Shown in pieces: positions 1 through 64,000 of a stretch of 64,000 nucleotides of DNA. The notes beneath the pieces were generated by a model. The model was not told where the DNA came from, did no database searches, and was given only the letters and a program-made list of their open reading frames with translations. This DNA is from Macrostomum lignano. Lineage: Eukaryota. Both the position numbers and the translations under genes were made by a program. Positions within the stretch are counted from its first letter, which is position 1. Each line of letters opens with the position of its first letter. The stretch spans positions 248,001 through 312,000 of the forward strand of contig NIVC01000127.1 of assembly GCA_002269645.1 (NCBI GenBank), given 5' to 3'.

Positions 1-193
1 TGTGCATGAACCGTGAACGTGGAAGATTGAAAACGGAATGAGGCCGGTTTTCCAGCGAATCCCCCAATGACTCAGCCAACACCACCCCAACGCCCCAATG
101 TCAAGCCAGCGCACTGCATGAGCCAATAAGCGGCCAGGCGGCCTTAAAACCGGTTTCGGGAAATCCCCTGCCAGCCCCTGCATTTCTACAGTG

Positions 194-203
194 TATATAA
201 AAG
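194..203 (+). promoter_or_regulatory. TATA box (with upstream CCAAT at 123-127) of the glutamine synthetase gene
   Basis: TATATAAAAG lies about 110 nt upstream of the GS ATG at 311; AGCCAATAAG at 121-130. Confidence 0.5.
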
Positions 204-310
204 CAAAAGCATAAGTAGAAAACCCGCAAATCTGATCATAGGCCCGGACTTTGCTGCAACTGAACGTTTGAAGTTGATATCTTTCACCAAAAACAGGCCA
301 GACCATAGAC

Positions 311-3300
311 ATGCTGGGCATTACGCAGACAACGAATAAAACTACTCTTCTGGTGAGTCGCGATAGGTTTTATCGAACCATATTACTAACATGGACGTTG
401 TTAGACAGCTAATAATACTTTTTAACTAATTCTAACAACAGAGGTACTTGGCGCTGCCACAGCCGGAGGACAAGGTCCAGTGCATGTACATCTGGATTGA
501 CGGTACCGGAGAGAATTTGAGAGCAAAAACGCGCACAGTTGATTTTGTACCGAAACAGGCGACAGGTGAGCAAAATCAAAAATGGAGTTCTCGTCTTTGT
601 TTTTAGTTCAAAATTCTGGCCGAACTTTAATGAAATTACAGGCATGACCCCGAGCTCCATTAAGCTGCGCCATTTCCACTTCAATTTTATTGCGACCACT
701 TTTCCCAGGGGGGTCAGCTGACCCCGTTTGACACCCCTGACGGCTGGCTCCGCCATTGAGTAAAGTTCTGCTCTCCCTTCCATCTTGCCGCATAAAAAAA
801 ACAGTTCAATTCTTTTTTTCTGAAAATTTTCAAGAGAATCTCAATTCTCGAATCTCTGAATTTCTCAGGGGGTCAGGTGACCTTTTTTGACCCCTAAAAT
901 CTGCCGTTGCCTTGATAATTATCTTTATTCGTAGATCATGGGGTAAATTTTTCGTCTCCTATGTGGTTGCTTGTCATTTTTTGTATCTTATAGAGTGCAA
1001 GGTACTGACTGATTATAATCTTGATTAAGTGAACTTTGCGATAATGAAAACAATTTTCCTTCACAAACATTCTCTGTGAAAATTTTAGCCTGTACTCCTT
1101 TGCATTTCGGTTGAATTAAAACTGAATTATCACTGCACGGGTCGCTTGCGTGCTCCACAGCTGACTGGCTATGTACATTGTCAATGTACGGGGCCTCGTG
1201 TCAGTTAATACAAGGGAAAGAAAGGGTTGACTGGGACTGACTTCGGGCTGAAGTGGCAGGCCCCCACCCCCTCCCTAGCGGACTTGTACAGTAAGTAGCG
1301 ATAAGTAGCGATGAGAAAGCCCTCCTGAGGGGCGGGGGTGAAATAGCTCGGGTTTCCTAACTGTCACGCGTTGTCCGCGTGACCAACAAAATTACCGGAC
1401 TAAGCTGGTTCCACCCCGTGCGAGCCCCGTCAAGGCGAGGCGACCTGCCTTTTCAAAATCTTGATTCCTATGGCATGGGTCTATTTATTTCTAAGATACA
1501 CTCAGCAATATGAAAAAATTCCACCCAGGATCATCAGTGTCCACTTTTTCTAAGATCTCGGTCCAACGTCCAATTGTGACGAAATTCACACCACGACTGC
1601 CGGTGCTTGTCTCGACTGAATGCAAATTGCGTCACCACTCTCACCAGGCCCTAGCTTAGGCTGGTGAGGAGGGGTATGGGATTTACGAATCCCATCTCGT
1701 ATGAGAAGTTATGGTTAGAGTTGGACTTAAGTTGCAAGTTGTTGACAACTGCATGGTTTCGTGGTATGATTAAAGACCTCATTCTCAGCATGCAGCATAG
1801 GGGTGGTGACAGAACTACTTTAAGCAGTCCCTACCTTCAAAACTCCTTGGCCGTAGTTTGGATTAGAACAGTGGGACCTTGCTATCGGACCACAACCCAA
1901 GCTACCAATTCTCCATCTAGGGCGGGTGCCCCTGAGAGGGTGATGGCTGATCCCCATGTCTGATCTGAGCTAGCAGAAGTGCCTGGCAAGACTTTTAGAC
2001 AATGTTCGTACTATGCTACTGATAGTAAGGAGAGTTGAAAAGCTAGAGGAATAGTAATCACAAATATGACGCCAATGAACTAACTTAACTGTTTTGACAA
2101 TTGTACTCCTCTTTTGTGAGTCTGGCGTCATTGGTTCCCATTTTTGTGAGGCTGAATCCTACTTTCTCTCCCTTGACACCTATTTTAATACCTTTGACAC
2201 CTAGTTTGTCTCCCCTGACACTCACTTTGTCGCTTAACGTCACTGCTAACTACCTTGGTCGTACGTTGTGCAGCTTCAGCCCCCATAAAGAATAAAAAAA
2301 GTTGCATAACTCCCCCCCGCAGAGCTGCCAATCTGGAACTTCGATGGCTCCAGTACCGGGCAGGCGGAGGGCCACAACTCCGATGTCATGATCCACCCGG
2401 TGGCCCTGTTCAAGGACCCGTTTCGCGGCAACAACAATAAGCTGGTGCTGTGCGAAACCTACCGCCACGATGGCGCGGTGCATCCTAGTAACAAGCGCAA
2501 CTCCTGCAACCAGGTGATGCAGAAAGCCAAAGGTTTCGAGCCCTGGTTCGGCATTGAGCAGGAGTACACTCTGCTGGACACGGACCTGCACCCCTTCGGC
2601 TGGCCTAAGAACGGCTTCCCCGGGCCGCAGGGTCCCTACTACACTGGGGTGGGCGCCAACAATGTCCACGGTCGCGACATTGTGGAGTCGCACTACCGGG
2701 CTTGTCTGTACTCGGAGATCAAAATCTCCGGCGAGAACGCTGAGGTCATGCCGGCGCAGTGGGAGTTCCAGGTGAGGTTGCCGCCACTCTTTCACAATGG
2801 TTTAGTCGCTGCTGGAAGAAACAGTAGTCATGTGACTCCTTTTAACCAATAGCGACTTACATGTGTGTGTGTGCAAGAGAGAACGCCGCGCCAGGCACTA
2901 TCGAGACTGCAATGACTCATCGAAGTGCCAATGGACGCAATTACTAATAATTTTAATGAAATTTCACTCTGTGCCAAAAAAGTTGTCTTCCGATTATAAA
3001 AGCCAAACATACTGCTTTCAGTAGGGAGAATGACGCTGTACAATGCAAGCGTTCTCGCTTCTATTTTCAGGTTGGCCCGTGCGAAGGCATCAGCATGGGC
3101 GATCACCTGTGGGTGGCCAGGTTCCTGTTGCACCGGGTGGCCGAAGACTTCGGCGTTGTGGTCTCCTTCGACCCCAAGCCGATGCCGGGCGACTGGAATG
3201 GCGCCGGCGCCCATGCCAACTACAGCACCAAGGAGATGCGCGCGCCAGGCGGCATGAAGGCCATGGTGGAGGCCATCGAGAGGCTGGGCAAGCGGCACGC

Positions 3301-3916
3301 CGCCCACATCAGGGCCTACGATCCCAACGGCGGAAACGACAACCGAAGGCGGCTCACTGGCCGGCACGAGACATCAAGCATCGATAAGTTTAGCTATGGT
3401 GAGCTCGCTTAGGGCCAGGTGGGGCACTAACAGGTGCCTTAAAGCTTGCCCCTGAGATTAAAGCGATAGAATGTTATTTAGTTAGTTCACTGGATGTGAA
3501 CAGCCGATCCAGCAGCCAGGGACGGTGCATTAGTGCGGCGGAGTGCAGAATCGACCCGTGGAACCGTCGAGTGGGGGACTCTAGCGATAGAGAGTCGGAC
3601 GACGCGTTCTAGCGCTAAGCTGCTCTGCCCTAAGCAGCCAAATCATCAATGTGTCATTCCAAATCCAGTGGAATGGGCAGCATTGCCTCAGCGCCAGGGT
3701 GCCCCGCAGCATTGCTGATTATATTTTTAATAACTCTACCTAAATTCGCGCCCCTCCGCAGGCGTGGCCCACCGAGGCTCGTCCATCCGCATCCCGCGTC
3801 AGTGCAGCGACGACGGCTGCGGCTACATCGAGGACCGGCGGCCTTCGTCCAACTGCGACCCGTACTCGGTCACCGAGATGCTGGTCCGCACCACCTGTTT
3901 GAATGAGACCGACTAA
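311..3916 (+). CDS. GLUL: Glutamine synthetase (type II), 5 coding exons
   Basis: join(311..352,442..565,2323..2771,3071..3398,3762..3916), all GT-AG and phase-compatible. Translation includes [76 protein letters not shown] and [15 protein letters not shown], all canonical GS II motifs. Confidence 0.97.
700..912 (-). mobile_element. Short degenerate non-autonomous element(s) in GS intron 2
   Basis: Two related GC-rich motifs (ggggtcagctgaccccgtttgacacccc near 708-738 and ggggtcaggtgaccttttttgacccc near 868-895) in AT-rich intron; no coding capacity. Confidence 0.35.
1255..1453 (+). other. GC-rich, highly self-complementary island (possible SINE, retroelement 5' UTR or structured RNA)
   Basis: GGCAGG 1255-1260 can pair with CCTGCC 1444-1449, followed by TTTT; CCCCCACCCC 1261-1270 with GGGGCGGGGG 1329-1338; perfect hairpin GTCACGCG-ttgtc-CGCGTGAC 1363-1383. 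Confidence 0.35.
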
Positions 3917-4289
3917 TTCTCCAAAAGTGATCTTACCGTAATCAACTGTTTAGTATAGAAGCGCTGACTGCCCTGCCCAGGCCTGCTTGTTATTATTAAA
4001 AGTACATCTGCGTCAGGTATGCACCGAGCTTTGGGTCATATCATACGTGTTCTTATTATCTATGAGTACTAATCTGTCCTATCAGAATCCCAATGCCAGT
4101 TATAATCAATTCCTCAACATTAAAGTTTTAACTTCACCCCGATGACTAACATTTCGCTTATCATTAACCTGAGGTAGTTGCTTAGAGTTATAACAAAATA
4201 TTTTACAAATTTACCCTCTGTCAAGACTTTTTCGTATCTTTGCGCTGTGTCTGTCTCTCATGTAATTTGCATAAACTTTTCTTCATTGT

Positions 4290-6708
4290 TTAACTTTTAA
4301 CCCAAACAGTCATGTAGTCTTTAAAATGATTATATTTCAATATTTCCGTACAAGATATTTTTGCTTCCAATTAAATAAATAATTACCCTCCAGACTAAGT
4401 ACAAACTCGTTCAGTGCCGTGTCGTTTCGGACTACAAAATCCTTCAGACTCTGACCCAGGCCACTCAGAACAGATTCAGACCCTGACACAGATCTCTGAG
4501 ACCCTGAAACTCTGCCCTGAGACCCTGTTGTAGATCTCTGAGACCCTGACACAGATCTCTGAGACCCTGACACAGATTTCTGAGACCCTGACAGATCTCT
4601 GAGACCCTGACACAGATCTCTGAGACCCTGACACAGATCTCTGAGACCCTGACACAGATCTCTGAGACCCTGACACAGATCTCTGAGACCCTGACACAGA
4701 TTTCTGAGACCCTGACACAGATCTCTGAGACCCTGACAGATCTCTGAGACCCTGACACAGATCTCTGAGACCCTGACACAGATCTCTGAGACCCTGACAC
4801 AGATCTCTGAGACCCTGACACAGATCTCTGAAACCCTGTTGTAGATCTCTGAGACCCTGACACAGATCTCCGAGACCCTGTTGTAGATCTCTGAGACCCT
4901 GACACAGATCTCTGAGACCCTGACACAGATCTCTGAGACCCTGACACAGATCTCTGAGACCCTGACACAGATCTCTGAGACCCTGACACAGATCTCTGAG
5001 ACCCTGTTGTAGATCTCTGAGACCCTGACACAGATCTCTGAGACCCTGTTGTAGATCTCTGAGACCCTGACACAGATCACTGAGAATCTGACACAGATCT
5101 CTGGGAACCTGACACAGATCTCTGAGACCCTGACACAGATCTCTGAGACCCTGACACAGATCTCTGAGACCCTGACACAGATCTCTGAGACCCTGACACA
5201 GATCTCTGAGACCCTGTTGTAGATCTCTGAGACCCTGACACAGATCTCTGAGACCCTGTTGTAGATCTCTGAGACCCTGACACAGATCACTGAGAATCTG
5301 ACACAGATCTCTGGGAACCTGACACAGATCTCTGAGACCCTGACACAGATCTCTGAGACCCTGACACAGATCTCTGAGACCCTGACACAGATCCCTGAGA
5401 CCCTGTTGTAGATCTCTGAGACCCTGGCACAGATCACTGAGAATCTGACACAGATCTCTGGGAACCTGACACAGATCTCTGAGAACCTGACACAGATCTC
5501 TGAGAACCTGACACAGATCTCTGAGAACCTGACACAGATCCCTGAGAACTTGACGCAGATCCCTGAGAACCTGACACAGATCCATGTGGTCCTAACACAG
5601 ATCTCTAAGACCCTGACACAGATCTCTGAGACCCTGACACAGATCTCTGAGACCCTGACACAGATTTCTGAGACCCTGACACAGATCTCTGAGACCCTGA
5701 CACAGATCTCTGAGACCCTGACACAGATCTCTGAGACCCTGTTGTAGATCTCTGAGACCCTGACACAGATCTCTGAGACCCTGTTGTAGATCTCTGAGAC
5801 CCTGACACAGATCTCTAAGACCCTGACACAGATCTCTAAGACCCTGACACAGATCTCTGAGACCCTGACACAGATCTCTGAGACCCTGACACAGATCTCT
5901 GAGACCCTGACACAGATCTCTGAGACCCTGACACAAATCTCTGAGACCCTGACACAGATCTCTGAGACCCTGACACAGATCTCTGAGACCCTGACACAGA
6001 CCCCTGTGTGGTCCTGAACCCACATTCCATTCATACCAAATAACTTTATGCTTCATTTCGAAGCTGTCGATACAATACAGCTACCAGTTCACAGAAATTC
6101 AAGCGATAGCTACAACTGCACACTTTGACAGTAGTAAATTATGGAAATTTTGCAACAGCATACGCAGTAAAAGAACAACCGGATTGAATTCGGAATTCCC
6201 AGCGCACCGGACACAAATCAGTTTCGACCAATTGGGCTGCCAGCTACACCTGCTGAAATTCAAGTCGTGACGACAGGTGTAGATTGATTAATAGCTTGCT
6301 TTTAGAAGCAGCAAGCCGGAGATCTGTGGTGCAGAACTGGGTCGTTTATCATCTCGGAAGGTTCCGGTTAGTCAAAACCATGAACTACCAGCTGCATACC
6401 TGATACCTGATTATTAAACTTCTTGCCGACTCGTCTTCATGCATCCACTTATAGTGTTGACTGGAATTGATGGCCACGGCAATTAATAATAAGATGTGGC
6501 ACAGACAAACTGGATTGATGATGCACAGTTTTTTTCTCCTGTGGATTAAATGCTGGCACGGAGTTCTTATCGCCGCCGAGTACAACAGCAGTAGCTTTAA
6601 TTCGGTTGTCTTAGAAATGACCTGGAGGCCAGTAAGTAATTCGGATATTTGTTCTTTTGCTGTTGCATTTTGTATTCTTTCTAGAGAATACTGGTTATAC
6701 TGGAGCAT
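4290..6708 (-). CDS. Putative spliced gene of unknown function (3' exons only; speculative)
   Basis: Phase-compatible chain complement(join(4290..4318,4387..4463,6037..6080,6250..6336,6400..6708)) reads ...RYQ-FCTTDLRLAASKSKLLINLHLSSRLEFQQ-LYCIDSFEMKHKVI-CGLGQSLKDFVVRNDTALNEFVLSLE-DYMTVWVKS*. No recognisable homology; one acceptor is an unusual GAG and one donor is GTGTAG. Confidence 0.25.
4478..6003. repeat. 21-bp minisatellite
   Basis: Unit gagaccctgacacagatctct with 19-bp deletion variants and gttgtagatc variants. Confidence 0.95.
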
Positions 6709-6789
6709 ATATTAAAGGCACTAGCGACACGACAAATATCCAGCCTCCGGCATGTCGCTCTTCTGTCTTGTTGTCTGAATCTCTGTCTA

Positions 6790-7320
6790 AGTGTCTTAGT
6801 TTCTCAGTCTCTCAGTCTGTTAGTGTCCTAATTAGCGCCCTTCTTAGTGTCTTATTGTCTTAGTGCCTAGTGTCTTAGTGTCTTAGTGTCTTAGTGCCTA
6901 TTGTCTCACTATTCTAGTGTCTTAGTATCTGTCCTAATGTCTTAGTGTCTTAGCGTCATAGTGCCTTAGTGCCTTAGTGTTTTTTTTTCTTAGTGTCTTA
7001 GTGTCTTAGTATTCTAGTGTCTCAGTATCTGTCTTAGTGTCTTAGTGCCTTAATTCCTTAGTGTCTAATAAGTGCCTTGTCTTAGCGTCTTGTGTCCTAG
7101 TGCCTTAGTGTCTTAGTGTCTTGCGTCCTAGTGACTTAGAGCCTTAGTATCTTAGTGCCTTTAGTAGTGTTTTAGTGTCTTAGTGCCTTAGGGTCCTAGT
7201 GTCTAGTATCTGTCTTAGTGTCTTAGTGTCTTAGTTCCTTAGTGTCTTAGTGCCTTAGAGCCTTAGTGTCTTAGTTATATCTTAGGGCCTGTCTGTCTGT
7301 GTTAAGTGTCCGTATTAGTG
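6790..7320. repeat. Degenerate 8-bp tandem repeat
   Basis: Unit tagtgtct / tagtgcct. Confidence 0.9.
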
Positions 7321-7704
7321 TCTTTTAGACATCTGTCTTCCGACAGTCCGTCACAATGATTCAGCAAAAATCATTTGAGAGTAGAAGGCATTACCGTTAA
7401 ACATAAGCGTTTAAAACAAATTAAAAGAAAAAACCTGTGTTATTAGTATGGCCAGAGCAGGCAAATGAGGTCTAGCAGTTTTATATGAGGTTAAATAAAG
7501 TAATTGCTTAATCCGCAATTTCACTGCACATTGATGACGTTTGCCAGAATGGCTAGCTCTAAGCAGCTTTGGATCAGAAGGCTAACTTTTTTCGAAAACT
7601 AAAACCATTCAATAGAGTGCAATAAATACTAACAAAACCTTTAAATTTTTACATCAACAGTACAGCGTAGCATAATGTAATAATGTATTGATTCCTCACT
7701 TTCG

Positions 7705-8175
7705 CCCGGCCATATGACTATAGAAATCCTATTTTAGTCCAGCGCAATAAAACTCCAAATAAATGCGTTTCTGCAGTCTATGGCCGGGCCTAATAAGGTA
7801 ATAAATACGATTCTGTAGTCTATGGCTGAACCCAATTCGGGAATAAATACGTTTTTTTGTAGTCTATGGTCGGGGCCAATAGGGGAATAAATACGAATCT
7901 GTTGTCTATGGCCTGGCCCAACATGGGAATAAATAAGGTTCTGTTGTCTATGGCCGGGCCAAATTGGAGAATAAATAAGATTCTGTTGTCTATGGCCGGG
8001 CCAAATTGGAGAATAAATAAGATTCTGTTGTCTATGGCCGGGCCAAATTGGGGAATAAATACGATTCTGTTGTCTATGGCCGGGCCGAATTGGACATCTC
8101 CCCAAATTTATTCCCCAATTTGGATATTCCCCAATTTGGGGAATAAATACGTTTTTTTGTAGTCTATGGTGGGGC
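7705..8175. repeat. About 42-bp tandem repeat, with an inverted partial copy at the left edge (MITE-like)
   Basis: Unit gtctatggccgggccaaattggagaataaataagattctgtt; cccggccatatgacta near 7705-7720 is an imperfect reverse complement of tagtctatggccggg. Confidence 0.8.
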
Positions 8176-8609
8176 CCCAAAAGTAAAAATCTTTTCAGCA
8201 GCTAAGCAGATTCAAGTTTCTTATAGTGCAATGCATAATTAATAAAAACAGTCAATACAACCTGCGCTTTACAGCGATTCCCTCCCTTTACTGAATACTG
8301 GGCGCTGGGGTCCAGCTATGAAGCAAATACAAAGTTGTTAGGGTCTAAAAGAAACGAGAAAAAGGATTTTTATATGCGTCTCTACATAGCACGTAAAAAA
8401 ATAAGCATTTATCTGGGACAACATGACAAAACCATTACTCTTAATTTGTTTTAAATGACATGAAATTAAACAAGCTATAGGCTACAGGATGCTTAGATGA
8501 CAATCGTAGATGGGGTGCATGTCATGAGAGTAACAAGAAGTCACTTTTAGATAATTTGAGAAAATAAGCAAAATTTGTTTTCAGATGGCATGAGAAAACA
8601 ATAAATAAG

Positions 8610-10085
8610 TTTTTTGATGACGTCAGAATATCAAGAAATGAGTTTTGGATGAGGTCAGAAAAACACAAAAAATGAGTTTTGGATGCCGTCAGAATGACAA
8701 GAAATGAGTTTTGGATGACGTCAGAATAACAATAAATGAGTTTTAGATGAGGTCAGAATGACAAGAAATGAGTTTTGGATGAGATCAGAATGACAAGAAA
8801 TGAGTTTTGGATGACGTCAGAATGACAAGAAATGAGTTTTGGATGAGGTCAGAATAACAAGAAATGAGTTTTGGATGAGGTCAGAATAACAAGAAATGAG
8901 TTTTGGATGAGGTCAGAATGACAAGAAATGAGTTTTGGATGAGGTCAGAATGACAAGAAATGAGTTTTAGATGAGATCAGAAGGACAAGAAATGAGTTTT
9001 GGATGAGGTCAGAATGACAAGAAATGAGTTTTGGATGACGTCAGAATGACAAGAAATGAGTTTTGGATGAGGTCAGAATGACAAAAAAAGAGTTTTGGAT
9101 GACGTCAGAATAACAAGAAATGAGTTTTAGATGACGTCAGAATGACAAGAAATGAGTTTTGGATGACGTCAGAATGACAAGAAATGAGTTTTGAATGAGG
9201 TCAGAATAACAAGAAATGAGTTTTGGATGAGGTCAGAATAACAATAAATGAGTTTTGGATGAGGTCAGAATGACAAGAAATGAGTTTTGGATGAGGTCAG
9301 AATGACAAGAAATGAGTTTTAGATGAGATCAGAAGGACAAGAAATGAGTTTTGGATGAGGTCAGAATGACAAGAAATGAGTTTTGGATGACGTCAGAATG
9401 ACAAGAAATGAGTTTTGGATGAGGTCAGAATGACAAAAAAAGAGTTTTGGATGACGTCAGAATAACAAGAAATGAGTTTTAGATGACGTCAGAATGACAA
9501 GAAATGAGTTTTGGATGACGTCAGAATGACAAGAAATGAGTTTTGGATGAGGTCAGAATGACAAAAAAAGAGTTTTGGATGACGTCAGAATAACAAGAAA
9601 TGAGTTTTAGATGACGTCAGAATGACAAGAAATGAGTTTTGGATGACGTCAGAATGACAAGAAATGAGTTTTGGATGAGGTCAGAATAACAAGAAATGAG
9701 TTTTGGATGAGGTCAGAATAACAAGAAATGAGTTTTAGATGAGGTCAGAATGACAAGAAATGAGTTTTGGATGAGGTCAGAATAACAAGAAATGAGTTTT
9801 AGATGAGGTCGGAATGACAAGAAATGAGTTTTAGATGAGATCAGAAGGACAAGAAATGAGTTTTGGATGAGGTCAGAATAACAAGAAACGAGTTTTAGAT
9901 GAGGTCAGAATGACAAGAAATGAGTTTTGGATGAGATCAGAATGACAAGAAATGAGTTTTGGATGAGATCAGAATGACAAGAAATGAGTTTTGGATGACG
10001 TCAGAAAGACAAGAAATGAGTTTTGGATGACGTCAGAATGACAAGAAATGACTTTTTGATGATGTGAGCAAAGAAGAAATGAGTT
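8610..10085. repeat. 32-bp minisatellite with higher-order structure
   Basis: Unit agaatgacaagaaatgagttttggatgaggtc; diagnostic variants recur at 352-bp (11-unit) spacing. Confidence 0.95.
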
Positions 10086-10237
10086 TTAAAACCATGAGTT
10101 CGGAGAGCATGAGAAACAAGCAGACAGTTGACGTTGATTCGCACACTAATAAGCACATTAATATCCTCTTGTTAAAAAAATGACAAAAAACTGCCTCCTT
10201 AGAGACGGCTTGTCACTCGGAGACCCGCCCAAGTCAG

Positions 10238-13200
10238 TCACGGCCTGTACAGTCGGCAGCGGTGCGTCCGCACTCGGGTCTCGCACTGTTGGCAGTCCAC
10301 CCTGATCGGGTTGGACTTCATCTGGCAGCGGCACCACTCCCGCTGGATGATGTACATTGGCGCAAAGTTGAACTCGCCGCAGCACAACCTCTCGCAGGAG
10401 TTCGGCTGCCCGGCCGCGTCGATAGTGGCGTTGCACTGGCGGTCCTGGACGCCGTAGTAGCCGTCGTGTCTGCTTGCCGTGCAGTAATCCGGCTGAGGTC
10501 GCCAGTGCACCAGGTCCTTCTTGCCGACCCGACCTCGACTGCGGCGTCCAGCGGCTCGCCAGTTGATCGGCACCAGCTTGCCAAACCTGTCCGCTCGGCT
10601 GGACCGTCTTGGCGCTGCTTGGCTCGGTGGTTTCCTCCGCCGCTCAGTCGGGGTGAACAGCTGCACCGGTTTGCTGTCTTGCAGCAGCTGGCGCAGGTTC
10701 GCCTCCAGCTTGCCAGAGAGGCGGCGCATGCCTTTGATGCAGATCTGCTTGGTGCACGAGCCCGACACGCCCAGGCAGTGGCAGATCCTCACCTGGCTGT
10801 GGCGGGCCGCCTGGCAACGGCGTGGGTTGGGGAGTTCGCGCTGGGGGATGAAGGAGTTTGGATCGTGGGTTGTGGGATTCATGCTGGGTGATGAAGGAGT
10901 CTGGGGATCGTGGGTTGGGGATCCGTGCTGGGTGATGAAGGAGTCTGGGGATCGTGGGTTGGGGATCCGTGCTGGGTGATGGAGTCTGGGAACGGATTGA
11001 GTTGGGGAGTTTGCACTGGTTGATGAAGGAGTCGGAGAACGGATTGAGTTGGAAGTTTGCTCTGGTTGATGAAGGATTCTGGGAACGGGTTGGGTTGGGG
11101 AGTTCGCGCTGGGGGATGAAGGAGTCTGGATCGTGGGTTGTGGGATTCATGCTGGGTGATGAAGGAGTCTGGGGATCGTGGGTTGGGGATTCGTGCTGGG
11201 TGATGAAGGAGTCTGGGGATCGTGGGTTTGGGGGTTCGTGTTGGGTGAAGGAGTCTGGGAACGGATTGAGTTGGGGTTGGGGAGTTCGTGCTGGTTGATG
11301 AAGGAGGCTGAAAACGGGTTGGGTTGGGGAGTTCGCGCTGGGGGATGAAGGAGTCTGGGTACGAGTTGGTTTGGGGAGTTTCACATGGTTGGTGAAGGAG
11401 CCTGGGGATCGTGAGTTTTTTTGGGGAGTTTAACTGGTTGATGAAGGATTCTGGGAACGGGTTGTTTTGGAGAGTTCGCGCTGGGCGATGAAGGAGTCTG
11501 GGTAGTGAGCTATGGAGTTCGTGCTGGGTGATGAAGGAGTCTACATATTTATTTTTATTGAAAATGAAACTAAAAATTCTATTCGGAAGCAAGTGTTACG
11601 CCATTCTACTACAGGGGTTAACAGCTCCAACAGGCCAAGTCTCGTGCTAAGCGCTCACAATCTGGCCAGCCCTCCTGTTGTGCACGTTGACCAGCATTGG
11701 CAGCGGCAGCGGCCCCCCAACCGCTCTCAGGTTGGCCCTCGTGTCGGCGAAGAACTGGCGAACTCTTCGACTGGCCAACCGCAGATTGTCGTCGCAGGAC
11801 GGCAGAGAAATCCCGCCGTATTTCTGCCCGAGCGTCTCCGGCAGCTGCTGCTGGCCGCGGTCGACGCTGCGGCCGGCGCGTCGGCGCGAACTCCAAGCCG
11901 TGGCGTCGTCGGCGCCACCTGGCGAGGACAGCACGGTAGGGCGGGAGCTGACGGACCGGCAAGGGCAGTTCAGGCCCGGCTGGCCGCGCCGACACGCCAG
12001 GGCCAGCTCCTCCACGGCCTTGGCGGCTGCCATCGCCCAGACAAAGCCGGCCTGCGGGTAGCCTTGGGAGGCAGGGGGTGCTGGTTCGGGTAGTTGGGGA
12101 TTGCGTTTGCGATAGGACAGATAGCTAGGATTATTCGCACTAGATGCTGCTAGGATGCCCGTAGCAACTAATGAGAAGCCATCGACAAGCTGACAAGAGG
12201 CTAATTAGACGCTAAGAGAAGCTGACTAGAAGCTAAGAGAAGCTGACTAGAAGCTATGAGAAGCTGACTAGAAGCTAAGAGAAGCTAAGAGAAGCTAAGA
12301 GAAGCTAAGAGAAGCTAAGAGAAGCTAAGAGAGGCTAAGAGAGGCTAAGAGAAGCTGACTAGAAGCTAATTAAAAGCTAAGAGAAACTAAGAGAAGCTGA
12401 CTAGAAGCTAAGAGAAGCTAAGAGAAGCTAAGAGAAGCTAAGAGAGGCTAAGAGAGGCTAAGAGAAGCTGACTAAAAGCTAATTAAAAGCTAAGAGAAAC
12501 TAAGAGAAGCTGACTAGAAGCTAAGAGAAGCTGACTAGAAGCTAAGAGAAGCTGACTAGAAGCTAAGAGAAGCTAAGAGAAGCTAAGAGAAGCTGACTAG
12601 AAGCTAATTAAAATCTAAGAGAAGCTAAGAGAAGCTGACTAGAAGCTAAGAGAAGCTAAGAGAAGCTAAGAGAAGCTAAGAGAAGCTGACTAGAAGCTAA
12701 TTAAAATCTAAGAGAAGCTAAGAGAAGCTGACTAGAAGCTAAGAGAAGCTAAGAGAAGCTAAGAGAAGCTAAGAGAAGCTAAGAGAAGCTAAGAGAAGCT
12801 AAGAGAAGCTAAGAGAAGCTAAGAGAAGCTAAGAGAAGCTAAGAGAAGCTAAGAGAAGCTAAGAGAAGCTAAGAGAAGCTAAGAGAAGCTAAGAGAAGCT
12901 AAGAGAAGCTAAGAGAAGCTAAGAGAAGCTAAGAGAAGCTAAGAGAAGCTAAGAGAAGCTAAGAGAAGCTAAGAGAAGCTAAGAGAAGCTAAGAGAAGCT
13001 AAGAGAAGCTAAGAGAAGCTAAGAGAAGCTAAGAGAAGCTAAGAGAAGCTGAGAGAAGCTAAGAGAAGCTAAGAGAAGCTAAGAGAAGCTAAACAAAACA
13101 CACTATATAAACCTGAGTGTGTATCGGCTATAACAGTGCTTCCCTCAATAAATCGTTTTTCTCTACGCTACTGGCCTCCAAATTTTACAGATTTTCATTT

Positions 13201-16200
13201 TCCATCTTACCCACAGTAAATTTCTTTCTAGCTTCATACTACGCATTTCACTTCGGTGGCAGCTGAAGCCCCCCCCCTTGTGCCGCGCTCTGCGTAACCG
13301 CATCAAAGCATCAAAATTCCAGAAATAAATGGCTTCATAAATCACTTTAGTCTGTGAGGGGGTTGCCACAGACTTCTGGTTGGGATCAGCTAGACAAGGT
13401 GAATTGTACGGGATGTGCGGAATGGGCTGCAGCATTGGTTCCTATATTGATGAATGTGCTCGCGGTGCTAAGCCGAAAACAGCAACTTCTTTTGCCCAGC
13501 TGCAGTGCAGAGGGTCAGTCGGCATTCGAATTTTCTATAGAGTAAATGCACTACTTGGCAAAACCAAACTATAAAACTTTGCTGAGCTCTTCTAATAGTT
13601 GGAAAACTCCCATCTTTGAAAAGACTATGGAGACTGCAATCCTCAGTTCACTGAGCCTGCAATCCTGAGTTCACTGGGCCTGCAATTCTCAGTTCATTGC
13701 ATAAGGCTGTAGTCCTCAGTTCACTGAGTTAGAAGCAGTTAACCCTAGGTAGAACACAATCCCAGGTAGAACCACAACCCCAAGTAGAACCAAAACCCCA
13801 GGTAGAACAACCCCAAATAGAACCAAAACTCCAGGTAGAACCACAAGCCCAGGTAGAACCACAAGCCCAGGTAGAACAACAACCCTAGGTAGAACCACAA
13901 CCCCAGGTAGAACCACAACCCCAGGTAGAACCACAACCCCAGGTAGAACCGCAACCCCAGGTAGAACCGCAACCCCAGGTAGAACCGCAACCCCAGGTAG
14001 AACCGCAACCCCAGGTAGAACCACAACCCCAAGTAGAACCGCAACCCCAGGTAGAACCGCAACCCCAGGTAGAACCGCAACCCCAGGTAGAACCGCAACC
14101 CCAGGTAGAACCGCAACCCCAGGTAGAACCACAACCCCAGGTAGAACCACAACCCCAGGTAGAACCACAACCCCAGGTAGAACCACAACCCCAGGTAGAA
14201 CCACAACCCTAGGTAGAACCACAACCCCAGGTAGAACCACAACCCCAGGTAGAACCGCAACCCCAGGTAGAACAACAACCCTAGGTAGAACAACAACCCT
14301 AGGTAGAACCACAACCCCAGGTAGAACCACAACCCTAGGTAGAACCACAACCCCAGGTAGAACCACAACCCCAGGTAGAACCGCAACCCACAACCCTCCG
14401 TCAATGACCTGAGCTCACCAGTGTTTAAAAAATCCTCTTCAAAGGTGCAGTTCCACCTGTGGTGCTGGAACATGACCTGGCAGGCCCGGTAGCCATTCAC
14501 CAGGCCGCTGTGCGCCAGTCGGTCAGCCACGCTGCCGGCGCGGCAGAGGTTGCGCAGACGCGGCGTCAGGTCAGCGGCGGTGCACAGCTCGTCGGGCACA
14601 TGCTTGAGCAGCTGGTAGAATGAGGTCGAGTCCATGGGCGGCTGCTGCCTTCTGAACTGCGACCGTCTGTGGAACAATGAGAGAACCAGCTGTTACCCCT
14701 CTGACTGTTTCCCAGACAGCTGCTGTCCCCTCTGTGACTGTTTCCCAGACAGCTGCTGTCCCCTCCGTGACTGTTTCCCAGACAGCTGCTGTCCCCTCTG
14801 TGACTGTTTCCCAGACAGCTGCTGTCCCCTCTGACTGTTTCCCAGACAGCTGCTGTCCCCTCTGTGACTGTTTCCCAGACAGCTGCTGTCCCCTCCGTGA
14901 CTGTTTCCCAGACAGCTGCTGTCCCCTCTGACTGTTTCCCAGACAGCTGCTGTCCCCTCTGTGACTGTTTCCCAGACAGCTGCTGTCCCCTCCGTGACTG
15001 TTTCCCAGACAGCTGCTGTCCCCTCTGTGGCTGTTTCCCAGACAGCTGCTGTCCCCTCCGTGACTGTTTCCCAGACAGCTGCTCAGCTGCTGTCCCCTCC
15101 ATGACTGTTTCCCAGACAGCTGCTGTCCCCTCCGTGACTGTTTCCCAGACAGCTGCTGTCCCCTCTGACTGTTTCCCAGACAGCTGCTGTCCCCTCTGTG
15201 ACTGTTTCCCAGACAGCTGCTGTCCCCTCCGTGACTGTTTCCCAGACAGCTGCTGTCCCCTCTGTGGCTGTTTCCCAGACAGCTGCTGTCCCCTCCGTGA
15301 CTGTTTCCCAGACAGCTGCTCAGCTGCTGTCCCCTCCATGACTGTTTCCCAGACAGCTGCTGTCCCCTCTGTGACTGTTTCCCAGACAGCTGCTGTCCCC
15401 TCTGTGGCTGTTTCCCAGACAGCTGCTGTCCCCTCCGTGACTGTTTCCCAGACAGCTGCTCAGCTGCTGTCCCCTCCATGACTGTTTCCCAGACAGCTGC
15501 TGTCCCCCTGTGACTGTTTCCCAGACAGCTGCTGTCCCCTCTGTGACTGTTTCCCAGACAGCTGCTGTCCCCTCCGTGCCTGTTTCCCAGACAGCTGCTG
15601 TCCCCTCCGTGACTGTTTCCCAATAATATATAATAATAATATTATATTATATTATTAATGAATATTTTCGAACGCCTGTTGCCATCAAGTGAAATAAATT
15701 AGCACGTGGTTTCCCGCGCTCTCAACAGGATTCGCACGCTGTGGCCCCAATTTAATTATTGATTATTACGCAATTCAATAAACCTTGCCGCTTTCTGAAT
15801 CCCCTTTCCGAGTTGAAGCATTTTTCGCACCTTGTAAACGTGCAGTTTCAAAGGCGAGGTTGTCAAACAGAGCTTGTTCGGTTGGTGCTAATAGCAAGCT
15901 AATCAGACTGACTCGAATGGCACCCGTGACTGCAACTTGCAGTGCGTGTAACATTTGTTTATGCATACTCATGCTGCCTGCAAGCCTCACCTGTTGAGTC
16001 TCGCGAAAATTTTTGAAGCCTGCCAGTCTATAGTAGGTTTCTTAACTGTTGGTACTTAAGATTTTTCACATTCTCAGATATCTGCAGAACTCAAGCTGAT
16101 GAACTGGTTCGATCGTTGCATAATGTACATATTGCCTGCACACTCTGTGCTTTTCACTGCCAATTTTATGCAAAACCTGACTGATCTTTCTGAACTCACT

Positions 16201-17836
16201 CGCTCTTCATCTCTGAACGTCTCCCCTTCATCTCTCTGACACCGTCACACCTCCATTTCTGATGCCTCACTTCTCTGACACCTCCGTTTCTGATCCCTCA
16301 CTTCTCTGACACCTCCGTTTCTGATGCCTCACTTCTCTGACACCTCCGTTTCTGATGCCTCCTCTTTCTGATCCCTCACTTCTCTGACACCTCTTTCTGA
16401 TCCCTCACTTCTCTGACGCCTCCCCTTTCTGATTCCTCACTTCTCTGACACCTCCTTTCTGATCCCTCACTTCTCTGACACCTCCTTTCTGATCCCTCAC
16501 TTCTCTGACACCTCCTTTCTGATGCCTCACTTCTCTGACACCTCCTTTCTGATCCCTCACTTCTCTGACACCCCCTTTCTGATTCCTCACTTCTCTGACA
16601 CCTTCTTTCTGATCCCTCACTTCTCTGACACCTTTCTGATCCCTCACTTCTCTGACACCTCTTTCTGATCCCCCACTTCTCTGACACCTTTCTGATGCCT
16701 CACTTCTCTGACACCCCCTTTCTGATGCCTCACTTCTCTGACACCTCCTTTCTGATGCCTCACTTCTCTGACACCTCCGTTTCTGATCCCTCACTTCTCT
16801 GACGCCTCCCCTTTCTGATTCCTCACTTCTCTGACACCTCCTTTCTGATCCCTCACTTCTCTGACGCCTCCCCTTTCTGATTCCTCACTTCTCTGACACC
16901 TCCTTTCTGATCCCTCACTTCTCTGACACCTCCTTTCTGATGCCTCACTTCTCTGACACCTCCTCTTTCTGATCCCTCACTTCTCTGACACCCCCTTTCT
17001 GATGCCTCACTTCTCTGACACCTTTCTGATCCCTCACTTCTCTGACACCTCTTTCTGATCCCCCACTTCTCTGACACCTTTCTGATCCCTCACTTCTCTG
17101 ACACCTCTTTCTGATCCCCCACTTCTCTGACACCTTTCTGATCCCTCACTTCTCTGACACCTCTTTCTGATCCCTCACTTCTCTGACGCCTCCCCTTTCT
17201 GATTCCTCACTTCTCTGACACCTCCTTTCTGATCCCTCACTTCTCTGACACCTCCTTTCTGATGCCTCACTTCTCTGACACCTCCTTTCTGATGCCTCAC
17301 TTCTCTGACACCTCTTTCTGATCCCTCACTTCTCTGACACCTCCTTTCTGATGCCTCACTTCTCTGACACCTCCTTTCTGATGCCTCACTTCTCTGACAC
17401 CTCCTCTTTCTGATGCCTCACTTCTCTGACACCTCCTCTTTCTGATCCCTCACTTCTCTGACACCTCTTTCTGATCCCCCACTTCTCTGACGCCTCCTCT
17501 TTCTAATCCCTTACTTCTCTGACACCCCCTTTCTGATGCCTCACTTCTCTGACACCCCCTTTCTGATCCCTCACTTCTCTGCCAACCTAGTTCTGATCCC
17601 TCACTTCTCTGATCCTTCCTCACTTGTTTCTTTACTTTTCTGATCCCCTCCTTTCCGCACTTACTCCCGAACACCTAGCGCCTCATCAGTTGAAGTGCTG
17701 CCACTCAACAGTGATCATATACTCACCGAGCTACAGTTGGCCCAGCCAGCAAAAGCAAGCAGACCGCCGGAAGCAGCACAACTGGTAGATGGCTCCGCCG
17801 CAGCTTAAAGTTGCTTTCGAACTGCGAGTTCGCCAT
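10238..17836 (-). CDS. WNT: Wnt-family secreted ligand, divergent (subfamily uncertain, most reminiscent of Wnt9), 444 aa
   Basis: complement(join(10238..10810,11659..12062,14419..14666,17727..17836)), 1335 nt, GT-AG and phase-consistent. Signal peptide ([20 protein letters not shown]), [68 protein letters not shown]...DCQQC; 22 Cys in Wnt-like spacing. Confidence 0.93.
10830..11540. repeat. Degenerate composite tandem repeat (about 44-bp core) filling Wnt intron 3
   Basis: Unit ggtgatgaaggagtctggggatcgtgggttggggatccgtgctg and variants; ends about 20 nt from the acceptor at 10811. Confidence 0.9.
12205..13092. repeat. 10-bp tandem repeat in Wnt intron 2
   Basis: (gctaagagaa)n with gctgactagaa variants. 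Confidence 0.95.
13742..14390. repeat. 18-bp minisatellite in Wnt intron 2
   Basis: Unit gtagaaccacaaccccag; starts about 30 nt after the donor at 14418. Confidence 0.95.
14695..15622. repeat. 31-33-bp minisatellite in Wnt intron 1
   Basis: Unit gactgtttcccagacagctgctgtcccctctgt; ends about 28 nt from the acceptor at 14667. Confidence 0.95.
16255..17625. repeat. About 30-bp minisatellite in Wnt intron 1
   Basis: Unit tttctgatccctcacttctctgacacctcc (27-32-bp variants). Confidence 0.95.
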
Positions 17837-20800
17837 AAGGATTCGACAGGCCTGTCAGCCGATCCTGCTCCTTGAGTCTTCAGGCGCAGCTAATAGTTTA
17901 ATATTTATTTAAAGCAAAACAGTGCGCAATGTCACCTTGTAATTGCTCTAGTCAGCAACCACGGTGAGTAAAGTTATAAATTTGACTATCAGTCAAGCGC
18001 ACCCCCCCCCCACCGAGGAACATGCGGTGAATGGCTTTGGGGGCGTTCGCAGCCAACCCCCGATGAAGTCTGGCCTGCAGCCAATTAAAACTGACCTACC
18101 TCGTGAAGAGCTGCCAGCGAGAGCTTCGAGTGAGCGAAATTTATTATCTCGTTATCCACTCCAGCAGTGCTGATAATAATGCATTTGAACCGTGAATTCC
18201 CTTTTTTAGTCAGAAACTTTCAAAATACCTTTCAATACTTACATGTAGGACGACACAGAATTGCCAGAAAAAATCTGCTTACATGTTATACTTGCATGTG
18301 CATGTAAATTTGAAATCTTAACCTGATCAAAGGTTAGTAATATGAAATTGTCAAACAATCAAAACTGCATGTACGAGTTCGAGTACATGTGTACACGTAT
18401 AAAAATGATCAGCTGGACAAAAGATCACGGATCAGTGTTCGCGTTCTTACGCTCTACTTCTTTTACAACTGCATTCATTAATCAATTGTTATTGACTTCA
18501 CACAAGAAAATGTTTTTAAAAAAGGCTAAGAATATTTTTTCCGATCCCAGAGTGATACCAAAATAGTGAGTCTCTCATTTGACTTTGATTTGTAAATTTG
18601 GCAAAATTGAATGAAAATAGGCGTAAGAATCGATAACAACAGATATGTACTACGTCGTTATCCGTCGATGTAAGTGTAAAAGTACATATTTCTCATCCCA
18701 CTGCTGTAGGGAAATGGTCCGAAATAACGGACGAGATCTTCCGAGTGATTCACCTATGTACAGAGTTTTATCAATTTCGACCGTCAGGTTTATCTGCAGC
18801 TCAAAGATTGTTATAGAGATTTCACTTGAATCGCGCGCTGATGCTGATGACAAAAGATGGAGGGCATAAACTGTCCAGGAAGATTCGTTAATTCTATTCT
18901 GTGAATTTTTGACGGTTTGTAAAAGCCAGCTCTATACTGCCTGAAAATGGTTCCTAATGAATTCTCAATTCTAGCAACGAAACTGTACATAACATAATCT
19001 TTCTGCTTTATATAATGATAATTGACCTTTATTAAATTCAGATTTTTGATAATATTGTTTGCTTGTTCTCTTGTTCTTCTTAGCAGTTGTTATCTAGCTC
19101 TTGCTCTCTTATTCTATTGTCATCATTGGTCTCAATTGTTTGTACATATATTCCCGCATTGTGTATTTTCATAAAAATCTTTTACCGATATTCTCCCGCT
19201 CTGCGTTTATTTGAAATCTTCATTTAATTTTCGCTCGCTTAGCTAATTGTTCCGTTGTGTCTTCGTTTCCGACTAAAAGTTATTCGCTTTGTAAAAAACT
19301 CTTTTGTTGATTCAAAATTTAATAAGTTAAAACTCGCCACCTAACGCAGTAGACTTTTTATTTTTTAGAGATCATTACAAAATAAACTTTATAATTGTAC
19401 CTTACTTTTAAGGTATATCTTATACTAATAGACGAAAGCAGCTGTTACACAATTTTAACACGATTTAAATATGTAAAAGCGCGCATTAAACACTAAAAGC
19501 TTAAACGGCTCATGATCGCGTACGTATTGGCTAGAGTCATGCACGATCATATATATCCTCGTAGATATCGTGATTTTTTAATTTTTACATTAAAATAGCC
19601 TATTTCTTGCGTATAGGAAATTTATGTATTGATTATATACATGTATAATCCCGCACTTGAGTTGCCAGCCGTCTAGGAGGAGATACGCGTTAAATCCGGC
19701 CGGTTCACTCAGCTTTTTAGATATAAGAAGAAGAGAAGAGAAGAAGAGAAATAAGAAGAAGAAGATTGCAATGCTGCTCAATATTCGGTTTTTCTGGCTT
19801 TAATGTCTATATGCCACTCCCACTCGTGGTACGATATCGCAACATCGGCACTAAAAAAGCCAGAAAAACCGACTATACCCTCATTAATCACTCACTAAAG
19901 CCGATTTTCCTGTGCGTTTATCTATGGGATATATCGCAGAGGTCCAATGTTACATGTAATAACATCATGGGTGTTAATTATCCAAAAACACCCGAAACAA
20001 AATTCAAACGACAAAATTTCGCAGACGCAGACATCTGCGTGGCAAAGCGATCATAAAGTGCGACGATAATAAAAAATGTTCGTCAAAACTGCGCAAAATA
20101 TATAAGGACCTATTTTTTTAACAGTTTGCTATCCATATCCATAATCTATATCTATAAATTGTTATATTACGTCATAAAATCAAATTTACTACATTCCAAG
20201 ACAAGCGTGCAGGTCGATTTGAAAAATGTCGCTTAGTTGCCAATTGCCATGCTACACACGGTTTCTTCTTAGTTTTTTATGATGCAGAAAACAGACTTTG
20301 ACGAAACTGTATAGAAAACAGCGATGAATCGAAGGCCAAGGGATAATCTAATTTTGAGGCAACTTCTATTATGAAAGAAACTTCTACTTTTAAATTTGGA
20401 AGATGTCAAACAGGTTTGCTATTTTATTATACTCGCTAAAATTTGGTTAAAATTACCAGTAGGCAGCAAAGTTATCTAAAGTCGAGTAAATTTTAAGCTG
20501 CACCAAAGCATGTATAGATTGCTATTCATGCATCATTATTTATTTATTTATATAAAGTTACAAATGGGGATGATCAGCACTCAGAGTCAGAATTTTAGAA
20601 GTTAAAGTAGCTGTCGAATCAGGTTTGCTATTTTATTATACTCGCTAAAATTGGGAGTTCATTTCGAAACCTAGAAATAGAACTGGTCTTTAATCAATTG
20701 AAGATTTTATTGTTTGCTTTACAGATTATTGAGTTATACACCAACTTGTCTATTTATCTTAAGCAGAGATGTTTCTATGGATTCATGTAAGTTCAACTTA

Positions 20801-20980
20801 AATTGAGAATGGTATTTAATAGCCAGTAATTAGTATATTTTTTAAATTTAATCCAAAAATGAAATACAGATGGAGTATTCTTGATATTAAAAAAATAATT
20901 TATTAGTACTTTGTATTATTTTATTCAAAGCAAAGTTAATACAAAATTTTAATAAATTAAGCTCTTCTCCTTACTTGCAG

Positions 20981-23900
20981 GCCACCAATTTAAACAAATC
21001 ACCTGGCATTCCATCGGATCTAATTGTTGTCATGGCAACAAGGCATTGCTCTGCTCCTATTCCAGCACACAGAGCAGATTCCCTAGCCAGGGCCACAGGG
21101 CCTGCCCAAACTGTGGCATTGTGGGGACTCTGGCTCCGCTCAGTGAAACCTCGGCATTTGTGCGTTGCTCCAACTGTCGCCAGTTCTTCATCAACAGGTC
21201 GACTGTTGCTGCAGCCACTTTTGATGACGTGGCAGGTGAACGGGCGGCAGCTGCTGCCGCTGCAGCTCGGACATTATCCAACATCATTGGGAGTCGGAGA
21301 ATTCCTTATCCCAGGGAGGTGAGTTTGTTGCTAGGGCACTCCTTTATCGCTCAACCACTCTGGCGCCATTTCTCATTCTAAACGCCATTTTTTGTTTTTA
21401 GCTCCATTTCTTATTCCATTCTCATTACATATCGGTAATATGTAATCTAGGTTTCGTACACCAATTATTTACATTGACGTCTGTTTAATAAAAATTATTA
21501 CTAACTACATGTAACAATGGATACAGACTACTCACAGTATAAACATGCAAAAACTTGCGTTAGATACGCGCCCACCTCGACCAGTACGTAGTGGGTCAGG
21601 AGTCCGCAAAGCGCCTGCTGAGTGTGCAGGCATATGCACACTACCGCAGGCTGCAGCACAATCTGCTTGGCTCCGACAAGCCCGAAAATCAACTGGAATC
21701 ACAGCTGACGCCTCTTTCGAGTAAGGTTTCGGTTTCGAATCTTTTTTCAGCATTCGTTGCTATACCGTATGTTTTACGTGACCTTCACTTGTACCAGCAA
21801 TTCTCACCCCTGCCTATATATTCTTCTAGAAGCAGCTGACGAATCAAAATTTCTATCTGCTTTGATGCAGCGGCAGCAGATGCCTGTTGATGGGATTAAT
21901 AAGTTCCTCTCATTTAGAGGTAAGCTTAGTTTATAAGCTGATATTGTAGCTTATTATTATAATGCGAAATAAGCACTATAGCAGGTGTTACAGAGTGGCG
22001 CCAGCAGGTGTTACAGAGTGGCGCCAGCAGGTGTTACAGAGTGGCGCCAGCAGATATGTTACAGAGTGGCGTCAGCAAGTGTTACAGAGTTGCGTCAGCA
22101 GGTTACAGAGTTGCGTCAGCAGGTTACAGAGTTGCGTCAGCAGGTGTTACAGAGTGGCGTCAGCAGGTGCTACAGAGTTGCGTCAGCAGGTTACAGAGTT
22201 GCGTCAGCAGGTTACAGAGTTGCGTCAGCAGGTTACAGAGTGGCGTCAGCAGGTGTTACAGAGTTGTGTCAGCAGGTGTTACAGAGTGGGGTCAGCAGGT
22301 GTTAGAGTGGGGTCAGTAGGTGTTACAGAGTGGGGTCAGTAGGTGTTACAGAGTGGGGTCAGTAGGTGTTACAGAGTTGCGTCAGCAGGTGTTACAGAGT
22401 TGCGTCAGCAGGTTACAGAGTTGCGTCAGCAGGTTACAGAGTTGCGTCAGCAGGTTACAGAGTTGCGTCAGCAGGTTACAGAGTGGCGTCAGCAGGTGCT
22501 ACAGAGTTGCGTCAGCAGGTGCTACAGAGTTGCGTCAGCAGGTTACAGAGTTGCGTCAGCAGGTTACAGAGTTGCGTCAGCAGGTTACAGAGTGGCGTCA
22601 GCAGGTGCTACAGAGTTGCGTCAGCAGGTTACAGAGTTGCGTCAGCAGGTGTTACAGAGTGGGGTCAGTAGGTGTTACAGAGTGGGGTCAGTAGGTGTTA
22701 CAGAGTGGCGTCAGCAGGTGTTACAGAGTTGCGTCAGCAGGTGTTACAGAGTGGCGTCAGCAGGTGTTACAGAGTTGCGTCAGCAGGTGTTACAGAGTGG
22801 GATCAGTAGGTGTTACCGTGTTACAGAGTGGCGTCAGCAGGTGCTACAGAGTTGCGTCAGCAGGTGCTACAGTCATGCCGCTCTCCCCTTTTCATCAGGC
22901 ATTCTCCGGGCGTTTGGCTTTGAGCGGAAACAACAACCGCTGCAGTCGCCGCCGCCGCAGTCGCCGCCGCAGTCTGCAAGAAGCCCAGTTCGGCTGTCCA
23001 AGAGCAACGTGCTGCTCATTGGTCCGAGCGGCTCCGGCAAGACCCAGCTGGTCCGCGCCCTGGCCCGCTCGCTCCGCGTACCCTTCGCCGCCTGCAGCTG
23101 CGCCGGCCTCACCCAGACAGGCTATTCCGGCGAGGGGGTCCAGTCGGCGCTCGCCGGCCTCTTGACCGCCGCGGGCGGCTGTCCCGGCCGGGCTAGGACT
23201 GGCGTGCTGTTCTTGGACGAGATTGACAAACTGGCTTCGTCAGCGTCTTCTGGCTTAGCAGCGGCCGAGGTTCAAGGAGATGTAGGCGGCGTTGGCGTTC
23301 AGCGGGACCTGCTGCGTCTGCTGGACGGCGCGGAGGTCGGCGTGTGCACCGCCGGTGAGCGAGACGATCTGGTGCAGCCCTTCGCACTGTGTGAATAGTA
23401 ACTGATGGCTGTGTGATAGTAGCTGTTTGGCTGCGTGAATAGTAGCTGTTGACTGCATGAATAGTACATGTAGTTTCAACGACAATTACTGGATACATGA
23501 CTGTCTGTGTCCATAATAGAGCGAATCTGTCTGGCACACTTCAGTGCATCTGGACAAATGATAGGATATGATGCAGCTAACGTGTCCGCTGCCCGTCTTT
23601 AAACTAAGATTCGGCGACCACCGTTCAATTGGACACTAGCGACATTCTGTTTGTGGCGTCGGGCACCTTCACCGGCCTCTCAGCTATTGTTCGCCGTCGC
23701 GAGGCCAAAGCTGGCGCCGCCACCAATACCAATAGAGAGTATTTGGCCATCTCGAGCGACGAGGAGGTCAGCAGCGCTCTGGCGCGGATGCAGCCGCCTG
23801 ACCTGGTGCAGTTTGGCCTGCTGCCCGAGCTGGTTGGCCGGCTGCCAGCCGTCGGGTTGCTCGCCAGCCTGCGCCCGGCCGAGCTGGCCCGCTGCCTCAC

Positions 23901-24222
23901 CGAGCCGCGGGACTCGCTGGCCCGTCAGTACCACAGCCTGCTGGCCGCTGACGGCTGCCGGCTAGTGCTGGAGCCCGGCGCCGCTCTGGCAATCGGCGAG
24001 GCGGCCGCGCGGCGCGGACTGGGCGCCAGAGGCCTGCGAGCAATCTTTGAGGCCCTGTTAATCAAAGCGCGCTTTGAAGCGCCCGGCGCCGGACAGGCAA
24101 GCGAAGTGCGCCTCACTGCTAACTGCTGCCGGGTGCTGGGCGAGTCGGGTGCCGGCCTGCCGACGGCGGCGCCGCTGCGTTTTCTTGGAAACGGCCCGAT
24201 TAGAAGGGATCAGGACGATTAA
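20981..24222 (+). CDS. CLPX: Mitochondrial ClpX-type AAA+ ATPase (divergent); 5' end not firmly placed
   Basis: join(20981..21318,21564..21720,21830..21919,22899..23354,23609..24222). C4 zinc finger CPNC...CSNC, PRE-IRAHLDQYVVGQ, Walker A GPSGSGKT, Walker B VLFLDEIDK, DTSDILFVASGTF, PELVGRLP, GARGLR. Candidate upstream exons 20403..20413 and 20725..20786 are phase-compatible but unverified. Confidence 0.9.
21980..22872. repeat. 21/23-bp minisatellite in a ClpX intron
   Basis: Units caggttacagagttgcgtcag / caggtgttacagagtggcgtcag; ends about 26 nt before the acceptor at 22898. Confidence 0.95.
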
Positions 24223-27200
24223 CTGAGAAAACCAAACTTAAGAAGAACAGTAACCGCTAACTATAACGACGAAGTTATTTAATTTAATAATTGTGTTAAT
24301 CTTGCCAACTATTTTATTTTCTTTACACAATTTTTGACATCAATTTCCAAGCGTGCGTTTATTTTATTTTTATTTTTCTTAATTCCCTTTTTTTGCTACA
24401 AGTAGACGATATACTCTAAATGTTCGGTTCGGTTGAAGAACACTACAATAAAACTTTTAAAAATGCTATAGTGTGTTTTTTTGTTTTAAAGAACAAAGTT
24501 CCCTTTATCGAGATTTATCTAGTGGAAATCGTCAATACGAGCGTAATGTTGCAATTTTAGTTGCGTTTCCGAACTTCTGTACGAAGTCGAGAGGTGACCG
24601 CATGCACAGAATTTAAACTGTCATTTAAATTTTATATAATGCTGCTAATATTTACATAAAAGCTCTACAAGAATCACGCAGTTCTAAAAGGGCCTGTTAA
24701 CTCAAGCTCATATAAAGTGGAGACCGTGTAATCTATGTAGACAAATGATACGTACACGTCATTCTGCTCACAGTGACACCAGGAAGCATGGTTTAGGAAA
24801 AAAGCGACAAAAATTGGACTTGAAAATTACTATATTAACTGAAAGTATGGCTTACACGCAAATGTACTGAGCTGCCCATCTAGTTATTCTAGTATTTGTG
24901 GTTTGTACGAAGCGACTATTAATAATAAATTAGTTTCGAATTATAACATCTTTTGGACGCGCAGTACTTATATTTCAGCGCAGTAGTTTATCTTAAACTG
25001 TAGTGACCTCGGCTAGCATTAATTGATCCTTAGCGATAAAATTAGAAAGATTTTAGGCTACTTTAGGCTAATTATACGTTTCTCCGCGAATTATCGGGTG
25101 GTGGCAGCCTTTTAGTTTTTTAATTATATATGGAAAGAGATTCTCCGTAGCGGCTAATCTGCAATTGGCATTCTGAAGGACGGCATTATCTTTATCGCTC
25201 AGACACCACCACAGCTGCCCTCCCTCTGAGCCTGGGGAACTGAGCAGCCAACTGCACCCTGAGTTTGTTTCAATTGTTTGAAATGCCGCAAATCCAGCAC
25301 CGCGGAAAAAAACTAAATTATCCTAAGAAACTAAAATATCCTTTATCTTTAATGCCTAATAATTGCCAACAATCCTTACATTTGATTTTTGTTATTGTCT
25401 GATCAATACCTATATGCATTCTGTTTTGACGTTGCAGAACTTTTTTGGCTTAAGCCGGAGATTAGTATCGAAATCCTGTCTCCCTGCCAGCGCTCCCCTA
25501 GTGACGCCAACTTATTTTTCATCACCTACGGTATCAATCAAATTGCTATACATCAAGTTCATATTCATACAATACTTGTTTTTTAATTCCTTACTTAAAT
25601 ACTTTTTGCTTTGCTAGTCGTTAAAGATCGTTTGAAGTTTCGTAGAAAAAATTTAGACGCTCTTTCAAATACTATAATATTGCGAAACTCCTGGGTCGTT
25701 CTCAAAGCTAGGTCACAACTTTTTGTTATTGCAAAAAAAGTTTATACATCGACCAATAATCGTACAAAAAAAATTATTTCGACAATTTCTGTAAGAAGCT
25801 GCTACTAAAACCACAAGAAAACTTGAAATTGAGAAGAAATCAAGGCTATTTGTTATTCTTTGTTGCGGAAAATAAACGACAAAAATATTAAACAGAAAAT
25901 AAAATGTTCTTCCATTTTTATTTTAAATATGCAGTTAAATTTCTTTTGCAAAAATAAAAGAACAAGAAATTGACAAAGGAAATGTTTTTGAGCACAGCAT
26001 TTTGTTACTCTGCTCTAAATCCCAGACATTTAAAATTATCGTGTGCGAAAAAGTGCGAAATTATTATAGCATGCACTCGAAAGAACTTCGATCAGTTTAA
26101 CTAATCACTGAATTAAGAAGTCTAAATAAGTCTTGAAAGGTTGAATTAAAAATCAAGTTTTCACTATGTATCTTTTCAAAGGCAAGATGATTCGACAAAT
26201 AAAGAATGTTCATTTTTACCTTGAATAGAATTGTTCATTTTTACATTAAATATAATAAAATCTAACTAATAATAGAAAAAGTCAGGGAACTATCCTTGAA
26301 AACCAAAAAGCAAATTGTGGATTTAATATCGACTGCATGTTCCTTAATAAAGGAATTCGGATACTAGTATATATTTGATTATTTGTAGCATAATTTCTGA
26401 AAACTATAACTTGCTTGATTTTACTTTAAGTACTCATTACATTAATACTTATACCAAAGCTACATGTACTTAAAATAAAAAATTATGGTTACTTATTAGA
26501 CATTTTACTCCAATTAACTTAAAATAATTCAAATTTATTTTTATTAATTCATTTTTTGAAACTTTTTGGAAAATAGACAAAATTGAATTATTTAATTACC
26601 AAAAACCTACTAGCTTAACTGAAATAGCAATTAGTCTTTAAGAAAAGATTTCACTTGTTAATTGAGAAAAATGAGGATGTGCGAGGTGTAAAAATGCGAA
26701 AGAGCATGCAGGAAACAGAGACAAACAAAAATGTAGGTAAAAGACACTGCACATGCACATAATATGATAACCAGACATAATGCGCACACTGAAACACCAG
26801 TAGCAATGACGCCCAAGCTTTTGATGATCACAAGCGAAAAGGCAAAACCCAGCCATCAATCAAAGAAGTAGACTTTAGCACGCATCTTGAGTGCATCACG
26901 CATTTTTTGCAGAGAAGCTCGAAAATTAACATTTATTCTGTGCACAACCACCAACTGCGACAGGGTCTGCCAGGGGATTTGTGGGCACGCGGTCGCGGAT
27001 ACAAATCGGAGGAGTCGCTGACCATTCTGAAATTACAAGCTAGTACATGTAATTTTGTGTATTAATATATTTAGCCCGCTTTATTTCTATGCTCTCGTCC
27101 GCCTCTCGTTAATGCATCCCCAGACTCATGCAGTAATCAAACTTATGATCGAACTATGCATGGCTTCCGTCCCTCGCTTTGAATCTCTCACCTCCCCATA

Positions 27201-30200
27201 GTTCCATCAACCTTACCGTAGTGGCTTCCTATGCAAAAATCATCCCTCCGCATCTTACACAGGCTACTTCAGGCTGTAGACTGTACTACACTATTAATTA
27301 GTTGCGCTAAGGAATCTACATGTATTTGCTCGCAGCGCAGCGCGCTGCTCAAATAAGTTTAGATCTATCTAGATATTCTAGTAATTTCAGGTTTGTCCAT
27401 AGACTAGAGCTCATGAGATGAGAATTCCATTAACTAGTACATTTAATATGAATGAACTGCGTGTGTGTGTGCTGTGCATACATATGTATAATATACGAGT
27501 AGTTTATGGGCCAAATTATTGTGTGGCACAATTCTTGGCATCACTCAACAGGCACAAGATGCAGTTAAGCAGCGCACGAAAATTCTACAAAAGAAATTGA
27601 GCCTGGTTGAGATGATGCGAGGAGGCAGATCCACACAATCTCAGTGAATACACCAGACTGCACCAGATACGAGTCCAGTCGAATGTGCGCACTGGTCTAA
27701 GCAGCACACGCATGTCCTCCTGACAATGACGGCACCTAGCTTCGTCCAAGCCTTTGCCAGCGTCACTGACAGCGTCAATACTACCATGCAGTGCCACCTG
27801 CAGCACCGACAACGGCAATTCCTCCAGTTAGCCCACAACAGTGGCTAAACTGAGGGACAGGGAACCTACCCGCAGAAGACACACACATACACACACAGCA
27901 CCGGCAGCAGCACTCTGACAGCATAACCTAAAGCTCCATGAGCTCAGTTTTCAAGCATTGAAGAAGCAGAAGCAGTCATCTTGGATCCAGGGATCAGGAA
28001 GAGTGTTGCATGTCCGACATGTGCTGTTTCCGTGGCAAAAGGTGATGGAGCAAATTAATCAACACTTACTATCTAGCTCGTATTAAGACTAAAAAACTGA
28101 GGCAAGCTGGGATTAAACCAAAGAAAATTTTTTACTATACTTTTTTACCATATACTTTTACTATACTTCTATAGTATAGTAGAGAGGTACTCTATTTAAA
28201 TGCAGTAAGAAGTGAAACAAACTTATATATTTAATTATTAAATTAAATTAATTCAAGGTAAATAACTAATTCAACCAATTTATTAGGAGTATTTAATATT
28301 ATAATAAATTGATTTTTATACCTTACACGAAATAAGCTCTACATTCATTTCTTAGCTTGGGGCCCATCTGTATAAGGTCAGTTTCTTCAAAATGCTGATT
28401 AATTAATTAAGGCCTGTTGTCTTTACTTAAATTTATAAGGGCATCTTAGAAGTTAATATTACTATATAATACATGTATAATATTATTACTGTATTATAAT
28501 AATATAGTTGCAATTTTAATGACTATTGAATAAGTCTAAATGCTTCCCCTATTGACTCTAAATACATGGTATCTTTCCCTTCAGAAAAAATTAGCATAGA
28601 ATGACTTGATGAAAACAAAAAAAAATCATTTCGAGATACACATTTGCTGATCATTCAGGTCAAATTTCAAGGTCCAGTTTTGCACATGTTTCTCTGTAGC
28701 TTGGTTACAAGGATTCTAATAAAAATATAATAAATATGTCCAATGAACTAACTGATACATAGCCAAATTGAAGTATTTTCAAAAACAAAAAAAATCATTT
28801 GCTCAGTTTACTTTACTGGATATCTGTGTAAAATTTCAGCTCAAAAGGTGCTCCATGGAGAATGCTAGTGTGGTTACAGGATATTTATTTTGTGCTTCAA
28901 AGTAGGAGTTTATTGCGATGCATGGTTGCTTTTAATTATTTTTATCAACAATAGTGCTCTATTTCATAACAATTTTTTACAAAAAGATAATAAGACATGT
29001 TTTTCTAATTATCTGCATCAAAATGTATCATTTTAAGCGCACATTCTAGACGTCAGCTGAAAAATACATTTTGTGAGATGAGAAGAGGCTATCCCACCGG
29101 AAATGCTAGGCGTACAGTTAAGCGTCTATAAAATAATTTATAGTGCAGTTTATTAAGCTTTAAAAAAATCTTAAATTAAATTTATATAAGCTTTCATTTT
29201 AAATGTAATATAGCAAGGTTTCAACACAACAACAACTTTTTTTAGCTACAGACATCTTGTAGTATCAAAAATTAACATCGGTGAAATGATTGAATTTGAA
29301 TTTTTTCATCGCTAATTATCGCTTAATACCGCCAGATGATTAAAAACACTTTTGCATGATAAAGTTCAACCCAAAAGTTATCTTTATTCACAGATAAAAG
29401 TGTCCTATTATTTTAAATATGGCAGTAACAATAGAAAATGTTCGGAAAATTGTTAAAATTTTTGCTCCTCCTAGAATTTGCGAACGACCCTCCTACTTGA
29501 ATATTTCCTTCTACTCTTGAATTACTATTCAGTGTAATTTATTGAAATTTATTAAATATATTGAAATATATTGGCCAAACAGGCTTCTTTAATAAAGATT
29601 AATAAAGACTAAATACAGTTTACTTTACATACCAGTCAACGTGTTTTTTTTTCACTTTTTAAATTTTATACTCAATGCCAATAATTTTCATTATAGACAA
29701 CAATTACAGCAAAGTCTAGAAATTTGCGTAATCTGTAACCATAGCGTTAGGCTAAAAAATTGCTATAGCCGTAATTTCTAATAAAAATATTGTTGCAAAA
29801 GTGCTGCTCCCATAATTTACCATAACCCATAGACCTAACCATAATGATGGCAAAACACTATAGGCCTAGTCTAGACTCTAGACTAGAGATCTATACTTTC
29901 AAGATAGGCCTAATCAGGATTAAGTGGCAGCCTAAGTAGCATCTATGAGGGCTATCCCAAAAGTAGTATTATTTTTCAATATATCTTCTTTGATGATTCA
30001 AATAGGCAACTAAAACTATAATATAGTTTTAGGCAATTGCACAATTCTACAAATGTAATATTTGTAGGTTTCAAGATATAATGCTGAATTATGACATGAA
30101 AAAAATTGTATTAGTTTTTGGTCCTAAAATAACAAGTTTAAATTGTAGTTTAGGCCTATATATAGAAAAAAGTATCTAGAATTGTTTTTTATCTATAAGC

Positions 30201-31502
30201 AAATAACTTAATAAGATGTTTCAATAAGTATGATGGTCATCATACCTGCAATAACTAGTGTTCTGCCGTAGCCATAGTTACGGCTATGGGATCCCATGGC
30301 AAATATGGTAAAATAGGTGCCTACGGCAGCTATGGATATGCCTACAATAGCTAGCTGCTCTTATGGCTACGACTATGGAAATATGGTAGTTGTTGTCACA
30401 TTCCATAGATTCCTATAGCCATAGTTATTCATATTAAAAATTGAAAAAAATATTAGAAACAGGTAGAGTAAAACAGATACTTTTAGTAGAAACTATAGAA
30501 ACTATATTATCAACTTAGAAACTTTTAAAATATACCTAAAAAGTACAATAAAACACTAGCAAATTCTAATTTTTATTAATGTGAAAAAGTTCAGCATTAG
30601 TACTTTCAGTTACGATTAAATATTGTTGCTCTGTAAAAGACAAAATATAATCTTACAAAGTCAATTGAGTGTTTCTTTTATTTTCTAACTTAATTTGCAG
30701 TTGTTTAAGCACCAAGTTATCTTGATTCAAAATATTTTGTTTTCTAGACTTTTTGTTAAAACTACGGCTACGGCTACAGGAACTACAGGAATATGATAAT
30801 ATTGGGGTCTCTACGGCTATGGAATACAGAGAATTGGAATAAGCCGTAGTTTTGCTTATGGCTAAGGCTACGGTATATGGACTCTCCTTACAGCGGAACA
30901 TTAGCAATAACATGCTTATATAGAGACAAAAATGCTTTTAAATTCCTGTGAATTTTGTTTGTCTAATCATCCAAAGTGTTTTTAAAGATAAAATATATAT
31001 CTATTGTAAAATAAAAAATGAAACAATTTGCTTGTCTGGAATTTTTATATTCAACTTGTTTTACTATAATGGTCATAGTGTTATGGTTGTAGCCTTTGGT
31101 GTTAGCAGTCAGTGAAGTTTACAAAATTAGAGTGCAACTATACTGACTGTCTATACATCATGGCTATAACCCATATGGAGCTAAAGCATATGGCTATCTA
31201 TAAACTATCTTTATTTCAATCATTGCTCATTTGCATATTGCTTGAATGTTGTTGACTGTTTATTCATCATATCAAATTGCATTCTGAATTGCATCAAGTC
31301 ATAGCATATTCTAGATCAGTCTGAACAATGATAGCAAGTCTTATAATAGACAACAGACTTTTAAAACTTTTTAGCTTTTTTATGATTGTTATAGCTGCAT
31401 TGCAATTTTTCAACTTTAAAATCAAATATCTGTTGCCCTATAAACCCCATATTGGAAAACAAGATTGCAAGAGCTACAAAAGACCTATTTACAAGGGCTT
31501 TT

Positions 31503-32791
31503 TAATAAGTTCACAGATAATCCCATTTCCCTTTGCCCAATTCTCACAAAATTTGATACTTCCCCCACATGTTCATAAAAGCTGTGCAAAATCTTAGCTT
31601 GATTGGCTAAAATGCTGCGACGCAGTGGCCAAAGAAGCAGTGAAACTCCACAGGTTGCGCTGAGTCTCATTAGTCGAGATAGATGAGTCGCAATTCTCGT
31701 CCAATTTCGTCTTGGCCAGTCCGCTTCCGAGTGCGTGCAGATGCTTCAAGCAGCCCTTGGCAATGAAGCCCCATCTCTGACGATGGTCCACAAGTGGTTC
31801 GCTTGCTTTTGCTGCGGCTCTGTGTCTCTGGACGACGATGACTGGGAAGGTCGTACAAATGTGGCCATTACTGACACAACTGTGGCTGCTGTCTGAAAGC
31901 TGCTGGACGAGGACAGACGCATAACGGTTCGAGAGCTCGAGAAAAATGTGGGGATTTTGGATTCAAGCATCGTTTCCATCTTGCACGATCACCTCGGCAT
32001 GATTAAGGTGTCTGCGCGCTGGGTCCCCCACAACCTGGACCCAAACCAAATGCAGGCTCGGGTCGAGTTCTCGAACTTCATGCTCGAAAAGTTCGATGCA
32101 GGAGCTTCAAAACTGGTGGATAACATCATCACTGGTGACGAAACCTGGGTCTACTTGTATGACCAGAAACCAAAGAGCAGAGCCGGCAGTGGATTGCAAG
32201 AGAAGAGGACGCGCCCGTCAAGTTTCTTCGCAAGCGAAGCGTTGGGAAAGTCATGGTGGCAGTTTTCTTCAGACGATTCGGCATCCTGCCACCTGTGCTG
32301 CTCGAGGATGGCGCCATAGTGACCGGTGAATGGTACTCAACCGTCTGTCTGCCACAAGTGCTCAAAAGTCTCGCTCAGCAGCGTCCAAAGACAAGAGAAC
32401 GCGGGATTCTGCTGCATCACAACAATGCACCTGCGCACTGTGCCAGGGTGACCCAGCAGTTTCTCCAGTCGACTCAGCTGACGCTGCTGCCACATCTGGC
32501 TTACTCACCAGACCTCGGGCCCTCTGACTTTTCCTCTTTCCCAGGATCAAGAAGAACTTGAAGGGAAAGCGATTTGGTTGCCGTCAAGAGCTGGAAAATG
32601 CGCTGAGAACTGAGCTGGAGTGTCTCACAGCTGGGATTGAGACACTGTTTTGAAGCTTGGTTTTTTTGCATGAAAAAATGCGTGGAATTAGCTGGAAATT
32701 ATGTTGAGAAATTTCATTAGGTTAATGCTTATGCAGGTAAAATTTTGGGCAAATCGGATGAGCAGAAATGGGATTTTCCATGAACTTATTA
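31503..32791 (+). mobile_element. Decayed mariner (Tc1/mariner) transposon; transposase pseudogene at about 31660-32720
   Basis: HTH region VQFRLGQSASECVQML...VHKWF, WVPHNL, ITGDETWVY, HHNNAPAH, YSPDLGPSDF; in-frame stops and frameshifts. Imperfect inverted repeats at 31503-31540 and 32745-32791. Confidence 0.9.
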
Positions 32792-34715
32792 AGTTATTTA
32801 AGTTATAAGCAGCTTTCATATAGCAAAAAGATATGCCTCAATCGCTTATCAAATGCCCAAGGAATAAAATTATATTTACTCCTTAAAATGTATATATCAA
32901 GGTCTAGAGTTATATGTGTATACATTAGGAGCAAAAATTCCTATGAAAACAAGTAGCTATTGAGAAAAAAGTATAATTATACATAAATATACATGTTTAA
33001 TAACTAACTTAAAAACATAAAGTTTTCACAAGTTTTCACAACAAAGTTTTAGTTTTTGGTCTAGTAATCTACTAATGGAATTGCCCTTTAGCACAGTTTT
33101 ATAGTGGCAATTCTCTTCTTTATATAAACTTTAATATCTTTTAAATCAGACAATGGAAACAAAAGTTACAAACTAAAATGTAGTAGCAGTTTGACTATAG
33201 ACCTATAGTAAGTTAACAAGCTAGAAAAGTTTTGAATTGGAAGCTGATAAATGGGTAACTGGCTGCAGTAAATGTGTAAAAATGACTATAGTAAGTGATT
33301 GCATTAGACCCATGCACTAATAAAAATTGCGCATAAATCTTGGTTACACTTTGCTCTATCCTCCAAAGGGTATAAATCTCACTCCCCTAAGCAACACTTG
33401 AATGCAAATCTATGATTTTTGATGCAACAAAAATGGGGAACAAAAAGCAATAAAGCTGAAGCCCAATGGGAAATATTCTACTGCTTTAAAAGTTTTATGG
33501 TTCTATAAGTTTTTCCATAGATCTCTCTTTGTCAGACCAGTCTAACAAAGAAGTTTGAGTGCATTCAAGCAAAAGTACTTTTGATACTTTGCGCTAGCTT
33601 GTTAACTCTAGTCTATGAGAAACTAGATTTCTTGGAATTTTTTAAGAGGCATGTTTTACCAAAGGTGCATTACCAAAGTAGAAGGCTTTCAATTTTTCAA
33701 CATGAAAATTGGTATTGTTGCTTTTGATAGGGCACATATCCAATTTTCTTGATATATCTTGTCTTTATAGTTTTTATCAATTTATCTTGTCTTTTTATCT
33801 TGTCTTATAGCTCTATTGATATTCATAAATCTTTTTATTTAAGAAGTTACTAATCTATATAAACTTTGCATAATATACGAGCTATATATTATATGCTTCA
33901 AAATATATAAAAATGACACAATTCAACTCATTGGTTTTACAATATTTTTATCATTCTGTTGCATGTTTTGTTACATAGTCATTAAGCTAAGAGTGATAAA
34001 ACAGATAATGCCATTTTTAGGCACAATATGTATACAATAGGATACAAATTACCATAGAATACTTATTTTTGTATGATTGCAAATTTTGTTTGTTTATAGG
34101 TTCATTTTTGTCACTTGTGTATGCTAGTCAATATAAATGAGCTTTAAGCCACTTTTAAAATTATTTAATTGATTATTTTTTTATTCTCCAATGGCTTTTT
34201 TGAGAAATTAAAAATCTTAAAGATCTTTTTGAGACTAGAGCCAATTTAGTATTATGATAGACCTTTATTAAAACTATATTATACAAAGATAGTCTCCTAA
34301 TTACTCAAGGTTGGGTCCATACTTATTTTTTTCTAATTGACATTCAAACAATTGTATTAATCTGTTTTTATGCCATTGATGATGATAGTTTTTTTAATAT
34401 AAAAGGAATTTGTTTTGTTAAATAAATACAAATTTGTATTGCTTAGATGAATGACATGTTTGCACTAACAAATGCCTTTAATTCTTATAAATCAAAAGTC
34501 ATAAGTCCTCTTTGACGACAGGTACAAAGCCATCATAAACAGCAGTACATTTAGAACTTTTTTACAAGTTTATTACCACTATAAAATTATGCTATTGCAA
34601 TGACAATATGGATTATCTGATATGCTTCAGCCAATCATAATTACTTTTTTTCTACTTTTCAGAGCAATTTCCGCTGAGCTTTTGTTTTACTTAAATTGCT
34701 TAATTAGTTGAAGCA

Positions 34716-37700
34716 ATGTCCGCCGCTAAGCGAGTGAGCTCCACAGCTGTGAACTGGGCCCGTCTGGCCCAGCACACCCCCGCCCAGCAGGCTGACGCTA
34801 TGCGTTCTGTGCGCTCCCGTTGCGAGACTCTGGTTGCCAAGGTCAACAGTTTGCCAGCCGAGAAGCCGGCCATTGACTGGGCCCACTTCTCCAAGACTGT
34901 GCCAGCGCCAGGTCTGGTAGACAAATTTCGCAAAGAGTACGAGGCTTTCAAGGTTTGTGAGGGCTGTGTGCTGCAGCTTGGACTGGTTGCTAGGGGAGAC
35001 AACTGCTTATGGTTGCTAGGGTGGAGAACTGGTAGTTAGAGGGAGAGAACTGTTTGCAAGGTGAAGAGGACTAGTAGCTAGGCGGGGAATTGGTAGCTAG
35101 GGGGTGACTGTTGCTACTAGAGACGGTATTGGTTTCTAGGGGCGAGGACTGGTTGCTAGGGGAGATAGTACTGGTTGCTGGGGTCGAAAATTGATTGCTA
35201 GGGTGAGAGGATTGGTAACTAGGGGGGTGACTGGTTGCTAGGGGGAGGATTGCTAGCTAGGGGGAGATGACTGGTAGCTAAGTGAGTTGGTAGCTAGAGC
35301 AGAGGACTGGTAGCTAAGTGAGTTGGTAGCTAGAGCAGAGAACTGGTAGCTAAGAGAGTTGGTAGCTAGAGCAGAGAACTGGTAGCTAAGAGAGTTGGTA
35401 GCTAGAGCAGAGGACTGGTAGCTAAGTGAGTTGGTAGCTAGAGCAGAGGACTGGTAGCTAAGTGAGTTGGTAGCTAGAGCAGAGGACTGGTAGCTAAGTG
35501 AGTTGGTAGCTAGAGCAGAGGACTGGTAGCTAAGTGAGTTGGTAGCTAGAGCAGAGGACTGGTAGCTAGAGCAGAGGACTGGTAGCTAAGAGAGTTGGTA
35601 GCTAGAGCAGAGGACTGGTAGCTAAGAGAGTTGGTAGCTAGAGCAGAGGACTGGTAGCTAAGAGAGTTGGTAGCTAGAGCAGAGGACTGGTAGCTAAGTG
35701 AGTTGGTAGCTAGAGCAGAAGACTGGTAGCTAAGAGAGTTGGTAGCTAGAGCAGAGAACTGGTAGCTAAGAGAGTTGGTAGCTAGAGCAGAGGACTGGTA
35801 GCTAAGAGAGTTGGTAGCTAGAGCAGAGGACTGGTAGCTAAGTGAGTTGGTAGCTAGAGCAGAGGACTGGTAGCTAAGTGAGTTGGTAGCTAGAGCAGAG
35901 GACTGGTAGCTAAGTGAGTTGGTAGCTAGAGCAGAGGACTGGTAGCTAGAGCAGAGGACTGGTAGCTAAGAGAGTTGGTAGCTAGAGCAGAGGACTGGTA
36001 GCTAAGAGAGTTGGTAGCTAGAGCAGAAGACTGGTAGCTAAGAGAGTTGGTAGCTAGAGCAGAGGACTGGTAGCTAAGTGAGTTGGTAGCTAGAGCAGAG
36101 GACTGGTAGCTAAGTGAGTTGGTAGCTAGAGCAGAGGACTGGTAGCTAAGTGAGTTGGTAGCTAGAGCAGAGGACTGGTAGCTAGAGCAGAGGACTGGTA
36201 GCTAAGAGAGTTGGTAGCTAGAGCAGAGGACTGGTAGCTAAGAGAGTTGGTAGCTAGAGCAGAGGACTGGTAGCTAAGAGAGTTGGTAGCTAGAGCAGAG
36301 GACTGGTAGCTAAGTGAGTTGGTAGCTAGAGCAGAAGACTGGTAGCTAAGAGAGTTGGTAGCTAGAGCAGAGAACTGGTAGCTAAGAGAGTTGGTAGCTA
36401 GAGCAGAGGACTGGTAGCTAAGAGAGTTGGTAGCTAGAGCAGAGGACTGGTAGCTAAGTGAGTTGGTAGCTAGAGCAGAGGACTGGTAGCTAAGTGAGTT
36501 GGTAGCTAGAGCAGAGGACTGGTAGCTAAGTGAGTTGGTAGCTAGAGCAGAGGACTGGTAGCTAGAGCAGAGGACTGGTAGCTAAGAGAGTTGGTAGCTA
36601 GAGCAGAGGACTGGTAGCTAAGAGAGTTGGTAGCTAGAGCAGAGGACTGGTAGCTAAGAGAGTTGGTAGCTAGAGCAGAGGACTGGTAGCTAAGTGAGTT
36701 GGTAGCTAGAGCAGAAGACTGGTAGCTAAGAGAGTTGGTAGCTAGAGCAGAGGACTGGTAGCTAAGTGAGTTGGTAGCTAGAGCAGAGGACTGGTAGCTA
36801 AGAGAGTTGGTAGCTAGAGCAGAAGACTGGTAGCTAAGAGAGTTGGTAGCTAGAGCAGAGGACTGGTAGCTAAGTGAGTTGGTAGCTAGAGCAGAGGACT
36901 GGTAGCTAAGAGAGTTGGTAGCTAGAGCAGAGGACTGGTAGCTAAGTGAGTTGGTAGCTAGAGCAGAGGACTGGTAGCTAGAGCAGAGGACTGGTAGCTA
37001 AGAGAGTTGGTAGCTAGAGCAGAAGACTGGTAGCTAAGAGAGTTGGTAGCTAGAGCAGAGGACTGGTAGCTAAGTGAGTTGGTAGCTAGAGCAGAGGACT
37101 GGTAGCTAAGAGAGTTGGTAGCTAGAGCAGAAGACTGGTAGCTAAGAGAGTTGGTAGCTAGAGCAGAGGACTGGTAGCTAAGTGAGTTGGTAGCTAGAGC
37201 AGAGGACTGGTAGCTAGAGCAGAGGACTGGTAGCTAGAGCAGAGGACTGGTAGCTAAGAGAGTTGGTAGCTAGAGCAGAGGACTGGTAGCTAAGAGAGTT
37301 GGTAGCTAGAGCAGAAGACTGGTAGCTAAGAGAGTTGGTAGCTAGAGCAGAGGACTGGTAGCTAAGTGAGTTGGTAGCTAGAGCAGAAGACTGGTAGCTA
37401 AGAGAGTTGGTAGCTAGAGCAGAGGACTGGTAGCTAAGTTGATCGTGAATCGGTCAGTGATGACGGAATTAAACGGGCAGTCTGGTTTAGCCACAGATAC
37501 TAGAATAACACAGATTAACACAGTTATTCCACAGTTACTAGAATAACTAGTTATTCTAGTAACTGTGGGTTTAGCTAGACCTTCCAAATGCCGCTCAAGA
37601 CCAACCAAGATCACCGGCTCCAACCTGTCGCAGGTGCCGTACCCGCGCGACACGGAGGGCTGGCACGAGCTGATTGACGAGCAGCAGAAGCGTCAAAGCG

Positions 37701-37948
37701 AGATTCTGTCTAAGAGCCAGGCCCTCCTAACCGAGGTGCACGAAGCCGCCAACTCCTACCTGAAGACTCTGGACGAGAAGATTCCGCCCAGAGACGAGTG
37801 GACCATGGAGATGTTGTGCCTGTACTTCCCCGGCACCCTGTTCGACGCCAACAATCCGGACTTCAACAGGACGCCGAACCTGCCAGAGTACACCGAGGCT
37901 CCTAACAAGAACCGAGCCCCTGGCACCGGCCTGCTGAGCAAGCTGTGA
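34716..37948 (+). CDS. ATP5PD: ATP synthase F0 subunit d, mitochondrial
   Basis: join(34716..34952,37634..37948). VNWARLA, LPAEKPAIDWAHF, GLVDKFRKEYEAFK-VPYP, IPPRDEWTMEML..FP match the subunit-d pattern (IDW, KPAIDW, GLVD.F, KVP.P). Confidence 0.92.
35270..37438. repeat. 36-bp minisatellite (20+16 subunits) in the ATP5PD intron
   Basis: Unit gactggtagctaag(t/a)gagttggtagctagagcagag. Confidence 0.95.
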
Positions 37949-38512
37949 AGTTGAAGGCTTGTTGCAAAAACGCGCAACTGACTACTGATTAGTAGATGTC
38001 GGCCATCCCTATGCTGCAGAAAATATCAATATACAATACAATATATGTTATGGAAGATTGCCTGCCATCACTGCAAAGCTTTGCTATCTCCAGGTCTAGT
38101 AATTAGGTTTGTTTCGGGTCTCTCATCAGTGCATAGTTAGTAGGTTTAATTCAATTTTCAGTAGCAATTCTTATTTTAATAGATCTTATCAACTAGTAAG
38201 TTTGTTGTTTTGCAAAACCACGCAAACTTATTTATTTTGCTTACTATTTAGCGCACTTCTCCGCAACTTGTCATCTAAATAACTCTTAGAAGATAAAAAA
38301 TATAATTATGAATAAATTTGGCAACTTTGAAGCAACTAGCAAAAATATGGTTTGAATGGTAACATCTTTTTATTATTCAATTTTTTGCGAGTCCTGCGTA
38401 TATCAAGTTTCCTTGTTTTTTAATGACATGCCGCTTAGGGTGCCCTATAATTCTATTAGTAGCCTTTAAACCTAAGTTGAACTGCTCGGGTGGCTTTGGT
38501 CTCGTTTCTTAA

Positions 38513-41121
38513 CAGTAGAAAGACCACGCTATTTTTCCCCATGGGGAACACCACGGGGGTGTATTACACGACCCATTTCACGATAGCTCACAAACCGAAT
38601 AACCGATCTTCGTAAAAGTCCACCATATGGATCAAAATTTTCCGCCCTTTCCGACAAACCAACTTTCAAAGTCATCCGACGTCAGCATCGTCGAGATATT
38701 CAACTATTCTTGTCGAAGACACTGGTGGCAAGGACAACCAACACTACACTGTATAATAAACCTTTATGATGAATCCATATTGGCTCAATAATTTGGGTCC
38801 ATCTGTCGTAGAGGCCTTTGTTCTCAGCATCCCAGGCACCAGGGTACCCCTCATCTCCGTCTGGAGCAGCGGCGGCGACCGTCGGGACCTTCAACAAAAG
38901 CACCCGATCGGTATCTCAGAGACGGCTGCGTTCCCAAAACTGGAATGGAAGAATCCTCATAATCGGTGAGACATAATCGGTGAATGAAATAGACGATGGC
39001 GACCCTCTAGGCACAGGCGACCTTCGGGACCTTCAACGGAGTGCCACCACGCGGTCCTGACGAGCTGGCACCCCTAACATCGTGATTTTTCTATCAAGGC
39101 ACCAAACATGCAGGTATGCTTTTGCACCATGTCAAATTCGAAACTGCCGAACATCGTCAGCGGACTGCCGCAATGGACAAGCTCTACGGCAACGGACGCC
39201 TGTTGGAAAACTTTGTCAGTCAGCTACGCCATCGTGTTCTTTCCTGGCCGTACCTCTGCGTCGACGAAACTCTGGTTGTCTACTGGGGTGTGTGTGGACT
39301 GTGACTTCACGGTCTTTCTGAAGGAGAAGCCCGTCGCAATGGTGCCAAGCTGTTCCTGCTGACATCGGCTGGGAATTCAGAGATTCAGGATGACATGGAC
39401 ATCCGCTATGTGTTCAATGCGGAAATCTGCACTGGCAAAGGAACACTGCTGCCCACTAATTTTGCATCAGAGGAATCCGATGCTCGGCTGGCCAAGAGCT
39501 CAGAGGTGTGGAGTGGTGAGCAAGTTGTTTGCCACTTGGCTTATCCATTCAGATGACACTGGTACAGGAAATGGGATTCACGTTTCTTGGAACAGTGATG
39601 CGCACTCGTGGTGGCCTGCCAGCCGATCTCAATAATTCAACTCAAATCATGGCTCCACACACAAGCGAATTCCGGTTTTCTGAGGAGCTCACGTATGTGT
39701 CCTACTGCCCCAAGGCGGGCCGAAACGTGATGTTGCTGTCCACCATGCATCACGACAGACAATTGCTTCCCAATGGCAAGTCTGTAGCAATAGGCACGTA
39801 CTACAATTCTACCAAGAGTGGCACGGACACCTGCAACAGGATGTTCCGCACATCCGACTGCAAGCGAAAGTCCGACTCATGCGAGAAGGCAATCTTCTCC
39901 GGCGGCGTACTCAACATAGCAGCTGTGAATGCCACTGCTATCTGGAGACTGGCGCACCCGGAGCTCTGCGCCTCGCCGAACTATCGCAACGAGTTCCAAC
40001 TTCTGCAACCTCTGATTGAGGAGCGCTCGCAATCAGCCGCTCTTCTTCAGAATCTGTCCAATCATCACCGGCTGATGTTCCAGCTCGCAGGTTGTCGAAT
40101 CAACGACGAGCAAATGAAGGAACAGGCACGCGAAGCGGCGGCTGTGGTGTCAGTTGGTGGCAGAAAGCGCTGTGCAACATGTGCGAGAGAAGTCAAAGGA
40201 CGAGAAGCGTGCCTTGAGTGCGACCACAAGGAAGTGTTGCATGTGTGACGAAGGAATTTGCCGAAGACACACTGCGATGGAAGAGACAGTGAGTCACCAT
40301 TACTGCCTACGTTGTGCACCAAATTAAATAGTGACAATTGACTCCGCTTTTGTGTCTATGTGTCGGTGTTCAGATCCTTCTGCTCTGAATTTGCTGTAAT
40401 ATCCTTTTTGACAAATTAAATATTTTATATTCTTTAGGCGCCAATTAAATCTGTAACTCTCCGATTTAACATGGTACAAATGCATTGTATAATATGCAGA
40501 CATGCCTGGTTTGGTGCCTTGATAGAAAAAGCACGATGTTGAGGGTGTCAGCTCGTCGGGGCCTCGTGGTGGCACTCCGTTGAAGGTCCCGAAGGTCGCC
40601 TGTATGTCTACAGGTCAGCCTAGAGGGTCGCCATCGTCCATTTCATTCACCGATTATGTCTACTGACTGAATGCTGCATGCAGAAGAGGATTCTTCCATT
40701 TCAGTTTTGGGAACGCAGCCGTCTCTGAGATACCGATCGGGTGCTTTTGTTGAAGGTCCCGACGGTCGCCGCCGCTGCTCCAGACGGTGATGAAGGGGAC
40801 CCTGGTGCCTGGGATGCTGAGAACAAAGGCCATTACGACTGATATGCATAGTTTGTTGAGCCGACATGGTTTCATGCTGAGATTTTGTGAGCAGAAAATT
40901 TTTGCCAATGTTGGTGGTTTTTGCCACCGGACACCCTGAGGAGAATCATTGAATATCTCGACGATGCCGATTTTTCTTGATTCTCGAAGATGTTTCATCG
41001 AATAGAGCGGAAAATTTTAGCCGTGTTCTGGATTTTCATGGCAATTGTTAGAATATTTTTGGAGATACAGACAAAGGAAAAATGTGTGTATTTGAAATAC
41101 ACCCCCATGGTCTTTCTACTA
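38513..41121 (+). mobile_element. Decayed piggyBac transposon, TTAA-flanked, with an inverted second copy of its left end; transposase remnant at about 38750-40327
   Basis: TTAA at 38509-38512 and 41122-41125; termini CAGTAGAAAGACCA / TAGTAGAAAGACCA (inverted). Remnant motifs LLHHVKF, CVDETLV, VSYCPKAGRNVMLLSTMH, YNSTKSGTD, LNIAAVNA, and C-terminal Cys-rich RCATC...CCMCDEGICRRH...CLRC; many frameshifts. Confidence 0.88.
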
Positions 41122-41239
41122 TTAAAGGAAGACGATGTTCTTCATAAAAAACATTTTACAACCAGCGATTCGAAACCAGGGAAGCCTTTTCTGTTCTTGT
41201 CGGTCAAATGTCCTGGGAGCGCGAGATTTTCCCACAGGA

Positions 41240-41370
41240 GGATTCCCCGCAGGAAGCTTTCCTACAGGAGGGTTCCCCGCAGGAAGCTTTCCTACAGAAG
41301 GTTCCCCGCAGGAAGCTTTCCTACAGGAGGTTCCCCACAGGAAGCTTTCCTACAGGAGGGTTCCCCGCGA
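41240..41370. repeat. Short 29-30-bp tandem repeat
   Basis: Unit aggaagctttcctacaggagggttccccgc, about 4 copies. Confidence 0.8.
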
Positions 41371-41959
41371 GAATTAGGGTTTGCTTTTGTAGTTTCTCTA
41401 ATGGTAAGAAACTTTTTAGCGAAGAAAGAGAACGGGTTCGTTCGACCCATTTTTCTAAACTTAGCAGTGTTCTGTCAGGTGTTAATCTTTTAGTATCCTT
41501 TGAAATATAACATTGTTTCCGTTAGCAGTTCCTTATGTCTGTCGACCGAAAACCTAGCGCACATTCTCTCTACGAAGGCCTTCACACGGAACTACGAAAT
41601 CTCCCTTGGGAGAATTTTCCCATAGTCAGAATCACGAGAAACCTCAGCAGCCTCTTAGCTCAATTGAGTCCGCTCTCTATATTTATCTGCCCCTGGGCAG
41701 CGCCCCGCAGTGCCTGAGAGTGGAAGGAGTTTCACATGGAGTAGCGGCGCCTTCTGAACGTTAAGAGCTCAGGATTAAAGAATTGGAAATTTTCTGGCTT
41801 ATTGGCCTCTCAGCTCCTCTTCTTCAAGCCCCGCCTGTTTGCTGGCGCTGTCTTGGTCTATGGAATACCACTGATAGTGATGTTGAAGCTTAGAGCTGGG
41901 AGCTCTTGTTTTATTATTCCCCTGGTCCTCAGTTGTTTCGGGGTGGTCTGCGTCGAAAG

Positions 41960-42640
41960 GTCTTACCTCGAGAATGTGTGTTTCCTCTTCTTACGAGTAC
42001 GTAGTCTCTACACAATGCCCAGTCATGAAAAGCTAAAGCAGAAGACGATACACTCTTCTTGACTGGTGATGGTCGCTCGCCCGGTAGCCCTTAGGTAGCG
42101 GATGAGCTGACAGAGATTCTCGGGCCGGAAAACGTCAGAGGGTTTGGGTCGAGGTAGGTGAGCTTGTCCTAAGTATAGGCGGGGCATTCGCAGATGAAGT
42201 GCTCCGCATTCGCAACACAGAAGGGGCATTCTTTGCTACGGATTTTTCCCTGGAAGTAAGGGTGTCTGGCGAAACAGGTAGGGCCCGTGAGGGCCATGGT
42301 TAATCTGAATCCCTGATGTCCCTGCGGTTGAGTCTAAGCAGGGCCCTGCGGACGGCGGGCGGACATGGGACAGCCGCACGGGATTGCCGGCAGTCTGGTC
42401 GAGCCAGCCTTGACCAGACGATCGACCAAATCGAGCTTTGGGACACCTTGTTGGATGCGCTTAAGTGTTTAAGCTGCGCGTTGCAGTCGAGGACTGTACG
42501 CGAGCAGGTGGTGGTGCCCTCAAGGGCATGGATCGCCGCTTGACTGTCTGGTTGTCTGGAGGATGATCGCACCCAAAACTCGCTGATAACAATCGCAAAT
42601 CACGGGTGCAAATTTCTCTGAAGGCATCTTTTTTATTCTT
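41960..42640 (-). mobile_element. 3' fragment of an RNase H-containing non-LTR retrotransposon (R1/I/Tad-like), decayed
   Basis: [20 protein letters not shown] (RNase H), [30 protein letters not shown] (zinc-knuckle remnant), LIRYLRATGR*; frameshifted. Confidence 0.75.
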
Positions 42641-43625
42641 AGCACTAGTATTGATAAATCTATCAAAAGTTTTTACCTTGGGCGGGGCAGACAAAGAATC
42701 TTGCTTATGGCTGCGGGCCAGATGAGAGAAAAAGGAGAGGCGAGAGAGATGGGAGAAGAGCGTGGAGATGAGATGGAAGGAGAGAAGAGGGAAAGAGAGG
42801 AGAGGTAAGATGAGATGAGACCAACCTTAAGCGGGCCACATTGCTGTTGTGAAGTTTCAAGAACCCGAGGGCCGGATAGAGAGGCTTCGAAGGATGAAGT
42901 TTGCCGACCCCTGCACTAAATCTACCATTCACAGAGGCTGCACTCACAAGGTTATCAAGCTGGTTTTCGTGAAATTCTGCCGGAGAAAGGTCCCGGCAAA
43001 ATTTCAGTTTTTCTTTTTATGTATTTTTTCTAGACAGTTCGACCGGATTTGTCTATGGCAAAACCCTATTCATTGCCATGCAGAAAAGTAAATCTTCGAG
43101 AAATCTTGTCTGGGTATACAAACTACCCGGTACTTCAGACCAAGGTAAATGGCATTTTAAGCAAACTGCAGGTTACTGTTACTTCAGTCTCTCTGTTCCT
43201 CTTTTTAGCTTCATCTCGTTCGAATCAACAAAAACGAGTCCCTCAAAGCCTGAGAGGACTTCGATTTTCCCCATTCACCTGACGTCTCCATCGCCTTTGC
43301 TATCGACTATTTCTGGCGAGTGTCTGCATGCAATATGATGCAGTTGCAGTGACGCCCTGGCTGGACTGCAGACTCGCATGCTAACATGTAGACATGTATA
43401 TGCATGTAGTCTGTCAGGAATTGTAGATGAAAATTCACGATTCGCTCAATTTACAACACGCTCAGGTTTCAGTTGCTACTTTGAAACTTATCTCTATATT
43501 CGCTTAGGTATTAATTTTATCGTCAAGACGTCACCTGGACGATCCTGCTGCTGAATTGATTGGTCAATCTGGTCAATATGGCTCCGCTTATCTGCTGGTT
43601 ACGGATTCATTGTCCTAATCCAGAG

Positions 43626-43945
43626 CAATAATAATAATAATAGTAGTTACGCCCCACGCCAGCCACAGAAGTGGCCAAAAGGGGGGAGCGTCAAATCGCG
43701 CGTTTCAGAGCTAGGTCTCTAATGTGCTTCACACCGGCCGCCTGGCTGGGTGCTCGCGCATCTTCAAAAAGGCGGTCGACGTAGCGGGATGATCGTCCCT
43801 GGCCACGTCTGCGCGGTCCCTGCGGGGTCCACAGCAAGACGTCCTGCAGCGGCTCTGGGCAGTAAGCTTCGGCCCGGATGACATGTCCGGCCAGCCGCAG
43901 AGCAACTTTCAGTCACCGTCCGTCCTCGAATCGCATCCGACACTT
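43626..43945 (-). mobile_element. 5'-truncated RTE-clade LINE
   Basis: LRLAGHVIRAE...VLLWTPQGPRRRGQGR..RYVDRLFEDA...* followed by a (TAT)n tail at about 43626-43645. Confidence 0.8.
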
Positions 43946-44302
43946 GTTGTTGAGCTGCTGGTTTGACTAAAGCTGGTTTGACTATAGGCTCTTACGGGCC
44001 CTACAAATTCCAGTAAAAATACTGCAAAAGATGGGTTTGAACACTGTTGCTGAACTGAACCGCTTTAATCCGAACTTAAAAAGGGAGCGTATGGCTCCGA
44101 TGCGGATTTTAAGCCTGCAGTAAATGACAGTTTATTTGTCTTAAGAGTTCACAAAGAGAAACAACTTTAGAGGAAAGTATATGCTATAATACTGGGACAC
44201 AGTGCAGGCTGCCAGCAAGTGGCCGAAAATTCAGATCAGAACTTGTTTAGTCCCATATACGCCTGTCTGGCTTGCAAAACTGCAGCAATCCTGCTTAATA
44301 TA

Positions 44303-44917
44303 TCAATCTTGAGTAGGATTTTGAGTGATGTAATCGAAGAAACTCGAATGCATATTGCCATCGAAACGCTTGCCGAACATTCCACCGTTGAACCGCTTGC
44401 CGAACATTCCACCGTTGAACCGCTTGCCGAACATTCCACCGTTGAACCGCTTGCCGAACATTCCCCCGTTGAACCGCTTGCCGAACATTCCCCCGTTGAA
44501 CCGCTTGCCGAACATTCCACCGTTGAACCGCTTGCCGAACATTCCACCGTTGAACCGCTTGCCGAACATTCCCCCATTGAACCGCTTGCCGAACATTCCC
44601 CCGTTGAACCGCTTGCCGAACATTCCCCCGTTGAACCGCTTGCCGAACATTCCACCGTTGAACCGCTTGCCGAACATTCCACCGTTGAACCGCTTGCCGA
44701 ACATTCCCCCGTTGAACCGCTTGCCGAACATTCCACCGTTGAACCGCTTGCCGAACATTCCTCCGTTAAATTTCTTAACTTGGTTTGCAGCCAACGCCTG
44801 CTGTGTCGCATGCTCAGCGTTGTGAGGAATCACTTCAGTGTCCGCTAGCGAACAGAATGGAATGGATGCCAAAATGGCAGCTACAGCACCCAGAACAAGT
44901 ATATGTCGACTAGCCAT
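44303..44917 (-). CDS. Neuropeptide precursor: signal peptide + 15 x FNGGMF-amide
   Basis: Single ORF of 204 aa. Hydrophobic N-terminus with SLA-DT cleavage site, KK, then (FNGGMF-G-KR)15 and a non-amidated tail. Differences between the 27-bp repeat units are synonymous in this frame (GGT/GGG/GGA, AAC/AAT, TTC/TTT). Confidence 0.92.
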   Translation of the reverse strand: MASRHILVLGAVAAILASIPFCSLADTEVIPHNAEHATQQALAANQVKKFNGGMFGKRFNGGMFGKRFNGGMFGKRFNGGMFGKRFNGGMFGKRFNGGMFGKRFNGGMFGKRFNGGMFGKRFNGGMFGKRFNGGMFGKRFNGGMFGKRFNGGMFGKRFNGGMFGKRFNGGMFGKRFNGGMFGKRFDGNMHSSFFDYITQNPTQD

Positions 44918-45002
44918 GTTTAATCGCGACAGATCGTCTGCAGTCTATGCAGTCTAAGCCTCTCAATTTGTTGACCATGCTAAGAGCACCAGCTACACTG
45001 CA

Positions 45003-45010
45003 TATTTATA
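45003..45010 (-). promoter_or_regulatory. TATA box of the neuropeptide gene
   Basis: TATAAATA on the minus strand, about 86 nt upstream of the ATG at 44917. Confidence 0.55.
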
Positions 45011-45879
45011 CGAAAGAGGAATTCAAACCATCTCCTGTCCCACGAGGCATGATTGGTCGAGCTCCTGCTCAGAATTCTAGTCATTGAGAGCTTATTCGTT
45101 ACAAGTTACAACCGCTCCGAAATCAGAGTCAGTTATTACTGCCCAAGTTTTCAGTTGTTGCATGCAATGCGCAGGAAAAAATGAATAAATTTTAAAGCAG
45201 GCAAAACGCGATTCTGTCTCAAATATATGCAATTTAGATTAGCACACAGAATTTATACAACCATTTTTCTCTCAACTATCGTACGAGTACTTCAACTTTC
45301 CTTCCCTGGTGAACGCAACCTAGAAATGGCCAAGATCCATATTTGGGACTCGATGATGATGGAAGCGCACGGGAGGAATCGCGCCAGCTTCCTGTCCTGG
45401 GGGACTGCTGAATTGGTGAAAATTAACTTTCGACACGCAGAGTCTCCAAGATGATAGTCTAAAAAAGTTTGTTAGTTTTTAAAACAACCCAGGGGTGTCA
45501 CCAAGCATTTTATGGTAGGGGGGAGCCAAGAATTCTACGTGACTAAATTTCTACAGTATTTTGGGAATCTGCATGGGTTCTAGCTAGCACTCATTTTGGC
45601 GCCGCAGACACTGGCGCCACAGGCCTCATTTTTTGCACCTCAAGCACTCATTTTTTCACAGTTTTGGCGCTGAGACACTCGTTTTGGCGCTGAAGGCGTT
45701 ATATTTTGGTGCTCTGAAACAAAATTTGTTATTTGCATAGGTGGGGCTTGGGGTGACAAAGTAATGGCATGTCCCCACATAGCTTTTACTAGGGGGGGGG
45801 GGTGGGGACATGTATCCGCCGGTGGCGACGCCCCTGCACCAACCTATAGCTCGTAAATTCTATAGATGTACGAGCATAG

Positions 45880-46060
45880 CTCACGGACAACCGAACTAAT
45901 TTGCGCGAGCATAGGCCACGCCGCTGACAGAATCCGGGGGCTGCAGACAGTGCATGCTTGCAGCATCAGTAGCAGCAACCGTACCGGCTGTGAGCAGTCG
46001 TATACAACTCGGCGCGGATGATGTGGCCTGCCAGTTGGAGTTGCCAAAGGCGCAACAGGT
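45880..46060 (-). mobile_element. Second, more degraded RTE-like LINE remnant
   Basis: QLAGHIIRAE[frameshift]YDCSQPVRLLLL resembles RLAGHVIRAEAYCPEPLQDVLL at 43.9 kb. Confidence 0.5.
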
Positions 46061-46485
46061 TGCTTAGACTGACCAGACTGCCTTGAAATTGTGGCCTATG
46101 GCAAGCCATGATGAGACAAATTAAGTACTCCAGCTCATTTAACTTCTCCTCCGCTGGGAGTTCCGATTTTTTAATTAAATTATCTTAAAACATTGCACAC
46201 CAATTTCCCCCGACTTGAACACGAGTAAACGAGCGTTTAAAAGTCGCAAAGCATAAATATTTAGAGTAGAAACGAGTAGTTAACGATAAGGATTGGTAAA
46301 ATAAAAGCCTATCAAGATATTTATTGATTTTTAAATACATTCAATAGTTAAACGCTTTAAGTTTCAGATTAATGGAGAAATGTTCAATATTCAAAATTTA
46401 TGATTCAATAAAACGAAAACGTTATGCATGTTATGTAAAGAACATTTTTTACAAATTTTCTACACACTACTGTTGTTTAACCAAG

Positions 46486-47490
46486 TCAGTAGTAAGGAAC
46501 GGTGTTTGGCACCACAACAACCGGCACACTGCTGTGGTGCACCACGTAGGCTGACACGCTGCCCAGCACCGTGCGCCGCACAGTGCCGAGTCCACGGCTA
46601 CCCATCACTAGGAGGTCCGCGCCTCGATCCTCGGCCAGCTTAACAATGGCCGGGCCGGGACCGCCGCAGTATTCGCACAGCCAGCGAGCGTCGGTCAGGT
46701 TGTACGGCAGGCACCAGTCGGATGTCACTTTGCGCTCCAGCTGGCGCGCTGAGGCCACTATTGAATGCCAGACCTGAGTGTGTCAGATGTGCGATTGGCA
46801 TGCGCGCTTTTGGTGGACTGCGTGTGCTTATAGGCTCACCAAGGATGAGGTGCTGTTGCAGACAGACCATGTGAACCAGCGGCCCTACTATGACCCCTAT
46901 GACCCGAAGACCCATGGATCTGAAGACTCAATAACCCTATGACCCTGTGATCTGACCACCCTGTGATTGACCCAGCGGCCCAATGACTCTGTGAACCAGT
47001 GGCCTTAATGACCTAAGAGTAAGACCCAATGACCCTGTGACTGTGACCTATGACCCTGTAACCCCATTACCCTGTGATCCAATGACCCTGTGACCCCATG
47101 ACTCTGATCTAATTACCAGCTGTGACCCAACCCAATGCCCTATGACCTAACGGCTGTAACCTAGTGTTTGGCCTACTAGCCACTAGCCAGCACTCATCGA
47201 TTAAATATATCATATCATATCATATCATATCAATACTCATAGATCGACCTGTCCCCCTCCCCACTCACCTGACTCGGGTCACTCCACAAGCCCGAAGGTG
47301 GCGCTTCGACGTGCAGAAAAGTCACGTGATCGCCCCGTCGATACAGCCGCCGCATGAAGTAGTCGAACGCCCGCTTAGATTGCTCGCCGCCGTCCACAGC
47401 GATGGCGACAACTCGAGATGAGCTGTTGTCGAATTTCTGTTTCTCGCTAACAGCTGTGATTTGCTGTTGCTGCTCGGGCTCCGCCTCCAT
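46486..47490 (-). CDS. Universal stress protein (UspA domain), 169 aa
   Basis: complement(join(46486..46773,47269..47490)). [76 protein letters not shown]; the G-x2-G-x9-G(S/T) ATP-binding motif is intact. Confidence 0.93.
46880..47160. repeat. Degenerate short tandem repeat in the USP intron
   Basis: Repeated tgaccc(t/a)(a/g) motifs. Confidence 0.7.
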
Positions 47491-48424
47491 GTTCTCGGGT
47501 GCTTTGGAACTTAACTTAGACTTAGGAATTTAACTATTTTGTTATTGCAGTCAAACTAAGATTGTTTGTCACACCAACCAAGGGCCAGCCAGACAGAACT
47601 GGCCTGCGCTTCTCTATTTAGTTGATTCTAGGGCGTGCATCTTGCTTTGTCTCTTGTGCGTGGGGTGCCGGCTTTCTTATCTCTCTGCCGACGCCTGCCC
47701 TTTCTAAGTGCGCTTAGAATGTACATTGTCCCGGGTAGTGTACATTCTTTTATTATTAGACTTCGACTTTTGCCCCCAACCCCATTTTTATCGGTTTGGC
47801 TGGACGGAAAACAGACCTAGATTAAGTAATTGTTTTTTGCCTTTCTTTTATTAATATATTTGTACTTTTTGACAGAATATATCGATCATCTTTGATTCTT
47901 TGACGTTTGTTATAAAATCACGCAATTTTAGCTGATTATACATTAACTTCCTTTGGTAAATATTAGGACTGCAAATGCAACAAGAGTAATATAGCTCGTA
48001 AATAAACGAAGCATAAAAATCGTGTTAAAACGCGTTCCTAATTTTGTTTAACGCTTCGCTTATAAATAAATCGCTTTTAAATTGTTCAGGGAACATTTCA
48101 AAGGTGTCTTTGTTTTACCTTTAAAAGTAGAAATACTTTATTTTGATGCATTTTATAGAATATTAACCACACTTTCAAGCGCAGTATCCTGAGGAAGATA
48201 GTAATTGGTTAGTGCCATAAGAGATTAAAACACTGATTTTTTGTATTTAGGATTCTCAAGGAGGTAAATTACATGCACGAGACATGCTGAGCAAAGCTAA
48301 TTGGTTAAACAGAAAGTGGCAGAGAGTTACAGAGCGGCTCAGATTGGTGCAGAATCTAATTTTCGTATTCTCAATGTGTGCATGCCAAAGCTTGAATTCA
48401 CTGCAGTTGCAGCTGTCACTAGTC

Positions 48425-51137
48425 CTACATCAGTGTCGACTGGGTCGCTGCAAAGTGACTGTAGGCTGCGAATCCGGCAGCAGCAGCAGTGATGCAGCCG
48501 CCGCTGCCACCGACGCTGCCGTCGTTCCCGTTGACGCTGCCTTGATAGCCCGCAGCAGGGCCGCCGTAGCCGTAGCCGTAGCCGTAACCATAGCCGTAGC
48601 TATAACCGTAGCCTGCCTGCGCCTGGGTCCGATCCCAGCTGCCAAGCTGATGCTGCTGATGTTGCAGCGCCTGCTGCTGCGGCTGCTGCTGTTCCGCTGG
48701 CTGATAGAAACGAGGCAGCTGCTCCTCAGCCTTCGACTGCTCAGCAACCGCGGCCTCGGCTTGAGCAGGCGAATCAATACCAACCGCCTTGGGCGCTGCC
48801 ATCTGCCGCAGCGCCTTCTCCGTTCGTTTCCGCTCCACGATCAGCGCGCAGCCGTCGCATCTGCAGGCCAGGAACGGGCAGCGCCGCTTATGACCGCGCC
48901 ACTCCACTGACAGGCCGTGGTTGCGGCACTTGCGGCAGTGCGCGGTCAACGGCGAGGCTGCTGCTGCTGCTGCTGACGACTCGGTCGCAGCATTGGGGTT
49001 CGGCGACGCCGAGGTCGGCGGCTGAAGGTCCGGCAGCGCGCCGCGCTGGTCCCTGTACATGGCAATCTGCCTGGCGACCACCCGGCGACTTCGATCGACC
49101 ATTCGGCAGGCCTGGCAGCCGCAGGTCAGGTAGGGGCACAGCTTCTTGTGCCGCCGCACCGGGGCTTTGAGGCCGTGGGCTCGGCACTTGCGGCACAGGT
49201 AATCGGACCGAATGCTGCCCCCGCCGCTGCTGGCTGCGTGTTGGATGGCCTCGGTCGAGCTGAAATGGGTCGAGTTGGAGATTCACTGCAGGTTGATACA
49301 GATGAAGATGCTGCAACGTTAGTTGTTTCTTTCAGTAACTTGTCTGTCCCGCAAATCCACTCAATCTCACATTGATCCATGATCGCACCCTGAGATTCCC
49401 CACTTCACGCACCTACACGCCATCTCAATCCTTTAAGACTCCAAGTAACACGTCAAGCGATCCCCAATCCTAACCTAATAAGACATCCACAGCCTCACTC
49501 CAAGTCTCCAAGATATCTCAAAACACAACTGAAGAGATCCGAACTCTCGCTCCAAGATCCAATACTGAAGGTCCCAATCTCACCCAAGAGATCCTGATCT
49601 CACCCAAGAGATCCTGATCTCACCCAAGAGATCCTGATCTCACCCAAGAGATCCTGATCTCACCCAAGAGATCCTGATCTCACCCAAGAGATCCTGATCT
49701 CACCCAAGAGATCCTGATCTCACCCAAGAGATCCTGATCTCACCCAAGAGATCCTGATCTCACCCAAGAGATCCTGATCTCACCCAAGAGATCCCAATCT
49801 CACCCAAGAGATCCTGATCTCACCCAAGAGATCCTGATCTCACCCAAGAGATCCTGATCTCACCCAAGAGATCCTGATCTCACCCAAGAGATCCTGATCT
49901 CACCCAAGAGATCCTGATCTCACCCAAGAGATCCTGATCTCACCCAAGAGATCCCAATCTCACCCAAGAGATCCTGATCTCACCCAAGAGATCCTGATCT
50001 CACCCAAGAGATCCTGATCTCACCCAAGAGATCCTGATCTCACCCAAGAGATCCCAATCTCATCCAAGAGATCCTGATCTCACCCAAGAGATCCCAATCT
50101 CACCCAAGAGATCCTGATTTCAGCCAAGAGATCCCAATCTCACCCAAGAGATCCTGATCTCACCCAAGAGATCCCAATCTCACCCAAGAGATCCTGATCT
50201 CACCCAAGAGATCCCAATCTCACCCAAGAGATCCCAATCTCACCCAAGAGATCCCAATCTCACCCAAGAGATCCCAATCTCACCCAAGAGATCCTGATTT
50301 CAGCCAAGAGATCCCAATCTCACCCAAGAGATCCCAATCTCACCCAAGAGATCCCAATCTCACCCAAGAGATCCTGATCTCACCCAAGAGATCCTGATCT
50401 CACCCAACAGATCTCAATCCCACTCAAGAGATCCCAATCTCACCCCAACAGATCTCAATCTCACCCCAGCAGATCTCAATCTCACCCCAGCCGATCCCTA
50501 TCTCACCCAAAGAGATCCCCAATTTCACCCAAAGAGATCCACAATCTCACCAAAGAGATCCCGATCTCACTTCAAAAATTCCAATGACGCACAAATAGAT
50601 CCCAATCTCACCCCAAAAGATCCCGATCTCACCCAACAGATCTCAATCTCACCCCAGCCGATCCCTATCTCACCCAAAGAGATCCCCAATTTCACCCAAA
50701 GAGATCCACAATCTCACCGAAGAGATCCCGATCTCACTTCAAAAATTCCAATGACGCACAAATAGATCCCAATCTCACCCCAAAAGATCCCGATCTCACC
50801 CAACAGATCCCAATCTCACTGTAGAGGAGACCTATCACACTTGAAGATATCTTTAATCTCATGCTTTTAGATCCCAATGTCACCCGAAGGGCTAAAAGAT
50901 TCATTTTCTCATCTCTAAGAGCTGGAATCTCACCCACCTAAGACCCATATCTCAAAATCCACTCGTGCATTGAATTACAATAAATGAAAATAATAAATGT
51001 ATAAAAGCTACTCACTGCACTTCATTTGGTGTTGATGGCGAAGCTTCAGACTTGACAGTGAACAATTCCAAGCTGAACTGCTGCGGATGCTGGCACTGCT
51101 GATGCTGCTGATGCTGGAAGCTGGACTGTTGGTACAT
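48425..51137 (-). CDS. DMRT: Doublesex/MAB-3-related (Dmrt) transcription factor with two DM domains, 318 aa
   Basis: complement(join(48425..49259,51016..51137)), phase-2 junction. DM1 CRKCRAHGLKAPVRRHKKLCPYLTCGCQAC; DM2 CRKCRNHGLSVEWRGHKRRCPFLACRCDGC; Q-rich and (GY)n C-terminal region. Confidence 0.92.
49575..50820. repeat. 20-bp minisatellite in the Dmrt intron
   Basis: Unit gatctcacccaagagatcct, degenerating towards 50820. Confidence 0.95.
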
Positions 51138-51189
51138 TTTCGTCTGTCTGTTGAAATTGAAACAGTATCCAATATTGTTACTGTAATAT

Positions 51190-51320
51190 CGAACTTATAT
51201 ATATATAGCTTTTTAAATTTATGATAGCATTTCGGAGGATTTTCTTTCCCTCTCCACAGTCGATTGGGTCCGGACGAATCCTATTGGTTGGCGCCCCACC
51301 CCAACCTCCGCCCGCTCCCG
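51190..51320 (-). promoter_or_regulatory. Probable Dmrt core promoter
   Basis: On the minus strand: (TA)n TATA-like tract near 51196-51207, two CCAAT-like boxes (plus strand gattgg near 51260 and tattgg near 51282) and a GC box (ctccgccc near 51306). Confidence 0.45.
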
Positions 51321-51379
51321 CTCGAATCAATCCATGGATCCATAGGGGGAGCGCACTATGGAAACATCCCAATCATCCC

Positions 51380-52640
51380 AATCTCACCTTGATAGATCCA
51401 CAATCTCACCCCAAAATATCTAAAATCTAACCCTAAGAATCCACAATCTCGCTCCAAGAGATCCACAATCACACCTTGATAGATCCACAATCTCTCTCCA
51501 AGAGATATAAAATCTCACCTGAGAGATTCACAGTCTCAACCTAAGAAACCGCAATGTCACTCTTAAAAGATCCACAACCTCACCCAAAGAGATCCACAAT
51601 CTCACTCCAAGAGATCCAACATCTCACCCAAAGAGAACTACGACAATTGACCGCCCCAGTTTAACCGCCCAAATTTTGCGGCCGACAATTTCACCGAAAA
51701 ATCTACTTACTTATTTTGCCAGTAAATTTCATTTATATTCCTTCACATTTAAACCACTAGCTACCTCTTGCAGCATGGTTCATTGCATTTTGCTGTAGCC
51801 CCTAAGCCACTTCAACATTGAAAACTTTACAGTCTATTTTTAATTTGTACAGTCTGTACTATTAGACTGTACTATTTGTAGAGTCTGCAGTATAACTCTA
51901 AAGGATGGGATCTAAGGGATTTTTTACCAGAATATTTTCTGTTAGAACAGATCTTCCTCAAAAACCCTTCCTTAGAGTAATGTATAGTCAGTATGCATTT
52001 GTATAAACTATCTGGAAATTTCACCTCCTTAAAAAGTCTCAAATAAGATAATAAGAGGTAGCATATTCACAGTTTTAAGAATAGCCACCCTTGCTGCAGA
52101 AAATAGGGTGATCAAATTGTTGGTCCCAAATATCCGGGTGAAATTGTGGCGGTCAATTGTCGGTTTCCCCCATTCAGATCTACAATCTCACCCAAAGAGA
52201 TCTACAATCTCACCCAAAGAGATCTACAATCTCACTCAAAGAGATCCACAATCTCACCCAAAGAGATCCATAATCTCACCCAAAGAGATACACAATCTCA
52301 GCCAAAAATATCCACAATCTCACCCAAAAAGATCCACAATCTCACCCAAAGAGATCCACAATCTCACCCAAAGAGATCCACAATCTCACCCAAAGAGATC
52401 TACAATCTCACCCAAAAAGATACACAATCTCACCCAAAGAGATCCACAATCTCACCCAAAGAGCTCCACAATCTCACCCAAAGAGATCCACAATCTCAAC
52501 CAAAGAGATCCACAATCTCACCCAAAGAGATCCACAATCTCACCCAAAGAGATCCACAATCTCAACCAAAGAGATCCACAATCTCACCCAAAGAGATCTA
52601 CAATCTCACCCCAAGAGATCTAAAATCCCTCTGCAAGAGA
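51380..52640. repeat. 22-bp minisatellite related to the Dmrt-intron repeat, interrupted by a MITE
   Basis: Unit gatccacaatctcacccaaaga, sharing the core atctcaccca(a)agagatc with 49575-50820. Confidence 0.9.
51641..52162. mobile_element. MITE with about 22-bp terminal inverted repeats
   Basis: cgacaattgaccgccccagttt (51641-51662) and aaattgtggcggtcaattgtcg (52141-52162) are inverted repeats; AT-rich non-coding interior. Confidence 0.8.
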
Positions 52641-53282
52641 TCCACCATCTCAACTTGAAAGATCCCTAATCCCACCCGAAAAAGTTCCCAATCTCACTAC
52701 GAGATGCCTCCTGTCTCACCTAAGAGACCTCCAATCTCACAGCAACTCCCGCTGGAATCAGTCTATGGATAGGAGGGCGGTGCGAAGTGAAACAATAGCG
52801 GCTATAGTCAAGTGCCCAGTCATACCCTGGCTTCCAGTCCGAGGGACCACTCCCTAGCACAAAAATATTGGAGCTCCACCTCTCCTCAGTGCCCCATTCA
52901 ATCTGTGCGTTGCGAGAGCCGCCCCAAAATTTGAATAGAGTATCAATCCTGAGGGTGCTGATTGTTAATTGCCGGTGCGCATACGCCTAACCAAGTGTCC
53001 CGCCTCCGCACCTGTGTCTCATTCTGGTCCTCAGCTCCACCCACCTCTTCAGCTCGGAGCTCCGCCTGTGCCGCCTCCGCCTTTGGCCGCTGCGCGTTGT
53101 TCAGCCCTTCAGGCGGTCTCACGCGAGCCGTGTCCCCCGCCCTGCCCCAATTTTCCCTGCCTCTCTCGGGTGCTTTCTAAATATCGTTTGCAAAATCTTG
53201 CTTTTCTCATGACCATTTTAATCCATATCTGCCGTTCTATGCGCTCATTTTCTATGTTTAAAATCAGATGTCTGCTTATTGT

Positions 53283-53392
53283 CCTCTTCCCCTCTTCCCC
53301 TCTTCCCCTCTTCCCCTCTTCCCCTCTTCCCCTCTTCCCCTCTTCCCCTCTTCCCCTCCGCCCTCTTCCCCTCTTCCCCTCTTCCCCTCTTC
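53283..53392. repeat. 8-bp pyrimidine repeat (cccctctt)n
   Basis: Direct reading. Confidence 0.9.
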
Positions 53393-53704
53393 CAATTCTC
53401 CCTCCTTCCTCTCTTGCCTTCTTGCCCTATTCTTACTACGGAATAGTATTCTATTAATTACATGTCTTAGATTTTAATCATTTTGGCCCCATATATATAC
53501 ATTATTTTCAAGGGACACTTCACTGTTTCTTTTTCAACGGCTTCATCAAAATGACTATGTAAATTGAGCTAGCCCCCGCGCACATTCGGTACATTTTAAG
53601 CAGTGGATACACTGCGGCATGCTGTGCTCAAATCACTCCAGCGATTGAACTGGAGTTCCGTTTCCCCGTTGGCTCGGTGAACCAGCCGTACGTTTCCTCG
53701 TAAT

Positions 53705-54372
53705 TATTGGTTGCTGCATTGGTTGCCGATTCAAGTATTGGTTGTCGATTCAAGTATTGGTTGCCGATTCAAGTATTGGTTGCCGATTCAAGTATTGGTT
53801 GCCGATTCAAGTATTGGTTGCCGATTCAAGTATTGGTTGCCGATTCAAGTATTGGTTGCCGATTCAAGTATTGGTTGCCGATTCAAGTATTGGTTGCCGA
53901 TTCAAGTATTGGTTGCCGATTCAAGTATTGGTTGCCGATTCAAGTATTGGTTGCCGATTCAAGTATTGGTTGCCGATTCAAGTATTGGTTGCCGATTCAA
54001 GTATTGGTTGCCGATTCAAGTATTGGTTGCCGATTCAAGTATTGGTTGCCGATTCAAGTATTGGTTGCCGATTCAAGTATTGGTTGCCGATTCAAGTATT
54101 GGTTGCCGATTCAAGTATTGGTTGCCGATTCAAGTATTGGTTGCCGATTCAAGTATTGGTTGCCGATTCAAGTATTGGTTGCCGATTCAAGTATTGGTTG
54201 CCGATTCAAGTATTGGTTGCCGATTCAAGTATTGGTTGCCGATTCAAGTATTGGTTGCCGATTCAAGTATTGGTTGCCGATTCAAGTATTGGTTGCCGAT
54301 TCAAGTATTGGTTGCCGATTCAAGTATTGGTTGCCGATTCAAGTATTGGTTGCCGATTCAAGTATTGGTTGT
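53705..54372. repeat. Near-perfect 19-bp minisatellite
   Basis: Unit tattggttgccgattcaag, about 35 copies. Confidence 0.97.
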
Positions 54373-54584
54373 CACCTTCAACTGCCAAGCTGGCGGGCTG
54401 GGCTGTATTCAAATTCATTTCATAATCTAACACTTTCTGAATGACAACTTTCAACAATGGTTTTAATGGACTTGATCATTTTCTAATTTGGTATTTTCAA
54501 GATCATGTACGTTATGAATTACATTATAAATTGAGTACTGTCTCAATTTAGATAATTTCCTGTCTACTGTCTCAATCTGTTACT

Positions 54585-55570
54585 TTTATAATCAGGTCCT
54601 TTCTTAATCAGATACTTTCTTGATCAGGTACTTTCTTAATCAGGTACTTTCTTAATCAGGTACTTTATTGATCAGGTGCTTTCTTAATCAGATACTTTCT
54701 TGATCAGGTGCTTTCTTAATCAGGTACTTTCTTAATCAGGTACTTTCTTAATCAGGCATTTTCTCAATCAGGTACTTTCTTAATCAGGTACTTTATTGAT
54801 CAGGTGCTTTCTTAATCAGATACTTTCTTGATCAGGTCCTTTCTTAATCAGATACTTTCTTAATCAGGTACTTTCTTAGTCAGGTACTTTCTTAATCAGG
54901 TACTTTCTTAGTCAGGTACTTTCTTAATCAGGTACTTTCTTAATCAGGTACTTTCTTGATCAGGTACTTTCTTGATCAGGTACTTTCTTAATCAGGTACT
55001 TTCTTAATCAGGTACTTTCTTAATCAGATACTTTCTTAATCAGGTACTTTCTTAATCAGGTACTTTCTTAATCAGGTACTTTCTTAATCAGGTACTTTAT
55101 TGATCAGGTGCTTTCTTAATCAGATACTTTCTTAATCAGGTACTTTCTTAGTCAGGTACTTTCTTAATCAGGTACTTTCTTAGTCAGGTACTTTCTTAAT
55201 CAGGTACTTTCTTAGTCAGGTACTTTCTTAATCAGGTACTTTCTTAATCAGGTACTTTCTTGATCAGGTACTTTCTTGATCAGGTACTTTCTTAATCAGG
55301 TACTTTCTTAATCAGGTACTTTCTTAATCAGATACTTTCTTAATCAGGTACTTTCTTAATCAGGTACTTTCTTAATCAGGTACTTTCTTAATCAGGTACT
55401 TTATTGATCAGGTGCTTTCTTAATCAGATACTTTCTTAATCAGGTACTTTCTTAGTCAGGTACTTTCTTAATCAGGTACTTTCTTAGTCAGGTACTTTCT
55501 TAATCAGGTACTTTCTTAATCAGGTACTTTCTTGATCAGGTACTTTCTTGATCAGGTATTTTCTTAGTCG
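54585..55570. repeat. 16-bp minisatellite
   Basis: Unit taatcaggtactttct with recurring variants. Confidence 0.95.
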
Positions 55571-55619
55571 CTTACCATACAGAATACTTGCTAAATTCAG
55601 TTCGAGTTTCTCAGCCGAG

Positions 55620-55880
55620 AATCCAACACGTCTTGATCCCTGCCACTGCCATTTGCCTCAGTTGCCATCCACAATCGAACTCACAAACGCCGACTGTCGA
55701 GTGCAATCGGGATGCGGTAGTTCACCTGACAAATGACCCAACCTGAGCTTTTTCCCCTCAAAAGTCTGGCAGCTCATGAATACATAATGATGCCTGGCAT
55801 GCGCTACCATCATCTTCTTGACGGCTATCGCCAACAATGATCTCTCGGTTCTGAGAGGCGCGGACAGGTAATATTGTATG
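55620..55880 (-). mobile_element. Possible highly degraded RTE-like LINE remnant
   Basis: RSLLAIAVKK...KKLRLGHL...SIVDGN*GK..GSRR loosely resembles the RTE ORF C-terminus. Confidence 0.3.
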
Positions 55881-56359
55881 TCATCAATTAAAATCAAAAT
55901 ATATACAAACCCGCCTCTGCCGGGCTCCATCACCCCTAGGGGTAGGCGAGTTCGATGCTCGGTTGGCAACAAGAACTCGAAGCCTCCAGGTGAAAACCTA
56001 TGGCTAATGTCTATTTTTTTCTCTCGATGGGTATCGCCTTGATTTTTCCCGCGCGCGCGCGCTTGTCAAGTGGGGTCGAGTCGGGGCGTCGGTGGGTTCT
56101 ACATTTTTCATCCAACGATTCATCTTTCATAAATTCGAGCGAGATGTCTGCTAACCCCCCCCCCCCCGCTCGTCCCGCCCCCTTGCCGCCCCGCCTCAAT
56201 TATCTCAGCTCTGCATCAATAATGTTGCTGTTTGGAGTGGCAGAGTTTACCCAAATTTTTTATTCTCTGCAGAATTCTGTCTGCATGATTTCTTATAGAC
56301 ATAACAGGACTGTTTTGTCTTTAGTTTCACTCATTCAATTCACATTGGGTTTCTCCCTG

Positions 56360-56670
56360 TATTTCTCATTTTATTCCCCATTCTATTTCCCATTCTATTC
56401 CTTATTCTATTCCTTATTCTATTCCTTATTCTATTTCTCATTCTATTCCTTATTCTAATTCTCATTCTATTTCTCATTCTATTTCTCATTCTATTCCTTA
56501 TTCTAATTCTCATTCTATTTCTCATTCTATTTCCCATTCTATTCCTTATTCTATTTCTCATTCTATTTCCCATTCTATTCCTTATTCTATTTCTCATTCT
56601 ATTTCCCATTCTATTCCTTATTCTATTCCTCATTCTATTTCTCATTCTACTTCCTCTTTTATTTCCCATT
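56360..56670. repeat. 12-bp tandem repeat
   Basis: Units ttctattcctta / ttctatttctca. Confidence 0.9.
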
Positions 56671-57129
56671 CAATGCGCCACACGGATATCAGATTCCAGC
56701 TACTTTTTTGTCGCACAGCCTCCGTTATTGTTCGCCCCAGCATCCTCATTCAGTTCATATTCTCGAAGGCGGGCGCGACCAGCCAATATAAGATCAGCTT
56801 CGTGCGTGCAGATCGAGGCGCCTCGTGCCCACCTGCACAGCACTGGACCGCAGCTTTGGTGCCAGTTTAGGCTTCATTACGGCTGCGTGCGCTCCAACCC
56901 GCCGGTCTGGAACGCCTTCCCATCCGTGCCCCTGACTGCTCTTGGTCACGGCTGGCTGGCTCGATCAGCCTCGCCAATTGATGTCCATAGGAAGTATTTA
57001 TAGCCAGTGTAGTCTAACTTCTCTTCCTTCAGGCGGTGTTCGACTGTCTTGCTGTTGCACCTTGGGTATCAGGTTGCATGCTGAGTGCCTGACCAGGCTC
57101 TGCGTCAGAAAGTCTGATTTTCTTATTTT

Positions 57130-58134
<1,005 letters not shown>

Positions 58135-58625
58135 AAGCAACAGTGACAAGTCTGTCGCTGCTAAGCAGTGCTGTGGAGCCAGACAATGTGCACTGTAACT
58201 GCCTGCCAGTCATATGACAGTTAGGCTTGACCTCAACTCAACACGCAGGAATCGCGAGTGATTGACAAGTATAGCGGGACAGCTCGAGTTTTAATTATTT
58301 CGAGGGACATGTACCTGAGGAACAGCAGAGTTTATTTCACGCGGCATCCCGCAGCGACAGATGAAGTTATTGAATACTTAATTGATATTACAACAACAGC
58401 AATTGGCGCTGGTCCCTATCATAAATACACCACAAGCTGCATAAGCGTGTGATGGATTTGACAAAAGCTCAGTCTCTGGGACACTCGCTGTCTATGTCTT
58501 GAAGCTGCGAACTTCTTTATAAAGAATTTACTATGCTACATATGAGTATGGCACTGTGTTAAATAAAACTTAGAAATTTATTGCATAGTATAGTAGGATA
58601 ATCATACGCAAAAAGAATCTCTATC

Positions 58626-59794
58626 ATGTCCAGTGAACATGCGGATGCCGAAGGCGGCTCTAACACCGCGGCCCGCCAGCAGCCGCAGCACCTGGTGTTC
58701 GTGTACGGCACCCTGAAGTCCGGCCAGCCTAATAACGCACGCCTGCTTGAGTACATGGACTCGGATATTAGTGTCGTTGGCAAGGCCGTCACCAGGTACC
58801 CATATCCGCTGGTGCTGGCCACTGACTACAATGTGCCCTTCCTGATTAACGAGATCTGCTACACGGCCAAGGTATTTTTACGGTTTGATGGACAGGTAGC
58901 CATGCAGATAGGTAGATAGGTTGATAGATTGATACATTCGATTGATAGTGGGGCGGAGCAGCGGTGAACGCGTCTGACTCTCGCCTAACGACCCCTGGTT
59001 CGATTCCATGAGGCCCCATGAGGCCAACCCCCATTGCACAGAGAGAGTACGTGTACATGCCTGACGATTGGAAAGTCAGGGCCGATGTACACCCAGTATG
59101 AGCGTGTGCATGAATGCGTGCCTGCGTACTGTATTGGCGCGGCGGTACGAGTTATGCGATTTACAATTAGATTGGTAGATTAAGTAATTGATATTCTTTA
59201 CTTTTGGATTGATTGAGAGATTGATAAGTGTCTGACAAAACCAAATTTAGCATCAATCGATGGCGTTCCGAGTTATCTTTCACTTTGGCTGATGCATACA
59301 ATCTATGTGCGATATTTATTTTACTCTTACTTTCTCGAGTTGGCTACTTTAAGTAGAAGAATGCGATCCGGTTTTTACTATCGAATAATTGCCAGAGAGT
59401 GAGCGGCGAGCTATTCAGCGTCTCCAGCCACGCGTTGGCCTTCCTCGACTACGTCGAGTCCACGCCCACGCTCTACTGCCGCGAGCGCATCGAGGTGGAC
59501 CTTCAGATCGCGACCGCTGCTGATCCGCCAGACGACGTTGCTAGTTCGGCAGAAACCGGCCAGCCGGGCAAACAGCCTTCGGAGCTCATGGACTCGGCGG
59601 CGTCCGTTGAATCCCGCTGGTGCTGGTGCTACTTCCTGGCGCATCATAATCCCAGTCTGGTGGCGCCGCCGTTTTATAGCGAGTACGACAGCGCCAAGAC
59701 CCCGATGAGGCTCAACATCCAGTCGCTGACTCCGCAAGATGAGGAACAGATAAAACGCGTCATCGCCAAGGAGGTGCAGATCATGCCGATGTGA
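58626..59794 (+). CDS. GGACT: Gamma-glutamylaminecyclotransferase (GGACT/AIG2-like family)
   Basis: join(58626..58871,59396..59794). LVFVYGTLKSGQPN, YPLVLATDYNVPFL, RVSGELFSV...FLDYVE (catalytic Glu position), CWCYFL...YSEYDS. Confidence 0.9.
58949..59017 (+). mobile_element. tRNA-derived SINE head or tRNA pseudogene in the GGACT intron
   Basis: A-box-like GGCGGAGCAGCGG, tRNA-Arg-like GCGTCTGACT, B box GGTTCGATTCC (58997-59007); TGGGGC/GCCCCA could form an acceptor stem; no clean cloverleaf. Confidence 0.5.
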
Positions 59795-61836
59795 AACCTG
59801 ATTTGCGCTTTTAGCACGCTGAGCTGAAGGTTTATGTTTCATTGTACCTTAGGGTATAATATAGTGTTTTAAATTTCTATAGCTTTACTGTAATTTTTGC
59901 GAATTGTGAATTTCATACAAGGTGAACGTTAATAACTAGAACAGAAAGAATAAAACAACGCTGCAACGCAGCTGGCACAAACAGCTGTAATTATCGCTGA
60001 TGTGTCTTAGAGTGAAAAATAATGACTTAAAGAAACCACTAGAATTGGCAGCTACTAAAGTGGCAGCTATTTTTACGAGGGGTTTTCAACTGCATGAAAA
60101 TTACACAAATGAATATCGAGCGCGGCTCGATCTAGTCAAGGAGAGCAACTTTACAGCTGCTTGAGCTGAACCACGTCAGTGATTTTTAGTAGCTGTTTTT
60201 CACACATTTATCATAATATTTATTTTGCCACATAGAATGATAAAAAATCAAGTCAAAGTGGCCCGTAAAAGCTAAACTATCAAATTTATATTTGTTTTTA
60301 AAAACGCCTCGCATAAAATGCAGTGCAAAAATTACAATCGTTTAACGTTATCAATTTTCTTACAAGTAAAAAAAATTATTCAAACAAATAGCCATTATAA
60401 GTTAACTTTGCATTAAAACGAACATCTGACAATACAACTAATTGAGGATATAAAAATCAATTGAATGACGAGAAGTTATGAAACTGATAAATCAAAGCTT
60501 GCGGGTTTTTAAAACTATTTATGTTTAAATAATAACAAACACTTTTTTATTCAGTTAATAAAGCTTGTTTCTGGTATGCAAAAAGCAACATTTATTTTAG
60601 TTGAACTTCATATTTGCAAACTAAAACGCATGTATGTAAATATTTTAGATTATTTTTGTAAATTTGAAAGACATTTTGCTGCAAAATGCCAGCTATAATT
60701 GCGAAGTAAGTACGTACATGCGTTAGTGGGGTCAGTGCTAAGATGCTTTACAAAGATATTTTTTATGATTTTGTTTTCATTGGAAGATTTATTTGACTAA
60801 CTGTTTTAATGCTAAAAATCCTGAAATCTAATGCAACTAGTGGATTTTAAGCAGAATTATCGGTCTTGCTCGCTAATCATGAGTTTACAACAGAACATGG
60901 TGTCGCCGAGTCGGTTATGGCAATGGCTAGAGTTCCGGCACCGGAACCCGTTTTCTAACGGCTATGGATCCGGCAGTGCCATTATAATATAGACAGAACA
61001 TTATATTTTTCTTTCTACAGGTGGCTGATATTGAGATTTTGTTCTAGATATCAAGACGATATGATAAGATTCGAAACAAGATGCTATAGATACTAGACTA
61101 GAATCAGGTCAATCAGATTCAGACTCAGTCTCAGTTATTAAAAAGGCATGCCAATGAAGTTATATAGACAATAGGTACAACAATAATCCTGTATATGTAA
61201 ACCTAAGCTCACGAGTATAAGTCTGTGGCCATATAGTATGTCTGATAAATAGAAACAATTTTATTGATTAGAAAATTTTATTTTGCCATGGCATTGTTTG
61301 CATTATGAATAGCTTTGCCTATGTTATGTAATTATTTTATGATTTATTACCATTTGCTAGTTAATGGTTGTTTGAGGGTTTTTAATATATAATATAATTC
61401 TCTTCTATTGACCAAATTAAATTTTTAACCTTAAATTATATAAACCAGGCCTAGGCCTATGCCTAATTTAATCAATATCCCTAGACTAAGAGGGTCAATT
61501 TTTTGTTTTTGATAATTGATAATATAAGAATATTGGCTTATTGTAGCTAAGAAACTTAGAAAGGAAGGTATCCAGATAGAAAAAAATAGACATTCCATTA
61601 GCTTATATGACAATGGCACTAGTGCTAGGCCTAACTATAATTTAAGCAAGTAACATAAGGTAGAAGTATAGATTAGGCTTATCTAGTTCCTAATCTTGCT
61701 AGTGCTATTTGCTACCTATCTTTGGACATGGTAGGCCTACTAGTATTTATAAAGTTGCAATCTGGTCACTTGGCAGCCTTGGTTTTAGAAGGGCTAGCAC
61801 TGGCATTGGTATTGCCACTGCTATAAGCCATTAGTA

Positions 61837-62738
61837 CCATAGTCCAGATCATGCTAGGTGCATGCCCAAATAAAAATTCAATATCTATAAATGAATACTA
61901 AAAAAATGGAATGCATGCCTATTTTCAAAACTATGCTGGTATTGCGACAATAAAATTACCTTTTATTTTGTGACAAGAAAATTACCTTTTATATTGTGAC
62001 AATAAATTAGGGCCTGACCTTTTTTGAATTGCATAATGGATCCATTAATAGATAATTTGGTATATTTTTTCCACATGATTCTATATAGTGTATACCAAGT
62101 ATACTATTTTGTTAAGAGTGGTCCATGCCAATTGTGCATGCCTACTTTTGGTATGCAAGGCCAATGCCACACTTTGGATCATGTAGTATATGCCCAAAAA
62201 TTCGGGCATGCATTGGCCTTTCACACTAAAATTAGGCGTGCACAGTTGGCGTGCAATCACTCCTAAGAAAATAGTATGTGTACACACCTGGTATGCACTT
62301 TATAGAATCATGCGTAAGAGTTATTGTGAAGTTAAAAAAGATGAAAAAAGTTATTTTTAAGCGCAAATTTCAAGCTTTCTAGTTTTTTCAAGCTTGTAAA
62401 AGAGCATTTAAACAAATCTCTATGTGAATAAATTTTCTACTGTAAATATTGCCAAAGTATCGCCAAAAAAGAATAAAAAGCAACCAAATTATCTGGTAAT
62501 AAGGGTCTATAATAAGGGTCTATTATGCAATTTAAAAAAGGTCTTTTATTGTCATAATGTAAAAAAAGTCATTTAATGTTGCAACACTAGTAATTTTTGA
62601 GAATGGGCATGCACAACATTTTTTGGTGTGCATTTGTAATTATTAAATTTTTGTTAGGGTATGCACCTAGCATGATCCAGACTATGGGGCCAATGCACAT
62701 CTAAATTTTCTGATGTATATTATGATCCAGAGTGTAGC
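61837..62738. mobile_element. MITE(s) with about 31-bp inverted repeats
   Basis: ccatagtccagatcatgctaggtgcatgccc (from 61837) is an inverted repeat of gggtatgcacctagcatgatccagactatgg (ending 62687); related TIR-like copies near 62170 and 62715-62738. Confidence 0.7.
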
Positions 62739-64000
62739 ATTAGCAGAGTGAATATTGTCAATTCTAGCATTTGGAATTTTGGATGGGATGGATAGTGTTT
62801 GATCATTGATAGATTTTAAAATGTCATGAGTTACTAGAAAGATTTACTAATCTTAATTGCTAAATTGTTTGGATTATAATATTTTATTATATAGTTTTTA
62901 ACTTTTTAAATTTTAAAATGTTATAAAAATAAAAGGTCAATCTATCACTAAAATAATGAAATTGATTGAATCACTAACATTGATTACCTTTTTAGTATTT
63001 ACTTTAGTCTTTTCTATTAGAACTATTATTATTAAAGTAACACTTTGTTATCCTAACCATTAATCATATTTTTGACACTTATTCTATTACTTTATCAGCT
63101 ATGGTATAAATATATACACTTTGCTATCTACTCTTTAGACATTATCATATATTTTTTTACATGAAACACTTAGCTATGTGTAACTTTGTTAGCCAATTTA
63201 TATCAATAGTCATAAGAGGCCACACTTACTACACCTAAATGCATATAACTTTTTATATATAGGATAAAAACTTAAGACATATATGTATATTACTATGCCA
63301 TAGCTTAGCTGACAATGCTATCATTGTTAAAATATGTGCTTGCTATTTTTTACTAATTGGTTATTGGCAAAATCTGCAGGTGTCTTATATTTTCACTTTA
63401 ACCCATAGTTTGGATTGTGTATTAGTGTATACTAGGTCTATTGGGGAAAAATACAGGATCTTTTTGTACACTAGGACTAAAACGTTTTTATTATGTATGC
63501 CAAAGTTGTACACCTTTGAGGCATGTGCATCCTTTAAGTTTGCTCAATTAGAAATTAATTTTTTATTCATGTAGGGTAAAAAAACTAAAAAATCATGCAC
63601 TTTTACAATGTTCATAAGAGAAGAGAAGACAATTATAAAAGAAATAATTTTTATACTTCTTATTCACTGAAAATGTAAGAAAATTAAGTTTTTTAGGGCA
63701 TGAAATTTGACTTTTTTATTATAATTATTTGTTCCTATTGACAATGTTACATGTAGCATATCTTACATAAAGTCACTTTAATTTTTTTGTAGATACTACC
63801 ATAGATGTAAGCCAACAATTTTCTACTGTGTCATGTATGCCAGAATGTATGTTGATGTATGCTGAAAAATGGCAAGTACCCTTGTACACCAAGAAATCCT
63901 GGCATATATGTTGCCTTCCAAACTGTGAACTTCAACTAGCTATATCTTCATCTAGCTATAGCTTCTTATACATCATAGTTATAAAGAAATTCTGAGAATG

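What the first reader, a model, noticed from the sequence alone, without database searches (positions are those of the whole stretch)
44303..44917. Neuropeptide precursor releasing 15 identical FNGGMF-amide hexapeptides, hidden among non-coding minisatellites
Seen: signal peptide, dibasic KK/KR sites, Gly amide donors, a TATA box, and only synonymous variation among the 27-bp repeats. That is the opposite of the frameshifting arrays elsewhere and indicates purifying selection on the peptide. Established: G-KR is the prohormone convertase, carboxypeptidase E and PAM amidation signal. I cannot assign it to a named family: the similarity to buccalin-type FxGGL-amides and to SALMFamide S1 (GFNSALMFamide) is only superficial. 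It may be an undescribed neuropeptide signalling system with an orphan receptor, and repeat masking would easily hide it. A degenerate 16th copy (FDGNM...) is not amidated.
Basis: partly seen in the sequence, partly recalled or inferred. Interest (0 to 1): 0.75.

Follow-up and report, generated by a model that had tools for sequence, protein, structure and literature searches.

The report
Flatworm SIFamide-like multi-copy neuropeptide gene
This is a real gene of the flatworm Macrostomum lignano that should release 15 copies of the amidated peptide FNGGMF-NH2; it is already in GenBank as a shortened "hypothetical protein", and the peptide most resembles the known SIFamide / nematode NLP-10 neuropeptides rather than a new signalling system.

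Summary
Window 44303-44917 (-) is a 204-aa ORF made of a signal peptide, a pro-region, KK, 15 identical FNGGMFGKR units and a non-amidated tail. A TATA box, a good start context and AATAAA flank it. The four variable columns of the 27-bp array all fall on codon position 3.

The window is Macrostomum lignano assembly GCA_002269645.1. The locus is already annotated (BOX15_Mlig004279g1, "hypothetical protein"), but as a 114-aa model that skips 10 repeat units. Two homeologous loci carry 28 and 31 units.

The closest relative among 1.84 billion representative proteins is nematode NLP-10 (C. elegans AIPFNGGMY-amide). [quoted passage not shown] Arthropod SIFamide ends in PPFNGSIF-amide and Bombyx IMFamide in PMNGIMF-amide.

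The precursor's architecture differs from canonical SIFamide precursors: many copies, no Cys-pair tail, and the peptide does not follow the signal peptide directly. In this it resembles NLP-10.

Family assignment rests on a 6-residue motif and is moderately confident (about 0.55). That it is a processed secretory peptide precursor is highly confident (about 0.9). Interest is modest.

The parts
45003..45010 (-). TATA box (TATAAATA), 93 nt upstream of the ATG
   Evidence: Read directly from the minus-strand sequence.
44843..44917 (-). Start codon and signal peptide (aa 1-25, MASRHILVLGAVAAILASIPFCSLA); start context aaacATGg
   Evidence: ORF list. The hydropathy profile has a 9-residue window mean up to 2.8 over residues 5-19, and S-L-A occupies positions -3 to -1. 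No SignalP was run.
44771..44842 (-). Pro-region DTEVIPHNAEHATQQALAANQV followed by the first dibasic site, KK
   Evidence: Translation. Nucleotides 1-147 of the CDS, which cover this part, are 100% identical in the three homeologous loci, while the non-coding flanks are 94-98% identical.
44366..44770 (-). 15 tandem 27-bp units, each encoding FNGGMF-G-KR (peptide, amide-donor Gly, dibasic cleavage site)
   Evidence: All 4 variable columns are codon position 3 and synonymous.
44303..44365 (-). Degenerate 16th unit and acidic C-terminal tail FDGNMHSSFFDYITQNPTQD, plus the TGA stop (44303-44305); no Gly-dibasic site, so not amidated
   Evidence: There are two non-synonymous differences from the homeologs (S/P, F/L), which indicates weaker constraint.
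44131..44136 (-). AATAAA polyadenylation signal, about 170 nt downstream of the stop
   Evidence: Read directly.

Best explanation
A single-exon neuropeptide (peptide-hormone) precursor gene of the free-living flatworm Macrostomum lignano. The inferred processing, from the standard regulated secretory pathway, runs as follows. The signal peptide is removed after Ala25. A PC2-type convertase cuts after KK and after each KR. A carboxypeptidase E/D-type enzyme trims the basic residues. PAM converts the exposed Gly into a C-terminal amide. The product is 15 identical FNGGMF-NH2 hexapeptides per precursor ([M+H]+ 671.297), plus an N-terminal pro-peptide and a non-amidated C-terminal peptide. The peptide is most probably the macrostomid representative of the SIFamide / NLP-10 branch of the NPFF/SIFamide family. 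It would then act on an NPFF/SIFamide-type rhodopsin GPCR, the orthologue of arthropod SIFaR and C. elegans NPR-35, which is Gq-coupled in the nematode. Shown here: the ORF, the processing motifs, codon-phase-restricted variation, conservation in three homeologous loci, an existing gene model, and the motif match to NLP-10 and SIFamide. Inferred: actual processing, neuronal expression and receptor identity.
For: The anatomy is as described. Variation is restricted to synonymous third positions, whereas control arrays vary in all phases. The organism and locus are fixed: window 38303-50917 is an exact reverse match to NIVC01000127.1 of GCA_002269645.1, and the ORF equals the span of the annotated gene BOX15_Mlig004279g1. 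Three syntenic homeologous loci each have a Usp gene upstream and carry the same gene with 15, 28 and 31 units. Their signal and pro-region are 100% identical (147 nt), against 94-98% identity in the flanks. All three annotated products have exactly 5 units although the genomic arrays differ. This fits models derived from one repeat-collapsed transcript, which is indirect evidence of transcription. An M. lignano PC2 homologue has an RNAi phenotype (PMC4490696). Family: an exhaustive HMMER search of 1.84 billion representatives found a nematode NLP-10 orthologue (P0119, E 9e-8) as the only hit sharing the core motif. C. elegans NLP-10 encodes AIPFNGGMY-G-KR, and the family is named CBR-NLP-10. 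hhalign against an NLP-10 profile gives probability 98.4% and E 7e-15. Some nematode orthologues end in GGFF-G, so F-amide occurs inside that family. NLP-10 is SIFP-1, the ligand of NPR-35/SIFR-1 of the NPFF/SIFamide receptor family. Arthropod SIFamide is ..PPFNGSIFGKR and Bombyx IMFamide is ..PMNGIMFGKR. The M. lignano unit aligns to the SIFamide profile (KFNGGMFGKR / PFNGSIFGKR, 70% identity) at least as well as NLP-10 itself does.
Against: There are no direct transcript reads, peptide mass or expression site. Family assignment rests on a 6-9 residue motif. The hhalign E-value against SIFamide (4.6e-5) is hardly better than against an unrelated PxFVamide family, where only 'GKR' aligns (1.3e-4). 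BLASTP to an unrelated bivalve 'LWamide-like' precursor also gives 6e-9 because of the periodic GKR. Canonical SIFamide precursors in arthropods, annelids, molluscs and nemerteans have 1-2 peptides, the first directly after the signal peptide, and a C-terminal Cys pair. This gene has none of these features. Other spiralian SIFamide/FFamide peptides end in NSLLF, NNLLF or SNLFF rather than NGGMF. No orthologue was found outside M. lignano. The presence of a SIFaR/NPR-35 orthologue in M. lignano was not tested.
Confidence: 0.55

Rival explanations
1. A genuine neuropeptide precursor, but lineage-specific to Macrostomum or flatworms. On this reading its resemblance to NLP-10 and SIFamide is convergent, and it acts on an unrelated, still orphan receptor (a GPCR or a peptide-gated DEG/ENaC channel). 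This is essentially the first reader's reading.
For: Short amidated peptides converge easily. Control comparisons show that periodic GKR alone gives 'significant' scores. The precursor architecture is unlike canonical SIFamide precursors. No orthologue was found in any other flatworm or spiralian in three protein searches and one metagenome scan. There is no Pfam family.
Against: The peptide matches NLP-10-1 in 5 of 6 residues, and every differing position is covered by variation inside the SIFamide/NLP-10 family (G/S at -3, M/I at -2, F/Y at -1). NLP-10 shares the multi-copy, Cys-free architecture. NPFF/SIFamide-type receptors are reported as generally present in lophotrochozoans, and SIFamide is listed among the families reported in flatworms.
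Confidence: 0.3
2. A secreted repetitive propeptide that is not neuronal, for example a gland, pheromone, antimicrobial or seminal-fluid peptide that uses the same convertase and PAM machinery.
For: Nothing in the sequence specifies the cell type, and no expression data were obtained.
Against: Many identical short amidated peptides separated by Gly-Lys-Arg is the hallmark of neuropeptide precursors. The closest relatives are all neuropeptides.
Confidence: 0.08
3. A buccalin / allatostatin-A-type precursor (FxGGL-amide).
For: The F-x-G-G core is shared. UniRef even labels one nematode NLP-10 orthologue 'Allatostatin'.
Against: The amide donor Gly follows M-F, so the amidated end is -GGMF-NH2 and not -GGL-NH2. 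The C-terminal residues define that family (own knowledge). No buccalin or AstA precursor appeared among the best 150 hits.
Confidence: 0.04
4. A non-coding minisatellite that happens to be open in this frame.
For: The window is packed with minisatellites (71 TRF rows). Several frames on both strands are open across this array.
Against: The ATG has a good context and a signal peptide directly upstream of the array. TATA and AATAAA flank it. Variation occurs only at third codon positions (p about 0.007). The 147 nt upstream coding part is 100% conserved in three homeologs. A gene model already exists.
Confidence: 0.03

Closest known systems
Nematode NLP-10 (= SIFP-1), ligand of NPR-35/SIFR-1
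   Same: Both are multi-copy precursors with peptides separated by G-K-R and no Cys-pair tail. The core matches: AIPFNGGMY-NH2 against FNGGMF-NH2, 5 of 6 residues. Some orthologues end in -GGFF-NH2. This is the best hit in the exhaustive protein search, and hhalign gives probability 98%.
   Different: NLP-10 has 4-7 non-identical peptides of 9-10 residues with a (A/M/I)P N-terminal extension, mostly F-S-G-G-M-Y, and a Tyr-amide end. Here there are 15 identical bare hexapeptides with a Phe-amide end. The two come from different superphyla (Ecdysozoa and Spiralia).
Arthropod SIFamide (..YRKPPFNGSIF-NH2) and its paralogue IMFamide/SMYamide (..PMNGIMF-NH2)
   Same: The C-terminal motif x-N-G-x-(I/M)-F-NH2 is shared, as is the G-K-R processing site.
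   Different: The arthropod precursor has a single 12-residue peptide directly after the signal peptide and a C-terminal associated peptide with two conserved Cys. This gene has a 22-residue pro-region first, 15 copies and no Cys.
Spiralian SIFamide/FFamide precursors (Platynereis, molluscs, nemerteans)
   Same: Same superphylum. The peptides are Phe-amides with Asn at -5 and a hydrophobic residue at -2 (..PNMNSLLF-NH2..NMNNLLF-NH2).
   Different: They have two different peptides per precursor plus a Cys-pair tail. The sequence between N and F differs (S-L-L or N-L-L against G-G-M). The M. lignano peptide is closer to the ecdysozoan forms.
Cestode 'Attachin', published as a SIFamide homologue (Preza et al. 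2022, J Neurochem 162:467), and the flatworm npp catalogues (McVeigh 2009; Koziol 2016)
   Same: These are flatworm SIFamide-type peptides, so the family has already been claimed for the phylum.
   Different: I could not read these papers. I therefore do not know whether the M. lignano gene or the FNGGMFamide peptide is already listed there. The strings FNGGMF and GGMFamide occur in none of the 8.3 million searchable full texts.

Membership tests
Neuropeptide / peptide-hormone precursor (generic) | N-terminal signal peptide | tested here: met
   A hydrophobic core spans residues 5-19 and S-L-A precedes the predicted cleavage site. This is a heuristic check; SignalP was not run.
Neuropeptide / peptide-hormone precursor (generic) | Peptides flanked by dibasic sites, with a C-terminal Gly as amide donor | tested here: met
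   KK before unit 1 and G-K-R after each of the 15 units.
Neuropeptide / peptide-hormone precursor (generic) | Transcribed and processed, with the peptide detectable | not testable with these tools
   Support is indirect only. Annotated models in three loci share a 5-unit product unlike any genomic array, which suggests a collapsed transcript assembly.
SIFamide / NPFF family (protostome SIFamide type) | C-terminal motif (F/L/M)-N-(G/S/N)-x-(I/L/M/F)-(F/Y)-NH2 | tested here: met
   FNGGMF-G-KR was compared with PFNGSIF, PMNGIMF, MNSLLF, MNNLLF and FNGGMY. Statistical support is weak: hhalign probability 68%, against 54% for an unrelated control.
SIFamide / NPFF family (protostome SIFamide type) | Peptide directly after the signal peptide; 1-2 peptides per precursor | tested here: not met
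   A 22-residue pro-region precedes 15 copies. Nematode NLP-10 does not meet this feature either.
SIFamide / NPFF family (protostome SIFamide type) | C-terminal associated peptide with two conserved Cys | tested here: not met
   There is no Cys after the signal peptide. Two Cys are invariant in the arthropod alignment. They are absent from NLP-10 too.
SIFamide / NPFF family (protostome SIFamide type) | Activates an NPFF/SIFamide-type GPCR, and such a receptor is present in the genome | not tested
The literature reports such receptors as generally present in lophotrochozoans.
Nematode NLP-10 (GGxY-amide) family | Several P-F-(S/N)-G-G-(M/I/L/V)-Y-G-K-R units in a small secreted precursor | tested here: inconclusive
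   The core F-N-G-G-M-aromatic-G-K-R is shared. However, the Pro extension is absent, the C-terminus is Phe rather than Tyr, and the phylum differs. Homology cannot be separated from convergence by sequence alone.
Buccalin / allatostatin-A | Amidated C-terminus -(F/Y)xFGL-NH2 or -xGGL-NH2 (own knowledge) | tested here: not met
   The amidated end is -GGMF-NH2.
Echinoderm SALMFamides | S-x-(L/F)-x-F-NH2 (own knowledge) | tested here: not met
   Position -5 is Asn, not Ser, and position -3 is Gly, not Leu or Phe. Only -MF-NH2 is shared.

The most novel reading that the evidence does not exclude
FNGGMFamide could be an uncatalogued flatworm peptide that links arthropod SIFamide (FNGSIF) and nematode NLP-10 (FNGGMY). 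That would imply the ancestral protostome SIFamide end was F-N-G-x-(I/M)-(F/Y)-NH2, and that the trochozoan 'FFamide' forms are derived. In Macrostomum the gene has been amplified to 15-31 identical copies per precursor in at least three homeologous loci, which could make it one of the most abundant peptides in the animal.
Probability: 0.3. Interest if true: 0.5.

Novelty: new member of a known kind. Interest (0 to 1): 0.33.

Why it matters
M. lignano is a tractable flatworm model in which RNAi is established (PMC4490696). This locus supplies a concrete, cheaply synthesised ligand (FNGGMF-NH2) with a specific receptor prediction, the NPR-35/SIFaR orthologue, which makes SIFamide-type signalling testable in a basal flatworm lineage. 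A SIFamide homologue has been reported to stimulate motility and attachment in tapeworms (title of Preza et al. 2022). The peptide's intermediate sequence also bears on how SIFamide, NLP-10 and spiralian FFamide relate to each other. On the practical side, the public gene models for all three loci are wrong (5 units instead of 15, 28 or 31), which illustrates how repeat collapse and repeat masking distort multi-copy neuropeptide genes.

Tried and rejected
- **Pfam scan of the ORF:** no family, even at E<=10.
- **Word-indexed search of 5.8 billion proteins with the ORF:** it returned only the M. lignano models and a metagenomic secreted protein with PRFNxGMF(E/D) repeats. That protein lacks Gly-dibasic sites, so I judged it a chance resemblance.
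- **Exact-sequence look-up of the 204-aa ORF:** not on record, because the annotated product is the 114-aa version.
- **Profile of 91 synthetic variants of the repeat unit**, built to catch diverged multi-copy relatives. The second scored only 8000 candidates and gave 3 irrelevant or nematode hits, and did not even recover the M. lignano protein, so it is uninformative.
- **Metagenome contig scan:** 30 pattern matches, none confirmed.
- **Literature string searches:** FNGGMF, GGMFamide, GGMYamide and FSGGMY gave zero papers. The GGMFG hits were unrelated, for example a crinoid calcitonin.
- **Key flatworm papers not held:** McVeigh 2009, Koziol 2016 and Preza 2022.
- **Supplements of a 2026 M. 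lignano expression paper:** they do not mention Mlig004279.
- **Planarian peptidome paper (Collins 2010) and a schistosome npp paper:** no MF-amide or GGM peptide in the main text.
- **hhalign and BLASTP controls:** periodic GKR inflates scores against unrelated amidated families. I therefore do not treat the E-values as proof of homology.

Full report
**1. Observation**

It encodes 204 aa:
- a signal peptide, MASRHILVLGAVAAILASIPFCSLA;
- a pro-region, DTEVIPHNAEHATQQALAANQV;
- the dibasic site KK;
- fifteen identical FNGGMFGKR units;
- a tail, FDGNMHSSFFDYITQNPTQD, whose first nine codons are a visibly degenerate 16th unit.

Tandem Repeats Finder reports the array at 44363-44767 with period 27, 15.0 copies, 97% matches and no indels. 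Residues 5-19 form a strongly hydrophobic core followed by S-L-A.

On the coding strand, TATAAATA lies at 45003-45010, 93 nt before the ATG. The ATG context is aaacATGg. AATAAA lies at 44131-44136, about 170 nt after the TGA.

**2. Is it more than a minisatellite with an accidental open frame?**

Openness is not evidence here, because several frames on both strands are open across the array. Three other observations are evidence.

- Only 4 of the 27 columns vary among the 15 units (TTT/TTC, AAC/AAT, GGA/GGT/GGG, CGG/CGT). All four are third codon positions of the signal-peptide frame and all are synonymous. The chance of this for a pre-specified phase is 0.007.
- Other arrays in the window whose period is a multiple of three vary in all three phases.
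- The 147 nt that encode the signal peptide and pro-region are identical in three homeologous loci, whose non-coding flanks are only 94-98% identical. The two differences in the C-terminal tail are both non-synonymous, as expected for a spacer.

**3. Provenance and annotation status**

- The best protein hit is Macrostomum lignano BOX15_Mlig004279g2.
- Window 38303-50917 is an exact reverse-complement match to GCA_002269645.1 contig NIVC01000127.1:286303-298917. The ORF coincides with the span of the annotated gene BOX15_Mlig004279g1, product PAA90071.1, 114 aa, 'hypothetical protein'.
- That product equals the 204-aa ORF minus ten repeat units.
- Two other contigs carry syntenic copies, each with a Usp-domain gene upstream. 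Their arrays have 31 and 28 units, yet they too are annotated with a 5-unit, 114-aa product.
- Three different genomic arrays giving the same 5-unit product is what one expects if the models come from one repeat-collapsed transcript contig. I take this as indirect evidence of transcription. It is an inference; I recall, without verifying here, that this assembly's annotation is transcriptome-based.
- So the gene is not hidden, but its public models are truncated.

**4. The homeologs temper one claim**

In the 31- and 28-unit arrays, some units read GGG GTA (FNGVMF). Some units are 26 nt long, one G short in a G-run, which breaks the frame after unit 14. I cannot tell whether these are real or long-read homopolymer errors. 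Either way, each copy still encodes at least 14 FNGGMF units from its ATG.

**5. Mechanism**

The motifs are the textbook substrate of the regulated secretory pathway. I apply that established knowledge here; I have not demonstrated the processing.
- Signal peptidase cuts first.
- A prohormone convertase cuts after KK and after each KR.
- A carboxypeptidase E/D-type enzyme trims the basic residues.
- PAM amidates using the exposed Gly.

The predicted products are 15 x FNGGMF-NH2 (monoisotopic 670.290, [M+H]+ 671.297), one 22-residue pro-peptide and one 20-residue acidic C-terminal peptide. After signal-peptide removal, 59% of the precursor is peptide plus amide donor. M. lignano has a PC2 homologue whose knock-down is deleterious (PMC4490696).

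**6. Family**

*Search results.* Pfam finds nothing. An exhaustive HMMER search against 1.84 billion representative proteins gave many repeat proteins. Among the recognisable amidated multi-copy precursors in the best 150 (PxFV-amide, an NPGIW-amide type, a bivalve 'LWamide-like'), only one shares the core. It is a Mesorhabditis protein with AAMPFSGGMYGKR units.

*Identity of that hit.* Searching with it returns the nematode family that includes 'CBR-NLP-10' and C. elegans NLP-10. The latter reads ...KR AIPFNGGMY GKR STMPFSGGMY GKR ... AAIPFSGGMY GKR ... GAMPFSGGMY GR. FNGGMF and FNGGMY differ only in the conservative last residue. Several strongylid orthologues end in -ISGGFF-Gly, so Phe-amide occurs within that family.

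*Link to SIFamide.* Published work identifies NLP-10 (renamed SIFP-1) as the cognate ligand of NPR-35/SIFR-1. That receptor is a Gq-coupled member of the bilaterian NPFF/SIFamide receptor family (PMC11004728, PMC11532408).
- Arthropod SIFamide is (A/G/T)Y(R/K)KPPFNGSIF-NH2.
- Its lepidopteran paralogue ends in PMNGIMF-NH2.
- The flatworm peptide therefore sits between the arthropod and nematode forms: F-N-G-(G|S)-(M|I)-(F|Y).

**7. How strong is the family assignment?**

| Comparison | Result |
|---|---|
| M. lignano protein vs NLP-10 profile (hhalign) | probability 98.4%, E 7e-15 |
| M. lignano protein vs arthropod SIFamide profile (hhalign) | probability 68%, E 4.6e-5 over KFNGGMFGKR / PFNGSIFGKR |
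| NLP-10 profile vs SIFamide profile (hhalign) | probability 56% |
| Control: M. lignano protein vs unrelated PxFV-amide family (hhalign) | probability 54%, aligned on 'GKR' alone |
| Control: M. lignano protein vs unrelated bivalve precursor (BLASTP) | E 6e-9 |

The match to SIFamide is slightly better than NLP-10's own match to SIFamide. However, the controls show that periodic Gly-Lys-Arg inflates these statistics. The argument therefore rests on the specific 6-residue core, not on E-values.

Architecture argues both ways. Canonical SIFamide/FFamide precursors in arthropods, Platynereis, molluscs and nemerteans carry one or two peptides. The first follows the signal peptide directly, and a C-terminal peptide holds two conserved Cys. 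This gene has none of those features, and neither does NLP-10. Other spiralian members end in NSLLF, NNLLF or SNLFF, so the M. lignano peptide looks more 'ecdysozoan' than its spiralian cousins.

My confidence figures:
- about 0.9 that this is a processed secretory peptide precursor;
- about 0.55 that it belongs to the SIFamide/NLP-10 lineage;
- about 0.3 that it is a convergent, lineage-specific peptide.

**8. Novelty**

- A SIFamide homologue has been published for tapeworms ('Attachin', Preza et al. 2022; seen only as a citation).
- SIFamide is listed among the peptide families 'previously reported in flatworms'.
- NPFF/SIFamide-type receptors are reported as generally present in lophotrochozoans.
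- The key flatworm catalogues could not be read, so I cannot exclude that this precursor is already listed.
- The peptide string appears in no searchable full text, and not in the held part of a large neuropeptide query collection that does contain other M. lignano entries. That file was cut when stored.
- No orthologue outside M. lignano was found. The collections searched are poor in flatworm transcriptomes, so this absence is weak evidence.

**9. Verdict**

The 'undescribed signalling system' interpretation is probably wrong. The best reading is a highly amplified, NLP-10-like member of the SIFamide family, at a locus that is already annotated but mis-modelled. Interest is modest: it is a useful, testable ligand-receptor prediction and an annotation correction, not a new kind of system.

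Noticed in passing
L001 5001-6045 and L002 5001-5965 (GCA_002269645.1 NIVC01001722.1 and NIVC01000162.1): The homeologous copies of the gene have 31 and 28 units. Unit 15 in both, and unit 23 in L001, are 26 nt long (one G short in a G-run), which breaks the frame. Units 19 and 27 in L001, and 19 and 24 in L002, encode FNGVMF. The annotated 114-aa models bridge the breaks with a gap inside the array. It is undecided whether the breaks are real mutations or long-read homopolymer errors.
   Followed up: partly
window 44303-44917 (-) versus GenBank PAA90071.1: The public gene model for this very locus omits 270 nt (10 repeat units) from an uninterrupted ORF. All three homeolog models share the same 5-unit product, so the annotation appears to derive from a repeat-collapsed transcript.
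   Followed up: yes
window 10238-10882 (-) and 13745-14677 (-): These are two exons of a Wnt gene (Pfam wnt, E 1e-21 and 7e-5). They are separated by, and merge into, minisatellite arrays; the 18-bp array at 13741-14389 runs into the upstream ORF.
   Followed up: partly
window 48425-49159 (-): An ORF with two DM DNA-binding domains (a DMRT-type transcription factor; Pfam DM, E 1e-19, two stretches) lies about 3.5 kb upstream of the peptide gene.
   Followed up: partly
window ~46486-47490 (-): A universal-stress-protein (Usp, PF00582) gene lies immediately upstream of the peptide gene. The same pair is conserved in all three homeologous loci.
   Followed up: partly
window 39529-40248 (+): An ORF fragment matches the C-terminal part of a piggyBac-type transposase (DDE_Tnp_1_7, E 4.5e-7).
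   Followed up: no
window 22343-24222 (+): An AAA+ ATPase exon (Pfam AAA and AAA_2; ClpX-like by eye). Its ORF is extended upstream through the 23-bp minisatellite at 21980-22816.
   Followed up: no
whole window: Minisatellite density is extraordinary: 71 TRF rows, with at least ten arrays of about 1 kb or more (periods of 4 to 36 bp). Many create long spurious ORFs in several frames, for example 4337-6034 at 565 aa.
   Followed up: partly
P0002, P0026, P0185 (metagenome proteins): Small signal-peptide proteins from metagenomes carry PRFN(R/G)GMF(E/D) repeats that mimic the FNGGMF unit. They lack Gly-dibasic sites, so they are probably an unrelated family of unknown function.
   Followed up: no
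P0181, P0182, P0183, P0175 (Logan/JGI, organism unknown): Short NLP-10-like precursors (AIP(V/L)SGGMYGKR ... GGVYG) come from unnamed environmental or SRA assemblies. They could show how far the GGMY-amide family reaches beyond nematodes.
   Followed up: no
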